From: an uncultured Chloroflexia bacterium | Lineage (GTDB): Bacteria > Chloroflexota > Limnocylindria > Limnocylindrales > CSP1-4 | Direction of reading: 5' to 3' | DNA: 64,000 nt | Assembly: GCA_963734535.1 (NCBI GenBank) | Contig: CAVTHS010000008.1 | Coordinates: 288,001-352,000, forward strand | In this document: one piece after another, positions 1-64,000 of the stretch | Numbering within the stretch: the stretch's first letter is position 1 | Layout: each line of letters opens with the position of its first letter | Notes under the pieces: model-generated | What the model saw: only the letters and a program-made list of their open reading frames with translations | What the model was told of the DNA's origin: nothing | Database searches by the model: none | Made by a program: the position numbers and the translations under genes

Positions 1-2
1 GC

Positions 3-299
3 GGCGGAGCGTCGCTCGGCGAGAAGACCTTGCTCGACGCGCTCGTCCCGGCCACCGACAGCCTCGAGGCGGCGATCGGCGACCCGGCGCTCCAGGGCGA
101 CCACGCGGCGGCCGCGCTCCAGCGAGCCGCCGACGTGGCCGTGAAGGCGGCCGAGGAGACGAAGGGCATGCTCGCGATGCGCGGCCGCGCCGCGTACACG
201 GGCGAACGGAGCATCGGCTCCGTCGATGCCGGCGCAACGGCGATCGGCGTGATTCTCCAGGCAGTCAGCGCCGCTTGGCGCGAGAAGCACGGGAAGTGA
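3..299 (+). CDS. dhaL: Dihydroxyacetone kinase ADP-binding subunit L (5' truncated by window edge)
   Basis: GGASLGEKTLLDALVPA and GRAAYTGERSIGSVDAGA DAK2 motifs; followed by dhaK. Confidence 0.92.
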   Translation, partial: GGASLGEKTLLDALVPATDSLEAAIGDPALQGDHAAAALQRAADVAVKAAEETKGMLAMRGRAAYTGERSIGSVDAGATAIGVILQAVSAAWREKHGK

Positions 300-309
300 G
301 GCAGAGCGC

Positions 310-1305
310 GTGAAGAAGTTCCTGAACGATCCGAAGCAGTTCGTCCCCGAGTTCCTGGAGGGCATCCAGCTCGCCAGCGACGGCGCACTCAAGTACGAGC
401 CGAAGTACAACCTGATCTACCGCGCGGACGCTCCGAGCGACAACAAGGTCTCGATCATCCAGGGCTCAGGCTCGGGCCACGAGCCGGCGCACACGATGAT
501 CGTCGGCAAGGGCATGCTCGACGCCGCCTGCCCGGGCGACGTCTTCGCCGGACCGCCGGTCGACTTCGTGGTCGAGACCTCGAAGCTCATGAACTCGAAG
601 AAGGGCATCCTCCACATCGTCAACAACTACACCGGCGACAGGGCCGCGTTCGAGATGGGCCGCGAGCTCTGCGAGGCCGAGGGTCTGCGGATCGAGACCC
701 TGCTCGTCAACGACGATGTGGCCGTCAAGGACTCGACCTGGACCGTTGGCCGGCGCGGCGTCGCGGGCAACTTCTTCGTGATCAAGGCCGTCGGGGCAGC
801 CGCCGAGAAGGGCGCCGACCTCGACGAGCTCATGCGCATCGGGAACAAGGTCGTCGCCAACGTCCGCACGATGGGCATCGCGCTCAGCTCGTGCACGCCG
901 CCGACCCGCGGCACGCCGCTCTTCGAGATCGCCGAGGACGAGATGGAAGTCGGCATCGGGATCCACGGGGAGCCCGGCCGGCAGCGGACGAAGCTGGTCC
1001 CCGCGACCGAGATCGTGGACCTGCTCCTCAACGCGATCGTCCCCGACCTGCCGTTCAAGGACGGCGACGAGGTCGCCCTCATGATCAACGGCCTGGGCGG
1101 CACCACGATCGCCGAGCTCTACCTCCTCTACGGCATTGCCCACAAGAAGCTGGCCGCGAAGGGCATCAAGGTCTTCCGCAGCTACGTCGGCGAGTACTGC
1201 ACCTCGCTCGAGATGGCCGGCGCGCACATCTCGATCCTCAAGGTGGATGACGAGATCAAGGACCTGCTCCTCGCCCCGGCGGACGTGTCGTACCGCGTCT
1301 TCTGA
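310..1305 (+). CDS. dhaK: Dihydroxyacetone kinase subunit K
   Basis: GSGSGHEPAH, NYTGD, GRRGVAG, GIGIHGEPG, TSLEMAG DAK1 motifs. Confidence 0.95.
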   Translation: MKKFLNDPKQFVPEFLEGIQLASDGALKYEPKYNLIYRADAPSDNKVSIIQGSGSGHEPAHTMIVGKGMLDAACPGDVFAGPPVDFVVETSKLMNSKKGILHIVNNYTGDRAAFEMGRELCEAEGLRIETLLVNDDVAVKDSTWTVGRRGVAGNFFVIKAVGAAAEKGADLDELMRIGNKVVANVRTMGIALSSCTPPTRGTPLFEIAEDEMEVGIGIHGEPGRQRTKLVPATEIVDLLLNAIVPDLPFKDGDEVALMINGLGGTTIAELYLLYGIAHKKLAAKGIKVFRSYVGEYCTSLEMAGAHISILKVDDEIKDLLLAPADVSYRVF

Positions 1306-1316
1306 TCCCGGCAGAT

Positions 1317-1348
1317 CGAAGGGGCCGGCCCGGCGGCCGGCCCCTTCG
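1317..1348. terminator. GC-rich hairpin between convergent genes, likely terminator
   Basis: CGAAGGGGCCGGCC-cggc-GGCCGGCCCCTTCG, 14-bp perfect stem just after dhaK stop. Confidence 0.7.
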
Positions 1349-1361
1349 CCGTTCGTTCGCG

Positions 1362-1682
1362 CTACCACGTCCCGGCGGGGCGCCGGACCGGATCGCGGCC
1401 CAGCTGCCCGGCGGGAAGATGCGCTTCCAGGCAGACCACCCCGGCAGGGCCCACCACGGCGTCGTGGTCCACGCCGGCCGGCAGCTCCAGTCGATCGCCG
1501 GCGTCGAGCGGAATCGTGCCGGCACGTCTGGGGAGCCCGAACGTGATCGAGCCCTGGACGCAGACGATGACCTTGTCGTAGCCGTGCCGGTGGGCCGCAT
1601 ACACGTCGCCCGGTCCGTTCCGCCACGTACCCGGCGCGAGGCTCTCGGCGCGCAGGCGCGCCGAGAGGTCCGGCTCCCCCAT
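1362..1682 (-). CDS. Cupin domain protein
   Basis: YAAHRHGYDK..GSITF..L.AGDRLELPAGVDHDAVVG cupin pattern. Confidence 0.8.
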   Translation of the reverse strand: MGEPDLSARLRAESLAPGTWRNGPGDVYAAHRHGYDKVIVCVQGSITFGLPRRAGTIPLDAGDRLELPAGVDHDAVVGPAGVVCLEAHLPAGQLGRDPVRRPAGTW

Positions 1683-1695
1683 CGCCGTGCCGCTC

Positions 1696-2949
1696 CTAGG
1701 CGACCGAGACGCCGATCACGTGCCCGACGAGGTACGTGATGGCTGCCGCCGCCGCGCCCAGGCCCACCTGGCGGAAGCCCGAGAAGAGCAGGCTGCGGCC
1801 GGTCAGGAGGCTGACCAGCGACCCCACCAGGAACAGGGCCGCGAGGCTCGCCACGAAGCTCGTCACGAAGATGACCGTGCCACCGCCAAACAGGTACGGG
1901 ATCACGGGCACGATCGCACCGAGGCAGAAAGCCAGGAAGGATCCCCCGGCGGCCGCCCACGGCGAGCCGAGCTGCTTCGGATCGAGGCCGAGCTCCTCGC
2001 GGACCATCGTGTCGAGCGCGGTCGCCGGATCCTCGAAGACCTTGTCCGCGATGTGGCGCGCGTCCACCTCCGGGATCCCCTTGGTCACGTAGATCGCGAC
2101 GAGCTCCTCCTTCTCCTCCTCCGGGATCGCCTCGAGCTCCGCTCGCTCCAGCGCGATCTGGCGCTGGAGCACCTCGCGCTGCGACTGGACGGAGATGTAC
2201 TCGCCGGCGGCCATGCTCGCCGCGCCGGCAAGGAGGCCAGCGATGCCCGACAGGAGGATGAACTTGGTCTGGTCCGTGGCGCCGGCGATGCCCATCACGA
2301 GCGAGAGGTTGCTCACCAGCCCGTCGCTGGCCCCGAAGACGACCGCCCGGAGCGTTCCCGCGCCGCCGCGGTGCCAGCGCTCCGCGCGCGCGATCTCGTC
2401 CGGCGTCCGCGCGACGCGAGCGCGGCGGACATCGTCGACGCTGGTCGCCGCCGCCATCCCGGCACCCGACGGCGCCGCGGGGACCGGCGTCGGGGTCACC
2501 TCCCCGCCGGTGGGTGCCGTCCCGGCCGCCGGGTCCGCCCGGAGCTGCTCCCACATCTCGGCATGCGCGCGCTCATCGGCGGCGATCGCCTCCGCCTCGC
2601 GCGATGGGGGCCGGCTGGCGTAGATCCGCTCTTCCTCGCCCTCCAGGCCGACCACGAGGTCGTGGACCGCGTTCGTCCCGAAGAGTCGGGCGAGCAGGAT
2701 GATGAAGCGGACCCGGGCCCTCGGCCGGGCCGGCGGCGGGACCTCCGCACCAAGGGTCCGCAGGCGGTCGGCCCAGATGCCGGCGTGGCGCCGCTCGTTG
2801 CCCGCGATGATCCGGAAGGTCTCGGCGCGCCGGGGGTCCTTCTCGATCGCGCTCAGGGCCTCGTAGAGCGCCAGCGCATCCTGTTCCAGGCGCAGGTTGG
2901 CGAGGCTTTCGGCGTGGTCCGCGGGGCGCGGGGCGACGGGTGGGTTCAT
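1696..2949 (-). CDS. Ferritin/rubrerythrin-like domain fused to VIT1/CCC1 iron transporter
   Basis: N-terminal E..A..LY..NERRHA and DERAH; C-terminal LRAVVFGASDGLVSN, SMAAGEYISV; start chosen from TACGAT-6nt-ATG. Confidence 0.88.
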   Translation of the reverse strand: MNPPVAPRPADHAESLANLRLEQDALALYEALSAIEKDPRRAETFRIIAGNERRHAGIWADRLRTLGAEVPPPARPRARVRFIILLARLFGTNAVHDLVVGLEGEEERIYASRPPSREAEAIAADERAHAEMWEQLRADPAAGTAPTGGEVTPTPVPAAPSGAGMAAATSVDDVRRARVARTPDEIARAERWHRGGAGTLRAVVFGASDGLVSNLSLVMGIAGATDQTKFILLSGIAGLLAGAASMAAGEYISVQSQREVLQRQIALERAELEAIPEEEKEELVAIYVTKGIPEVDARHIADKVFEDPATALDTMVREELGLDPKQLGSPWAAAGGSFLAFCLGAIVPVIPYLFGGGTVIFVTSFVASLAALFLVGSLVSLLTGRSLLFSGFRQVGLGAAAAAITYLVGHVIGVSVA

Positions 2950-3055
2950 GGCGGCATCGTACCAATGGCCCGCTGGCGCGGTGGGGCTCCGTGCTATCGT
3001 CGCGCCCGGACGCCGCGACGAAATGCGCGCGACGGCACAGGGGGAGCTTCGGGCC

Positions 3056-4051
3056 GTGACGACGCGAGCCATCCGATACCTCGCCGCGGCGGACGTCATC
3101 GCGTGCATGCCCTCGCTGGCGGATCGGCTCCGGCTGGCCGAGCGAACGCTGATCGGCCTCGCGACCGGCGCCCAGCTGCCCGCCAAGATCGGGGTCCACC
3201 CGCGCCCGGCCGACAGCTTCGTCCACGCCATGCCCGCCCACCTGCGCGGCGAGGCCGAGGACGGGTCGGAGGACCTCATCGGCATGAAGTGGATCGCCGG
3301 GTTCCCCGCCAACGGCCTGGCCGGCCTGCCCGCCCTCCACGGCCTGGTGGTGGTCAACGACCCGCGGACGGGCATCCCGCTCGCCATCCTGGACGGCGGC
3401 CCGATCACCTCCCAGCGCACGGCCGCGGTCTCCGGCGTCGCCATCGGCCGGTGGTCACCACCCGTGGCCGGCCGGCCGCCCCGCGCAGCGATCATCGGGG
3501 CCGGCGCCCAGGGACGCGCCCACGTCCCGGTGCTCGGACACCTGCTGCCCGGCGTCGACCTCGCGATCCACGACCGGCTGCCCGAGCGAGCGGCCGCGCT
3601 TGCGGCCGAGGCGACGGGAGTCCCGGGCATCGGCGCCGCCCGCGCGATCCGCGACCCGCGCGCCGCCGTCGCGGAGGCGGACGTCGTCGTGACGTGCGTC
3701 TCCTTCGGCCCGGTCCGCCAGGTGATGGACTCCGGCTGGTTCGCGCCTGGCGCGCTCATCGTGGCGGTCGACTACGCCACCTCGGTCGCGGCGGACGTGC
3801 CGGTGAACGCCGCCCTCTTCCTCACCGACGAGCGTGGCCAGCTCATCGCGAACCGGGACGCGGGGCTCTTCGACGGCTACCCGGATCCGGACGCCACGCT
3901 CGGTGAGGCAATCCTGGCCGGGACGCCGCGTCCGGCGAGCGGGCGCGTCCTCGTCACGCACCTCGGCGTCGGCCTGGCCGACCTGGTCTTCGCGGACGCG
4001 ATCCTGCGCGCGGCGGAGGTCCGCGGGGCCGGCACGCTCCTGCCCGGGTAG
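3056..4051 (+). CDS. Ornithine cyclodeaminase / mu-crystallin family reductase
   Basis: MKWIAGFPAN, ITSQRTAAVS, IIGAGAQGRAH, G.GLADL; GTG after GGGGAG. Confidence 0.88.
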   Translation: MTTRAIRYLAAADVIACMPSLADRLRLAERTLIGLATGAQLPAKIGVHPRPADSFVHAMPAHLRGEAEDGSEDLIGMKWIAGFPANGLAGLPALHGLVVVNDPRTGIPLAILDGGPITSQRTAAVSGVAIGRWSPPVAGRPPRAAIIGAGAQGRAHVPVLGHLLPGVDLAIHDRLPERAAALAAEATGVPGIGAARAIRDPRAAVAEADVVVTCVSFGPVRQVMDSGWFAPGALIVAVDYATSVAADVPVNAALFLTDERGQLIANRDAGLFDGYPDPDATLGEAILAGTPRPASGRVLVTHLGVGLADLVFADAILRAAEVRGAGTLLPG

Positions 4052-4115
4052 GGCACACTTCGACGCACCGTGGTACCCGCTGGGGGACACGGCCCGGCGT
4101 TCCAGGGAGGGAGTG

Positions 4116-6789
4116 GTGCGCATCCTCGGTCGCCTGCTGGCGGGCCTGCTCATCGTGGTGCTCATCGCGCTCGTCGCCGCCGGCGGCCTGCTCGCGTGGG
4201 TGGGCGCCCGCGCCCTGCCCCAGGCCACCGGCACGCTGCGGGTCGCCGGGCTTGCCGCGCCGGTCACGGTCTACCGCGACGCGGCCGGGATCGCCCAGAT
4301 CGTGGCCGACTCCCCGGACGACCTCTTCTTCGCGCAGGGGTTCGTCCACGCATCGGAGCGGATGTGGCAGATGGAGGTCTTCCGGCACATCGGGAGCGGC
4401 CGGCTCGCGGAGCTGTTCGGGAAGAGCCAGCTGGACACGGACCGGTTGATCAGGACGCTGGGCTGGCGACAGGCGGCGGAGCGCGACCTGGCGGCGGCCC
4501 CGGATGACGTCCGGCGCGCGCTCGACCGGTACGCCGCGGGTGTCAACGCGTGGATCGCCGGGCAGCAGGGCAGGATGCCGCTGGCGTTCGTGGTCGCGGG
4601 CCTCCAGGCGGGAGCCGGCGCCGGCCTCGGCGGCTATACCCCGGAGCCGTGGCAGCCCATCGACTCGGTGGTGTTCGGCAAGCTCCAGGCCTGGAGCCTG
4701 GGAGGGAACCTCCGTGCCGAGATCTTCCGCGTCCTGAGCGACGCCCGGCTCGGCAGCCCGGCCCTGACCGACGTGCTGGCGCCGGCGCTCGGGACGGACG
4801 GCCCGGTGACCGTGCCCACGGGCGCTGCCGGGTCGTTCGGGGCGGGCTCGAAGCTGCCGCTCGCGACCGGCGGCGGCCTGACCGTGAGCTTCGGCCCAAC
4901 GCTGGGCACCGGAAGCGCCGCGGGCGCCGGGAGCGCCGCGGCCGCCGCCGTAGCGTCGACCCCGAGCCCCGCGGCCGTCGCCGGCCTCCTCCGCATCGAC
5001 GCGGTCGCATCCGGGATCGGGGAGCTCGCCGGGCTCGACACGTCCGACACCGCGTTCGGCCACCCGGGCGATCGGCTCCAACGACTGGGTCGTGGCGCCG
5101 TCGAAGAGCGCGAGCGGCCACGCGCTGCTCGCGAACGACCCCCACCTCGGGATCCAGATGCCCAGCATCTGGTACATGAACGGGCTGCGCTGCCGGACCG
5201 TCTCGGCCGCCTGCCCGTTCGACGTGCAGGGCGTCAGCTTCCCGGGCGTTCCGGCCGTGATCCTGGGCCACAACGCGAAGATCGCGTGGGGCGCAACGAA
5301 CGTTGGCCCGGACGTCGAGGACCTCTTCGTGGAGACGCCCGATCCGAAGAACGCCGCGAACTACCTGTACAAGGGGGCGTCGCTGCCGTATACGACCCGC
5401 CAGGAGACGATCAAGGTCGCGGGCGGCGATGCGGTCACGATCACCGTCCGCGAGACCATCCACGGACCTATCCTCTCGGACGTCGACGACGACCTGAAGG
5501 CGACCGGCACGCTGTACGCGCTGCGGTGGGCCGGGACGGCGGCGCCTGACGGGCTGCTCGAGTCGTTCTTCCGCCTCGACACGGCCGGATCGTTCGACGA
5601 GTTCCGGGCCGCGCTGCGGACCTACGGGGCGCCGTCGCAGAACTTCGTCTACGCCGACGTCGCGGGGAACATCGGGTACCAGGTGCCGGGCCACATCCCC
5701 ACCCGACCCAAGGGCGACCTGGGTGATCGCCCGGTCGACGGTGCCTCCGGCGCCCATGACTGGACCGGCTGGATCCCGTTCGACGACCTGCCGGGCTCGC
5801 TCAACCCGCCGGACGGCATCATCGTCACCGCCAACAACGCCGCCGTGGACGCCCGCTACCCGTACCTGATCGGGCGCGAATGGGACCCGGGCTGGCGCGC
5901 CACGCGGATCCGGCAGCTCCTCGACGAGGCGGTCAAGCGCGGCGGCGTCACGCGTGACGATCTCTCTGCGATCCAGACCGACACGCGCCTGCTGCGCGCC
6001 GATGCGGTCATCCCGGCGCTCCTCGCCGCACGTCCGACGAGCGCGGACGGCAGGCTGGTCCAGGACCTGATCCGATCGTGGGATCGGCGCTGCGACCTCG
6101 ACAGCCGCGGTTGCAGCGCCTACGAGGTGGCCGAATGGCGCCTGATGCGGTCGATCTACGACCCCTGGCTCGGCGTCCTTGCGCCGCGCTACGTCGGCTC
6201 CCCGCATTCCAGGGTCGCGCTGCGCGCCCTTCTCGCGAACCCCGGCGCGGTCTTCTGGGACGACCCGAACACGACCGCCGTCGAGACGCTCGAGGAGCGG
6301 GTCGCGGGCGCACTCGACGCGGCGGGCAGCGAGCTTCGCACGGCGCTGGGCGACCCGAGCCGCTGGGCCTGGGGACGCCTGCACCGGACCACGTTCCGGG
6401 AGCAGACGCTCGGCGAGAGCGGGATCGGCCCGCTCGAGGCGTACTTCGACATGGGCCCGTACGGAGCGCCAGGGACCAGCGACGCGGTCGACAACATCAC
6501 GACCACGCTCGGCGCGTGGTACCCGGACCCGAAGAAGCCCGACGCGAAGCCGGGCACGCTCTTCGACGCGTTCGCGGCCTCCACGATCCCGTCATACCGC
6601 CTGGCGATCGACATGGGAGACCTGGACGGTGCGCGGATCATCCAGACGACCGGGCAGAGCGGCAACCCCCTGGACCGCCACTACGGCGACCTCATCGACG
6701 ACTGGCTCGCGGGCCGGACGCTCCCCTTCCCGTTCACGCCGGACGCCGTCCGGAGGGCGGCGGTCACGACCCTGACCCTCGCACCGTGA
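4116..6789 (+). CDS. Penicillin acylase family Ntn-hydrolase, membrane-anchored; frameshift near 5070
   Basis: FAQGFVHASERMWQME alpha-chain motif; GSNDWVV/LLANDPHL beta-chain start restored by removing one base at about 5070. Confidence 0.88.
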
Positions 6790-8051
6790 ACGACCCGGCG
6801 CCGGCGAACCCGGCGGACCTGCCGACGAGCTCCGACGTGTGCGTGGTCGGAGCGGGCGTCATGGGCGCCTGGACCGCGTTCTGGGCGCAGGCCGGAGGCG
6901 CCGGGCCGGACGAGGACTGGGGCGGCGGCCGAAGCGTGACGCTCCTCGACGCATGGGGCGCGGGGCACCTGCGCGCCACGTCGTCCGACGAGCACCGGAT
7001 CATCCGGAGCGCCCACGGCGAGGATCGCTTCTACGCGCGCTGGGCCCGCCGCGCGCTCCGCCACTGGGAACGATTCGAGGAGGAGTGGGGAGTCCGCCTC
7101 TTCCACCGCTCGGGCGTTCTCTGGTTCTCCGCGTCCGATGTCGGCTGGGAGGCCGATTCCGAGGCGACCCTGCGATCGCTGGGGATCCCGGTCGAACGGC
7201 TCGATCCCGCCGAGGTCGCGACCCGATGGCCGGTGATCGATCCGGCTGGCTCCGCCTTCGGCGTGTTCGAGCCGGAGGCCGGCTTCCTGATGGCGCGGCG
7301 CGGGGTGGCGGCGACGGTCGCCGCGTTCCAGCGCGCGGGCGGCGCCTATGCCCTGGCGGCCGTGCGGCCGGGCCGGTCGGAGGGCGGCCGCCTCCTCGAC
7401 GTCGTGGACCAGTCGGGCCGCCGCTGGAGCGCCGGCTCGTTCGTCTTCGCGGCCGGGCCATGGCTGCCGAAGCTCTTCCCCGACGTCGTGGGGGACCTGG
7501 TCGCCGTGACGCGCCAGCCGGTCTTCTACCTCGGCCCCGGTGAGGGCGATTCGCGCTGGCGCTGGGACGTCCTGCCCGCGTGGTCGGACGACGCGGGCGG
7601 CTGCTATGGCATCCCGAGCGTCGACGAGCGGGGGTTCAAGATCGGCATCGACCGGGTCGGGCCGCGCTTCGACCCGTCCAACGGCGAGCGGATCACGGAC
7701 CCCGACGACCTGCGCCTCGCCCGCGCGTACCTGCGCCGGCGATTCCCAGGGCTCGCCGAGCGGCCCGTCCTCGAGACGCGGGTCTGCCAGTACGAGTCGA
7801 CGCCCGATCGCCACTTCCTCATCGACCGGCACCCGGCCTGGGAGAACGTGTGGCTGGTCGGCGGCGGTTCCGGCCACGGGTTCAAGCACGGGCCGCGCAT
7901 CGGCGAGTACGTGGTGGGGCGCCTGGACGGGCTGCCGATCGGCGGCCAGGACGGCAGCGACGAGGAGCGCTTCCGGCTGGGTCCGCGCGTGGCGACACGC
8001 GGCCCGCACCTGGCCTCGGACGCGGTCGTGGGGTCCTGGCCGCTCTTCTGA
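6786..8051 (+). CDS. FAD-dependent oxidoreductase, monomeric sarcosine oxidase (MSOX/SolA)-like
   Basis: VVGAGVMG, CQYESTPDRHFLID, GGSGHGFK; GTGA overlap with upstream gene. Confidence 0.85.
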   Translation: MNDPAPANPADLPTSSDVCVVGAGVMGAWTAFWAQAGGAGPDEDWGGGRSVTLLDAWGAGHLRATSSDEHRIIRSAHGEDRFYARWARRALRHWERFEEEWGVRLFHRSGVLWFSASDVGWEADSEATLRSLGIPVERLDPAEVATRWPVIDPAGSAFGVFEPEAGFLMARRGVAATVAAFQRAGGAYALAAVRPGRSEGGRLLDVVDQSGRRWSAGSFVFAAGPWLPKLFPDVVGDLVAVTRQPVFYLGPGEGDSRWRWDVLPAWSDDAGGCYGIPSVDERGFKIGIDRVGPRFDPSNGERITDPDDLRLARAYLRRRFPGLAERPVLETRVCQYESTPDRHFLIDRHPAWENVWLVGGGSGHGFKHGPRIGEYVVGRLDGLPIGGQDGSDEERFRLGPRVATRGPHLASDAVVGSWPLF

Positions 8052-8147
8052 CGCCGCGGGCATGCAGGCAGGGCTGGTGCACCCGGACCGCGCGCCCCCC
8101 GGGCCAGGCCTCTCGCCGCAGCCTGCCCGGCGTGGGTCCGCCGAGCG

Positions 8148-8533
8148 CTACCCCGGGAACTCGATGATCAGCCGGCCGTCCGCGACGGTGACGGGGTAGA
8201 CCGCGAGCGGCTCGTCCGCGGGAGGGTCCAGCGCGTCGCCGGAGTCGAGGTCGAACCGCGAGAGGTGGAGCGCGCACGTCAGCGAGCCGTCCGTCAGGAA
8301 GCCCTTGTCCAGCTCGAAGTACTCGTGGCTGCAGATGCCCTGGACCGCGTGGAATGCGCCGTCCACGTTGACCACGAGGACGGGCTCCGTGCCGTCCACC
8401 CAGGTCATCAGCATCGTCCCGGGTTCCACGTCCGCGGCCGCGCCCACGTCCACGCGACTGGCGCGCCGGCCGCTCCAAGCACCGCCCCGTCCGTCGCGTC
8501 GACCGCCGCCCCGACCGGCAGCTCGGCACTCAT
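8148..8533 (-). CDS. Rieske-type [2Fe-2S] ferredoxin of suf locus; probable N-terminal frameshift
   Basis: CSH...CALH ligands; in-frame ORF 8148-8453, ATG at 8533 is one base out of frame. Confidence 0.8.
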
Positions 8534-8545
8534 GCCGTCACGCGA

Positions 8546-10099
8546 TCACGCGGCGGATGCGTCCTCGTCGCGGCGGTGCGCCCACTTCGCCTCCAGGAGT
8601 CCCCACAGCCGCTCGCGCTCGGACTCGAGCGGGACCCGCGCCACGACCGGCTCGAGGAAGCCGAGCGTGATGAACTTGCGCGCCTCGTCCGGGGTGATCC
8701 CGCGGCTCTCCAGGTAGAAGAGCTGGGAAGGGTCGATCGGCCCGACGCTGCTGGCGTGCGCGGCGCGCTTGCAGTCGGGCTGGTCGATCTCCAGCGACGG
8801 GATGGTCACCGATCGGCTCTTGCGATCGAGGATCATCCCGAACTCGCCGAGGAAGCTGTCCGTCCCGCGAGCCGTCTGCTCGATCGAGATCAGGCCCTTG
8901 ATGTACGCCCGGCTGCCCTGCCCCAGGACCGCCTTGGAGAGCAGGTTCCCGGTCGTGTCCTCGCCGACGTGGCGCGTGTACGAGGTGAGGTCGAAGAGCT
9001 GGTCGGTGCCCCCGAAGACGATCTCGACCTGCTCGACCGAGCTCCCCTGCCCGACCAGGCGGTTGTCGATCCGCGAGCGCACGACCCGGCCGCCGAGCTG
9101 CGCCAGGGCGAGCTTGAGCGTGGCGCCGCGGCCGAGCGTCGCCGCGCGCTGGTGGAGGAGCGTCGTGGAGAGCGGCAGGTCCTGGATCGAGGCGAACGAG
9201 AGCGTCGCGCCCGCACCCAGGTGGATCTCCGTCGTGGCGCCGACCAGTCCCTGCGGGACGGGCTCGCCGGCGGCGCAGGCGATCGCCGGGCCGGGCGCGA
9301 CCTGGTCCTCGATCACGGCAGCCGAGGCATCGCTTCCGAGCCGGATGATCGTCCGGCCGATCAGGGCGCGATCCGGCGTGCCCGCGGCCCAGCGGAGCAG
9401 GATCGGGCGCTCGACCTGCACGCCGTCCGGGACGTGGAGATGGATGCCCTGGCTCCAGAAGCCGCGCGAGAGGGCGGCCAGCTTCTCGTTCGTCGGCAGC
9501 GGCGTGGCGATGAGCGCGTCGCGGATCCCCGGCGCGTCGCGGGCAATGGCAGCGCCGAGCGTCTCCAGGACCACGCCGCGCTCGACGAGGCCGGGCTCGA
9601 GCGCAAGCCGCACGACAACGTCGTCGCGCAGCTCGATGACGCCCGCCGCCCCCTCCGGCAGCGATGCGTCCGAACCGGCGGCGGGCGCGTCGGCGCCGCG
9701 CAGGAACGGTTGCGCCCCGAACAGGTCCGCGGCACGGAAGTCGACGTAGGAGGTGTACAGCTCGCTGGTCTCCACGGGCAGCCGCGCGAAGTCCGACGCC
9801 GCCGCGGCGCGATCCTCGCGCAGCCAGGCAGGCTCGGCGCGCTGCTCGCCGATCGCGGCCGCGAGCGCCGCGTCGGCGAACGTGAACGGGAGCTCGGCGG
9901 GTGGGCGCCGGGCACGCGCCGTGGCGGGACCGGGTCGCGCCGCAGCGGTCGCCGCAGGCGTTATCGCCGCAGTGCCCGCCGGGACGAGGGCCGGCGGCTG
10001 GTTGCCGGCCCGCGCCGCATCGGCGGTCGGGGGCTGCTTGCCGGCCGGCGATCCGCCGTCGGTGGAGGACTCGGCCCCCGCCTCGGTGGGGACCGTCAT
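8546..10099 (-). CDS. sufD: Fe-S cluster assembly protein SufD with low-complexity N-extension
   Basis: IPSLEID..CKRAAHASSVG, LFYLESRGI..EARKFITLGF; overlaps sufB stop. Confidence 0.88.
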   Translation of the reverse strand: MTVPTEAGAESSTDGGSPAGKQPPTADAARAGNQPPALVPAGTAAITPAATAAARPGPATARARRPPAELPFTFADAALAAAIGEQRAEPAWLREDRAAAASDFARLPVETSELYTSYVDFRAADLFGAQPFLRGADAPAAGSDASLPEGAAGVIELRDDVVVRLALEPGLVERGVVLETLGAAIARDAPGIRDALIATPLPTNEKLAALSRGFWSQGIHLHVPDGVQVERPILLRWAAGTPDRALIGRTIIRLGSDASAAVIEDQVAPGPAIACAAGEPVPQGLVGATTEIHLGAGATLSFASIQDLPLSTTLLHQRAATLGRGATLKLALAQLGGRVVRSRIDNRLVGQGSSVEQVEIVFGGTDQLFDLTSYTRHVGEDTTGNLLSKAVLGQGSRAYIKGLISIEQTARGTDSFLGEFGMILDRKSRSVTIPSLEIDQPDCKRAAHASSVGPIDPSQLFYLESRGITPDEARKFITLGFLEPVVARVPLESERERLWGLLEAKWAHRRDEDASAA

Positions 10100-11502
10100 C
10101 CCAGCGACCCCTCCATCTCCATCTTCACCAGGCGGTTGAACTCGATGGCGTACTCCATCGGCAGCTCCTTCGTGAAGATCTCCAGGAAGCCCTGGACCAC
10201 GAGGTTGGTCGCCTCGTTCTCCGTCAGGCCGCGGCTCATCAGGTAGAAGATCTGGTCCGCGCTGATCTTGCCGACGGTGGCCTCGTGGGTCATCGTCGTG
10301 TCGTCTTCCTGGATGTCGATGTACGGGTAGGTGTCCGATCGGCTCGCCTCGTCGAGGAGGAGCGCGTCGCAGCGAACGCTGGCCACCACGCCGGTCGCGC
10401 CCGGCGCCACCTTGAGCGTGCCGCGGTAGGTGGCGCGGCCGCCGTCCTTGCTGACCGACTTGCTGACGATCCGGCTCCGCGTGTTGGGGGCCAGGTGGAC
10501 GGCCTTCGCGCCGGTGTCCTGGTGCTGGCCGTGACCGGCGAACGCCACGCTGATCACCTCGGCCGTGGCGCCTTCGCCGCGCAGGTAGATCGCCGGGTAC
10601 TTGACCGTCGCCCGGGAGCCGGTGTTCGCGTCGACCCACTCGACCGTGGAGCGAGCGTGGGCGTGCGCTCGCTTCGTCACGAGGTTGTAGACGTCGCGGC
10701 TCCAGTTCTGGATCGTGGTGTAGCGGATCTGCGCGCCCGGCAGGGCGATCACCTCGACGACGGCTGCGTGGAGCGCGTCGGTCGTGTAGATCGGGGCCGT
10801 GCAGCCCTCGATGTAATGGACCTTCGAGCCCTCGTCCGCGATGATCAGCGTCCGCTCGAACTGGCCCGTGTTCTCGCCGTTGATCCGGAAGTAGGCCTGG
10901 AGCGGAAGCGGGACCTCCACGCCCTTCGGGATGTAGACGAAGCTGCCGCCCGACCAGACCGCGCTGTTGAGCGCCGCGAACTTGTTGTCCTCCGGCGGGA
11001 TCACGGTGCCGAAGTACTTCTTGACGATCTCGGGGTACTCGCGCAGGCCCTGGTCCATGCCCATGAAGACCACGCCGATCTTGCTGAGCTCCTCGCGGAC
11101 CGAGTGGTAGACCACCTCGGAGTCGTACTGGGCGCCCACGCCGGCGAGGAACTTGCGCTCCGCCTCGGGGATCCCCAGCTTCTCGAAGGTCTGCTTGATC
11201 TTGTCCGGGACGTCGTCCCAGGACTTCTCTTCGCCTTCGGACGGCTTGCGGTAGTACACGATCTTGCTGAAGTCGAGGTGCTGGACGCTCTCGGGGATCC
11301 AGGTGGGCATCGCGCGGGCCATGAAATGGTCGTAGGCGCGCAGCCGGAACTGGAGCATCCAGTCGGGCTCGGACTTGAAGCCGCTGATCTCGACGACCGT
11401 CTGCCGGGTCAGGCCGACCTTCGTCTCCGCGAGGTACGTGACGTCGTCGTGGAAGCCGAACTGGTAGTCCTGGGAGACGATCTCTCCGCGCGCGACAGTC
11501 AT
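10096..11502 (-). CDS. sufB: Fe-S cluster assembly protein SufB
   Basis: AQYDSEVVYH, DNKFAALNSAVWSGGSF, GQFERTLII, YIEGCTAP, HEATVGKI, ELPMEYAIE. Confidence 0.96.
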   Translation of the reverse strand: MTVARGEIVSQDYQFGFHDDVTYLAETKVGLTRQTVVEISGFKSEPDWMLQFRLRAYDHFMARAMPTWIPESVQHLDFSKIVYYRKPSEGEEKSWDDVPDKIKQTFEKLGIPEAERKFLAGVGAQYDSEVVYHSVREELSKIGVVFMGMDQGLREYPEIVKKYFGTVIPPEDNKFAALNSAVWSGGSFVYIPKGVEVPLPLQAYFRINGENTGQFERTLIIADEGSKVHYIEGCTAPIYTTDALHAAVVEVIALPGAQIRYTTIQNWSRDVYNLVTKRAHAHARSTVEWVDANTGSRATVKYPAIYLRGEGATAEVISVAFAGHGQHQDTGAKAVHLAPNTRSRIVSKSVSKDGGRATYRGTLKVAPGATGVVASVRCDALLLDEASRSDTYPYIDIQEDDTTMTHEATVGKISADQIFYLMSRGLTENEATNLVVQGFLEIFTKELPMEYAIEFNRLVKMEMEGSLG

Positions 11503-11615
11503 CGTCACTCCTCGGGCAGGGTGGCGACCCGCCGCCGCGTGCCCGGGTGGGCAGGTCGGGAGTTCGGCAGCGGGGACGCGCCGGATCGCGAGGGTGCCGC
11601 GATCCGTCGCTGCCG

Positions 11616-11657
11616 AATTCCGACCTGTATTGTCGGATATCCGGCTGCCGCCGTCAA
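11616..11657 (-). promoter_or_regulatory. sigma70-type sufB promoter overlapped by an Rrf2/IscR-like inverted repeat
   Basis: Minus strand TTGACG-17nt-GACAAT; overlapping ATATCCGAC-N7-GTCGGAATT. Confidence 0.65.
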
Positions 11658-11726
11658 ACGGCAACGCGGCGGCGCGCGCGACAGGGCCCGAAGGCAGTCG
11701 CGGCGCTACCAGGACCCTTCGGACAC

Positions 11727-12557
11727 TCAGCGACCAAGCAGCGGGACGGGCGGCAGGCCGAGCGCGATACGGAGCTCGTTCGACGCCGCGGACGCCTGCA
11801 TGTTGGCCGTCTCGGCGTCGCTCCGCTTGGCCTTGAAGTCGGCCCATGTCTTCGACGCCATCGCGGAGTGGTACGAGACGTATTGCTTGTTGTCGGGCGT
11901 GAGGACCTTGCGCGCGAGCGCCTTGAAGTCGCCGTTCCACTTGATCTTCTGCACGTTGCGCATGAACTCGAGTCCGGCGGCCGCCCGCTCCTTCGCCAGG
12001 TGCTTCGCGTCCGCGAGCGTCTGCGCCGACTTGTCCCACGTGGCGGACGCCGCGCCGTTTGATTTGTTGACGGCCGTCGCGGCCTCGAGATACGCCGCGG
12101 CAAGCTGCGTGACGGTCGGGGTCGGCGCAGGGGTCGCGGATGGGGCCAGTGTCGCGGTGGGTGTCGATGCTGCGGGCGTGATGTTCGGGGTCGGCGCCGG
12201 GGTCCGGGATGAGGTTGGCGCCGGGGCGAGTGTCGATGCTGCGGGCGTGCCGGTCGGCACGACGGCGACCGGGGCGGATGGGGTTGACGTCGCGGTGGGT
12301 GCCGATGCTGCGGGCGTGCCCGTCGTCGGCAGGACGGCAACTGGCCCCGATGGGGCCGGCCGGCCACTCGCCGTCAATGCGAGGAAGACGACGACCGTCA
12401 TGAGGACGACCGCGTAGATATTCCGAGGCCGCAGGAGATCAAACGGTTGTTCGCCATACCGGGGCCGCGACGTAACGGGCGCCAGCCTGTGCAGCAGCGT
12501 GTACCTTCGACCCCGGCGTCTGCCCCTCGGCGGCGTCACAACCTCCTCCCTTGACAC
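11727..12557 (-). CDS. Membrane-anchored or secreted protein with Pro/Thr/Ala linker and helical C-terminal domain (start uncertain)
   Basis: Hydrophobic IYAVVLMTVVVFLAL, TPAAS repeats, basic helical C-terminus. Confidence 0.6.
   Translation of the reverse strand: MSREEVVTPPRGRRRGRRYTLLHRLAPVTSRPRYGEQPFDLLRPRNIYAVVLMTVVVFLALTASGRPAPSGPVAVLPTTGTPAASAPTATSTPSAPVAVVPTGTPAASTLAPAPTSSRTPAPTPNITPAASTPTATLAPSATPAPTPTVTQLAAAYLEAATAVNKSNGAASATWDKSAQTLADAKHLAKERAAAGLEFMRNVQKIKWNGDFKALARKVLTPDNKQYVSYHSAMASKTWADFKAKRSDAETANMQASAASNELRIALGLPPVPLLGR
12165..12318. repeat. Three intragenic copies of CGATGCTGCGGGCGTG at 69-nt period
   Basis: Copies at 12165, 12234, 12303 encode TPAAS every 23 aa. Confidence 0.8.
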
Positions 12558-12701
12558 CCGGCGACAGACGGCGCGGAAGCTCGGACCGCGATCTGTTGCA
12601 TGAAGGCTACGTTGGCAGTGAAGGGTAGATAAGGGCCTTTGTACCCTTCTCGCCTGCCTGCGCGGCCGAGGAATCCGGTGCGACCCCGCAGCGCGCCCGG
12701 C

Positions 12702-14223
12702 TCAGCTGGCTGCCGACTCGTCCCGGGCTGTGGACACGTCGATGGGGTGGCCGCCGGACCCGCTGGCGACGACGACCTGGTCTCGGCCTTTCGCCTTCGC
12801 GAGATACATCGCCGAGTCCGCCGCGAGGATCAGCTCCGCGGCCGAGGTGCCGTGGTCTGGGTATGCGGCCACCCCGACCGACATCGTGGCAGCCGGATAG
12901 GAGCCGGTCGAATTCGTCGAACTGGTGCGCCTTGATTCCCTCCCGCAGCGCCTCCGCCCGGCGGTGCGTGTCGGCCAGCGATGCCTTTGGCAGGATGACG
13001 ACGAACTCCTCGCCGCCGAACCGGCAGGCCACGTCCTCGCCCCGCACCGCCGCCCCAAGGAATTGACTGATCCGCCGCAGGACCTCGTCGCCTGCCGCGT
13101 GGCCGAAGGCATCGTTGAGCTGCTTGAAGTTGTCCAGGTCCGCCATCAGCAGGCCCAGGCCATAGCCCTCGCGCGCAGCCCGTCGGATCTCCCGGTCCAG
13201 AGACTCCTCCATGTATCGGCGGTTGAAGAGACCGGTCAGCGAGTCGCGCGAGGACTGCTCCCGGAGCGTGGCTCTGAGCCGGATGTTGGCGAGGGCGAGG
13301 GCCACCTGCTTTCCCAGCGTCTGGACCAGGCGTTCCCGGTCGGCAAGCCGTGCCACGCGAGCCTTGCTCCCCACCCGCCCGCGGACCTGGACGTGGAGCA
13401 GCCCCAGGGTCTCGGTTTGGGCAGTCAGCGGTTCGCAGAGCAGGCCATTCAGGATCGGTTCCTCGACGTGCGGGCATTTGAGCTCGGGGTCCCCGTCGTG
13501 GACAACGTGGAGCCGGCCACGCCGCAGACCCCAGCACTCGGTCGGGGAGAACACGCTCCGCGACGGGGGTGGACTGCCCCAGAGAGCCACCGCGTCGGCC
13601 GCCGTGCCCGACGACACGAGGGCATACACCGCGCCGGCGTCGCCCGAGAAGAGCGACTCGGCAATCCCGGCGACCACCGCGTATGCCTCGTCGAGCGACT
13701 GGCACGACTCGAGCAGCTCCCCCATCCGGGCCAGGAGGGACAGCTCGCGTCCGCGTTGCTCCAGCTCGTCGGCGTGACGCCTGAGCTCCTCGTTCGCGTG
13801 CTCCAGTTGCTCCTGGAGATTCGTTCGGCTCGTAATGTCGACGATCGTGGCGAAGACGAGCGGACCGCCGGGCACCTCCACCGGAGCAAGGCTGACCTCC
13901 GCCGGGAACTCCGTGCCATCGCGGCGGCGAGCGGCCAGCTCCAGCCCGCTGCCCATCGGACGCGGCGTCGGCTGAAGCCGATACCCGGCTCGGTGCGCGG
14001 CGTGTCGCTCGGCCAGGCGCAGCGGCACGAGGCTCTCGATCGGCTCTCCCAGGAGCTCCTCCGCCGACCAGCCGAACGCGCCCAGGACCCTCGGGCCGGC
14101 GTACACGATCCGACCGCGACCGTCGACGGCAACAACCACGTTGGGGCTCGCGTCGAGCACGATCTCGGCGCTGAGCCCGAGTGGTGCGGTGGCCCGGGCT
14201 CGTGGCACCCGTGGGGCGTCCAT
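12702..14223 (-). CDS. PAS-GAF-GGDEF diguanylate cyclase; frameshift near 12910
   Basis: PAS (RRDGTEFPAEVSL, DIT), GAF, DSLTGLFNRR, RGED I-site, RFGGEEF; C-terminus SVGVA..ADSAMYLAK..GRD in the other frame. Confidence 0.9.
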
Positions 14224-14383
14224 GTCGCTGCGCAAAGTATTGGCCGTGTGTCAAGAAAGGGCCAGCCGGATGTCGGGGGCGACCAAAGGACACGCAAACG
14301 TTGACTCGAGGGCCGGCCACCTGGACGGCGGTTGCGCGGACGGCGGTTGCGCGCTGCGCCGACCCGAGGTCGGCGCCGTTACT

Positions 14384-15085
14384 TCAGTGAGCCGAAGCGC
14401 CGTCCGGGACCGCCACCGTGACCAGTCCGGCCAGCCGCTCGTCGTCCAGGATCTTGATGCCCCCGCTGCGTTCACGCTTCACGAGACCCTCGGACTCCAG
14501 CCCGCGCAATGTCCGGTACATCATCACGCGGCTCGTCCCGATCATGGCTGCGAGGTCGGCTCGCTGTGCCACCGGATGCGGCGTGTCGAAGATCACCTTC
14601 CCGTAGCGGGTGAGGATGGCGGCCATCCGCTGGCGCGCCGTCTCGAACGACCGCTCGTCGAGGCGCACATTGAGAACCACGGCGAACTCCGATGCCAGGT
14701 CAAGGAGGCCGACTGCAAGCCCGGCGTCCTCGAGCGCGAGCCTCCGCAGGAAGTCCGGGTCCCATGTCGCCCAGGTCCCATCCGTCAGAGCGACCAGCTC
14801 GTAGAACGCTTCCCCGTCGCGGTCGCTGATCGAGCGCAGCCCGCCGAAGTAACCCGGCCCCGCGATCAGCGCGGCGTACACCTGCCCCGTCTCCGCGACC
14901 CGGCGATCCATGACGTGCCCGTCGAGCACGACGAAGGGAGGCAGGGGGATCCCCCTCGCGTGCAACACGTCGCGGCTGCTGAAGGACTGTCGCCGAGCCG
15001 CAGCTTCGAGGCGACGCAGCGACCCGGCGTCGGCGTTGGGCAACAGCCGATCAACATGGAGGCCAACCGATTCGATCGCGCCCAT
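14384..15085 (-). CDS. Crp/Fnr family transcriptional regulator
   Basis: cNMP-binding-like N-terminus (GPGYFGG), HTH RADLAAMIGTSRVMMYRTLRGLESEGLV. Confidence 0.88.
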   Translation of the reverse strand: MGAIESVGLHVDRLLPNADAGSLRRLEAAARRQSFSSRDVLHARGIPLPPFVVLDGHVMDRRVAETGQVYAALIAGPGYFGGLRSISDRDGEAFYELVALTDGTWATWDPDFLRRLALEDAGLAVGLLDLASEFAVVLNVRLDERSFETARQRMAAILTRYGKVIFDTPHPVAQRADLAAMIGTSRVMMYRTLRGLESEGLVKRERSGGIKILDDERLAGLVTVAVPDGASAH

Positions 15086-15264
15086 GGAGGTCCTCTTCGC
15101 CCCCCGCCGGATCGTACTGCATGACGGCCTGTGCTCGGGACTTCGGACAGCGACCGCGGTCCCGGCCGGGTCACGGAAGAGCGACAGCAGCCGCTCGGAC
15201 CGCCGATAGCCGGTTCGGCGGCGAGATCCGATCCCGTTCCGTCGGCCGACGGGAACGCAATCGG

Positions 15265-16506
15265 TCAGGGGCCCGGTGTCGCGTCGGGCGTCAGGGTCGC
15301 GTCGAGCGTTGGCGCGGACGTCGGAGTCGGCGCTGGTTCCGCATTGGGTGTCGGAGTAGGAGTTGGTTCCGCTGGCGAGATCGGGGCCGGCGTGGGCACC
15401 ACGTCGGGTGTCGGTGTCAGGGTCACGCCGGCGGTCGGCGTCGGGCTTGCGTCGGGCGTCACCACGGGCACCGCGTCTGGCGTCGGGGTTGGGCTCTCGA
15501 GCGTAGTCGAAGTCACGACCTCGACCGTGTCCCGCCCGGCGAATGTCCCGCCGCTGCGCAGGGAGCCCTGCACAGTGAATGTGAGCACCCCGCGACTGGC
15601 GCCCACGATTCCGGCCATCGCACTGGGATCGAAGCTGACCGCCACCCGGCCGTCCTTGTCCGCCGCCGCGCCGCTGTTCGGGATGCAGGCATCGCGGAAG
15701 CAGAGTTCCACCGAGGAGAGCGGGATCTCCGAGATCCTCCGCGGTGCGGTGATCGAACGGACGAAGACCGTGATCTGCTGCGCCGAATTGTCCGAACCCA
15801 GCTGGGCGATGCGCCGGAGCCCCGGATCGGGCTGCGGGATCGAGATCGGTAGCGGCCCGAAGTCGATGACCGCTGCCGACGGCTTCGCGACCTCCGCGCT
15901 GCCGCCAACGACGGCACGATCAAGGAGCCACGCCCCGGAGGGCGGAGCCGTGACCCGGTGGAACCTGCTGAGCACGGATCCGATGGCCGGGATCCGAAAT
16001 GCATACTGGCCGACGACGCGCACCTGGTTGTGGCTGAAATCGTCGGAGATGTTGTTCGCATCACCCTTGGTGACAAACCGCCCATTCGACAGGACCTCGA
16101 CCACGCGGTGCGTCACGACCTTGCCGTCTACCTCGAGGGTGAGGATCATCCCAGGCTCCACGACGGCTGGCGGCCGGACGAGAACGATCAGGTCGCCGGG
16201 AAGAATGGTCGGCGCCATGCTGCCGCCCTCGACACCGAGGACGTGATACCAGCGATTGTCGACGAGACCGTACCCGATGAACAGGAACAACACGACGGCC
16301 GCGAAGAGAGCTGCCGTCGAGGCGGCGCCCACTGCACCGCCGAACCGGCGAAGCACGGGCCGCCAGCCGCGCGGTGCCGGGTCCTGTCGCGGGGGCAGGT
16401 ACAGGACCACGAACCCCGTGGTCCCCCCGACCTGCTCGCCATCCTCGGGATCGACCGCCAGCGGAAGGCTCGCGGCCACTTCCGTTGCGGGAGTCATCTC
16501 GGCCAT
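15265..16506 (-). CDS. SipW-type (S26B) signal peptidase fused to a cleavage-like motif, beta-rich domain and PT tail
   Basis: TM, GGSMAPT, VTHRV, TKGDAN..D, RIPAIG, then SGAWLLDRAVVGG. Confidence 0.85.
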   Translation of the reverse strand: MAEMTPATEVAASLPLAVDPEDGEQVGGTTGFVVLYLPPRQDPAPRGWRPVLRRFGGAVGAASTAALFAAVVLFLFIGYGLVDNRWYHVLGVEGGSMAPTILPGDLIVLVRPPAVVEPGMILTLEVDGKVVTHRVVEVLSNGRFVTKGDANNISDDFSHNQVRVVGQYAFRIPAIGSVLSRFHRVTAPPSGAWLLDRAVVGGSAEVAKPSAAVIDFGPLPISIPQPDPGLRRIAQLGSDNSAQQITVFVRSITAPRRISEIPLSSVELCFRDACIPNSGAAADKDGRVAVSFDPSAMAGIVGASRGVLTFTVQGSLRSGGTFAGRDTVEVVTSTTLESPTPTPDAVPVVTPDASPTPTAGVTLTPTPDVVPTPAPISPAEPTPTPTPNAEPAPTPTSAPTLDATLTPDATPGP

Positions 16507-16543
16507 CGGCAGTGCTCCAATCGCCGTGTCATGGCGAGGACCT

Positions 16544-16570
16544 GGGGGAGGGGTGGGTTACCCCTCCCCC
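16544..16570. terminator. Hairpin just after the TasA-like gene (partial terminator or mRNA stabiliser)
   Basis: GGGGGAGGGGT-gggtt-ACCCCTCCCCC, 11-bp stem. Confidence 0.6.
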
Positions 16571-16589
16571 AAAGCCTCCCGGCTCGAGG

Positions 16590-17159
16590 CTAGAAGGTGG
16601 GATCCGCGGGCTGGGCGCCGTCCACGACGAGATTGAATGTCGCGGAGTCGCCCTGGTAGTCGTTACCGGCGGACGTGTCGAGCATGAACTGGTAGTAGAA
16701 GCAGTGGGTGATGTTCACATCAAGCGGATTGGCGATGATGCCAGCCGAACTATTCGACCGGACATCCAGGGCGTTCAGGGCGCCATCGCCCCACACGACG
16801 GGCCACGAGCCCGGGTTTGCGGTACCGCAGTACGTGTGGTGGACGCGGACGTTGAGCTTGTTGAACATCGCCGCGTCGCCGCCAGTGAACGCTGACGTGA
16901 GGCGGTACTTGAGCGGCAGTGTGCCAGGCGCGGAGTTGTACACGAAGACTTCGTACGGGTTGGTCCACTCGCCGGGGGCCATGTTCGAAATGGTGATCGA
17001 GGTGGCGTCCGCACCGTTGAAGCTGACGTGAAGCTTGCCGGCGGTCGCCGTGACCGGATCGGTTGCCTGCGACGTGAACCAGGCGGAGGTGCCAACGACG
17101 CCGGAGATGAGGACGAAGCTCGTCGCAAGTGCGAGGAAGAGGCCGAGTCGCTTGCGCAT
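16590..17159 (-). CDS. TasA/camelysin-like protein with SipW-cognate signal peptide
   Basis: MRKR-hydrophobic-GTSA|WFTS..TAGKL; NMAPGE; N.AGNDYQGDSATFNL TasA-family C-terminus. Confidence 0.85.
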   Translation of the reverse strand: MRKRLGLFLALATSFVLISGVVGTSAWFTSQATDPVTATAGKLHVSFNGADATSITISNMAPGEWTNPYEVFVYNSAPGTLPLKYRLTSAFTGGDAAMFNKLNVRVHHTYCGTANPGSWPVVWGDGALNALDVRSNSSAGIIANPLDVNITHCFYYQFMLDTSAGNDYQGDSATFNLVVDGAQPADPTF

Positions 17160-17234
17160 GATCGATCCTTTCGTGCTTCCTCCGCCAACTCGGGCGGAAC
17201 GATTGATGGCGACACCGTAGGGATGACCACGCCG

Positions 17235-17304
17235 GCCGCCATCCGTGCCAGCCCGTAGGCGGGTACGCGTTCAAACCGTGCAGGCAGGGGTCTGAGTGCG
17301 TACA
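17235..17304 (-). promoter_or_regulatory. Conserved upstream element, copy A
   Basis: 36/38 identity with 20457-20494, plus TGTACGCA exactly 24 nt upstream in both copies. Confidence 0.7.
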
Positions 17305-17516
17305 GGGTGTGGTCCCCGGGCGCGGGTTCTCACCCGGGCGAGCACCCCCTTGCCGTGCACCGACCGTGTCCTGGGCCCAATCCCGCCGCCGCTCCGATCC
17401 GACGGCCGGCGAGCCTTCGGACGACCTCTGTGTGACCTCCCGGCGGCTGGTGCCGTTGGGCCGAGCAATCCTGGCGAGGCCAGGGCCGCGCCGTCGGTCG
17501 TCGCGAGTTCGACCGC

Positions 17517-18727
17517 TCAGGGAGCGAGCGTCGCGTCGGGCGTCGGGGTCGCGTCGAGCGTTGGCGCGGATGTCGGGGTGGGATCTGGGTCGAGTGGCGG
17601 CGTCGGCGTGGCCACCACGTCGGGCATCGGCGTCGTCGTGGGGTCGGCGGTCGGTGTCGGGGTCACGTCGGGCGTCGAGGTCGGGGTACGTCGGGCGTAG
17701 GGGCCCGTGTGGGGATCGGGGTCACGTCGGGCGTCGGTGTCGGCTGGAGATCGAGCAGCGGGTTCGGGCCCGGTGCTGCGCCAGCGGTCGACTCGAGCTC
17801 GCAGCCCGCGAATGTGTCCTTCGTCGTGCCGTAGCACGCATCGGTTCCGTCGCCTCCGTCGAGGAGGTCCTTGCCGTTGCCGCCTTCGAGCACGTCGCCG
17901 TCTTCACCGCCGTGGAGAGAGTCGTCGCCGGCCCCGCCGAGCAGCACATCCTTGCCGTTGCCGCCGACCAGGGTGTCGTTGCCGTCCCCACCGACGAGGC
18001 AATCCTTGCCGTTGCCGCCGTAGATCGTGTCGTTGCCCCCGAGGCCGAACACGAGCGCGCCGCCGTGGCCCGCATGGAACGTGTCGTTACCCTCCGTGCC
18101 GACGATCACCTCGGCGAACGTCATGCCGGTGCATTCTGGCGGGGTCGGCGGGGCGATCGGAGTCGGGGTCGGGGTGGGTGTTGGCCATGAGCCCACCGTG
18201 ATCTGCATCCCGGCGCTCGTCCGGTCCGCAAACGAAGCCTCCGAACCGTTCCAGACCGGGAGGATGTGGCCGAGCCAGGGAACGGTCGCGACGTACAGCC
18301 CGTCGACCTGAATGGGCTGGCCGCTCCAGGCGTTGTTCACGCGGTTCGCGTCCCCGCGCGTGACGTAACGTCCCGTCGGCGTTGACGGCCACCACGCGAT
18401 GGGTGACGACCTCGCCGCCCACGCTCATCACGAGGATCATGCCCGGCTCGATCTTCGAGGGAGCCGGCGCGACCAGGATCAGGTCCCCACGCGAGATTGC
18501 CGGCTCCATCGAGCCGCCCTCGATCGTGATCATCCGGTACCAGGGGTTGCCGACGATCCCTGCTCCGATGAAGACGGCGAGCGCCAGGGCGGCGAACAGC
18601 GTCCACTTCGACCAAGGCACCGAGAAGCCGCCCGACACGAGCGATGTCGTGCGAGCGGCATCGCCGGGCGAATGCGGACGGCTTCGGTCGAGTCGCGAAA
18701 GCGCGTCTGGACCTGGGTTCCGCTCAT
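17517..18727 (-). CDS. SipW-type signal peptidase fused to cleavage motif, RTX-type Ca-binding repeats and PT tail; about 3 frameshifts
   Basis: GGSMEPA, VTHRV, RGDAN, VPWLG, SEA|SFAD..ITVGSW, GGxGxDxLx repeats; assembled from ORFs 18087-18638, 17663-18340, 17517-17837. Confidence 0.78.
17831..18046 (-). repeat. About 8 tandem hemolysin-type (RTX) nonapeptide repeats
   Basis: [72 protein letters not shown]. Confidence 0.9.
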
Positions 18728-18904
18728 CGACTCTGGCCTCTCCTGGGATTGATCACTGTGCCTTTGCGTTCCGATCGCCTTCCCGCCGACGACCGAGCAC
18801 TGAAGGAATGGCCCAGCCCGGTGTGAACGCACCCCGGGCTGAGGCCCTCTGTGGACAAGCTGTCCACCAGCGGCGTCCCCTCAACGCCGCTCGGATTGAT
18901 GCCG

Positions 18905-19820
18905 TTACGGCAGACGGCGTTGAAGCGGGTCCAGTCGAAGCGGTCGTCGCGCCTCAGCGCCGAAGCTCATGCGGACCTCGAACATGCGCTGACACCGGAC
19001 GGTGATCGTGACGTCTGGCCGTGGTTCAGGCGCGGTCGCCGATGCACTTGAACGGCCACAGGCCGTCGGTGAGCGAGCGGGTAGTTCCAGTGTGTCATGC
19101 GACGCCGCCCGACGGTGACCGCCGCTGCTCGGGCGTGTTGCCGTTGAAGCGGTACTCGAAGCAGACTGCCGCCGCTGGCGCCGGGTGAAGGTCAGCGCGC
19201 TCGAACCGTGATCGTGGTCGTCGACGGTGACATGGGCCAAGCCGCTGCCCACGTTGGCCGCGTCGTGCTGCGGGTCACAGCGTTGGTGCTTCGACGTGCC
19301 CGAGCGATGCCAGCGCTCCAGGCCTGACCGCGGGCACCTCGCCGCAGTTCACCGTGTAGGTGATCGAGCCGGCGTCGCCGAGGTCGTTCGTGCCAAGCTC
19401 AGCCCACTGGATGCCAGCGTTGTAGGTCTTGGTCCCACCGGCAGCCAGCGGTCACGGCGGCGGTTGGCGTGGCCAGGATGCTCGAGAAGTTGCTCGACAG
19501 GTTCCCGCGCCCAGCTCGACGTGACCGTGAGCGACTGCGGGATGGAGCCCGTGTTCTGCACGGTGAAGGAGAACGGGGCGCTCCCCGCCACGGAGCTCAT
19601 GATCGTTGGGGACGTGAAGGTGAGCGACTTGCCGTCGGCCGCGATGCCGTCCGACGCCGCGCCCGGTGTCGCAGCGACGATCTTGCAGGCGAACGTGCCG
19701 ACGTCGATGTTCTGCGGTGGCGGTGACTGAGTCCTGGAAGACGGCGCTAACACCGCCGCCGATGAGTCCGACCGTGAGGCCGCCTGCGGCAAGCAGGCCG
19801 GCGATCTTGCGTAGAGACAT
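18905..19820 (-). CDS. Second SipW-substrate (TasA-like, Ig-like) protein with extra C-terminal domain; heavily frameshifted
   Basis: MSLRKIAGLLAAGGLTVGLIGGGVSA|VFQDSVTA..NIDVGTF, FTVQNTGSIP; downstream fragments CFEYRFNG and FEVRMSFGAE..DRFDWTRF. Confidence 0.65.
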
Positions 19821-19866
19821 TGTTCCTCTCACTCCGTGGGATGTGCTTGGGGCACGTGGGCAGATC

Positions 19867-20436
19867 TCAGGACGCGGCTTGGGCTCTACGGGCACCCACC
19901 CCCTTTCGAATCTCGAGGAGGATGAGCAGGGCGACGATCAGGCCGGCGGCGATGAGCGCCGCGCTGCGCAGCTCGGTCAGCCAGCCGACGTAGGGCACGA
20001 CGAAGACCAGCCGATAGCCGGTTGCTCCCTGCAACGTGACTCGCCATGGATCGGCGACGCTGTTCGCGTCACCCTTCGTCGTGATCACGTCGCCATCCCG
20101 CGACGCGATCCGGTGCAGCACCGATCGCGTCTCGTTCGGCGGGGTGAAGACGATGACGTCGCCGACGCGGAGCGAACCGATCGGCACGCCCTGCGTGATC
20201 GCGAGGTCGCCCGGCGACACGGTGGGCCGCATCGAGCCGGTCAGGACCGTCTGCACGTGGAAGTCGGCCATCCGAAAGGCGATCCCGCCGGCGAGGACGG
20301 CCACGCCCGCCACGAGGAGCAGCCGGTGAACAGCCGGGACCGACGACTCGTGCGCCCGACTTTCGTGGTGGACCTCCAGATTCCTGGGCGCGAGAAACGG
20401 TTCCCCGATTCGGTCTACCCTCGCGAGGTACTTCAC
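19867..20436 (-). CDS. sipW: Stand-alone SipW-type signal peptidase I (start uncertain)
   Basis: VLTGSMRPT, GDVIVF, VLHRI, TKGDANSVADP, VPYVGW plus C-terminal TM. Confidence 0.88.
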   Translation of the reverse strand: MKYLARVDRIGEPFLAPRNLEVHHESRAHESSVPAVHRLLLVAGVAVLAGGIAFRMADFHVQTVLTGSMRPTVSPGDLAITQGVPIGSLRVGDVIVFTPPNETRSVLHRIASRDGDVITTKGDANSVADPWRVTLQGATGYRLVFVVPYVGWLTELRSAALIAAGLIVALLILLEIRKGVGARRAQAAS

Positions 20437-20456
20437 CTTGGTTCACCGGCGACCAT

Positions 20457-20526
20457 GCCGCCATCCGTGCCAGCCCGGAGCCGGGTACGCGTTCGGCCGC
20501 CCCCAGGCGGGCGCGCGATGCGTACA
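20457..20526 (-). promoter_or_regulatory. Conserved upstream element, copy B
   Basis: Near-identical to 17235-17304 with the same spacing. Confidence 0.7.
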
Positions 20527-20582
20527 CGGCTAGGTACTCCCCCGGGCGCCGGCGACGGCCAGCGCGCAGTACGCTGCCGTGA

Positions 20583-21080
20583 GTGGAGCGTCTACGCCGT
20601 TATGCAGCCCCGAGCCGCGCTGCCGGGGACACGCGATCGGAGAATCCGGCGATCCGCGATGCGGCCCAGATCGTGGCGCGCGCGGCAGCTGACGAAGCCG
20701 CCGCGGACCGGGCGCGCGATGTCTACCTGACGCGAGCCATGACGCCGATCGTGCCCGACGATCGGATCGCACCGCTGCTGGGCCCGGGCGAGCACGTCCT
20801 GGCCGTGCGCCATTCGGTGGTCCTGGACCGACGCCGGCCGCCACCCCGGTCGGACGGGCAGGCGAGTCTCGCGGGCGACCTCTACGTGACCTCCCGGCGG
20901 CTCGTCCTGGTGGGCCGGGTGACCCTTGCGTTCGACCTCGACGAGGTCGAGGATGCCGTGGTCTCGGGAGAACGGGTTCTGCTGGTCATGGGTGATGGCA
21001 GAGGAGCCGCGCTCGACGCTGCCCACCCGCGCCAGCTCAGGGTCGAGATCGCGACGGCGCGCGCGTTCGCTCGGAGCTGA
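20583..21080 (+). CDS. Hypothetical protein, bacterial PH-like domain
   Basis: L.PGEHVL...GDLYVTSRRLVLVG pattern typical of bPH/GRAM folds. Confidence 0.55.
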   Translation: MERLRRYAAPSRAAGDTRSENPAIRDAAQIVARAAADEAAADRARDVYLTRAMTPIVPDDRIAPLLGPGEHVLAVRHSVVLDRRRPPPRSDGQASLAGDLYVTSRRLVLVGRVTLAFDLDEVEDAVVSGERVLLVMGDGRGAALDAAHPRQLRVEIATARAFARS

Positions 21081-21083
21081 GGC

Positions 21084-21644
21084 GTGGCCGACGACCTGTA
21101 CCGTGTGCTCCAGGTGGATGCATCGGCCGACTCCGCCGCGATCCGGGTCGCGTATCGCACCCTGGCAGCCGTCTACCATCCCGACCACGCGGGCCCCGGC
21201 GGCGAGGCGCGGATGCGCGAGCTCAACCACGCGTGGGAGGTGCTTCGCGACCCTGAGCGCCGCACCGGCTACGACGCGGAGCTGCGGGCGAACCGGCCTC
21301 CTCCGGCCCCGGCCGGGCCTGCGGCACCTCCCTGGTGGGGCATTGCCGGTCCGCCGCCTGGCCGCCCATCGGGGAGTGTCCTGGCCTTCGGCGTCTTCGC
21401 CGGCTGGTCGCTCGGCGAGATCGCGCGCACGGACCCCGGCTATCTCCAGTGGCTGGTGGACAATCACGGGGCACCGGGCGGTGATTCGGATGCTCCGAAA
21501 GCCGGTCCGTACGTCGCGGAGATCAACGCCATCCTCGGGCTGCTCGGTCGCCGGCGCGACAGTGCGCGGGACGAGATTGAGCGGCCACGTAGCCGGTTCG
21601 GCTTCCTCCGCTGGGGCGACCCTCCCCGCGTGGGTCGTGCATAG
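21084..21644 (+). CDS. J-domain protein with C-terminal FG..G..L.EI..DPGYL.W motif
   Basis: DLYRVLQV..IRVAYR.LA..YHPD..MRELNHAWEVLRDPERR..YD. Confidence 0.85.
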   Translation: MADDLYRVLQVDASADSAAIRVAYRTLAAVYHPDHAGPGGEARMRELNHAWEVLRDPERRTGYDAELRANRPPPAPAGPAAPPWWGIAGPPPGRPSGSVLAFGVFAGWSLGEIARTDPGYLQWLVDNHGAPGGDSDAPKAGPYVAEINAILGLLGRRRDSARDEIERPRSRFGFLRWGDPPRVGRA

Positions 21645-21750
21645 CCGACCGACAAGCGGCGAGCGCGAACGTCACGACGCCTCCGGCTCCGCACCTGGCG
21701 CCCGCGCCTGCTCAGGCGCCACCGGTCATCCGAACGAAAGGGATCGCACC

Positions 21751-22308
21751 ATGGACCTCGACGAGGCGATCAACGGCCGCCGCTCCGTGCGCGAGTACAC
21801 GTCAGAGGCGGTGGACGAGCAGACCGTTCGTCGGCTGATCGATGCCGCCGCGCACGCCCCGAGTGCGACCAACGCGCAGCCCTGGACGTTCACGGTGGTG
21901 CGCGATCAGGGCCTCCTCGACCGCGTGTCGGACGACGCCAAGACCCACCTTCTGGCTGACCCGAAAGGGAGGCTGTCCGACCGTCAGCGAACCCGGCTCG
22001 CCGATCCGGCGTACCACATCTTCCACCACGCTCCGATGCTCATCCTGATCTCGGGGACCGCGCCTGCTCCGTGGGTCGTGGAGAACTGTGCCCTGGCCGC
22101 CGAGAACCTCATGCTCGCGGCGCACGGTGACGGACTCGGCACCTGCTGGATCGGCTACGCACAGGGCTACCTGAACACGCCCGAGGGCAAGGACGCGCTG
22201 GGCCTCCCGGCCGAGTGGGTGCCGGTCGCACCGATCATCGTTGGTCATCCGAACGCTGTGCCAGCGCCCGTCGCGCGGAGGGAGCCCGAGGTCCGCTGGG
22301 TTGGCTGA
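21751..22308 (+). CDS. Nitroreductase family protein
   Basis: RRSVREY, APSATNAQPW, ENLMLAAH..GLGTCWIG. Confidence 0.9.
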   Translation: MDLDEAINGRRSVREYTSEAVDEQTVRRLIDAAAHAPSATNAQPWTFTVVRDQGLLDRVSDDAKTHLLADPKGRLSDRQRTRLADPAYHIFHHAPMLILISGTAPAPWVVENCALAAENLMLAAHGDGLGTCWIGYAQGYLNTPEGKDALGLPAEWVPVAPIIVGHPNAVPAPVARREPEVRWVG

Positions 22309-22356
22309 TCGCCGTCCGCCAGTCGTGCCCTGGCGCGCTGTCGAATCGAGCACTGG

Positions 22357-22701
22357 ATGTGGGACACCGGTGGCGACTCCAATGGCCCGGACGCAGAACT
22401 GGTGGCAGACCCGGCCGCGCGCGAAACGCTGATCGGCGTCGTTCGCGAGGGGGCGCGTCAGGGTTCAGTCGGGTACGTCGCGGACTGGATCGCGCAGAGC
22501 GAACCCTGGGGCTTCACCGTCGCCGACGTCTCCCAAGTGGTTCATGTCTGGTGGGGTAAGCGGGACGCGATCGTCAACCGGGCCGAGGCGGAGTACCTGG
22601 CACGGACCATGTGTCGAACCATGACGGGTCGCTCCTTCTGTCGGACAGAGGGTCGGTCTCGTCATTGGCCCGGAGCGGCGCCCAGGACGACCGTTTGTTG
22701 A
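22357..22701 (+). pseudogene. C-terminal fragment of an alpha/beta hydrolase
   Basis: PWGF...V.VWWG.RD.IV....AEYLA; no nucleophile region. Confidence 0.5.
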
Positions 22702-22946
22702 CGCCGCACCGGTGGAGGCTCCCGCCTCCGTGCCACCCCCGTGACGACGTGAGTGTGAGGGCCAGATCTGCGCCGGGGAAGTGGCTTGTCCACCGGTCGC
22801 CTCCATGCGGCCGAGAGACGCGTTGGCGTTCCGCGCCGGCGGCGGAACGCCGCGCTCATCCTCGCGGTCACATTCATCGCGATCTACGACGGGGCGTATG
22901 GTGGGTGGCCTCGGTACCAATCGGCACGGCAGCCACGGAGGTCATG

Positions 22947-23177
22947 ATGGAACCCGACAATCGTCCGTATGTCGCCCCCAACACGGAGCCTGGCGATGCC
23001 GGGACCGAGAAATGGGCCGACGCGTCGCACGGCACCGACGACTCGGTCGGACCCCAACCAGGGCCCGGACCGCTTGGGACCGTCAACGACCAGGGCGTTG
23101 TCGAGGGGTCGCCCGCGGATACGTTCATCAACGATCCGGAGGCGGTCAGTGCCCGCAACGACGAGGCCGACGCCTAG
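22947..23177 (+). CDS. Small acidic hypothetical protein
   Basis: GGAGG RBS then ATG; 76 aa, D/E/G/P-rich. Confidence 0.5.
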   Translation: MEPDNRPYVAPNTEPGDAGTEKWADASHGTDDSVGPQPGPGPLGTVNDQGVVEGSPADTFINDPEAVSARNDEADA

Positions 23178-23178
23178 T

Positions 23179-23406
23179 TCTACTTCCCAATCAGGTTGTT
23201 GACGGGCTGAGGGCCCCTATCCTCGGCTGTTGGTGTCGAAGCCACAGTCGAAGAAGGAGCCCTCGATGGCCCATCCTAATGCGCGGCTGACCCCGCACGG
23301 GCGCCGGTTGCTCGCCGCTCGCGTCCGGTCCGGCTGGACGATCACCAGGGCAGCCGAGGCCGCCGGCATCAGCCGCCAGAGCGGATCCAAGTACCCCAAT
23401 GCCTGA
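23179..23406 (+). mobile_element. IS481-family remnant: left end plus truncated transposase (23266-23406)
   Basis: MAHPNARLTPHGRRLL..GWTITRAAEAAGISRQ is the IS481 N-terminal signature; AAGGAG RBS; stop after 46 aa. Confidence 0.8.
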
Positions 23407-23499
23407 TCGGCACCCGGCCACCGCCTCTCGCGCCAGTGGCCGGGGCCGTTGCTACCATCCTGCTGGCCGCGCTGGGTCGCGATGGTGGAGGTGGTCGGG

Positions 23500-24369
23500 A
23501 TGATCAGCAACGACGTATCACCGCTCCCCGACACCGAGGTCCACTACCTCCGCTCGGAACACGTGGGTGACGAGTTCAAGATCTTCGTCGGGCACCCCCA
23601 CAGATCGGACACCACCCCTCCGAGCGTGCTCTTCATGGGCGACCCGTGGGGCGACTTCGGGACCGCCGTGGGGATCACCCGGCTCCTGCACTACGCGGGA
23701 GACCTCCCGCCGCTCCTCGTCGTCGCCGTGGGCTATCGAGCGGTGACCATCGAGGAGAACGAGGCCATCCGGGGCCGCGACTTCACTCCCTCGGTCGACC
23801 TGACCCAGACGTGGGGGGACCCAGCGATGATGGGCGGAGCGGCCCGGTTCCTCGCCTTCCTCCGCGATGAGCTGAAGCCGTGGGTGCGGGAGCGATACAG
23901 CGTCGATCCGGATGACTCCACCCTCTTCGGGTACTCGCTGGGTGGGTTGTTCGCGACGTACGTGCTGCTCAACGAGCCCGCCACGTTCCGGCGCTACGGC
24001 ATCGGGAGCCCGTCGCTCGACTGGGACCAGGGATTGATGTTCGAGCACGAGGCGGAGTACGCACGAACGCACAACGACCTCCCGGCGAAGGTGTTCTTCT
24101 CGGTCGGGGCGAACGAGAACACCGAAGGCCAGCGGCGCTGGAGAGCGCAGCTCCCAGCCGACCGGCGAGCCAAGGCCGAGGCGCAGGTGGAGGGTGAACC
24201 CCCGTACGACGCGGTGGCCGACGTCGAGCGGATGGTCGCATTGCTGCGCGGACGCGGTTACCCGAGCCTCGGCATCGAGCTTGAAGTCTGGCCGGGCGAG
24301 TACCACCAGACCGCGCCGCCGCTGGCCCTGTCACGATCCCTGCGATACGTGTTCGACGCGCCCCGCTGA
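23500..24369 (+). CDS. Alpha/beta hydrolase, IroE/BesA-like esterase
   Basis: RGRDFTP, GGAARFLAFLRDELKP, GYSLGG, GSPSL, GEYH. Confidence 0.85.
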   Translation: MISNDVSPLPDTEVHYLRSEHVGDEFKIFVGHPHRSDTTPPSVLFMGDPWGDFGTAVGITRLLHYAGDLPPLLVVAVGYRAVTIEENEAIRGRDFTPSVDLTQTWGDPAMMGGAARFLAFLRDELKPWVRERYSVDPDDSTLFGYSLGGLFATYVLLNEPATFRRYGIGSPSLDWDQGLMFEHEAEYARTHNDLPAKVFFSVGANENTEGQRRWRAQLPADRRAKAEAQVEGEPPYDAVADVERMVALLRGRGYPSLGIELEVWPGEYHQTAPPLALSRSLRYVFDAPR

Positions 24370-24529
24370 CGGGCGCTGGGTGCTGCCCGGGTGAGTTCGG
24401 CGTCCACTTGGTTCAACCGGGGGATCTCGTCGTTGACGACCTGGCTGAGCCCAGTGCATGAGCGGACACGCCTGGAGCCAGCGCCGCAGGCTTGACTGCC
24501 GCGTGACCGGTCGGAATCGACAGCGCCGC

Positions 24530-25189
24530 TCAGCCCGCCTCGGGGTACCGCCGCGCGGCCTCGGCCCGGTTCCGCGCGCCGAGCTTGTGGAGCACGCTGC
24601 TGACGTGGGCCTCCACCGTGCGGCCCGAGATCATGAGCGACTCGGCGATCTCGCGGTCGGTCAGGCCCGCCGAGAGGAGGCGGAGCACCTCCTCCTCGCG
24701 CGTCGTGAGCCCTGCCAGGGCCGGGTCGGGAGAGCTGGCGGTCCGGCCGGAGATCTCGACGAGCTGGCTGACGAGTCGCGCGGCCATGAGGCGCGGCATC
24801 GCAAGCTCGCCGTCGTAGGCGCTTCGCACCGCGCGGAGGAGCGCCTCCGGCGCCAGGTCCTTGGTGAGGTATCCGCGCGCTCCATTTCGCATGGCATCCA
24901 CGAGATGGTGGTCCGCCTTCGACGCCGTCAGCATCACGATCCGCGTCTCGGGGAGGCGCGGCGCCAGCTCGCGAACCAGCCCCACGCCATCCATGCCCGG
25001 CAGGTCGATATCGACGAGCAGCACATCGGGCCGAACCTGCATGGCGAGGTCCAGCGCCTCCTCGGCGGTGGCGACATCGGCAACCAGCTCCACGTCGGGC
25101 GCCGTGATCGCATGACGCACGGCCGCCCGAACCAGCGCGTGATCCTCGACGAGCATGACGCGCAGGTGTTTCGGTCGAGGATCCGTCAT
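24530..25189 (-). CDS. NarL/LuxR-family response regulator
   Basis: REC (VEDH, DIDLP, GYLTK) plus [22 protein letters not shown]. Confidence 0.93.
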
Positions 25190-26797
25190 CGAACGTCCGA
25201 CGCGATGCGCACCGGGGCAAGCCCGAGCGGCACGAAGAGGCTGACGCGGGTCCCGTCGAGGGGTCGTGAGTCGATGCGCAGCTCTCCACCGATCAGGGCG
25301 GCGCGCTCGCGCATGCTCGCCAGGCCGAACGCCGTCCGGCCGACGGTGTTCAGGTTGAATCCGCGTCCGTTGTCGCCCACGACCACGACGAGCCGGCCCG
25401 CCTCCACCCCGGCCCGGACGCGTATCACGGTCGCATCCGCGTGGCGCCGGACGTTATTGAGCGCCTCCTGCGCAATCCGGAGCGCCTCCGCCTGTGCGCG
25501 CGCCGTGAGCTGCGGAAGGTCCTGCTCGCATGTGAACTCGACGCGCAGGCCGAACCGATCCCCGAACTCGTAGACACAGCGCGACATCAGCTCGCTGAAC
25601 GACGAGCCGGTCGCTTCGGTGGGCTCCCGCAACGCGGCAATTGCCTGCTGTGCCTCCGCGATCGCCGTGTCGATGGTCTGGCCGAGCTCACCCGCCAGCG
25701 CACGTGCCTCGGTCCCAAGATCCGGAAGACCGGCGACGCGTCCCGTCGTCAGCTTCGCGAGCCAGAGGTCCTGGGCCAGCCCGTCGTGCAGCTCTCGCGA
25801 AAGACGGGCGCGCTCCTCCAGCCCTGCCCGCTGCACGTCGGCCTCGCCGAGCCGGGCCAGGTCCGCGTTGACCGATCGCAGGTGCGCAAGGATCGCCGCC
25901 GCCTGGGCCTGGATGCCGAGCAGGAGGATGACGTCGAAGGCGAGCCGCAGGAGGTCGCCGCTCGTGACCAGTCCCGTGTACGTGCCCGGAAAGATGGCCG
26001 TATGGACCTGGGCGAAGGCCGCGAAGACGAACCCGATGGCAAGGTATCGGTCGCCGACCAACCCGTCGCGGCGATGCAGCCGGCGCGACAGTCCTGCCGC
26101 CCAGAGGAACAGCGAGGCGGCCAGGACCTGGGCAACCGCACCGAGCGGCATCAACGCGGAGGGGTACGGGGCGGCCGCAGGAGTTCCCGGCGCCAGGGCG
26201 GGTAAGCCGATCGACGCCAGCGGGGGCAACCGGCCGGCACCCGCCTCGACGAGCCCGATCGCCAGCGCCATCGTGACGGCCGACCCGAACACGATGGCAG
26301 GCGCGTGATCGACGAGCCGCTCGCGGAGCGAGGCCAGGCCGCCCAGGACCAGCAGCGCCGCCGCGAAGACGCGGGCAAACGTGAAGACGTAGATAGGCGC
26401 CTGGCCGGGCGAAGCGAGTGCCATTCCCGCCTGGACGTCGAGGCCCGCCGTGGCGACGATGACGGTGAGGCCGTTGGCGATCGCCAGCACCAGGAACGCG
26501 GCAGCCTGGAACGCCGCGAACGGGTCCCCACGCTGGCGGAACCGCACCCATGCCAGCACCGCCACGGAGAGCGTCACGACCGTGGTGAGCGTGTCGAGCA
26601 CGAGGTCGAGCGACGGCGCGACGACGCGCTCGCGCAGCTCGGGAACGAGCGACGGATACGGCGGTGCCGAGCGCCAGGGCGATCACGGCGACCATCAGGA
26701 TGCCGTCGAGCGAGATCGAGCGCGGCAATATCGCTGCTCGGGAGGACGGGGCGCGGCTTCCTATCGGGGTGCTCCTGCCTGTTGCCCGCGTTGTCAC
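25186..26797 (-). CDS. Multi-TM sensor histidine kinase (HisKA_3); N-terminal frameshift near 26645
   Basis: [43 protein letters not shown]; several TM helices. Confidence 0.88.
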
Positions 26798-27300
26798 CCA
26801 GGTGCCCGCTCACGGGCGGGCGACTCGCGTCGGTCACGGACTCCGCCCAGGTCCGGAACACCCCGGAGTCGAGCGACTCGTCCGCTCCCGATGCGACGTC
26901 GGCCGAACGTACTCCCGTATGCGTCGTCGTGCATGTGACCTTCGGCCCCTTGTCGTTCGGTGGCTCGCGCTCGCGGTGTCGGGAGGCACCGGCCAGGCCC
27001 CTCGCCACACGGAAACAGGCACCGCCTGGCCGGGCGTTGTCGGCCAAACGTACCGGACCAGTCGCCGGCCCGATACAACATGTGTCCTCTTCTGTTCGAT
27101 CGCGCTGGGCGGTGTCTCGGGATCTGCCCCCGATCGCACACGGTCAGCGCCGCCCGTCGGCTTGGGGACCCGTCGGCCAGGGGGCTTGCGCTCGTGCAGT
27201 ACCGTTGCGCCGTGCCCTCGGCCGATCCACGGCCACCGCCGGCTCCGGCCGGCGGCCGTTCGCGCCGCCCCACCGGGCGGCCCAGCCGAGCCGCTGCCTG

Positions 27301-28878
27301 ATGCCCGACGCGAACCCGCCGCGCCGTCGACCACCCGCTGGCATGCCCCGGCCAGCGCCCCGACGGGCGGCCGCCCGGCCACGACGCCCCGCATCGGGTC
27401 GCGTGCTGATCAGCGCGCTCGCCTTCATGGCCGCGCTGGTCGGCGTGGCCGGAGCGATGCCGGCTGCCACGGCCGCAGCAACCGGTCCGGACCCGGGAAT
27501 TCGGGCGCGGGCGAGCCATCGGGTGGCGGTGTCCCACGAGGTCTACGGCTACCTGCCGTACTGGCGGGTCGACGCCGGAACGGTCAATCGCCTCGACTAC
27601 TCCACGCTGTCCACGATCGCGTTCTTCGCGGTCCCGATCCAGCGGAGCGGAGCGCTGGACACCCGTGCCCCCGGCTTCGATGCGTACGTCAGCCGGGATG
27701 CCGCTGCCGTGACCAACGCTGCCCACGCCCGCGGGATCCGCGTGGTCCCGACCTTCCAGCTGTTCGACAACGGGTCGCTCCCGACGCTTCGCGCCTTCCT
27801 CAAGGACCGGCGCGCGCAGGACCGCTTCGTCGCCGCCGCACTCGCGCTCATGGTTCGCCGCCGTGCAGACGGCGCGAACCTCGATTTCGAGCCCGTCCCG
27901 GACGCGCTGGCGCCCGCATTCGCGCAGTTCGTGGACCGCTTCGCGAACGCCGTCCACCGGCGCCTCCCTGGCGCGCAGGTGGTGGTTGCGCTCAGCGCCT
28001 CCCAGGGCGGCTCGGCCATCGCCGCGATCGGCCGGGCAGCCGACCGGCTCTTCATCATGGGCTACGACTACCACTGGCAAGGTTCGACGACACCGGGCCC
28101 GGTCGCGCCGCTGCAAAGCGGCACGATGACCGTTGCGGACACGGTCTCCCGGTACTCCCGCCACGTGCCGGTCGGGAAGCTGATCCTCGGCGTGCCTGCC
28201 TATGGCTACTCCTGGCCGATCGTCGAGCCGATCGCCAAACCCCGGGTCCGGACGAACCTCGCCCGCTGGGGCGGCGTTCGCGGCGTCACGTTCGAGACCG
28301 CCCTCGCCTTCCTGGCCGACCACTCGTCGATCGTGCGGCACACCACCCCGGACGGGTCGTGGTTCCGCTACTGGAACGCCGCCGAGCGGACCTGGCGCGA
28401 GGTGCACTTCGAGGACGACGCCTCGATGCGCGCGAAGTTCCGGCTCGCGATCGCCCGGGGCCTGGCCGGGGTCGGGTTGTGGACGCTCGACTCCGACGCG
28501 CAGGGGCTGCTGACGGGCTCGGTCCGATCGACCTTCGTGACGCCGGTCCGCCGGCTGGCGGTCGTCCCCTCCGTGGCACGCGTCCGGGCGCCGGGCGGGA
28601 GCGTGGCCGTGGACACCGTGGTCGTCCTGCGCAACACGGGTCGCATCCCGGAACGTGGGGTCCTGTCGTCCCGGATCGTCGATGGCGCCGGCCGAACCGT
28701 GCAGACGGTTCGACGTCTCATCAACGTCCCGGTCGGCGCCCGCGTCCGCATCGCGACCTCCACGCGGATCGGCGCGGCGTGGGCGCGAGCCGCGGGCACG
28801 TATCGGTTGCTCGTCAGCCTGGACACGCGCGGCCGCCGATGGTCCGTGCCCGCCGTCAGCTTCCGGCAGCCGTTCTGA
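27301..28878 (+). CDS. Secreted GH18 glycoside hydrolase with C-terminal Ig-like domain
   Basis: DGANLDFE, IMGYDY, LILGVPAYG, GLAGVGLW; signal-like hydrophobic segment. Confidence 0.88.
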   Translation: MPDANPPRRRPPAGMPRPAPRRAAARPRRPASGRVLISALAFMAALVGVAGAMPAATAAATGPDPGIRARASHRVAVSHEVYGYLPYWRVDAGTVNRLDYSTLSTIAFFAVPIQRSGALDTRAPGFDAYVSRDAAAVTNAAHARGIRVVPTFQLFDNGSLPTLRAFLKDRRAQDRFVAAALALMVRRRADGANLDFEPVPDALAPAFAQFVDRFANAVHRRLPGAQVVVALSASQGGSAIAAIGRAADRLFIMGYDYHWQGSTTPGPVAPLQSGTMTVADTVSRYSRHVPVGKLILGVPAYGYSWPIVEPIAKPRVRTNLARWGGVRGVTFETALAFLADHSSIVRHTTPDGSWFRYWNAAERTWREVHFEDDASMRAKFRLAIARGLAGVGLWTLDSDAQGLLTGSVRSTFVTPVRRLAVVPSVARVRAPGGSVAVDTVVVLRNTGRIPERGVLSSRIVDGAGRTVQTVRRLINVPVGARVRIATSTRIGAAWARAAGTYRLLVSLDTRGRRWSVPAVSFRQPF

Positions 28879-29057
28879 GGTCGACGCGGACTCAGGCGTG
28901 CGGCGCCGGGCGCATCGGGCCTATCGAGCCTTCGGATGGACCGTCCGTGCTGCGAGGTTCTGCCCGAAACACCCCTTCCCGTTGTCGCGCGCCGCCGGTT
29001 AGACTCTCGGCCTCCGCGGGTCTATGAAGGCGGCGGACGAGGGGGAGGACGATTCGG

Positions 29058-30755
29058 GTGGCCGGACTCGGCGCGGGCGGTGCAGCGGGCGGCGGCGGTC
29101 CGCTCGCGGGTCTCGCCGCTGCCGTCGCCGGCAACGGCCTGCTCGCGATCGCGACCGGGCTGATCGTCGGGGTCCTGGGGAGCGGCACGCTGCTGGCGAC
29201 CGGGGCGGTCCACGTCGGCGGCGGCAACGCCGCCCCGGCCGCAGCGCCGGTCGGGCTCCAGGTGATCGCCTGCCCGGATGCCGGGCCGGTGATCGGCTCG
29301 ATCCCGCGCGGCGAGAAGGTGCTCGTCACGGGCCGGAGCGCCGACGGCGCATGGCTCCAGGTCTTCTACCCGGGCCCGGCCTTCGATCGCGCCTGGACGA
29401 AGGCCGGACCGCTCCAGCTGGAGGCAGACCCGAACACGTTGCCAGTCGCCTCGTGCGAGGCGCCGGCGACCCCGACGCCGCGCCCGACCCCGGGTGCATC
29501 TACGGCAGTCGTGGCGTCCCCGGAGGCGAGCCCGTCCGTCGAGCCGTCACCCTCGCCCGCCGTGTCGCAGGCTCCGAGCCCGAGCCCGAGCCCGAGGCCG
29601 AGCCCGTCTCCGAGCCCCGGCGCGTCCCCGATCCCATCCCCGTCGCCGACACCCAAGCCAACCCCGAAGCAAGCCGCCCGTGATCGCCGCGCTCACCGCC
29701 TCGACGACCTCGCTGAGCTTCGACCAGGGCGCGTATTGCCCCTCGGCACCGAAGACCGTCACGTTCACGGTGAAGGCGTCCGACGCCGGCGGGATCACGA
29801 CCGCGACGCTGTACTGGAAGAAGCCCGGTGCGGCGGTGTACACGCCGGCGCCGATGTCGCTCGCCGGCGGATCGGCCCAGAACGGGACATGGACGGCGAC
29901 CCTCGGCACGACCGCCAACGGGATCACCACGGCGGGGAGCCTCGCGTACTACGCGATCGTGCTGGACGCGAGCGGCGCGAAGGTCAAGAGCCCCGCGACG
30001 AGCGCCCTTGCGATCCCGGTGAACGTCTGCGTGAACACCGGGCCGACCTTCGCGAGCGGTCCGTCCGCGGGAGACTCCACCCTGTACGCCGATCCGCTCC
30101 AGGCGGGTTGCGGCAGCCCGATCGGGACCGAGATCCGCGCCACGATCACCGACGTCGACGGCGTCACGTCGGCCACGCTCGTCTTCACCGACCAGTCGGG
30201 CGCGACGATCACGACGGCCGATGCAGGGCTTCGCCGGGAACCTCTGGACCTCGTTCATCAACGCGAACGACGACGGGACGCAGGCCGGCGGGAGCTTCAC
30301 GTTCCAGGTCATCGCCGTCGACACGAAGGGCGCGACCACGACGTCCGATACACAATCGATCCGGGTCGTCCGGTGCGACACCGATGCGACGTTCGACTTC
30401 GGAGGGCTGACGACGCCCGTCTACAACGAGGCGCCGCTGCACGCCGACCAGCGTCACCATCCCGGTCTTCGCCTCCGATCGCGACAATGGCGGCCGGGAC
30501 AGCAGCCGGCTCCAGGTCGTGGTCACCTGGCAGGCAACGAACCTCCGGACCGGACCGCGCGATCAGCGGCGATGCCCAGGCGGTCTTCCAGAAGGGCAAT
30601 TCGTTCCTCGCGTCCTTCCCGGTCACCGCCGACTGGCAGGCGACGGCCTACACGCTCACGTACCTCGCGACCAGCACCGACATCTACGGAGGGACGTCGA
30701 AGAGCTTCACGGGGAAGCGGAGATCAGCGTCTACGGCTGCGTGGTCCTGCAGTGA
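29058..30755 (+). CDS. Membrane-anchored SH3b-like + PS linker + tandem Ig-like protein; several frameshifts
   Basis: VIGSIPRGEKVLVTGRSADGAWLQV..AW; repeated ASD..GIT.ATL..W...YY..V.D..G modules across frames. Confidence 0.65.
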
Positions 30756-30759
30756 ATCG

Positions 30760-32320
30760 ATGACCCTTCCCCTCGGCATCCTGATCCGCTTCATCCTCGC
30801 CGCCGTGATCGGCGCGGGCGGGGCATTCGGCGTGGCCGCGGTCACGGCTCCGCCGGCGTCGAGCGCGATCCCCGGGCCGGACTCGTCGTACCAGCTGACG
30901 GCGGACACCGGAGACCAGCCCGCCGCGATGTTCGGGATCACCGCGATCCCGGACCAGACGCCGGTCAAGCTGGCCGCGCTGCCGGACGACGCGACGCTCC
31001 AGCTCGTGGCGTTCGCGGAGCCGGGCTCGGCCCCGGTGAGCAGTGACCCGGCCTACCGGCCGGCATGGCTGGCGGCGGCGGGCTTCCCGAGGGTCGTGCC
31101 GATCACCCAGTTCGACGGCGGCCCGTTGCAGGCCTCGAACTGCACGATGGCGGCCGGCGCCATGCTCGCCCGGCTGGGCTACGGGATCGTGACGACGGGC
31201 TCGCAGCTGCGCGCGCTCCAGCCCGACCAGGAGGGCGGGACGTCGCTGTCCGACCTCGCAGGTCTCGATCGGGCGCTACGGCGTCTCGTTCAGCGAGGCG
31301 GCCATCACGCCGCTGCAGCTGCGCGCGCTGCTCTACGCGGGCGCCGGCGCGGTGGTCCAGGGCACCTACGGCGACGTGCCGATCGAGCTGCGGCTCCAGA
31401 AGGACTTCACGGCCGGCCACGCCATCTACCTCGACGGGTTCCGGCCGGCATCCGCCGACGGCCCCGCCGCGTACTACGTGCTCGACCCGCTGGGGCCGAT
31501 CTGGACCGGCTACCGCGGCGGCTGGTGGCCGGCGGACGTGGTCGAAGCCTTCGCGACCGCGTTCGGCGGCGGCTTGATCAATACCGCGTGGGCCTTCCCG
31601 GGCGGCAAGACGCCCACCACATACCCGGTCCTGCCGCCGGCGGCGTACCCGTCGCCGACCCCGGTGGGGCCGCCGCCCAGCCTCGAGCCGGGCGTCACCC
31701 CGTCGCCGTCTCCGTCGGCGACCGCCGAGCTCACCGTCGCCGTCGCCGGCGCGCCCTCGCCGTCGCCGGGTGCGCCGTCGCCGTCGCCGAGCCCGCCGGT
31801 GCTCCCGACCGACAACCCGACCGTCTCGTTCCCGCCGAGCGGCCCCATCCCGCCAGCCCTGCCGCCGGACTGGTGGAACATCGGCGGGCTCCAGGTCGAG
31901 ACGCCCCAGACGATCATCAGCGTCCTGCTGGCCGCCTGCGCGACGGCGCCCGCCCCGAGCTGGTGCCCGAGCGGCATCATCGGGGTCTTCCCGCCGACGG
32001 CCACGCCGCCGCCGACGCTGCCGCCGTTCCAGACGAACTTCAACGTGGACCTGCTCTACGCGAACGCGATCTCACCGGGCCTGATGCAGGTGATCTTCAC
32101 GACGCCGAGCGGTTCGACGCCCGCGCTCCAGTTCTGGGACTCGAGCTCGCCGACCGGCAAGCTCAGCCTCGCGCCGTCGGTCGAGCCGGCCCTCCTCAAC
32201 GGGAAGCTGGTCCAGGTGGCCCAGTTCCCGATCTCGCAGGGCGGCACGTACGACTTCATCGCCTCGGCCGCCGGCACCGGCGTGAAGGCGCTCAGCCTGG
32301 TGGGCACGATCGGGCAGTAG
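30760..32320 (+). CDS. Secreted C39/papain-like cysteine peptidase domain protein; frameshift near 31260
   Basis: TQFD..NCTMAAGAM (Cys), GHAIYL (His), YVLDPL (Asp); Pro/Ser linker. Confidence 0.7.
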
Positions 32321-32415
32321 CCGCACACGCGATCGCGGCGGTGGTCGCGGCCACGCCGCGGCCGCGAGCGGTCGCGCGCCGTCCGCACCGCACGGCGCCG
32401 CGCCGCCGTCCGGCG

Positions 32416-35400
32416 TCACCCGGCCGTGACGCCGCGCCTCCGCTCGAGCATGCCCTTCCCGCCGTCGACCAGCGAGTACACGACCGGCACGACGATCAGG
32501 GTCAGGAACGTCGACGAGAAGAGGCCGCCGATCACGACCGTGCCGAGCTCCGCGGCGATGATCGAGCCCTGGTTGAAGCCCGCCGCGAGCGGGATCAGGG
32601 CCAGGATCGTGGCGATCGCCGTCATGAGGATCGGCCGCACGCGGCGTCTTGCCGCCCTCGATGAGCGCGTCGGTCGTGGACAGCCCGCTTCGACGCAACC
32701 GCTCCACGAGGTCGAGCAGGACGATCGCGTTCGTGACCACGATCCCGATCAGCATCAGGATCCCGATGAGCGCGCTCACGCCGATCGCCCGGCCCGTCAG
32801 GAGCAGCGCCGGGAAGACGCCGATCGCCGCGAGCGGGAGGCTGAACATGATCACGAACGGGGTCACCAGGCTGTTGAACGCCAGGACCATCATCACGTAG
32901 ACGAGCAGGACCGCGATCGCCATCGAGTTGAAGAGCCCGCCGAACGCCTGGCCCTGCTGCTGGGTGACGCCGGAGAACCGCACGTCGACGCCCGGCCGGG
33001 ATCGTGCCCGACGTCTTCAGCGCGTCGACTGCGACCTGCGCGGACCGCGAGACGCCGCCGGTGTCCTTGCTCGTGATGTCGGCCGTGATCGAGGCGGACG
33101 GCGCCTGGTCGATCCGGGTGATGCTGCCCTGCGTCGCCACCTCGGCCACGTCCGCCACGGAGCTCAGCGCAACCTTCGCGCCCGTTCCGACCGGGAGCGC
33201 CTGGAGCGCCTCCACGCTGGTGACGCGCGCCGGGTCGAGCCGGACGTAGAGGTCGATCGGGCCGCCGTCGGCGAGCTGGACGCGCGTGACGAGCGAGCCG
33301 ACGAGCGCCGAGCGCACCTGGCCCGCGATCTGCGCCGCGGTCAGGCCGGCATCGAGCGCCTTGTTCGGGTCGACCCGGATGTCGATCTGCGGCGTTGCCT
33401 TGACGAGGTCCGACTTCACGTTGGACCAGGTCCGGGTTGCTCCGGAGCGCCCCGATCACCGCGTCGGTGGCGGCGGCGACGGCCGTCGTGTCCTGCGCGC
33501 TGACGATGATCGAGAGGCCGTTCGAGGTGAAGCCGAACGCCTGGCCGACGGCGACGTCGAAGCCGTTGGTCTTCAGCGGCGCGAGGTCGGTCCCGACCTT
33601 CGTGGTGTAGGCGTCGAGGTCGACGTCGCTCGCGAGGCGCACCACCATCGTGGCGCTGTTGGCGGGTCGGCCGGAGAAGGCCGCCGAGAGCGTGGACGCC
33701 GCCCGTGTCCCCCTCGCCCGGCACTGTCGTCTCCACGAGCTGCACCTTCGGGTCGGCGCGCAGGATCGTCTCCGCCTTCGTCGCCGCGGCGAGGACCGAC
33801 TCCCCGGTGACCCCCGCCGGTGGGACGATGCTCACCTGGAGGACCTTCTCCGATCCGGTCGAGATGAACTGCGTCGGGAGGCGCCCCACGATCGAGACGG
33901 ACCCGAAGAAGAGGAGCGTCGCGAGCCCGAGGACGCCGAGCTTGGTCCGGCGGTCGCGCAGCACGAAACGGATCGTCGGCGCGTAGGCGCGCACCCAGAG
34001 CGAGTTCTTCGGCTCGCCGGTCTCGTCGACCGCGAGCTTCACGCGATCGATGAACAGGTAGGCGAGGATCGGGATGATCGTCAGCGCGCACACCAGCGAG
34101 GCGAGCAGCGCGAACGTCACGGTGAGCGCGAAGGGCAGGAAGAACTCGCTGACGATGCCGCCCACGAACCCGATCGGCAGGAAGACCGCCACGGTCGTGA
34201 GCGTCGAGCTGGTGATCGCGCCGGCCACCTCGCGCGGGCCGTTGAGGACGGCTGTCAGCCGGTCCTCGCCCAGCGCCCGGTGGCGGTAGATGTTCTCGAG
34301 GACGACGATCGCGTCGTCCACCACCCGCCCCACGGCGACGGCGAGACCACCCAGGGTCATGATGTTGAGCGTGATCCCCGTCACCTGCATGACCACGAGC
34401 GCGGTCAGCACGGAGAGCGGGATGCTCACGGCGGCCACGAGCGTCGAGCGGAGGCTGAACAGGAACAGGAAGATCGTGAGCACCGCGAACAGGGCGCCCA
34501 GGCCGCCTTCGCGGAGCAGGCCGTCCCGCGATTCCTTGATGAACGTCGAGAGGTCGGAGACGGTGACGACCGTGAGCTCCGGGTGGAGCGCACCGATCTC
34601 CTTCAGCTTCGCCTGCACCGCGTCGGCGACCTCGACCGTGTTGGCGTTCGCGTTCTTGCTCGACCGTGATCGTCAGCGACGGCTCGCCGTCCGTCCGCGC
34701 GTAGCCGGTCGTCGCGACCTGGGCAACGTCGACCGTGCCGATGTCGGCGATGCGGATCCGGATCGGGGCGGCGGGCGCGGCCGGGATTGCCGACTTCGCC
34801 GCCGCGACCAGGCCGAGGATGTCGGGGACGGTCGTGAAGCCGCCCGACGCCGATCCCGCTGCGGGGGCGCCGCTGCCCGCTCCCGCGGCGGGGGTCGCGC
34901 GCCGCACGCTCACGACGAGATTGCGGACCTGGTCGAGCGTGGTGAACGAGCCCGACGTGGAGACGGGGATCCGGCTTGTGCCGGTCGGGAGCTGGCCGGC
35001 CGGAAGGGTCAGGTTGTTGGCGGTGAGCACGCCCTGGACCTGGTCGATCGAGACGCCGGCGATCGCCATCCTGGTCGGGTCGAGCGTCACCATCAGGCGC
35101 GACGTGAGTCCGCCCGCGAGGTCGACCGACGCGACGCCGTCGAGCGCCTGGAGATCGGGCACGACCTCGGCCGCGGCCACCTTGGCGGCCGCCCGTCTGG
35201 CCGTCCGCGCCGGTACCGAAGATCGAGGCGATGATGACCGGCGATGCGTTGATGTCCAGGGAGTTGACCTGCGGCGTGACGTTCGCGGGCAGCTTCAGCG
35301 CCGTGATGTTCTGGACGATGGCCGCCTTCGTGTCCTTGACGTTCGTCCCGTAGGAGAACTGGGCGACCACGAGGGCGATCGAGTTGGCCGAGGTCGACTG

Positions 35401-35643
35401 GACCCGCTCGAGGCGCGGGATCCCGGAGATCGCTCGTTCGATCGGCTTCGCGATCTGGTCGGCGACGTCGGAGGCGCCTGCCCCCGGGTCCGCCGCGACC
35501 ACCGTGATCACGGGCAGCTCGATGTCCGGGAGCAGCTCCTGCTTGAGGCTGCCCCACGCGGAGATGCCGGCGATGAACAGGGCGATGGCGAGCAGGAGCG
35601 CGACGCTCCGCTTGCTGACGGCAAGCTCGCTGAGTCGACTCAC
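32416..35643 (-). CDS. RND (AcrB/SwrC-like) efflux transporter; about 6 frameshifts
   Basis: KQELLPDI, GRVVDDAIVVLENI, GIVVTNAIVL, RPILMTA. Confidence 0.88.
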
Positions 35644-36191
35644 GAGTGGTCTCCCGGAAGCGTGGAACCGTGTGGTTGGCGAGAACCGGCTTGGACACCG
35701 GTGATCGGGAACTCGTCGTCCGCGGCGGCTGCCAGCAGGCGCGTGGCGCGCTCGACGACGTCGAGCTCGGCGTCCTCGAGGCGGGCGAGAAGCCGCCGCA
35801 TCTGGGCCGCGTTGAGCTCGCGGAAGCGCTCGAGGTGGCCGCTCCCGGTGGCGGTGATCGTGACCACCACCTGGCGCCGGTCGGCGGGGTCGTCGTGCCT
35901 GGCGAGAAGCCCGTGGTCGACCAGCCGATCGACGAGCCCGCTCATCGTGGAGATCGACACCCCGAGGTGGACGGCGAGCTCCGACATCCGCATCCCCTGC
36001 CCCGCGGCGACCAGGTACATCACCTTGGCCTGGGACATCGTCACCCCGACCTCCATCAGGTCCGGCGCATGCGATGACGCGATGCGATGCATGAGCAGCT
36101 CGTAGGACACGATGACGCGATCGATCCGCGCGCCGCGGCCGGCGTCGTCGGACGGCATGGTTGCGTGGGTTCCCTCCGTGATCGTTGGCAT
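35640..36191 (-). CDS. MarR family regulator
   Basis: MSELA..LGVSISTMSGLVDRLV..D.ADRRQVVV. Confidence 0.9.
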   Translation of the reverse strand: MPTITEGTHATMPSDDAGRGARIDRVIVSYELLMHRIASSHAPDLMEVGVTMSQAKVMYLVAAGQGMRMSELAVHLGVSISTMSGLVDRLVDHGLLARHDDPADRRQVVVTITATGSGHLERFRELNAAQMRRLLARLEDAELDVVERATRLLAAAADDEFPITGVQAGSRQPHGSTLPGDHS

Positions 36192-36299
36192 CGTGCAAAC
36201 TATATCGAAGATGCGAAGGAATTGGATTGGTCCGTTCGCGTGGGCGCGAACCCGGTTCGCGGCGTCGAGTCGCGCCCGGCGACCGGCTACGATCCGCCG

Positions 36300-37670
36300 G
36301 TGACGCAGAACCCCGCCCCAACCCGGTCCGCACAGACGGCGCCGCCCGTGCTCGCGGCTCCGGCACCCGTCGCCGCACCGGCCGGGTCCGGCGTCGAGAT
36401 CCCGCGAACGATCCCGGCCGCGGTCGCGCGGCGCTTTCTCGCCCTCCGCCACCTGCTCGCACCGCCGCGGGCGTTGCCCGCCGGCGAGCAGAGCGTCATG
36501 GACGTGGTCGAACGCCTCGGCTCGCTCCAGTTCGACCCGCTCGAGATCGCCGGTCGAAACCACGACCTGGTGCTCCAGGCGCGGATTGCCGGCTATCGCC
36601 GCGAGATCACGGACACGCTCCTGTACGAGCGGCGGCTCCTGTTCGAGGCGTACAACAAGGGCCTGAGCATCCTGCCGACCGCGGAGCTGCCGCTCTACCG
36701 GCTGACCTGGGATCACGCACGCATCCGGCACGACGGCGCCGCCTTCGACGAGCACGCGCCGCTCGTGGAGGAGCTGCTGGCCCGAATCCGCCGGGACGGT
36801 CGCCTGTCGTCCACGGACATCGAGTCGCGCGCCGCGATCGACTGGTACTGGCGCCCCACGAATCCGGTCCGCGCGATCCTCGAAGCGCTCGCCGAGGCGG
36901 GAATCCTGGCAATCGCTCGCCGGGACGGCAACCGGCGCAGCTACGACCTGGCCGAGCGCCTCTTCCCGGTCGATCTCCTCGCGGAGCGCCCATCCGTCCG
37001 CGAGCAGGCCCGGCACCGGCTGCTCTCGCGGTATCGGGCGAACGGCCTGCTCGGCGCCGCCGGCCAGGCCGAGCTCTGGATCGGCACGGGCCGTGCCGCA
37101 CCCGACCCCGCCCGGCCCGACCTCCCCACGCGAACCGAGCTCCGGGCGGAGCTCCTGGCCGATGGGTCGCTCACCGCGGTCAGCGTGGAGGGGCTGCGCG
37201 GCCCGCGCCTCATCGTCGCGTCCGACGTCGCGTGGCTCGGCCGGGCGATCGACGAGGTGGCTGCCGGTGCCCCTCCCGGCGGCGCGGCGCCTGCCGTGAG
37301 CTTCCTCGCGCCCCTCGACCCGTTCTGCTGGGATCGCGACCTCCTGCGAGGGCTGTTCGGCTTCGACTATGTCTGGGAGGTCTACGTCCCGCAGGCGAAG
37401 CGGCGCTGGGGTTATTACGTCCTGCCGATCCTGTTCGGCGATCGGCTCGTGGGCCGGATCGAGCCGCGCTTCGACCGTGCGGCCCGGGCGGTCCGCCTTC
37501 TCGGCACCTGGTGGGAGGCGGGCTTCGATCCGCTCGCGACCGAGGGATTCGTGCCGGCGTTCACCGCCGCGCTGGACGCCTACCGGGCCTTCGGACGGGC
37601 GACCCGCGTCACCTTTCCGCGCGATCGGGCGAACCGGGCGCTCGCCGGCGCGGTGGCCCGGGCCGGTTGA
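36300..37670 (+). CDS. YcaQ/AlkZ-family winged-helix DNA crosslink glycosylase
   Basis: LQFDPL, LAPLDP..WDR, FDYVWEVYVPQAKRRWGYYVLPIL.GDRLVGR. Confidence 0.88.
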   Translation: MTQNPAPTRSAQTAPPVLAAPAPVAAPAGSGVEIPRTIPAAVARRFLALRHLLAPPRALPAGEQSVMDVVERLGSLQFDPLEIAGRNHDLVLQARIAGYRREITDTLLYERRLLFEAYNKGLSILPTAELPLYRLTWDHARIRHDGAAFDEHAPLVEELLARIRRDGRLSSTDIESRAAIDWYWRPTNPVRAILEALAEAGILAIARRDGNRRSYDLAERLFPVDLLAERPSVREQARHRLLSRYRANGLLGAAGQAELWIGTGRAAPDPARPDLPTRTELRAELLADGSLTAVSVEGLRGPRLIVASDVAWLGRAIDEVAAGAPPGGAAPAVSFLAPLDPFCWDRDLLRGLFGFDYVWEVYVPQAKRRWGYYVLPILFGDRLVGRIEPRFDRAARAVRLLGTWWEAGFDPLATEGFVPAFTAALDAYRAFGRATRVTFPRDRANRALAGAVARAG

Positions 37671-37673
37671 GGA

Positions 37674-38573
37674 TCAGGCCGAGACGCTGACGGGCGACGA
37701 CCAGGTCCCGACGTTGCCCGCCCGGTCGCGTGCCCGGACGCGGATGGCAATGCGGTGGCCGACCGCCACGGAGCTCGACCACGAGTGAGTCGTGGTCGAG
37801 GTTCGGACGAAGGCCCAGGCGCCGCCGTCAACCCGGCGCTGAACGTCGAACGAGCGGAGCCCGGCGGTGAGCGCGGCCAGCGGCCGGTCGTCGCCGACCC
37901 AGCTCCAGGTCACCTGGAGTGCCTGGTGCAGCCCTGCGAGCGTGATCAGCGAGCCCCTCGCCGGCGCGCTCATCTTCGCCCACGGCGGCGTGCGGTCCGG
38001 GCCCCGGAGGAAGATCGCGGTCCAGTAGCGGTCGCCGGTGGCGGTGATGCCCAGGCCGAGGCCGAAGTAGTTGAAGGTGCTGGAGCGGATGATCGCTATG
38101 TGTTCGGGTGACGTCATCCAGCCCTGGTTGACGACACGCATGGAGTCGCCGAGCGTCGGGTAGTTGTTCCAGCCGATCGTCTCGCCAAGTCCATACCAGC
38201 GGATGCCGTTCGCCGTGATCAGGTCGACCATCGTCCGTCCGTCCGACTGGACGTGGCTGAGCTGGCCGGTCGCGGCCATCGAGGCGGAGCGTTCGTGCGC
38301 GATGGCGGAGAGCCGGGCGTCGAGGCGGAGGGCCGGGAGTCCCACGGCCGCGCGATCCGCGTTGATCATGGCCACCAGGGCCATCTCGGCGGTGGCCGGG
38401 CTCATGTCGGCGGCCTCGGCGGTCATCAAGATCGAACTCGTCGCAGCACGCACCGAGGGCGCGGCGATGCCGGCCGGCGCAACCAACGCCCCGAGGGCGA
38501 TGACGAAAGCGAGGGCGAGCGGCGCACGAACAGCCCGGGGTTGGGCCGACCGCGTAAAGCGATTGCAGCGCAA
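37674..38573 (-). CDS. Secreted CAP (SCP) domain protein with C-terminal Fn3-like segment
   Basis: INADR..GL..L, GETIG, WMTSPEH; RVRARDRAGN; TTG start 6 nt after TACCAT. Confidence 0.8.
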   Translation of the reverse strand: MRCNRFTRSAQPRAVRAPLALAFVIALGALVAPAGIAAPSVRAATSSILMTAEAADMSPATAEMALVAMINADRAAVGLPALRLDARLSAIAHERSASMAATGQLSHVQSDGRTMVDLITANGIRWYGLGETIGWNNYPTLGDSMRVVNQGWMTSPEHIAIIRSSTFNYFGLGLGITATGDRYWTAIFLRGPDRTPPWAKMSAPARGSLITLAGLHQALQVTWSWVGDDRPLAALTAGLRSFDVQRRVDGGAWAFVRTSTTTHSWSSSVAVGHRIAIRVRARDRAGNVGTWSSPVSVSA

Positions 38574-38700
38574 GGCGCAATGGTACGCCGGACTCCCTGG
38601 TGTCGTGGCCCCGACAGCGCAACTCGTGTCCACGGACGCCCGGGTGACGCCTGTGGGACGATCATCGCGCGACGAAACCCAACCCCACGCGGAGGACCCG

Positions 38701-39145
38701 ATGGCAGCAGTACGACGCGCAGAAGCCTCCTGGACCGGCTCCCTCGCCGAGGGGAGCGGCATGATCAACTACGTGACGAGCGGCTCGATCACGCGGCTAC
38801 CGGTGACATGGGCCTCGCGAACGGAAGAGCCCAATGGACGGACCAGCCCGGAGGAGCTGGTCGCGGCCGCCCATGCAAGCTGCTTCGCGATGGCGTTCTC
38901 CGGGGGCCTCGGCCGCAATGGGACCCCGCCGACATCGCTCGCGGTCAGCGCAACCGTCACGTTCGACAAGCTGGAGGCCGGCTGGCGGATCGTCTCGTCC
39001 GCCCTCACGGTCCGGGGCGTCGTCCCGGGGATCGACGCCGCCACGTTCACGACGCTCGCCGAGGCGGCCAAAGACGGCTGCCCGATCTCCGTCGATGATG
39101 CAAGGGAACGTCGCGCTCTCGGTCGAGGCGACGCTGGAGGGCTGA
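38701..39145 (+). CDS. osmC: OsmC family peroxiredoxin; frameshift near 39095
   Basis: TSPEELVAAAHASCFAMA, AKDGCPIS. Confidence 0.88.
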
Positions 39146-39184
39146 TCGCCCGATCGGGTCAATGGGCCGCTGCGACGGGCCGGA

Positions 39185-40127
39185 TCAGCCGATCGTCAGG
39201 AGGCGGCGCGGGTTCGTCTCGGTCATCTGCCGGATCTCCGTCTCGCCGACCCCCGCAGCGCGCAGGTGCGGCAGGAACGTCTCCTGGACGGTACGTGTAG
39301 CCGTTCCCCCCGTAGTGGCGGAGCTGCTCGTTGTGGCAGACGTCCTGCGAGAGCAGGACGCGGTCGGCCCTGCCGCGGCCGAGCAGGTCGAGCAGGAGCG
39401 GGATGAGCCGCGGCTCGGCGAGGCGCTCCTGGGGCGTGAACAACATGCCCAGGAAGTCGAGCTCGATGTTTGCGCCGCGCTCCAGGATCGCCAGCCAGTA
39501 GTCGAGCCGCGGGTGGGAGTCGGCGTGGCCGATCACCACGCGGCCCGGGTCGACGCCCGCCTCCTCGAGGACGCGCAGCTGGGCGAGGCCCACGTCGCTC
39601 ATCACGGCATGCGTCATCACCGCCAGACCCGTCGCCTGCGATGCGCGCCCGACGGCGCGAAACACGCGCTCCTCCTGGGCCGACAGCCATGGCTTGTCCG
39701 ACCCGATCTCGCCGATGATCCCGGGCCGGACGTCCGTCCCCTCGGCCCCACCGAGGATCTCGTCCACGAGGATGTCGGACAGCTCCGCGACGGAACGGCG
39801 GTCGACGAGCGCATCCGGCGGGTAGTACGCGCCGCGGTACCACCCGCACCCCATCACCAGGTGGAGTCCCGAGGCTTCGGCCAGCCTGCGGAGTCGCAGC
39901 GGGTCGCGCCCGATCGCGGCGAGCGTGACGTCCACGAGGCACGTCCCGCCGAGCTCACCGAACCGGGCGAGCTCCGGCAGGATGAGGTCGTCCTCGCCGG
40001 TCAGCTCCCAGTAGTCCCAGCGGCCGGGTATCTGCCAGAGCACGCAGCGGGTGTGCTCGTGCGGAAGCGTGAATCCGAGCGCGTCCGGCGGGACCGGGCC
40101 CAGGACGGTCTGGACGTGCGGCGTCAT
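39185..40127 (-). CDS. Phosphotriesterase-related amidohydrolase; frameshift near 39295
   Basis: VQTVLGP, HEH, GEIG, IGHAD, LLSQD, NPRRLL. Confidence 0.88.
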
Positions 40128-40298
40128 CGGCCGATCATAGGCGTGTCACGCGCGCTCCAGCGTGGTTGCGCGCTCCGCGTTGTCCAGCCGGCACATTCGG
40201 CCTATAGTCCGGCGCAGCCACGGGGTGGAGGGGCTCGCGGCCGACAGAGGCTACATGGCTGCCCAAGGCGGGTTGCCCTCGTGGAGGAGGAGGTCGCA

Positions 40299-41251
40299 AT
40301 GCAGACGAAGCGCCAATTCGTGGCGCTCCTGGCCGTGTTCGGGCTCGCGCTCGGCGCGTGCTCGAGCGGTGCCAGCCCAACGCCGGCTCCGAGCGCGGCG
40401 CCGTCGGTGGCGCCCTCGACCGCGGCAAGCGCCGCCGCAAGCACTGCGCCGAGCGCGGCGCCGAGCGTCGCCGCCACCGTCGATCCGAGCTCGCTCCTCG
40501 GCAAGGTCCTGGCAAAGGGCACCATCGTGATGTCGACGGACCCGCAGTACCCGCCCCAGTCGTCCCTGAAGTCCGACGGGACGTACGAGGGCTTCGACAT
40601 CGACGTCGGGACGGAGATCGCAAAGCGGCTCGGCGTCAAGATCCGTTCCAGACTCCAGACTGGAACATCATCACCGCCGGCTCCTGGTCCGGGCGCTGGG
40701 ACTTCAGCGTCGGCTCCATGACGATCACGACGCCGCGCGAGAAGGTTCTTGCCTTCAGCAAGCCGTACTACTACACCCCGGCCCAGATCGCCGCGTCCAA
40801 GGTCTCGGGCATCACGACGCTCGATGGGTTCGCCGGCAAGACGATCTGCGTCGGCGAGGCGACGACCTACTTCGACTGGATGAGCGGGACGCTCGACCTG
40901 GGGTCGTACACCCCGCCGACGAAGCCGCCCACCGGTTCGAAGGTCACCACGCTCTCCACGGACCGGCTCTGCGCCGAGGCGTGGAAGGCCGGCCGCAAGG
41001 ACTTCGAGGGCTGGCTCAGCTCCTCGACGACGGTCGACCAGGCGGTCAAGGACGGCCTGCCGCTCGTGAAGGTCGGCGACCCCGTCTACTACGAGCCGCT
41101 CGGCGTCGCGTTCGACAAGAGCGGGCCCGATCCGACGGGCATGGTCGCCAAGGTCAACGAGATCCTCGACGCCATGCGGGCGGACGGGACCCTCACGGGC
41201 TTCGCCACCAAGTGGTTCGGCATCGACCTGTCCGTCGCGCCGGGCGCCTGA
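40299..41251 (+). CDS. Polar amino-acid ABC transporter substrate-binding lipoprotein; frameshift near 40645
   Basis: Lipobox LGAC, TDPQYPPQS, GFDIDV, SMTIT..R, M.ADGTL. Confidence 0.88.
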
Positions 41252-41266
41252 CCACCACGCGCCGAT

Positions 41267-41300
41267 TCGACGGGGCGCCCGATGCCGGGCGCCCCGTCGA
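41267..41300 (+). other. Intergenic stem-loop after the binding-protein gene
   Basis: TCGACGGGGCGCCC-gatgcc-GGGCGCCCCGTCGA, 14-bp stem. Confidence 0.65.
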
Positions 41301-41332
41301 CGTTTCCGGGACCGAACGGGAGGGAGGACCAG

Positions 41333-42193
41333 GTGAGCAGGGCATCGACCAGCGCGCTTGCGCCTCCGGGGACGCGGCCCCGGCTCGAGCCCCGAACGCG
41401 ATCGTGGCAGCAGATCGCCGCCCAGCGGCGGCGCCAGACGCGCCGGTTCCGGATCACGTTCGTCCTGACGTGGATCGTCCTCGTCGGGGGCTCGTCGGCT
41501 TCCTCGTTCGCCGGCGGGAAGATCGACTTCGGCGTTCCTGTCCAAGTGGGGCGGGTACATCCTCGGGCGGCGTCCAGACCACGATCGTCGTGGCCGTCTG
41601 CTCCATCATCTTCGCGATCTGCTTCGCGGTCGTCGGCGCGCTCGGTCGGCTGAGCTCCAACGCCGTCCTGTTCGCGGTCTCCACCCTCTACGTCTCGCTC
41701 GTCCGCGGCACGCCGCTCCTGGTGCAGATCCTGTTCATCTACCTCGCGCTGCCGCAGGTCATCCCGGCGGTCGCGGAGGTCCCCGGGATCGTGCTGGGCA
41801 TGTTCGCGCTCTCGTTCAACTACGGCGCGTACATGACCGAGATGTTCCGGGCGGGCATCCAGGCCGTGCCGCGCGGCCAGACCGAGGCCGCCCAGGCGCT
41901 CGGCATGCCCGGTCGGACACGGATGCGCCGGATCATCCTGCCCCAGGCCGTCCGGATCATCACCCCGGCGATCGGCAACGACTTCATCTCGATGATCAAG
42001 GACTCGTCGCTCGTGTCGATCATCGCCGTTCCCGGAGCTCCTCTGGCGGGCCCAGCGTGTCGGCCAGTCGAACTTCCGGACGCTCGAGACGCTGATGGTG
42101 GCGGCTGCCGTCTACTGGGGCCTGACGATCGTGCTGTCGCTCTTCCAGGATCGCCTGGAGAAGCGGATGGCCGAGAGCGACCGGCGAATCTGA
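41333..42193 (+). CDS. Amino-acid ABC transporter permease; frameshifts
   Basis: RGTPLLVQI, AYMTEMFRAGI..GQTEAAQALG, IKDSSL. Confidence 0.85.
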
Positions 42194-42203
42194 GGAGGCC
42201 ACG

Positions 42204-43049
42204 ATGTCCGGCTCGAGCCGCACCCCACTCGCACACGACGTGAGCGACCCCTTCGCCGCCCCGGGTGCGCTGACGCCGTCGAACACGGGGCCGATCGTGC
42301 GCCTTCTCGAGATCGAGAAGTACTTCGGCTCCAACCACGTCCTGCGCGGCTGCACGATGGAGGTCTACCCGAGCGAGACGATCTGCCTCATCGGGCGGTC
42401 GGGATCCGGGAAGAGCACGCTGCTGCGCTGCGCGAACTTCCTGGAGGAGCCGACCGCGGGCGCCGTCGAGATCGACGGCGTGCGCGTGGACGCGGATCCG
42501 CTCCACGCGCGGTCCGGCACACACCGCGAGCAGATCCGGCAGATCCGGATGCGCGCCCAGATGGTCTTCCAGGAGTTCAACCTCTTCCCGCACATGAAGG
42601 TGATCGACAACCTGATCGAGGCGCCCGTCCGGGTGAAGGGCGTCCCGCGCGACCAGGCCATCGCGACGGCGGAGAAGTTCCTCGACAAGGTGGGCCTCTC
42701 GGAGAAGCGCGACGAGTATCCCGCCCGCCTCTCGGGCGGCCAGAAGCAGCGCGTGGCGATCGCCCGCGCGCTGACGATGGAGCCCAAGGTGCTCCTGTTC
42801 GACGAGCCGACCTCCGCGCTCGACCCGGAGCTGGTCGGCGAGGTCCTCGTCGTCATGTCGGAGCTGGCCCACGAGGGTGCCACGATGATCGTGGTCACCC
42901 ACGAGATGCAGTTCGCGCGCGAGGCGGCCGACCGCGTCTACTACATCGACGCGGGCGCCTTCGTGGAGGTCGGGCCGCCCGAGCAGGTGATCGACAAGCC
43001 GCAGGACCCGCGCACGGCCAAGTTCCTCGCGCGCCTGCTCATCAAGTAG
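42204..43049 (+). CDS. Amino-acid ABC transporter ATP-binding protein
   Basis: GRSGSGKST, LSGGQKQR, DEPTSALDPE. Confidence 0.93.
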   Translation: MSGSSRTPLAHDVSDPFAAPGALTPSNTGPIVRLLEIEKYFGSNHVLRGCTMEVYPSETICLIGRSGSGKSTLLRCANFLEEPTAGAVEIDGVRVDADPLHARSGTHREQIRQIRMRAQMVFQEFNLFPHMKVIDNLIEAPVRVKGVPRDQAIATAEKFLDKVGLSEKRDEYPARLSGGQKQRVAIARALTMEPKVLLFDEPTSALDPELVGEVLVVMSELAHEGATMIVVTHEMQFAREAADRVYYIDAGAFVEVGPPEQVIDKPQDPRTAKFLARLLIK

Positions 43050-43062
43050 TCTTCGAGGCACC

Positions 43063-45490
43063 ATGTTCCAGCGCTGGGGCGCGTTCGTCTACCGACACCG
43101 CCGAATCGTCGCCCTCGCCGCCCTCGTCGTGGCCCTGGTGGCCCTTCCGTTCGCCAGCCGCGCCTCGGGCAAGCTCAGCTCGGGTGGCTGGCTGGATCCG
43201 CTCTCCGAGTCGTCCCAGGTCGACACGCGCCTCGCGGCGCAGTTCGGCGGCGGCAAGAGCAGCCTCGTCGCGCTCTTCGCCCGGACCGAGCCCGGCGCCG
43301 ACGCGACGTCGGCGGAGTTCCAGGCGGCGATCGCGTCGGCGACCGCGGCGCTCCGCGCGGATCCGAACGTCACCGGGATCGTGGGCTACGCGGAGACCGG
43401 GGACCGGCGCTTCATCAGCACGAAGGGCGACGCGGCGTACATCGTGATCAACCTCGCGGTGACCGACGAGGAATCGGTGCCGCTCTATCCCGCCCTGCGC
43501 GCGACGCTCGCCGCACCGGCCGGCTACACGGTCAACGTCTCCGGCTACGCACCGTTCACGATCGACACCGCGAAGCAGGCCGACGAGGATCTCGTGCGCG
43601 CCGAGCTGGTCAGCCTGCCGGTCGTGGCGGTGGTGCTCCTCCTCGTCTTCACGTCCGCGATCGCGGCCGGCATGCCGCTGCTCGTGGCCGGCCTCGCGAT
43701 CCCGACGTCGCTCGGGCTCGTCTACTGGGTCGCCCAGCTGACGACGATGAGCGTCTTCGTCCTCAACATCGCGTCGATGCTGGGCCTGGCCCTCGCCATC
43801 GACTACTCGCTCTTCATCACCAGCCGCTTCCGCGAGGAGCTGGCGCACGGGCGGGAGGTCGGCGACGCCGTCGCCCGCGCGGTGGCGACGAGCGGCAAGG
43901 CGGTCATGTTCTCGGGCATCGCGGTCGCGATCGGGCTGTCGGGCCTGATGGTCTTCCCGTTCGCGACGATCCGCTCGATCGGGCTCGGAAGCGCGCTCGT
44001 CGTCGGGTGCTCGGTCTTCTTCGCGCTCACCTTCCTGCCCGCCGTCCTCGCCATGCTGGGGCACCGCGTGAATCGCCTGAGCCTGGCCGGCCTGCGACAC
44101 CGGCTGCGCGGCGAGCGCGGGCCGATCGCCGAGACGGAGGTGGTCCTGGAGGTCACCGATCCCGACCACCCGAGTCGCTGGGGGCGCGTGGCACGCCGCG
44201 TGATGGCCCACCCATGGCGCGTCCTCGTCCCGATCGTGATCGTGCTGCTCGTGCTGGGAACGCCGTTCCTGCGCATGGAGCAGGGCGTGCCCGGCGCGGA
44301 GGTCCTGCCCGTGGGCCTCGAGAGCCGCGACACGTTCATCGCGCTCCAGGCGGACTTCGCGCCCGGTGAGACGACCCCGATGACCATCCTCGCCGACCTG
44401 TCCGCGGCGCCGACGAGCCCGGCCGGGATCGCCGCTCTGCAGGCGTACGCGAGCCCGCCTCGCCGCGCTCGACGGCGTCTCGCGGGTCGAGAGCTTCTTC
44501 ACGATCGTCGACCCGCGGACCGGCACGACCGTCCCGCCCGCGCAGGTCCAGGCGCTCTTCTCGCTGCCGGCCGCCCAGCGCCCGGCGGGCGTCGACACGT
44601 TGCTGGCGCGCTACGTCTCGGGGAACACGGTGCGCATCGACGCCATCAGCCCGTACGTGGCCTCGCGCCCGGAGGCGACGTCCCTCGTCCCGCGCGTGCG
44701 CGCGTTGCCCGTCGACGCGCCCATCACGGAGACGGCCCTCGGCGGGACGGCCGCGCTCGGCTCGGACTTCCTGGCCGGCCAGGCCGACCGACTCCCGTTC
44801 GCGGTCGGCTGGACGATGCTGGCCACCGCGCTGATCCTGTTCCTGCTCTTCGGATCGGCCGTGATTCCGCTCAAGGCCGTCGTCATGACGCTCCTCTCGG
44901 CGACCGCGAGCTTCGGCGCCCTCGTCTGGATCTTCCAGGACGGCAACCTGTCCGACGTGCTGGCCTTCCATCCTCCCGGCTTCACCGTGGCCGGGATCCC
45001 GATCATCATGTTCTGCGTCATCTTCGGGCTGTCGATGGACTACGAGGTGCTCCTCCTCTCCCGGATCCAGGAGGCGTGGCGCCGCACGGGCGACAACGCC
45101 GCCTCCGTCATCGAGGGGGTGGTCCGCACGGCCCGGGTCATCACGGGCGCCGCCCTGATCATGGTCAGCGTCTTCTTCGCCTTCGTGCTCGCCGACGAGG
45201 TGACCATCAAGTCCATCGGCGTGGGCATGGCGATCGCTGTCGCGATCGACGCGAGCATCGTGCGCGTGATGCTCGTGCCCGCGGTGATGCGGCTGCTCGG
45301 CCGCTGGAACTGGTGGGCACCCGGTCCGCTCAGCCGGGTCGCGGACCGGGTGGGCTTCTCGCACGTGGATGCCGACGAGCCCGGCCGGATCGCCTCACCC
45401 GGCGGCGAGGCGCCCCTGGCGGGCGTGCCTGGCCCGGACGGCCCGATCGCCGGCGGCGACGGCGCCACGGTCGGCACCGGGCTGCGCTAG
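43063..45490 (+). CDS. MMPL family transporter; frameshift near 44455
   Basis: LALAIDYSLFITSRFREE, FGLSMDYEVLLLSRI, GRWNWWAP. Confidence 0.9.
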
Positions 45491-45499
45491 GCTGCCGGC

Positions 45500-46186
45500 G
45501 TGACCGGGTTCCGCTCCTCCGACGACGACCTCGACGAGCGCCTCCGCGCTCTCAAGGGTGAGGTCATCGACGGCCCGGTGTCTCCCGGCGGAGATCGCTC
45601 GGGCGCGGCGGGCACACCCGGAGGGGCGACGGGCCGTCCGGGGAGCGCGAGACGACCGGGAGCCGCCGCCCGCGCCGTCGGCTGGTCGCTGGGACAGGCG
45701 GAAGCCGGGCGGCTGGGTCTCTGGCTCGGCGTTGGGCTCCTGGCGATCGGCACCTACCTCGTCCTCGAGCAGTTCGTCCCCGCGGTGCGAATCCTCGGCT
45801 CGCTCGCGCTGGCGCTCGCCGGCGGGGTCCTGCTGGCGTGGGTCGCGACCGGGCGGGCCGGCGCGTGGGCCCTCAACGTCGGGGCGATCCTGTCCGGCTA
45901 CGGCGCATTCCGGTTCGTGGCCGAGGTCGCGGGCCTGCAGACTGTCGGGTGGGGCACGCTCGGCGCCGGGCTCGGCCTGCTCGTGCTGGCGGCCCTCCGG
46001 ATGCGGCGCGGGGGCCGCGTCGGGTGGCAGGCCTGGGTTGGCGCGTTCTTCGTCGTCTGGGGCGGGTGGGGCGCGGTCGGCAGCGTGATCCCCGGCTTCC
46101 CCTCGCTGGGCGACCTGCTCGTGCCGGGGCTCGTGGTGTTGGCCGGGGTCGTCATCCTGCGCCGGGGGATTGCACCCCGCCGCTGA
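45500..46186 (+). CDS. Hypothetical multi-pass membrane protein
   Basis: About 6 hydrophobic Gly-rich segments. Confidence 0.6.
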   Translation: MTGFRSSDDDLDERLRALKGEVIDGPVSPGGDRSGAAGTPGGATGRPGSARRPGAAARAVGWSLGQAEAGRLGLWLGVGLLAIGTYLVLEQFVPAVRILGSLALALAGGVLLAWVATGRAGAWALNVGAILSGYGAFRFVAEVAGLQTVGWGTLGAGLGLLVLAALRMRRGGRVGWQAWVGAFFVVWGGWGAVGSVIPGFPSLGDLLVPGLVVLAGVVILRRGIAPRR

Positions 46187-46249
46187 GCCGCAGCGGGTGA
46201 GCTTCCGGCCGGACCCGGCCCACGAGGGGCCATCCCGAGCCCAGCCGGT

Positions 46250-47593
46250 TCAGCCTGCCGCGGCCATCGCCGTTGCCGCAGTCACGGCACCGGCAATCCC
46301 GTCGGCGATCCCGACCAGCTCGTCGTCGGTGACCACGAATGGCGGACCGAGGAGGATCAGGTCGCCGTCGACGCCGTTCGCGTTGCCCGTGCCGGAGTAG
46401 ACCAGCACCCCACGCTCGCGGGCCGCGAGGACGATCGCCTCGGTCCGTCGCTCGGCGCGCGGGAACGGCGCCCGAGTCGCGCGATCGGCCACGATCTCGA
46501 GGCCGACCATGAGGCCGCGACCCCGGATCTCGCCGACGTGTGGGTGGTCGGCGAGTCGCTCGCCGAGGAGCGTGAGCAGCCGCTCGCCCTTCGTCGCGGA
46601 GGCCGCCACGAGGTCCTCGTCTCGCAGGATCCGCAGGACCTCGCGGGCCACGGCGGCACCCGTGATCGAGTGGCTGAAGGTGAAGCCGTGGACGAAGCCG
46701 CTTGCCGCGATCGTCTCGAACACCGGACCGGCCGCGGCGACGAACCCGAACGGCCAGTAGCCCGAGGTGGCGCCCTTGGCGGCCACCAGCAGGTCTGGCC
46801 GGATGCCCCAGTGGTCGACCGCGAACCAGCGCCCGGTGCGGCCGAACCCCGTCATCACCTCGTCGACGACGAGGAGCACGCCGTGGCGGCGGCAGACATC
46901 GGCGATCGCCGGCCAGTAGCCGTCGGGCGGCACGACCGCACCGAGCGTTGCCCCGACGATCGGTTCGGCCACGAACGCGGCGACCGTGCCGGGACCCGCG
47001 GCGAGGATCATCCGTTCCAGCTCGGCGGCCAGCTCCGCCACGTCGCCCAGCGCGTTCGAGCGCGGCTCCCCGGCTCGGTACGGGTACGCGGACGAGACGT
47101 GCCGGAAGCGACCAAGCCACGCCTCGTACGGCCGTCGCAACGGCTGGCGGCCGGACAGGTCCAGCGCCCCGAGGGAGTTGCCGTGGTAGCTCCCCCACCG
47201 CGAGATCACGATCTGCCGGCCGGCCTCGCCGCGCGCGAGGTGATAGGCCCGGGTCATCTTGAGGGCCGTCTCGATCGCCTCGGAACCGCCCGAGACCGGG
47301 TAGATGGCGGGCGAATCGAGCGGGAGGATCGCCCCCAGCTCGGCGGCGTAGGCCTCCAGCGCGGCGCTGGTGAACGCCGTGCCGTGCGCGTAGGCGACAC
47401 GCGCCGTCTGGGCCGCCATGACGTCCGCGACGCTTCGGCGCCCGTGACCGACGTTGACGACGATCGCGCCCCCGGCCGCGTCCAGGTAGGAGCGCCCGTC
47501 GGAGGCGTGGAGCGTCGCGCCCTCGCCGCGCTCGACGATCGGGAGCCTGCGCCCGAAGACACGCGGGAAGACGCGGCCGGCCTGGTCCGGCAT
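46250..47593 (-). CDS. Class III PLP-dependent aminotransferase
   Basis: SGGSEA.ETALK, SYHG, DEVMTGFGRTG, AKG; true start may be 47615 with an indel. Confidence 0.92.
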   Translation of the reverse strand: MPDQAGRVFPRVFGRRLPIVERGEGATLHASDGRSYLDAAGGAIVVNVGHGRRSVADVMAAQTARVAYAHGTAFTSAALEAYAAELGAILPLDSPAIYPVSGGSEAIETALKMTRAYHLARGEAGRQIVISRWGSYHGNSLGALDLSGRQPLRRPYEAWLGRFRHVSSAYPYRAGEPRSNALGDVAELAAELERMILAAGPGTVAAFVAEPIVGATLGAVVPPDGYWPAIADVCRRHGVLLVVDEVMTGFGRTGRWFAVDHWGIRPDLLVAAKGATSGYWPFGFVAAAGPVFETIAASGFVHGFTFSHSITGAAVAREVLRILRDEDLVAASATKGERLLTLLGERLADHPHVGEIRGRGLMVGLEIVADRATRAPFPRAERRTEAIVLAARERGVLVYSGTGNANGVDGDLILLGPPFVVTDDELVGIADGIAGAVTAATAMAAAG

Positions 47594-47864
47594 CGGTGGA
47601 GCGGGGATCCGTCATGGCCGCAATTGTATGGGCGGCCGCGCGCGTCGGCGACCCGAACGGCGATCCGCGGCGGCGATCCGAACGCCGGCGACCCGCGCGA
47701 CGACCCGCAGCGCGCCCGCCTCTGCATGCCCCGAGAGGCGCGGCGGTCGGGCCGACCTCAGGGGGTCGGCCCGACCGCGAGGTGCCCGGTTCGGCCGGAA
47801 GGGAGGGCCGTCCCGGACGCGTGATGTGCCTGACCCGGCGGCGGCTCGCCGCGACCGGGTCGGA

Positions 47865-49059
47865 TCAGACGCGGCCCTTCGGGACCGTGTGCCAGTACGT
47901 CTTGTTGAAGATGATCTTGCCCAGGTGCCAGAGCTGGTTCGGCTTGGGCGGCTTGGGCGGGTGGTCGTAGTCGAACTGGAGGAGCGTGCCCTTCCCGTCG
48001 CCGACCTCGAAGAAGCACATCACCTTGCCGGTGTAGCTCGCGTGCTTGCCCTCGGGCTCGCGGCCCATCACGCCGCGCGCTCACGCGCTCAGCGACGATC
48101 GGAGCCTCGAAGTGGGCGGTGGAGCCGGCCTTCGAGAGTGGCAGGTCGGTGGCGTCGCCGAGGGCGTAGATGTTCGGGTAGCGCGGGATGTCCGCATCGG
48201 GCGTGTTCGACGCCACCAGGTGCTTGACCTGGAGCGTGTTCCGATCGGTCGGGAGCCAGCCCGACTTCGGGGCGAGCCCCGAGTCGGTGACGACCTGGGC
48301 GCCCTTGTGGGGCGGCACGCAGATCAGGAGGTCGTACGGGTACTCCTCCATCGCGTCGGTGATCACGACCTTGCGCTCGGCATCGATCGAGTCAACGCCG
48401 GCGAGGAGCTGCAGGTCGATCCCCTTCTCCGCGAAGATCGGGGTCGCCATGTCGCTCACGCTCTCGATGGTGAACGCACGGTTGATCGGCGAGAGGAAGG
48501 TCAGCTCGGTCTTCTCGCGCAGGCCCCGCGCCCGGAGCTCGGCCTCGATGAGGAAGGCGACCTCGAGAGGCGCCGGCGGGCACTTGTAGGGGATGCCCGC
48601 GATCCCGATCACGAGCTTGCCGCCCGTGAAGGCATCCAGCGCCTTCCGCAGCCGGGCCGAGGCCTCGGCCGTGTAGAAGTGATACGCCTCCGTCTCGAAG
48701 TCCTTGATCGCCTCTGGGAGGATCCGCGAGCCGGTCGCGATGACGAGCTGATCGAAGTGGATCTTCTCGCCCGACGCCAGCTCCACGAGCGAGGTCTCCG
48801 GGTCGATCCGGACGACGGTGTCGACGACCAGGTCGACGTTGTCGTCGAGCAGCGACCGCTCCGGCCGGTGCAGCTTCTCGGGCCGCTCGTTGCCCATCGC
48901 GATGTACATGTAGCCGGGCTGGTAGGCGTGCTGCCCGGTCTCGTCGACGACCGTGACCTTCGCGTCGCCCGCGGCGATCAGGCGCTTGAGCTTTCGGGCG
49001 ACCAGGTTGGCGGTGAGGGTTCCGCCCACCCCGCCGCCCAGGATGACGACGCGCTGCAC
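47865..49059 (-). CDS. sqr: Sulfide:quinone oxidoreductase family flavoprotein (type III-like); frameshift near 48075
   Basis: GGGVGG, YQPG, KCPPAPLE, GDATDLP.SKAGSTAH, VMCF. Confidence 0.82.
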
Positions 49060-49064
49060 GCTGC

Positions 49065-49301
49065 CTACCGAGCCTTCGTGACGACGATCTCGTCGAAGCC
49101 GTCCTTCGACTCGACGCTCACGAGCGTGTGGCCGGCCTTCTCGATCCACTTCGGGATGTCGATCTTGCTGCCCTTGTCGGCCGACCAGACGGCGATCGTG
49201 TCGCCGACGTCGGACTCCTTGATCGCGCGGATGAGCTCCATGAGCGGACCCGGGCAGAAGCTGCCGCGGGCGTCGACGGTTCGGGTGATGGTCGCAGCCA
49301 T
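49065..49301 (-). CDS. tusA: TusA family sulfurtransferase
   Basis: VDARGSFCPGP. Confidence 0.9.
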   Translation of the reverse strand: MAATITRTVDARGSFCPGPLMELIRAIKESDVGDTIAVWSADKGSKIDIPKWIEKAGHTLVSVESKDGFDEIVVTKAR

Positions 49302-49390
49302 GCTGAAATCCGTTCCTTCCATGCAGACGATGCGGGTGCGCGGGAGCAGGATGGGGCGCGGCCGTGCCCGTGCCGCGCCCCGGGGTGAGG

Positions 49391-49951
49391 TCAGATGAAG
49401 AGCGGAGCGCTGCCCTCGCTCATGAGGGCGATCACCGTCGCGGCGCCGACCGGCTCGCCCATGCCATCGAGCATGTCCTCGCGCTTGAGGCCGAACATGT
49501 CCATGGTCATCTGGCAGGGCATGAACTCGACGCCCATCTCCATGGCAAGCTCGAGCAGCTCCTTCGGGCTGGCGACCTTGTACTGCTTCGCGAGCTTGCC
49601 CATCATCCAGGGCCCCATGCCCAGGAAGTTCATCTTCGACAGCTTGCGATGCGAGACGCCCGGGCGCTGCATGAAGGACATCATCTTCTGCATCACGTTG
49701 TCGCCCGTGATGCGCTTCTGGTCCTTGACGAACGTCTGGAGGCCCCAGAACGTGAGGAAGACGCGGACCTTGGCGCCCATCGCGGCGCCGGTCGTGGCCA
49801 GGATCATCGTGGCCCAGGTCTTCTCGAGCTCGCCGCTGTAGCAGATGATGAGGATGTCGTGCGGCGTGGCCTCGTGCTCGTGAGCGGGCACGGCGGGCGC
49901 CGTCATCGGCGCCTCGACGATCGGCATGGCCGGCTCGGCAACTGCGGTCAT
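49391..49951 (-). CDS. DsrE2/DrsH-like sulfur carrier
   Basis: FLTFWGL, LSKMNFLGMG, CQMTMDMFG. Confidence 0.88.
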   Translation of the reverse strand: MTAVAEPAMPIVEAPMTAPAVPAHEHEATPHDILIICYSGELEKTWATMILATTGAAMGAKVRVFLTFWGLQTFVKDQKRITGDNVMQKMMSFMQRPGVSHRKLSKMNFLGMGPWMMGKLAKQYKVASPKELLELAMEMGVEFMPCQMTMDMFGLKREDMLDGMGEPVGAATVIALMSEGSAPLFI

Positions 49952-49962
49952 CGGGTCGTCCC

Positions 49963-50196
49963 TCACTTCCGGCGGAGGACGAAGCGATAGACGCCGCCCT
50001 CGACGCTGCTCTCGACGAGCTCGTTGCCCGTCGTCTTGCACCAGGCGGCGAAGTCCTTCGTGGAGCCCGCGTCCGTGGCGAGCACCTCGAGGAGCTGGCC
50101 GCTGACCAGCCCCTTGACGGCCTGGGCCGTCTTGACGATCGGCATCGGGCACGAGAGGCCCTTTGCGTCGACGCGCTGTGCGATCTCGAGAGGCAT
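49963..50196 (-). CDS. tusA: TusA family sulfurtransferase (second copy)
   Basis: VDAKGLSCPMP, DFAAWC..TGNEL. Confidence 0.9.
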   Translation of the reverse strand: MPLEIAQRVDAKGLSCPMPIVKTAQAVKGLVSGQLLEVLATDAGSTKDFAAWCKTTGNELVESSVEGGVYRFVLRRK

Positions 50197-50255
50197 TCCT
50201 GAACCCTTCCTGTACGTCGGCGGCCGGGCCGCTGCCCGCCGCGCCGGTGGTCCGA

Positions 50256-50669
50256 CTAGATGAAGACGATGTGGCCGTCGCCGGCGTTGATGTAGAAGGC
50301 GGTCACGCCCTCGACCCCGTCCACGAGCGGATCGAGGTCGTCCTCCTCGATCTTGAGGACGTCCATCGAGAGCGAGCAGGCCTGGATGTCGACCTCGCCG
50401 AGCTCCTTCGCCTGGCGCAGGGTCTCGTGCCACGGGGCCTGGCCCGCGACCGCGGCGGCGGCGACCAGGGCCGCTCCCGCCTCGCCGGCCTCCGCGGAGA
50501 GGCCGCGTCCCAGCGCGATCCGGTCCTTGCGGAACGCATCGAGCGCCCAGTACTGCAGGAAGATGTTGACCCGGCGACCGAGCGCTGCCGCGCCGGCGGT
50601 CATCACCGCGGCTGCCTGGAGCTTGTCGTCGGTGCCCGAGAAGAGCACCAGGTTGATCGGTTCGTCCAT
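50256..50669 (-). CDS. DsrE/peroxiredoxin-family sulfur carrier
   Basis: LFSGTDDKL, IQACSLSMD. Confidence 0.82.
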   Translation of the reverse strand: MDEPINLVLFSGTDDKLQAAAVMTAGAAALGRRVNIFLQYWALDAFRKDRIALGRGLSAEAGEAGAALVAAAAVAGQAPWHETLRQAKELGEVDIQACSLSMDVLKIEEDDLDPLVDGVEGVTAFYINAGDGHIVFI

Positions 50670-50679
50670 CAGGGTCACC

Positions 50680-51045
50680 TCAGCCGGCGCCGGGCACCGA
50701 GGTGGCGGCAAGCGCACGCTCGTTGGTCGGCTGGGGCCGTTCGGAGAGCTCGCCGAGGCGGGCGAGACGGCGCATCAGGACCCCGCGCATGAGGCTGCAC
50801 GCGGCGAGGACTTCCGGATCGGTCAGCCGATACCGGACCTCCCGTCCGTCGCGTTCGGACTCCACGATCCCCGCGGCCCGCATGACTGCGAGATGCTGGG
50901 AGACGTTCGGCTGGCTGATCCCCATCTCCTCTGCAAGGCGGCCGACTTCCTTCGGCTCGTCGGCGAGGAGGTGGAGGATCTCGAGCCGGCGGGGGCTTGC
51001 GAGGATCTTCATGACCTCCGATTGGAGGCTCCAGATCGGGTCCAT
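50680..51045 (-). CDS. ArsR/SmtB family regulator
   Basis: LASPRRLEIL, SQPNVSQHLAVMR..GIV..RDGREVRY. Confidence 0.9.
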   Translation of the reverse strand: MDPIWSLQSEVMKILASPRRLEILHLLADEPKEVGRLAEEMGISQPNVSQHLAVMRAAGIVESERDGREVRYRLTDPEVLAACSLMRGVLMRRLARLGELSERPQPTNERALAATSVPGAG

Positions 51046-51063
51046 GCGCGGGATCATGTACCC

Positions 51064-51079
51064 ATGCGCATCTGCGCAT
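51064..51079. promoter_or_regulatory. Putative ArsR operator
   Basis: Perfect ATGCGCA-tc-TGCGCAT just upstream of a CATGAT -10 and the arsR start. Confidence 0.6.
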
Positions 51080-51167
51080 AAGGTGCGAATGGCCCATCAC
51101 CGGGACCGGCCGGCAGGGGGTCGCGGGCCGTTCGGCACGGGTGGACCGCGGCGGCCGGGCGCGCGGC

Positions 51168-52286
51168 TCAGCAGATCCGGGGCAGCTGCTCCCCGACCAG
51201 CATGTCCACGATCCGCTCGCTCCCGACGATCGTGCGGACCGTGACCATCGCAGGGTGGTCCGCGACCACGGTGCCGATCAGGGCCGCGTCGGCCCCCTCC
51301 GGCACGGCGCGCATCGCGGCCAGGACCGGCTCCGCGAACGCGGCGGGCACGAGCGCCACGAGCTTGCCCTCGTTCGCCACGTGGAGCGGGTCGAGGCCCA
51401 GCATCTCGCAGGCGGCACGTACCGGGCCGGGGATCGGGATGGCAGGCTCGTCGAGCACCATGCCGACGCCGGAGGTCGCCGCGATCTCGTTGAGCGCCGA
51501 CGACAGTCCTCCCCGGGTCGGGTCGCGGAGGACGTGGACGTCCGGGCAGGCGCCGAGGATGGCGGCGACCAGGCCGTTGAGCGCCTGCGTGTCGGAGGCG
51601 ATCTCCACCTCGAACTCGAGGCCCTCGCGGACGCTCATGATCGCGACGCCGTGCAGGCCGATCGGGCCGGACAGGATGATCGCGTCGCCGACGGCCGCGC
51701 GATCCGCGGCGGGGGCCACGCCGTCCGGGATCAGCCCGATCCCCGCCGTGTTCACGAACAGCCGGTCAGCGGCGCCCCGCCCGACGACCTTCGTGTCACC
51801 GGTCACGATCCGCGCGCCGGCCTTCACCGCCGCGCGGGCCGCGGACGCGGTGATCGCGCGGAGCTCCTCGAACGGCAGGCCCTCCTCGATCACGTAGGCG
51901 AGCGAGATCGCGACCGGCTGGGCCCCCATCATCGCGAGGTCGTTGAGGGTGCCGTTGACGGCCAGCTCGCCGATGTCTCCGCCCGGGAACGCGAGCGGGC
52001 TCACGACGAAGGAATCGGTGGTGAACGCCAGGCGCGCGCCGGCAACCTCGACGACGGCGGCGTCGTTGAGCGGGCCGCCCGGCGCGGCGGCCGCAAGCGC
52101 GGGCCCGATCACGTCACGCATGAGCGCGGCGGACAGCTGGCCGCCCGAGCCGTGGCCCAGGATGACGCGCTGGACCTCGGGGATCGGCGCCGGGCAGGCG
52201 AGGCCGTTCGCGTCGAAGAACACGGCATCCGCGGCCGGCGTCCCTGCGGACGCGACACCCGCCGGGAGGTCACGGACGCCGCTCAC
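51168..52286 (-). CDS. hypE: Hydrogenase maturation protein HypE
   Basis: GHGSGG, TTDSFVV, GDTKVV, RDPTRGG, C-terminal PRIC. Confidence 0.95.
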
Positions 52287-53464
52287 CGGGCCGCCTCGGT
52301 CCTGTCGGGCTCGCGCGCGGGCGCGATCGGTGCGACCTGCAGCAGCGGCATCGCCGGGGTCAGGGTCCGCAGGCCTCCCAGCCCGCGGCCCGCGGAGAAG
52401 AACGCGGCGCAGGTCCCCTCGGAGCTCACCATCGGCGCGCCGAGCGGCTTCTGCGGGTTGCACAGCGTGCCGTACGCCGTGCAGTCGAGCGGCGTCTTCT
52501 CGCCGGTCAGGATCGCACCCGCGATGCAGGCCGGGTGCTCCTGGGTGTGGATGTCGCCGACCGAGAACCGGCTCTCCGCGTCGAAACGGGCGTACTTCTC
52601 GCGCAGCCGGTAGCCGGAGGCCGGGATCTCCCCGATCCCCCGCCATTTCCGCGTGCCGATCTCGAAGACCTCGAAGATCTGCTCCTGGGCGAGCGGGACG
52701 CCGTCGCGCTTGACGGCGCGGGCGTACTGGTTCTCCACCTCGTGGCGGCCCTCCTCGAGCTGGCGGATCGCCATCAGGATGCCCTCGAGGAGGTCGAGCG
52801 GCTCGAAGCCGGTGACCACGATCGGCACGTGGTACTTCGCGGCGATCGGCTCGTACTCGGTCCAGCCCATGACGGCGCAGACGTGGCCCGCCGCCAGGAA
52901 CGACTGGACCTGGTTGGCGGGCGATTCGAGGAGCGCCACCATCGCCGGCGGCACCAGCACGTGCGAGACAAGCACGCTGAAGTTGTCGATCCCGCGGCGC
53001 GCCGCCTCGGCGACGGCCGTGGCGTTCGCCGGCGCGGTGGTCTCGAAGCCGACCGCGAAGAAGACGACCTGCTTGTCCGGGTTGGCGACCGCGACCTTCA
53101 GGGCGTCGAGCGGCGAGTACACGATCCGGACGTCCGCGCCCCGGGCCTTGAGGGCCAGCAGGTCGGTCGTGGAGCCCGGCACGCGCAGCATGTCGCCGTA
53201 GCTGGTGAAGATGACGTCCGGGCGGGCCGCGATCGCGAGCGCCTTGTCGATCTGCTCGAGCGGCGTGACGCAGACCGGGCAGCCGGGCCCGTGGATCATG
53301 CGGACGCCCGCGGGCAGCGCCTCGTCGATCCCCTGCTTGACGATCGTGTGGGTCTGGCCGCCGCACACCTCCATGAGCGTCCACGGCCGGGTCGTGATCC
53401 GGTGGATCTCGGCGATCAGCTTCCTGGCGAGGACCGGGTCGCGGTACTCGTCGAGGTACTTCAC
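52283..53464 (-). CDS. hypD: Hydrogenase maturation protein HypD
   Basis: [32 protein letters not shown]. Confidence 0.96.
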
Positions 53465-53811
53465 GCGGGGCCTCCGGGCGCTCCCGTCACCGGGGTCGCG
53501 AAGGCACCGGTGGTCGGCGCCCCATCGTCGGAGACCACTGCCGGCGCGTCCATCCCGGGACCCATCGTGGCCAGCTCGGCCTGGACAAGGTCGCCCATCT
53601 GGGCAAGGATCTCGAGCGTCTTGAGCGCCTCGTCCTCGTCGACCCGCGAGATCGCGAAGCCGACGTGGATGATCACGTAGTCGCCGAGCTGCACCTCGGG
53701 GATGTAGGCAAGGCAGGCGTCCTTGCGGACGCCGCCGAAGTCGACCTTGCCCATGGGCAGGCCTCCGTCGTCGCGGATCTCGACGACTCGACCGGGGATC
53801 CCGAGGCACAT
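53461..53811 (-). CDS. hypC: Hydrogenase chaperone HypC
   Basis: [19 protein letters not shown]. Confidence 0.95.
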
Positions 53812-53816
53812 GGCTG

Positions 53817-56277
53817 CTACTTCCCTCCTGGTGCACGGCCGGCGGGGACGCCGGTGTCCGCGGCCGACCGGGCCGCCATGGTCGCGGCGGCGATGGCCGC
53901 CTGACCGTAGCTGATTCCGCCGTCGTTCACCGGGACGCGGCGGTTGATGAAGACGTCGAAGCCATCGCGGGCCAGCCGCCGGAGCAGCGCGCCGGCAAGG
54001 CGGCGGTTCTGGAAGACGCCGCCCGAGAGGCAGACGGTGCGAATCCCGGTGGTCGCGGCTGCGTCCGCGCAGAGCTCCCGGGTCAGCTCCGCGATCGTCT
54101 CGTGGAACGCGGCAGCGAGCGGGGCGACGGCGCCGCCGGCCGCCCGGCCGGCGAGCAGCGCGGCGAGCGTCTGGCGCGGGTCGTAGACGAGCAGGTCCCC
54201 CACGCGCTCCAGGGCGTAGGGCAGCGGCGCCGCCGTGCGATCGCCCGCGGCGATCTCGAGGTCGATCGCGGCCTGGGCCTCGTACTCGGCCACGTCGCGC
54301 AGGCCGAGGAGGCTCGCCGCGGCATCGAAGAGCCGCCCGGCCGACGAGGCGATGGGGGCGTTGAGGCCGCGCGCGACCTGGGTCCGGACCACCGCCACCT
54401 CCCGCGGGTCGAGGCGCCCGAGGAAGCCGGCCACGAGGTCGCCGTCGAAGCTCCCGGCGCCGGCGATCGCTGCCCCTTCGGACGGGCCGAGCGACTCCGC
54501 ACCGAGCAGGTACCCGAGCGCCATCCGATAGGGCCGCTTCACCGCGAGCGCGCCGCCGGGCAGCGGGGCACGGCCGAAGCGGGCAACCCTGCGGTACCCG
54601 ACGAGGTCGGCGACGAAGAGCTCGCCGCCCCAGAGCGTCCCGTCGTCTCCCATCCCAAGCCCGTCGTAGGCGACTCCCAGGAACGGCGTGGTGATGCCGT
54701 GCTCGGCCGCGCACGAGGCGACGTGCGCGTGGTGGTGCTGCACGGCGATCCGGCGATCTGCCGGGAACCGGGACACGGCGTACTTCGTGGAGAGGTACTC
54801 GGGGTGGCGATCGTGCGCCACGACCTCCGGCTCCAGCGCGAGGAGCCGGGAGAGGTGCGCCAGCCCGTCCGTGAAGGCGCGGTGGGTGGCAAGGTCCTCG
54901 AGGTCGCCGTTGTGGGGCGCCACGTGCGCCCGCCCGCCGCGCGCGAGCGTGAAGGTGTGCTTCAGCTCCGCCCCCACCGCGAGGATCGGGCGCATCGCCG
55001 CGACCGGGAGCGGGAGCGCCTCGGGGGCGTGGCCGCGCGCACGGCGGACCAGCGATTCGCGTCCGGCCACCACCCGCGTCACGGAGTCGTCGTAGCGGGC
55101 CCGGATCTCCCGATCGTGCGTCAGGAAGGCATCCGCGAGGCCCGCGAGCCGTGTGGACGCGTCCGCGTCGTCGGTGGCCAGCGGCTCGTCGGTGAGGTTG
55201 CCCGAGGTGAGCACGAGCGGCCGACCGACCGCCTCGAGGAGCAGGTGATGAAGCGGGGTGTACGGCAGGAAGATCCCGAGGCGGCGATTCCCGGCGGCCA
55301 CCGACGGCGCCAGCGCGGGCGTGCCACCCCGGCGCCGCGCGACGAGGAGCACGATGGGCCGCGCCGGCCCCCCCAGGAGCGCGGCCTCCGTCGACGTCAC
55401 GTGGCAGAGCGCGCGGGCGGCATCGAGGTCGCGGACCATGATCGCAAAGGGCTTCGCCCAGCGACGCTTCCGGTCGCGCAGCCGGCCGACGGCCGAAGCG
55501 TCCGTCGCGTCGCAGGCGAGGTGGTAGCCGCCGAGTCCCTTGACCGCGACGACCCTCCCGGCCCGCAGGTCCGCGACCGCGGCGCGCGAGCGCGGCCTCG
55601 TCGCGCGCGGTCGGTGCCGCCGCGTCGGTCCGGCGGTACGCCAGTCGGGGCCCACAGGCCGGGCAGGCCACGGGCTCGGCATGGAACCGGCGGTTCGCCG
55701 GGTCCGCGTACTCCGTCGCGCATGCGTCGCAGAGCGGGAACGCTCGCATCGTCGTCCGGGCGCGGTCGTAGGGCAGCTCGTCGATGATCGTGGCCCGCGG
55801 CCCGCAGTTCGTGCAGTTCGTGAATGGGTAGCGGTACCGCCGGTCGGCAGGATCGGCGACCTCCGCAAGGCATTCGTCGCAGGTCGCGATGTCCGGCGGA
55901 AAGAGCCGGTCCACGGCGGCGGCGTCGACGCTCTCGTCGATCGCGAAGTGCGTCGGGAGGCCGGCCGCGGCGCCCGGGTCGAGCGGCACCCAGGTTACTC
56001 GCTCCACCCGCGCACGAGGCGGCGCATCCGACCGGAGGCGCCGGGCGAAGGCGTCGAGCGCGCCGCCGGATCCGGCGGCCTCGATCTCGACGCGGCCGGC
56101 GGCGTTCCGGACCCGGCCGGTGAGCCCGAGCTCGGTTGCGAGGCGCCACACGAACGGCCGGAACCCGACGCCCTGGACCACGCCCTCGACCGTCAGGGCG
56201 CGGGCGCCGGGACTACCCCCGCGCACGCCCGCGGCGGCGTGCCCGCGCCCCTCGCGGGCGTCGATGGGTGCGCTCAT
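53817..56277 (-). CDS. hypF: Carbamoyltransferase HypF; frameshift near 55590
   Basis: [11 protein letters not shown], CxxC zinc fingers, [26 protein letters not shown]. Confidence 0.94.
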
Positions 56278-56333
56278 GCGCATAGGATGGCCCCAACGCC
56301 CTCCGACCGGATGTGCCGAAGGTCCCCCGAACG

Positions 56334-56432
56334 GCGGCCATCGGGCCGCCGGACGCGGCCATCGGGCCGCCGGACGCGGCCATCGGGCCGCCGGACGCGG
56401 CCATCGGGCCGCCGGACGCGGCCATCGGGCCG
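56334..56432. repeat. Perfect 21-bp tandem repeat, about 4.7 copies
   Basis: GCGGCCATCGGGCCGCCGGAC x4 plus 15 nt, between divergent hypF and ferredoxin genes. Confidence 0.92.
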
Positions 56433-56624
56433 TGAAGGGCCGGCTCCCGGGCGTGCGGCACGAGGAGGGCGCACCCCTGACAGCGCCTCGGGACGTTCGG
56501 CCCTTCCCGGCCCGAGGGACGATGGGGCCGTTTCGGTACCTGATCGCAACCCTTCGGCCCTATCCCCCCGGTCGCCGCGGGCGGAGGCTCGGGCCAACAG
56601 AGCCAGGCAGGAGGTTCCAACCGC

Positions 56625-56939
56625 ATGATCGCCGTGGCACAGGGCTCCCTCTCGTTACCGGGCGCGGAGTCGCCGGCCCTCGCCGGCCCCGCGCCCGGGA
56701 CCTGGAGCCCACTCCGCATCGAAACCGACCGCTGCAAGGGTTGCTCGCTCTGCATCGGCGCCTGCGCGCACGGTGCTCTCGCCCTCGACGAGACGCGCGT
56801 GAACGCCCTTGGCTACCACCCCATCCGGCTCGTCGACCCCGCCGCGTGCACGAGCTGCGCGCTCTGTGCGCGGGTCTGCCCGGACTGCGTCCTGACTGTC
56901 TTCGCGGCGCCCAAGCCGCGCCGTGGGGCCGTGCGATGA
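56625..56939 (+). CDS. 2x[4Fe-4S] ferredoxin (delta subunit)
   Basis: [11 protein letters not shown] and [12 protein letters not shown]. Confidence 0.9.
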
Positions 56940-58094
56940 CCATCGCGACCATTCCGCCGACTCCGCTCCATCACGGCCACCGCGTCCTCATGAAGGGCAA
57001 CGAGGCGATGGCGGAGGCTGCCATCCGGGCCGGCTGCGATGCCTATTTCGGCTACCCGATCACGCCCCAGGCCGAGCTCCTGGAGTGGATGGCCCGCCGG
57101 ATGCCCGAGGAGGGCCGCCCGTTCGTGCAGGCCGAGTCCGAGCTCGGCGCGATCAACATGGCCCTCGGCGCGGCTGCCACGGGCGCCCGGGTCCTCGTCT
57201 CGTCGTCGTCCCCCGGCATCAGCCTCATGGCCGAGGCGATGAGCTACATGGCCGGCGCCGAGATCCCGATGGTCCTCGTCAACGTCATGCGCGGCGGCCC
57301 GGGCCTCGGCGGCATCGGGCCCAGCCAGGCGGACTACTTCCAGGCGACGAAGGGCCATGGCCACGGCGACTACCGCGTCCCCGTCCTGGCGCCGTCCTCG
57401 ATCGGCGAGGCGATGGCGCTCATGGCGGACGCGTTCGAGCTCGCCGAGAGGTACCGGACGCCGGTCTTCGTCCTGGCGGACGGCACGCTTGGGCCAGGCG
57501 ATGGAGCCGGTCGAGCTGACGTTCCGCGAGCCGCCCCGGCTCGCGGGCGAATGGGCGGTCACCGGGGCGGATGGTCGCCCGCCGCGGGTCGTGAAGTCGA
57601 TGCACCTCGAGCCCGAGGACCTCGAGCTGCACAACCAGCACCTCCAGGCCAAGTTCGCCGAGATCGCCGCCCGCGAGGTCCGCTGGGCCGGCGAGAACCT
57701 CGACGGCGCGGAGCTGGTGATCGTCGCCTACGGGACCGCCGCGCGGGTGGCGCGGACCGCGATCTCCCGGGCCCGCGCTGACGCACTGCGAGTCGGGCTC
57801 TTCCGACCGATCACCCTGTGGCCGTTCCCGTCGGAAGCCCTCGCGGAGGTCGCCGTGAACGCGCGTGGCGTCCTCGTGGTGGAGCTGTCGGCAGGACAGA
57901 TGGTGGAGGACGTGCGCCTCGCCATCGAGGGACGACGACCCGTCGCCTTCGAGGGCCGAACGGGCGGCATGGTCCCGACACCGGGCCAGGTCCTGGACGC
58001 GCTGCGCCGGCTCCGCGGGGCGACGGCCGGGGCCACGACGTCCGTCGCCCCAGCGACGCCTGGCGATGCGGCGAGCCAGGAGACCCGGCCATGA
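56936..58094 (+). CDS. 2-oxoacid:ferredoxin oxidoreductase alpha subunit (VorB-like); frameshift near 57490
   Basis: [39 protein letters not shown]. Confidence 0.9.
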
Positions 58095-58861
58095 CGACCG
58101 AGATCCCGGCGGGCGCTCGCGTCATCTTCGAGCGACCGGAGCTGCTCGCCGATCGCAGCACCCACTACTGCCCCGGGTGCGGGCACGGCGTCGTCCACCG
58201 GCTCATCGCGGAGGTCCTCGGCGAGCTCGGGCTCGGCGCGAAGACCATCGCGGTGGCGCCGGTCGGGTGCGCCGTCTTCGCCTACGACTACATCGGCGTC
58301 GACTTCGTGGAGGCGCCCCACGGACGTGCGCCGGCGGTCGCGACCGGCATCCGGCGCGTCCGGCCGGACGCCTTCGTGCTCACCTACCAGGGCGACGGAG
58401 ACCTGGCGGCCATCGGGACGGCGGAGATCATCCACGCGGCCGGCCGCGGAGAGCTGCTGACGGCCGTCTTCGTCAACAACGGGATCTACGGGATGACCGG
58501 CGGCCAGATGGCCCCGACCACGCTGCTCGGCCAGCGGTCCACGTCGTCGCCCGGCGGGCGGGAGGCCGCGTTCCACGGCTACCCGATCCCGATGACGGAG
58601 ATGCTCGCGATCATGCCGGGCGTGGCCTACGCTGCCCGCGGCTCGGTCGCCGACGCGCCGTCGATCGGCCGGACGAAGCAGTACCTGCGCCGCGCGTGCG
58701 AGATCCAGCTCGAGGGACGCGGGTTCGCGATCGTCGAGGTGATCAGCAACTGCCCGGTCGGCTGGGGCATGACGCCCACGGAGTCGATCGAGCGGCTCCG
58801 CGACGTGGTGGCGAAGGAATACCGCCCCGGCGTCATCGTGGACCGGACGAAGGAGGCCTGA
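58091..58861 (+). CDS. 2-oxoacid:ferredoxin oxidoreductase beta (TPP) subunit
   Basis: YCPGCGHG, QGDGD, NNGIYGMTGGQ. Confidence 0.92.
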   Translation: MTTEIPAGARVIFERPELLADRSTHYCPGCGHGVVHRLIAEVLGELGLGAKTIAVAPVGCAVFAYDYIGVDFVEAPHGRAPAVATGIRRVRPDAFVLTYQGDGDLAAIGTAEIIHAAGRGELLTAVFVNNGIYGMTGGQMAPTTLLGQRSTSSPGGREAAFHGYPIPMTEMLAIMPGVAYAARGSVADAPSIGRTKQYLRRACEIQLEGRGFAIVEVISNCPVGWGMTPTESIERLRDVVAKEYRPGVIVDRTKEA

Positions 58862-58864
58862 CCG

Positions 58865-59437
58865 ATGGAACGATCGGTGATCTTCGCCGGCTTCGGCGGC
58901 CAGGGGCTCCTCTTCGCCGGGCAGGTCCTGGCGCGCGCGGCGATGGACGAGGATCGCGAGGTCCTCTGGATCCCGACCTACGGGCCCGAGATGCGGGGCG
59001 GAACGGCCGCCTGCACCGTGATCGTGGGTGACGAGCCGATCGGCTCGCCGGTGGTCGACGCGGCCTGGGCTGCCGTCGTGCTGAACCCGCCGTCGCTGGC
59101 GAAGTTCGCACCGCTCGTGGCGCCGGGTGGCACGCTCGTCGTCAACGCCACGCTCATCGAGGCCGAATCCGGCCGCCACGACGTGGACGAGCTGCGCGTC
59201 CCGTGCACGCGCCTTGCGCGCGAGGCCGGCGACGACCGGCTCGTGAGCGTGGCAGCCCTCGGGGCGCTCGTCGGACGGACCGGCATCGTGGGCGCGGACG
59301 CGATTGCCAACGCGCTGCGGGAGATTCTCGGTCGCAAGCATCCCGAGGCGCTGGAAGCCGACCTGGCGGTCTTCGAAGGCGGACTCTCGTTCGGGCAGGC
59401 CGCGCTGGCGACCGCACCGGCGCCTGCGGCCGGCTGA
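58865..59437 (+). CDS. 2-oxoacid:ferredoxin oxidoreductase gamma subunit
   Basis: AGFGGQG, YGPEMRGG. Confidence 0.92.
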   Translation: MERSVIFAGFGGQGLLFAGQVLARAAMDEDREVLWIPTYGPEMRGGTAACTVIVGDEPIGSPVVDAAWAAVVLNPPSLAKFAPLVAPGGTLVVNATLIEAESGRHDVDELRVPCTRLAREAGDDRLVSVAALGALVGRTGIVGADAIANALREILGRKHPEALEADLAVFEGGLSFGQAALATAPAPAAG

Positions 59438-59530
59438 GCGCGCGCGAGCACTGGACCGCCGCCCGGCTGGGCGGCGGTCTGGAGGCTGAACGGCCGAAGC
59501 GCCGGGCGTGGACCGCCCGGCCCGGGCCCG

Positions 59531-60557
59531 TCAGGCGGGGGTGAGGTCGCGGCGGGGTGGACCAGGAACGCAGCGTCCGCATGTAGTTGGCGCGCTCGAA
59601 CGCCGACGGATCCTCGACCGCCGTCGAGCTCGCGCTGCCCCGGAGCTGGCTGACCGACTCGTACTCGTTCTCGGCCATCCAGGTTCGAAGCGCCGCCTCG
59701 ACGGTGCGGATCTTGTCCGGGCCGTGGCGGAGGATCGCGGACGTCATCATCGCAACGTCGGCGCCGACCATGAGCGCCTTGACGACGTCGGTCGCGGAGC
59801 CGATCCCGGAGGTGGCGGCCAGGGATGCGTCCGGGCCGAGCTGGGGTCGCAGGATCGCGATCCAGCGCATTGGCAGGCGCAGCTCCCAGGGCTGGCTCAG
59901 GTCGAGCCGGGCGACGACCTCGAGCGTGTCGAGATCGAGGTCCGGCTGGTAGAAACGGTTGAACAGGACCAGCCCGTCCGCCCCGGCATCGATGACGTGG
60001 CGCGCGACGTTCGCCATCGAGGAGTAGTAGGGACTGAGCTTGACCGCCAGCGGGATGCTGACGGACGACCTGACCGCGGCGATCAGCGCCAGGTCCGCCG
60101 TCTCGACGTCGGCCGCCGACCTGGCCGGGTCCGCGGCCACGTGGTAGAGGTTGAGCTCGAGCGCGTCCGCGCCGGCGTCCTCCATGAGCTTTGCGTAGCG
60201 GACCCAGCCACCGGTGCTGGTGGCGTTGAGGCTGGCGATGACCGGGACGGCCGACTGGGCCTTGATCTGTCGAAGCCTGGCCAGGTAGCGGTCCCCGGCT
60301 CCGGCGAACGCCTGGATGTTCGGGAAGTAGTCGAGCGCCTCGGCGAAGCTGTCCGTGCCGGCCTCGAGCGACCGGTTGATCTCGATCTCCTCGAAGACGA
60401 CCTCCTCCTCGAAGAGCGATGGCAGGACGATCGCCGCCGCCCCCGCCTGCTCGAGCAGGCGGGCGGATGCGGGCTCGCCGGTCAGCGGCGACGCCGAGGC
60501 GACGATCGGCGAACGGAGGTCGAGACCCAGGTACCGGGTGCGCAGATCGACGGTCAC
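59531..60557 (-). CDS. Dihydroorotate dehydrogenase-like protein (PFOR-associated); 3' indel likely
   Basis: YLGLDLRSP, SLFEE, ELN, VKLSPY, FNRFYQPD, FERANY. Confidence 0.88.
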
Positions 60558-63500
60558 TCGACATCTCCCTTCGCAGCGGCAGCGGAGTCAGCCATCATCG
60601 GCTCCGCCGTCACGTCGTCCGGCGTGCCTCCCGCGATCGTGGTCGCGGAGTCGGCGTCCGGTGGGAGCTCCGCCTGGGTGCCGGGTTCCATCGGGGGCAG
60701 GTGCGGCACGCTGCGGTGCATCGCCGCGAGCTGCTCGTAGTAGCGCCAGCGCTCGTCGACGTCCGCCTGCGCGAGCTTCGCGAGGTCGGCCGCCCGCTCG
60801 GGCTGGGTGCGGGCGAGGATCGCGAACCGGGTCTCGCCCGCGACGAAGTCGCTGACCGGCATCGAGGGCCTGGTCGAGTCGAGCTTGAACGGCTGGCCGG
60901 ACTCGGTGTCGCTGGGATGGAACCGGTAGAGCGGCCAGTAGCCGCTCTTGACGGCGTCCTTCTGGTGGGACATGGACTTCGACATGTCGATGCCGTGGGC
61001 GATGCAGGTGCTGTAGGCGATGACCAGGGACGGCCCCGGCCAGGCATCCGCTTCGAGCAGCGCCTTGGCGGCCTGCGCGTCGTTGGCGCCCATCGAGATC
61101 TGGGCAACGTAGACGTCACCGTAGGCCCGGGCGACCGCGCCGAGGTCCTTCTTGCCGCGGGACTTGCCGGCCGCCGCGAACTTGGCGACCGCGCCGCGCG
61201 GGGTGGCCTTCGACGCCTGGCCCCCGGTGTTGGAGTAGACCTCCGTGTCGAGGACCAGGACGTTGACGTTGCGGCCGGAGCCCAGGACGTGGTCGAGCCC
61301 GCCGTACCCGATGTCGTAGGCCCATCCGTCGCCGCCCACGATCCACACGCCCTTGCGGACGAGGTCGTTGGCGAGGGCGAGCAGGTGCCGTGCGTCGGAA
61401 CCGGAGTCGCCGTCCATGGCGCCGAGGATCTCGCGGAGGCGCACGATGCGCGCGCGCTGGGCGTCGATGCCCGTCTCGGTGTCCTGGTCCGCTTCGAGGA
61501 TGTCCCGGACGAGGTCCGGTCCGATTGCCGGCGCGAGCTTCGTGACCAGCCGTCGGGCCTGGTCGTTCTGGGCGTCGAGCCCGAGGCGCATGCCCAGGCC
61601 GAACTCGGCGTTGTCCTCGAAGAGCGAGTTGTTCCAGGCCGGGCCGCGGCCCTGGGCGTTCACCGTCCACGGGGTCGTGGGCAGGTTGGCGCCATAGATC
61701 GACGAGCAGCCCGTGGCGTTGGCCACGATCATCCGGTCGCCGAAGAGCTGCGAGACCAGCTTGAGGTACGGAGTCTCGCCGCAGCCGTTGCAGGCCAGCG
61801 AGAACTCGAAGAGCGGCTCCAGCACCTGGGCGCCCTTGACGGTGTCGTGGGCGATCAGGCTCCGGTCGAGCGGCGCGATCGACTGGAAGAACTCCCAGTG
61901 CGGCCGCTCGACATCGCGATGAGCGGCAGCGGGCTCGAGGTTGATGGACTTGTGCTTGACCTCGCTCTTGCTCTTGGCCGGGCAGACGTCCACGCAGACA
62001 CCGCAGCCGGTGCAGTCGTCCGGGGCCACCTGGATCGTGATGCGGTGGTCCAGCAGGTCGCGGGACTTGAACTCCTTGGACTGGAAGCCCGCGGGCGCGC
62101 CCTCGACGGCCGCGGCCGGGTAGACCTTCATCCGGATCGCGGCGTGCGGGCAGACCATGGCGCACTTGCCGCAGTCGATGCAGATCGACGGATCCCAGAT
62201 CGGGAGCTCCAGGGCGATGGCCCGCTTCTCGAACCGGGTGGTGCCGGACGGGAACGTCCCGTCGACCGGGAAGGCCGAGACCGGGAGCCGATCGCCGTCG
62301 CCGGCCATCAGGGTCGCCGTGACCGTCTTGACGAAGTCCGGCGCGTCGGCGGGCACGACGGGGGGAAGGGCGTGGCCGGTCGTGGCCGGGCCGAGCGTCA
62401 CGTGACCGAGGCGGGCGATCGACGCGTCGATGGCCGCGAAGTTCTGGTCCACGACCGCCTGGCCGCGCTTGGCGTAGGTCTTCTCCACGAAGGCCTTGAT
62501 CCGCTCGATCGCCTCTGCCGACGGCAGCACGCCCGAGAGGTGGAAGAAGCAGGGCTGCATGATCGTGTTGATGCGCGTGCCCATGCCCGTCTCGGCGGCC
62601 ACGGCGAGCGCGTCGATGACCCAGAAGTCGATCTTCTTGTTGACCAGGTGCCGCTGGACATCGACCGGCAGCCGATCCCAGATCTCGTCCGGCCCGTACG
62701 GCGAGTTGAGGAGGAACGTCGCGCCGGGCTTGGCGAAGTCGAGGATCTTGATCTTGTCGAGAAGCCCGAACTGGTGGCAGGCGACGAAGTCCGCCGAGTC
62801 GATGAGGTAGGCCGACTTCGTCTGGACAGGCCCGAAGCGGAGGTGCGAGACCGTGGTCCCGCCGGACTTCTTCGAGTCGTAGACGAAGAAGCCCTGCGCG
62901 AAGAGGTCGGTGCCCTCGCCGATGATCTTCACGGAGGCATGGTTCGCCCCGACGGTGCCGTCGGAGCCGAGGCCGAAGAAGAGCGCCTGCACTTCGCCCG
63001 CGGGGCGCGGGGTGCGGTAGTCCACGTCGATCGGCAGGCTCAGGTGCGTGACGTCGTCGTAGATGCCAACCGTGAAGTGGCGCTTGGGCCGGTCCGCCGA
63101 CAGCTCGTCGAACACGGGCCGGATCATGCCGGGTGTCACTTCCTTGGACGAAAGGCCGTATCGGCCGCCGATGACGCGGGGCATCGTCGTGAACGGGGGC
63201 TCCTCGGAGTCCATCTGCTCGGTGAGCGCGGCCACGACGGCCTGGTAGAGGGGCTCCCCGACCGCGCCGGGCTCCTTGGTCCGGTCCAGGACAGCGATCG
63301 CCTTGACCGTCGAGGGGAGGGCGGCCATGAGCGCATCCGACGGGAACGGCTGGAAGAGCCGGACCACGACGACGCCGACCTTCTGGCCGGTGGCGTTGAG
63401 GGCGTCGACGGTCTCCTGCACGGCGCCGGCGGCGGAGCCGATGATCACGATGACCCGGTCCGCGTCCGGAGCGCCGTGGTAGTCCACGATGCCGTAGCGG

Positions 63501-64000
63501 CGGCCGGTCTGCTCGGCGAGCTCGGCCATGACCTCGGTCACGATGCCCGGTACGTTGTCGTAGAACCGGTTCGCGGCCTCGCGAGCCTGGAAGAACGAGT
63601 CCGGGTTCTGGGCCGTGCCGCGGATGAAGGGCGCGTCGGGGGTCATGCCGCGGGCCCGGAAGGCAAGCACGTCATCGTCGCGGATCAGGGACCGGATGAC
63701 ATCGTCCCCCATGATCGCGATCTTGTTGATCTCGTGCGAGGTGCGGAACCCGTCGAAGAAGTGCAGGAACGGGATCCGCGAGCGGAGCGTGGCGGCGTGC
63801 GCGACGAGCGCGAAGTCGTGCGCTTCCTGGACGGAGCCCGCGGCGAGCATCGCCCATCCCGTTGCCCGCGCGTGCATGACGTCGCTGTGGTCGCCGTAGA
63901 TCGAGAGCGCATGCGTCGCGAGCGTGCGGGCCGCGACGTGGATCACCGTCGGCGTCAGCTCGCCCGCGATCTTGAACATGTTCGGGATCATGAGGAGCAG
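60554..64000 (-). CDS. nifJ: Pyruvate:ferredoxin (flavodoxin) oxidoreductase, 5' truncated
   Basis: DGFRTSHE, GRYGLSSKE, GSDGTVGAN, two 4Fe-4S motifs, GGDGWAYDIG, YSNTGGQ. Confidence 0.96.
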   Translation of the reverse strand: MLLMIPNMFKIAGELTPTVIHVAARTLATHALSIYGDHSDVMHARATGWAMLAAGSVQEAHDFALVAHAATLRSRIPFLHFFDGFRTSHEINKIAIMGDDVIRSLIRDDDVLAFRARGMTPDAPFIRGTAQNPDSFFQAREAANRFYDNVPGIVTEVMAELAEQTGRRYGIVDYHGAPDADRVIVIIGSAAGAVQETVDALNATGQKVGVVVVRLFQPFPSDALMAALPSTVKAIAVLDRTKEPGAVGEPLYQAVVAALTEQMDSEEPPFTTMPRVIGGRYGLSSKEVTPGMIRPVFDELSADRPKRHFTVGIYDDVTHLSLPIDVDYRTPRPAGEVQALFFGLGSDGTVGANHASVKIIGEGTDLFAQGFFVYDSKKSGGTTVSHLRFGPVQTKSAYLIDSADFVACHQFGLLDKIKILDFAKPGATFLLNSPYGPDEIWDRLPVDVQRHLVNKKIDFWVIDALAVAAETGMGTRINTIMQPCFFHLSGVLPSAEAIERIKAFVEKTYAKRGQAVVDQNFAAIDASIARLGHVTLGPATTGHALPPVVPADAPDFVKTVTATLMAGDGDRLPVSAFPVDGTFPSGTTRFEKRAIALELPIWDPSICIDCGKCAMVCPHAAIRMKVYPAAAVEGAPAGFQSKEFKSRDLLDHRITIQVAPDDCTGCGVCVDVCPAKSKSEVKHKSINLEPAAAHRDVERPHWEFFQSIAPLDRSLIAHDTVKGAQVLEPLFEFSLACNGCGETPYLKLVSQLFGDRMIVANATGCSSIYGANLPTTPWTVNAQGRGPAWNNSLFEDNAEFGLGMRLGLDAQNDQARRLVTKLAPAIGPDLVRDILEADQDTETGIDAQRARIVRLREILGAMDGDSGSDARHLLALANDLVRKGVWIVGGDGWAYDIGYGGLDHVLGSGRNVNVLVLDTEVYSNTGGQASKATPRGAVAKFAAAGKSRGKKDLGAVARAYGDVYVAQISMGANDAQAAKALLEADAWPGPSLVIAYSTCIAHGIDMSKSMSHQKDAVKSGYWPLYRFHPSDTESGQPFKLDSTRPSMPVSDFVAGETRFAILARTQPERAADLAKLAQADVDERWRYYEQLAAMHRSVPHLPPMEPGTQAELPPDADSATTIAGGTPDDVTAEPMMADSAAAAKGDVE

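Follow-up and report, generated by a model that had tools for sequence, protein, structure and literature searches.

SipW-type signal peptidases fused to a candidate fiber-initiating strand in a TasA-like locus of a soil Chloroflexota genome

We identified a TasA-like biofilm-fiber locus with five co-oriented genes, A to E, on the minus strand (15265-20436) of a soil Chloroflexota genome. On balance, the evidence leans towards a TapA-like fiber initiator fused to its own peptidase in a TasA-type donor-strand locus, a reading in which we infer cleavage, initiation, and fiber formation. In two of the three dedicated peptidases, the fused part copies the cleavage site and first strand of the partner subunit, so the same enzyme is also the probable source of the element that initiates or caps the fiber. 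The source genome is a MAG (completeness 89.9%, contamination 7.1%), and all positions are those of the window, the whole stretch of 64,000 nucleotides that was analyzed.

Results

Organization of the locus

The genes run in the order SipW-type peptidase A, TasA-like B, SipW plus RTX C, TasA-like D, and SipW plus beta domain E (Table 1), and they are best explained as two modules, sipW(A)-tasA-like(B)-sipW::RTX(C) and tasA-like(D)-sipW::beta(E). A preliminary description of this DNA had read five co-oriented genes here; all of them lie on the minus strand where it placed them, and the open frames of A, D, and E are unbroken, but B and C are each split over several frames in this assembly. In a neighborhood survey, a D-type TasA-like open reading frame lay directly upstream of the peptidase in nine of the 21 closest loci.

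Two side observations concern the flanking sequence. The 38-nt element listed in Table 1 is also found upstream of A in two related genomes (G001 and G010); it contains TGGCAC, and a sigma-54-type reading was dropped since a -12 element was absent on inspection. The Crp-type regulator adjoins C in G008 as well, as judged by synteny.

Table 1. Features of the locus and its surroundings (positions in the window).
Feature	Position	Strand	Basis and remarks
Gene A, stand-alone SipW-type (ER/archaeal-type, S26B) signal peptidase I	19867..20436	-	TIGR02228 79.5 bits; N- and C-terminal membrane segments
Gene B, TasA-like subunit no. 1, signal peptide ...VSA↓VFQD	19278..19817	-	Three-frame translation, TIGR04088, tblastn; four frame pieces
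Unreadable stretch	18730..19277	-	In relatives, a variable C-terminal domain of B lies here
Gene C, SipW-type peptidase with internal motif, RTX beta-roll, and Pro/Thr tail	17517..18727	-	tblastn with G008 orthologue; PF00353
Internal motif of C, S-E-A↓S-F-A-D (18224-18244), and 17-residue strand (18185-18235)	18185..18244	-	Translation, alignment, B-type mimicry
RTX nonapeptide repeats of C, 27-nt tandem units	17841..18032	-	Repeat search and PF00353
Gene D, TasA-like subunit no. 2, signal peptide ...TSA↓WFTS, 189 aa, intact	16590..17159	-	TIGR04088, family profile, AF2
Gene E, SipW-type peptidase with motif, Ig-like beta domain, and Pro/Thr tail, 413 aa	15265..16506	-	TIGR02228, AF2 model
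Internal motif of E, S190-G-A192↓W193-L-L-D, and strand 193-209 (predicted to insert into D)	15880..15939	-	Alignment, hhalign, complex model
38-nt element upstream of A	20457..20494	-	95% identical to 17235-17272; repeat search
Second copy of the 38-nt element, upstream of D	17235..17272	-	Repeat search
Crp-type regulator directly downstream of the locus	14384..15085	-	PF13545 41.5 bits
PAS-GAF-GGDEF diguanylate cyclase, frame-broken near 12900	12607..14235	-	PF00990 covers only profile positions 2-111/161

Peptidases and subunits

Each of the profiles named in the preliminary description found its match in the locus: TIGR02228 in A and E, TIGR04088 in D and the first piece of B, and PF12389 in D. 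For the peptidases, the TIGR02228 cut-off of 51.85 bits was exceeded by A (79.5 bits) and E (58.0 bits); on C, whose frame is broken, the score is that of the N-terminal piece only (41.5 bits), and the intact G008 orthologue scored 67.6 bits. The equivalog model for Bacillus SipW, NF046067, needs 190 bits and was not reached by A (49.8 bits) or E (38.6 bits). Translation confirmed that A, C, and E all keep the catalytic Ser (GSMxP), His (HR), and GDAN motifs, as first described, and in an alignment of 26 fused peptidases, S96, H133, D149, and N151 are invariant. The model of E comprises a peptidase domain (residues ~50-182) and an Ig-like beta domain (~241-333), and the top PDB match of the former is human SEC11C (7p2q_A; Foldseek E-value 6.6e-4; VIA Z 9.3, rmsd 8.2, 128 residues aligned). 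Kyte-Doolittle profiles of A peak at residues 39-57 and 158-176, and the C-terminal hydrophobic segment present in A is absent from E and from C-type proteins. The suspicion that SipW fusions might already be in databases proved correct: they are real and recurrent among database homologues, where they are labeled only ‘signal peptidase I’.

For the subunits, TIGR04088 (cut-off 19 bits) gave 24.2 bits with D and 21.5 bits with the first piece of B, and the intact B orthologue of G021 fell slightly below the cut-off at 18.1 bits. The PF12389 match of D (22.9 bits, cut-off 22.5) covers the N-terminal 60 residues only. A profile of the D family (71 sequences) matched TasA 8aur_A with an E-value of 3.7e-8 and 5of1_A with an E-value of 6.7e-8, and the G021 orthologue of B aligned to the same profile with a probability of 90.7%. 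In its AF2 model (pLDDT 92.3), D has the TasA jelly-roll fold, its top fold match being the TasA fiber 8aur_A (E-value 1.6e-6, TM 0.63), followed by the archaeal bundling pili structure 7ueg_A. Profile and model of D thus both bear out the original reading of a SipW/TasA-type locus, which would have suffered had its subunits lacked a TasA or Ig fold.

The internal cleavage-site-like motif

The four motifs on which the preliminary description rested are present as it wrote them: TSA↓WFTS in D, VSA↓VFQD in B, SEA↓SFAD in C, and SGA↓WLLD in E. In the 26 aligned fused peptidases, the motif sits inside a linker of variable length, yet the P1 Ala (A192 in E) is invariant and S190 (P3) and F194 (P2') are conserved in at least 90%; E itself has Leu at P2'. 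The pattern [STG]-x-A-x-[FLWY] follows IPxxG at a distance of 6-14 residues in 36 of the 38 homologues with a single membrane segment (the exceptions being one with Gly at P1 and one that is truncated), counts that overstate independence because the homologues are close kin. At the level of sequence, conservation of the motif exceeds chance, and the loss of the motif from orthologues that would have counted against the earlier reading is not what we found. According to PMC10269814, Phe at P2' fits SipW and not LepB. TIGR04088 gave no match at the internal site in the two segments from the window or in 15 single-segment fused proteins. In the AF2 model of E, residues 187-241 are disordered (pLDDT <50) and the site is not docked in the active site; with the linker at this pLDDT, the model of the whole protein is uninformative on docking in cis.

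Strand mimicry and a modeled complex

Past the motif, 17 residues reproduce how the mature cognate subunit begins, C-type strands resembling B-type subunits and E-type strands resembling D-type subunits. Nineteen C-type strands, compared with the only five distinct B-type N-termini, gave a mean ungapped BLOSUM62 score of 31.3, against a mean of 1.4 and a maximum of 6.3 when residues 5-17 were shuffled 300 times; against 60 D-type N-termini, C-type strands scored only 3.7. The 16 E-type strands scored 15.1 against D-type N-termini (shuffled mean 9.0, maximum 11.1) and 1.8 against B-type ones, and they are weakly conserved past W-F-x-D, with residues 5-17 scoring 0.6. When the fused proteins were compared with the TasA-like family by hhalign, the sole match put residues 190-212 of E in register with residues 24-46 of D, its signal-peptide cleavage site and first strand (E-value 5e-4, probability only 31%).

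The complex proposed in the preliminary description, run as D 27-189 with the strand region E 193-245, scored 0.73, compared with 0.04 for the best of three controls. In calibration, 58 of 80 solved complexes and two of 110 mismatched pairs attained this mark, counts that hold only roughly because our own alignments were used. Three runs shared at least 99% of their contacts, the partner pLDDT was at least 56, and the interface comprises exactly residues 193-209 of E against 168-183, 41-47, and 51-61 of D. Residues 193-209 of E are predicted to form an added strand in D, with a score that may reflect likeness to a known structure, as the TasA fiber structure has already been solved. The proposal that the peptidases incorporate a minor subunit or nucleator gains support from the strand mimicry and the modeled insertion, but what is fused is a putative donor strand with optional, unrelated domains and not a TasA-fold subunit, which is why we call it TapA-like.

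Cargo domains and short forms

The modules that follow the strand vary among an RTX beta-roll, an Ig-like domain, a PKD domain, and a Pro/Thr linker. The repeats of C match PF00353 at 67.9 bits (cut-off 23), and the NCBIfam models of RTX toxins stayed far below their cut-offs on C (60.9 vs. 1000 bits); C therefore has the repeat module only. The beta domain of E gave generic Ig-like matches only (VIA Z 6-7.5) and an uninformative best score of 0.83 in an ESM Atlas search, and the same domain lies behind an ordinary SipW-type signal peptide in two proteins (P0037 and P0038). Three short fused forms (L025, L028, and L024) end 38-50 residues past IPxxG, just beyond the strand, so the RTX and Ig-like domains are optional. 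In G007, a genome that is 95% complete in two contigs, the sole TIGR02228 match is a fused E-type gene beside a D-type subunit, which suggests from gene content that the fused enzyme should also process the subunit.

Alternative readings of the fused strand

The mimicry and the complex model would also fit if the fused protein stayed uncleaved, with the attached strand entering the first TasA-like subunit, the peptidase serving as membrane anchor and nucleator, and S-x-A kept for reasons other than cleavage. The fused peptidases have a single N-terminal membrane helix and the locus contains no other anchor, and PMC10151520 and PMC9674648 describe TapA as an anchoring and assembly protein that co-localizes with the membrane. 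We nevertheless consider this reading rather unlikely: the near-fixed P3 Ser and invariant P1 Ala are signal-peptidase-site positions that a donor strand alone would not need, an RTX or PKD module would sit on the cell-proximal part of the fiber, which is odd for adhesin-like modules, and the same cargo is known behind cleavable signal peptides.

It is improbable that the motif acts as a pseudo-substrate filling its own substrate groove for regulation, or belongs to the fold as a structural tail, with the C-terminal domains having an unrelated surface function. Clan SF relatives found among the fold matches (LexA, UmuD, and lambda repressor) keep the region around their own cleavage site within the active site, and AF2 shows no docked pose either way, but this explanation does not account for the 17 residues that track the cognate N-terminus, for the modeled insertion of the strand into the subunit, or for the short forms that stop right after it.

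Frame breaks in B and C

B contains at least three frame breaks, near 19700, 19510, and 19450 (frames 0>1>2>0), and C at least four, near 18640, 18606, 18370, and 17700. C starts at 18727, not at 18638, and tblastn with its intact G008 orthologue recovered it in the pieces 18727-18644, 18639-18604, 18608-18366, and 18373-17687. Both genes are intact in G021, and C is intact in G008; the total length of B ranges from ~253 to 430 aa in G021, G008, and G001. An open frame is absent from 18730-19277, where tblastn with the C-terminal extension of the G021 B protein matched nothing, and blastn of this stretch against relatives gave a match only from 18700 to ~18850, with nothing beyond. Gene ends and frameshifts are indistinguishable on a GC3 frame plot, and a Pfam scan for split domains was used instead, which revealed at least five further split genes in the window (penicillin amidase, AcrB-like, SBP_bac_3, MMPL, and GGDEF). 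In public reads, two sets shared 0.13 and 0.08 of sampled words, and no piece spans a frame break. Since relatives have intact orthologues and at least five other genes in the window are split likewise, assembly indels are likelier than decay; with B and C broken as they stand, the first module may not work in this genome. Even in a window rich in frame breaks, with B and C broken and a MAG as the source (89.9% complete, 7.1% contaminated), it is very improbable that assembly errors joined two separate genes to give the fusions or that the locus is a decaying remnant, because E is a single clean 413-aa frame, the same architecture recurs with no second signal peptide in 38 homologues from several sources, including short-read-style contigs, intact C orthologues exist in G008 and G021, and breaks in unrelated genes point to assembly error and not to local decay.

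Discussion

Every part of the preliminary description that could be tested computationally is supported, and a mechanism can be proposed for the TapA-like initiator. The fused proteins would be active ER-type signal peptidases, held in the membrane by a single N-terminal helix and exposing their catalytic domain on the outer side. Where SipW has its second membrane segment, they carry a short hydrophobic stretch, an S-x-A↓x-F site, and a donor-strand copy of ~17 residues. Either the peptidase domain of the same protein or a neighboring peptidase would cut the internal site. The released strand would then enter the groove of a TasA-like monomer and start (or cap) the fiber, like the TapA N-terminus in B. 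subtilis, and the attached domain, if any, would be placed at the fiber end.

The arrangement can be compared with tapA-sipW-tasA of B. subtilis. According to PMC9674648 and PMC10151520, that system likewise devotes an ER-type signal peptidase to its fibers, its TasA-fold subunit has an A↓x-F-x-D site followed directly by the donor strand, a minor component mimics this strand with its N-terminus, and the minimal initiator can be a short peptide. The donor strand of TasA comprises residues 28-38, directly past the cleavage site, and the N-terminus of TapA resembles it (PMC9674648); a secreted peptide of TapA residues 44-57 suffices in B. subtilis, which the short fused forms parallel (PMC10151520). 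Unlike in B. subtilis, the initiator-like strand here lies on the C-terminus of a peptidase and does not belong to an independently secreted protein that has a signal peptide, it has no sequence relation to TapA, and there are two modules and three peptidases in a Chloroflexota (Limnocylindria-like) host.

Archaeal AbpA/AbpB bundling pili also have TasA-like jelly-roll subunits, and 7ueg is the second-best fold match of D. AbpB has been proposed to give the first complementing strand, with distal beta domains as adhesins (PMC9245690), and AbpX loci combine SPase I with tip and minor components, the accessory DUF5305 sometimes being fused to SPase I (10.64898/2026.01.04.697558). As far as these sources describe them, archaeal TasA-superfamily filaments differ in that the strand donors are separate and the fusion partner of the SPase is an accessory membrane protein, not a substrate-like strand.

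Other SipW-preprotein fusions, with three membrane segments (P0041-P0043), also join SipW to a SipW-type substrate (motifs TSSYFSAG, TTSYFSD, and TRGAFADG), and the third hydrophobic region of P0042 has a weak TIGR04088 match (residues 240-265, E-value 0.039). They differ in retaining the second membrane segment of SipW and adding a complete signal peptide (three hydrophobic peaks), neither of which is present in the type found in the window. The self-cleaving clan SF peptidases LexA, UmuD, and lambda cI (S24) have the same catalytic fold as the fused peptidases, as the fold matches indicate, and carry a cleavage site in the same polypeptide that is cut in cis or in trans. In these cytoplasmic regulators, which use a Ser-Lys dyad, the site lies N-terminal to the catalytic domain, unlike here.

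In a literature search of main texts, fusions of a signal peptidase with a substrate-like strand were nowhere described. More tentatively, the locus might be a self-priming fiber machine: a single self-cleavage of each fused peptidase, in cis at S-x-A↓x-F, would free an initiator strand that may or may not carry an adhesin module. If so, the number of fibers started would be set by the number of peptidase molecules, the remaining membrane-bound enzyme would keep processing major subunits beside the nascent fiber, and the short forms would free an initiator peptide 23-37 residues long. The fused enzyme would then be the first known signal peptidase to carry its own substrate, and the locus would represent a new coupling of secretion, processing, and nucleation for donor-strand fibers.

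How TasA-type fibers are started and positioned on the cell surface is understood only partly, and we know of no conservation of TapA beyond a few Bacillus species. Peptidases that copy the donor strand of their partner point to an alternative that would be compact and widespread among Chloroflexota and some Actinomycetota, with the processing enzyme supplying the initiator or tip. The finding would correct the blanket ‘signal peptidase I’ label on dozens of proteins, and the modular cargo (RTX, Ig-like, and PKD) behind a standard strand could help in displaying domains on protein fibers.

Features of the locus and its surroundings, in window positions; a slash within a sequence marks the predicted cleavage site
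Feature	Position	Strand	Remarks
A, stand-alone ER/archaeal-type signal peptidase, 189 aa	19867-20436	minus	TIGR02228 79.5 bits (cut-off 51.85); hydrophobic segments at N- and C-terminus
B, TasA-like subunit, MSLRKIAG...VSA/VFQD	start 19817	minus	Broken frame, 0>1>2>0
550 bases after B	18730-19277
C, SipW+RTX fusion, broken frame	start 18727, upstream of ORF-list start	minus	tblastn with intact G008 orthologue
D, TasA-like subunit, 189 aa, SipW-dependent-type signal peptide	16590-17159	minus	TIGR04088 24.2 bits
E, peptidase fused to beta domain, 413 aa	15265-16506	minus	TIGR02228 58.0 bits; one clean frame
38-nt element, upstream of A	20457-20494		95% identical to second copy
38-nt element, upstream of D	17235-17272
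Direct repeat, 3' ends of E and C	15234-15339 and 17486-17591		78% identity
Crp-type regulator and PAS-GAF-GGDEF diguanylate cyclase	12607-15085	minus
Split GGDEF gene	12607-14235
Split penicillin amidase gene	3807-6786		Profile positions 1-169 in 3807-5546, 168-674 in 4954-6786
Split AcrB-like transporter gene	32419-35700		Several pieces
Split SBP_bac_3 gene	39099-41248		Profile positions 1-42 and 42-131, two frames
Split MMPL gene	42991-45558
hypD and hypF, with pyruvate:ferredoxin oxidoreductase-type loci	52286-55994 and 55832-64000

A family of signal peptidases with a putative internal cleavage site

With the fused peptidase E as query, 45 proteins were returned, of which 41 carry the GDAN peptidase motif; source records call the fused proteins just "signal peptidase I". 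On inspection, the 45 residues that follow IPxxG hold no second membrane segment in 38 of these 41, and 36 of the 38 single-segment homologues have [STG]-x-A-x-[FLWY] 6-14 residues past IPxxG, the exceptions being P0004, with Gly at P1, and P0019, which is cut short. Across 26 aligned members, there is no variation at the catalytic residues (S96, H133, D149, and N151) or at A192, the P1 alanine of the internal site; conservation is at least 90% at S190 and F194, and the surrounding linker varies in length. One study reports that sites with Phe at P2' are poorly cut by LepB and require SipW (PMC10269814).

E runs from a cytoplasmic tail through a single membrane helix (59-77), the peptidase domain, and a linker to a beta domain, and ends in a tail rich in Pro and Thr. 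Its AF2 model is confident for the peptidase domain (50-182) and the beta domain (241-333), with the linker (187-241) and tail disordered. The peptidase domain is closest in fold to human SEC11C (7p2q_A; Foldseek E 6.6e-4; VIA Z 9.3), followed by the self-cleaving S24 proteins LexA, UmuD, and lambda repressor and by SipA of S. pyogenes, and the beta domain has generic Ig-like matches only (Z 6-7.5). In the C-type proteins, which resemble the SipW+RTX fusion, six residues separate a 10-residue hydrophobic stretch from the cut site, a spacing that we infer to be the length of a signal-peptide c-region.

Cargo in the family comprises RTX, RTX plus PKD, the E beta domain, or Pro/Thr-rich sequence alone. 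In three short forms (L025, L028, and L024, the last on a short-read style contig), the peptidase stops 38-50 residues past IPxxG, just beyond the strand that follows the site (for example, ...SGA/WFSALLTVGGSAEGSTWSAIPAP-stop), and TasA-like genes flank it on both sides. Because the short forms end here, the conserved core is the peptidase, the site, and the strand, with the cargo domains optional. The E beta domain also occurs after an ordinary SipW-type signal peptide (GDTTA/YYTD) in P0037 and P0038. P0041-P0043 (also loci L052 and L058), from other lineages, represent a separate fusion architecture, in which the second membrane segment of SipW is kept and a full signal peptide and large cargo are added.

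The nearest kin of the fused peptidase come from records titled uncultured Chloroflexia, Candidatus Limnocylindria/Limnocylindrales, Chloroflexi, and Anaerolineae, Limnocylindria being a class of Chloroflexota, and from a few Actinomycetota/Acidimicrobiia MAGs. The source MAG itself (3.2 Mb, 14 contigs) is 89.9% complete with 7.1% contamination, and the window (C8:288001-352000) has a GC content of about 70%. Same-order genomes (G025-G040) are just 1.0-1.4 Mb at about 85-93% completeness, and open frames of 226-523 aa in several of them match SipW-type peptidases. One relative, G007 (95% complete, 2 contigs), has only the D-E module, and its sole TIGR02228 match is the fused gene adjoining a D-type subunit. 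Judging by this gene content, activity of the fused enzymes on the subunits is to be expected as well.

The strand mimics that of the cognate subunit

The subunits D and B are TasA-like. D has 158 relatives among 1.84 billion representatives (phmmer), and the profile of its family (71 sequences) matches TasA chains 8aur_A (E 3.7e-8) and 5of1_A (E 6.7e-8). The AF2 model of D (pLDDT 92.3) has the TasA fibre 8aur_A as its top PDB match (E 1.6e-6, TM 0.63), followed by the archaeal bundling pilus 7ueg_A, and the intact B of relative G021 aligns to the D profile with 90.7% probability. Among the 21 closest database loci, hmmsearch with the D profile placed a D-type ORF directly upstream of the peptidase in nine (E 1e-49 to 1e-64) and gave no match to the divergent B-type subunit in C-type loci.

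Between the fused and TasA-like families, hhalign gave a sole match, weak and in register (probability 31%, E 5e-4), of E 190-212 on D 24-46, the D cleavage site and first mature residues. We compared the 17 residues after P1 between fused proteins and subunits, ungapped, with BLOSUM62, and with residues 5-17 shuffled 300 times as a control. Of 38 fused proteins, 37 had the motif and sufficient length, and their P1' residue placed 19 in the C-type and 18 (16 distinct) in the E-type; the site pattern was matched in 60 of the 71 D-family rows, and 25 loci scanned with a pattern yielded nine B-type hits (5 distinct, three locus pairs being the same record). C-type strands scored a mean of 31.3 against the 5 distinct B-type strands (shuffled mean 1.4, maximum 6.3) and 3.7 against D-type (shuffled 0.3, maximum 2.5). 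The 16 distinct E-type strands scored 15.1 against D-type (shuffled 9.0, maximum 11.1) and 1.8 against B-type (shuffled -5.4, maximum -1.0). These scores are non-independent samples, the strands being related by descent. On these scores, the N-terminal strand of the partner subunit is copied in each fused peptidase; the C/B match is strong, and the E/D match rests mainly on W-F-x-D. In TasA, the donor strand is residues 28-38, directly past the cleavage site, and the TapA N-terminus is similar (PMC9674648).

Modelled as a complex, D 27-189 and E 193-245 gave a score of 0.73, the best of three controls reaching 0.04. Of 80 solved complexes, 58 came up to this mark, as did 2 of 110 mismatched pairs; here, our own alignments were used. 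Three model runs had at least 99% of contacts in common, with a partner pLDDT of at least 56. Confident contacts are confined to E 193-209 on one side and D 168-183, 41-47, and 51-61 on the other, and the modelled residue pairs run antiparallel to the last strand of D, the geometry of an added strand. Because the TasA fibre was already solved and our own alignments were used, the score speaks for likeness and supports, without proving, binding of the E strand to D.

Two modules and their state in the assembly

The A-B-C unit recurs in relatives: intact in G021, with B present twice in G001, and also in G008 and in G010, where it adjoins sufB as in the window. The direct repeat that C and E share at their 3' ends reaches about 30 nt past their stop codons. 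A public-run contig connects 15331 with 17548, a form without D-E; G008 likewise lacks D-E and has a Crp-type regulator directly after C. The D-E module resembles a cassette that recombination between the Pro/Thr tails has inserted or removed. The 38-nt element also lies upstream of A in G001 (L017 9831-9868) and G010 (L021 5376-5413) and contains a short hairpin that wobble changes leave intact; the element may serve as a common operator or as a leader.

C was recovered as pieces lying in three frames, and a further frame change leads into its Pro/Thr tail. In the 550 bases after B, a readable frame was not found in this assembly; relatives have a variable C-terminal domain at that position, for a total B length of about 253 to 430 aa. 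The C-terminal parts of B are wholly different and unrelated in sequence between congeners (L017, L019, L020, and L021), and this region may be a hypervariable surface domain. A Pfam scan found at least five unrelated window genes likewise split, with single domains spread over overlapping frames of one strand, and in relatives G001, G008, and G010 the breaks fall elsewhere within the same genes. The B and C breaks, seven or more in all, are, therefore, most likely assembly indels. Public runs supplied no coverage at the break sites; alternatively, the breaks may reflect real decay of module 1 (A-B-C) in the source genome. The assembly appears to hold many indels, clustered in some stretches. 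Ordinary metabolism, unrelated to the fibre locus, is represented by hypD and hypF, which act in hydrogenase maturation, and by two pyruvate:ferredoxin oxidoreductase-type loci.

A possible role in fibre assembly

We lean, with some reserve, towards a model in which the internal site would be cleaved, either in cis or by another peptidase nearby, and the freed strand would start or cap the fibre of the cognate TasA-like subunit, so that a domain attached to the strand would come to lie at the end of the fibre. In B. subtilis, a strain secreting TapA 44-57 alone formed a proper biofilm (PMC10151520). The main competing explanation, that the strand works uncleaved and the peptidase serves as the membrane anchor of the fibre, seems to us rather unlikely: cutting is favoured, without proof, by the invariance of Ala at P1 and the conservation of Ser at P3. 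A pseudo-substrate role is improbable and would leave the cognate mimicry unexplained. An artefact, very improbable overall, is ruled out for E and the fused family and may still account for the condition in which B and C are found in the source genome.

A literature search, supplementary material aside, turned up no account of a signal peptidase that is fused with a substrate-like donor strand. The window's system resembles both the archaeal AbpA/AbpB and AbpX loci, and an AbpX preprint (10.64898/2026.01.04.697558) describes SPase I fused to the accessory protein DUF5305. Immediately downstream, and oriented alike, are the Crp-type regulator and the diguanylate cyclase, and a link between c-di-GMP and fibre production is possible. 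The system belongs to the TasA/TapA/SipW kind.
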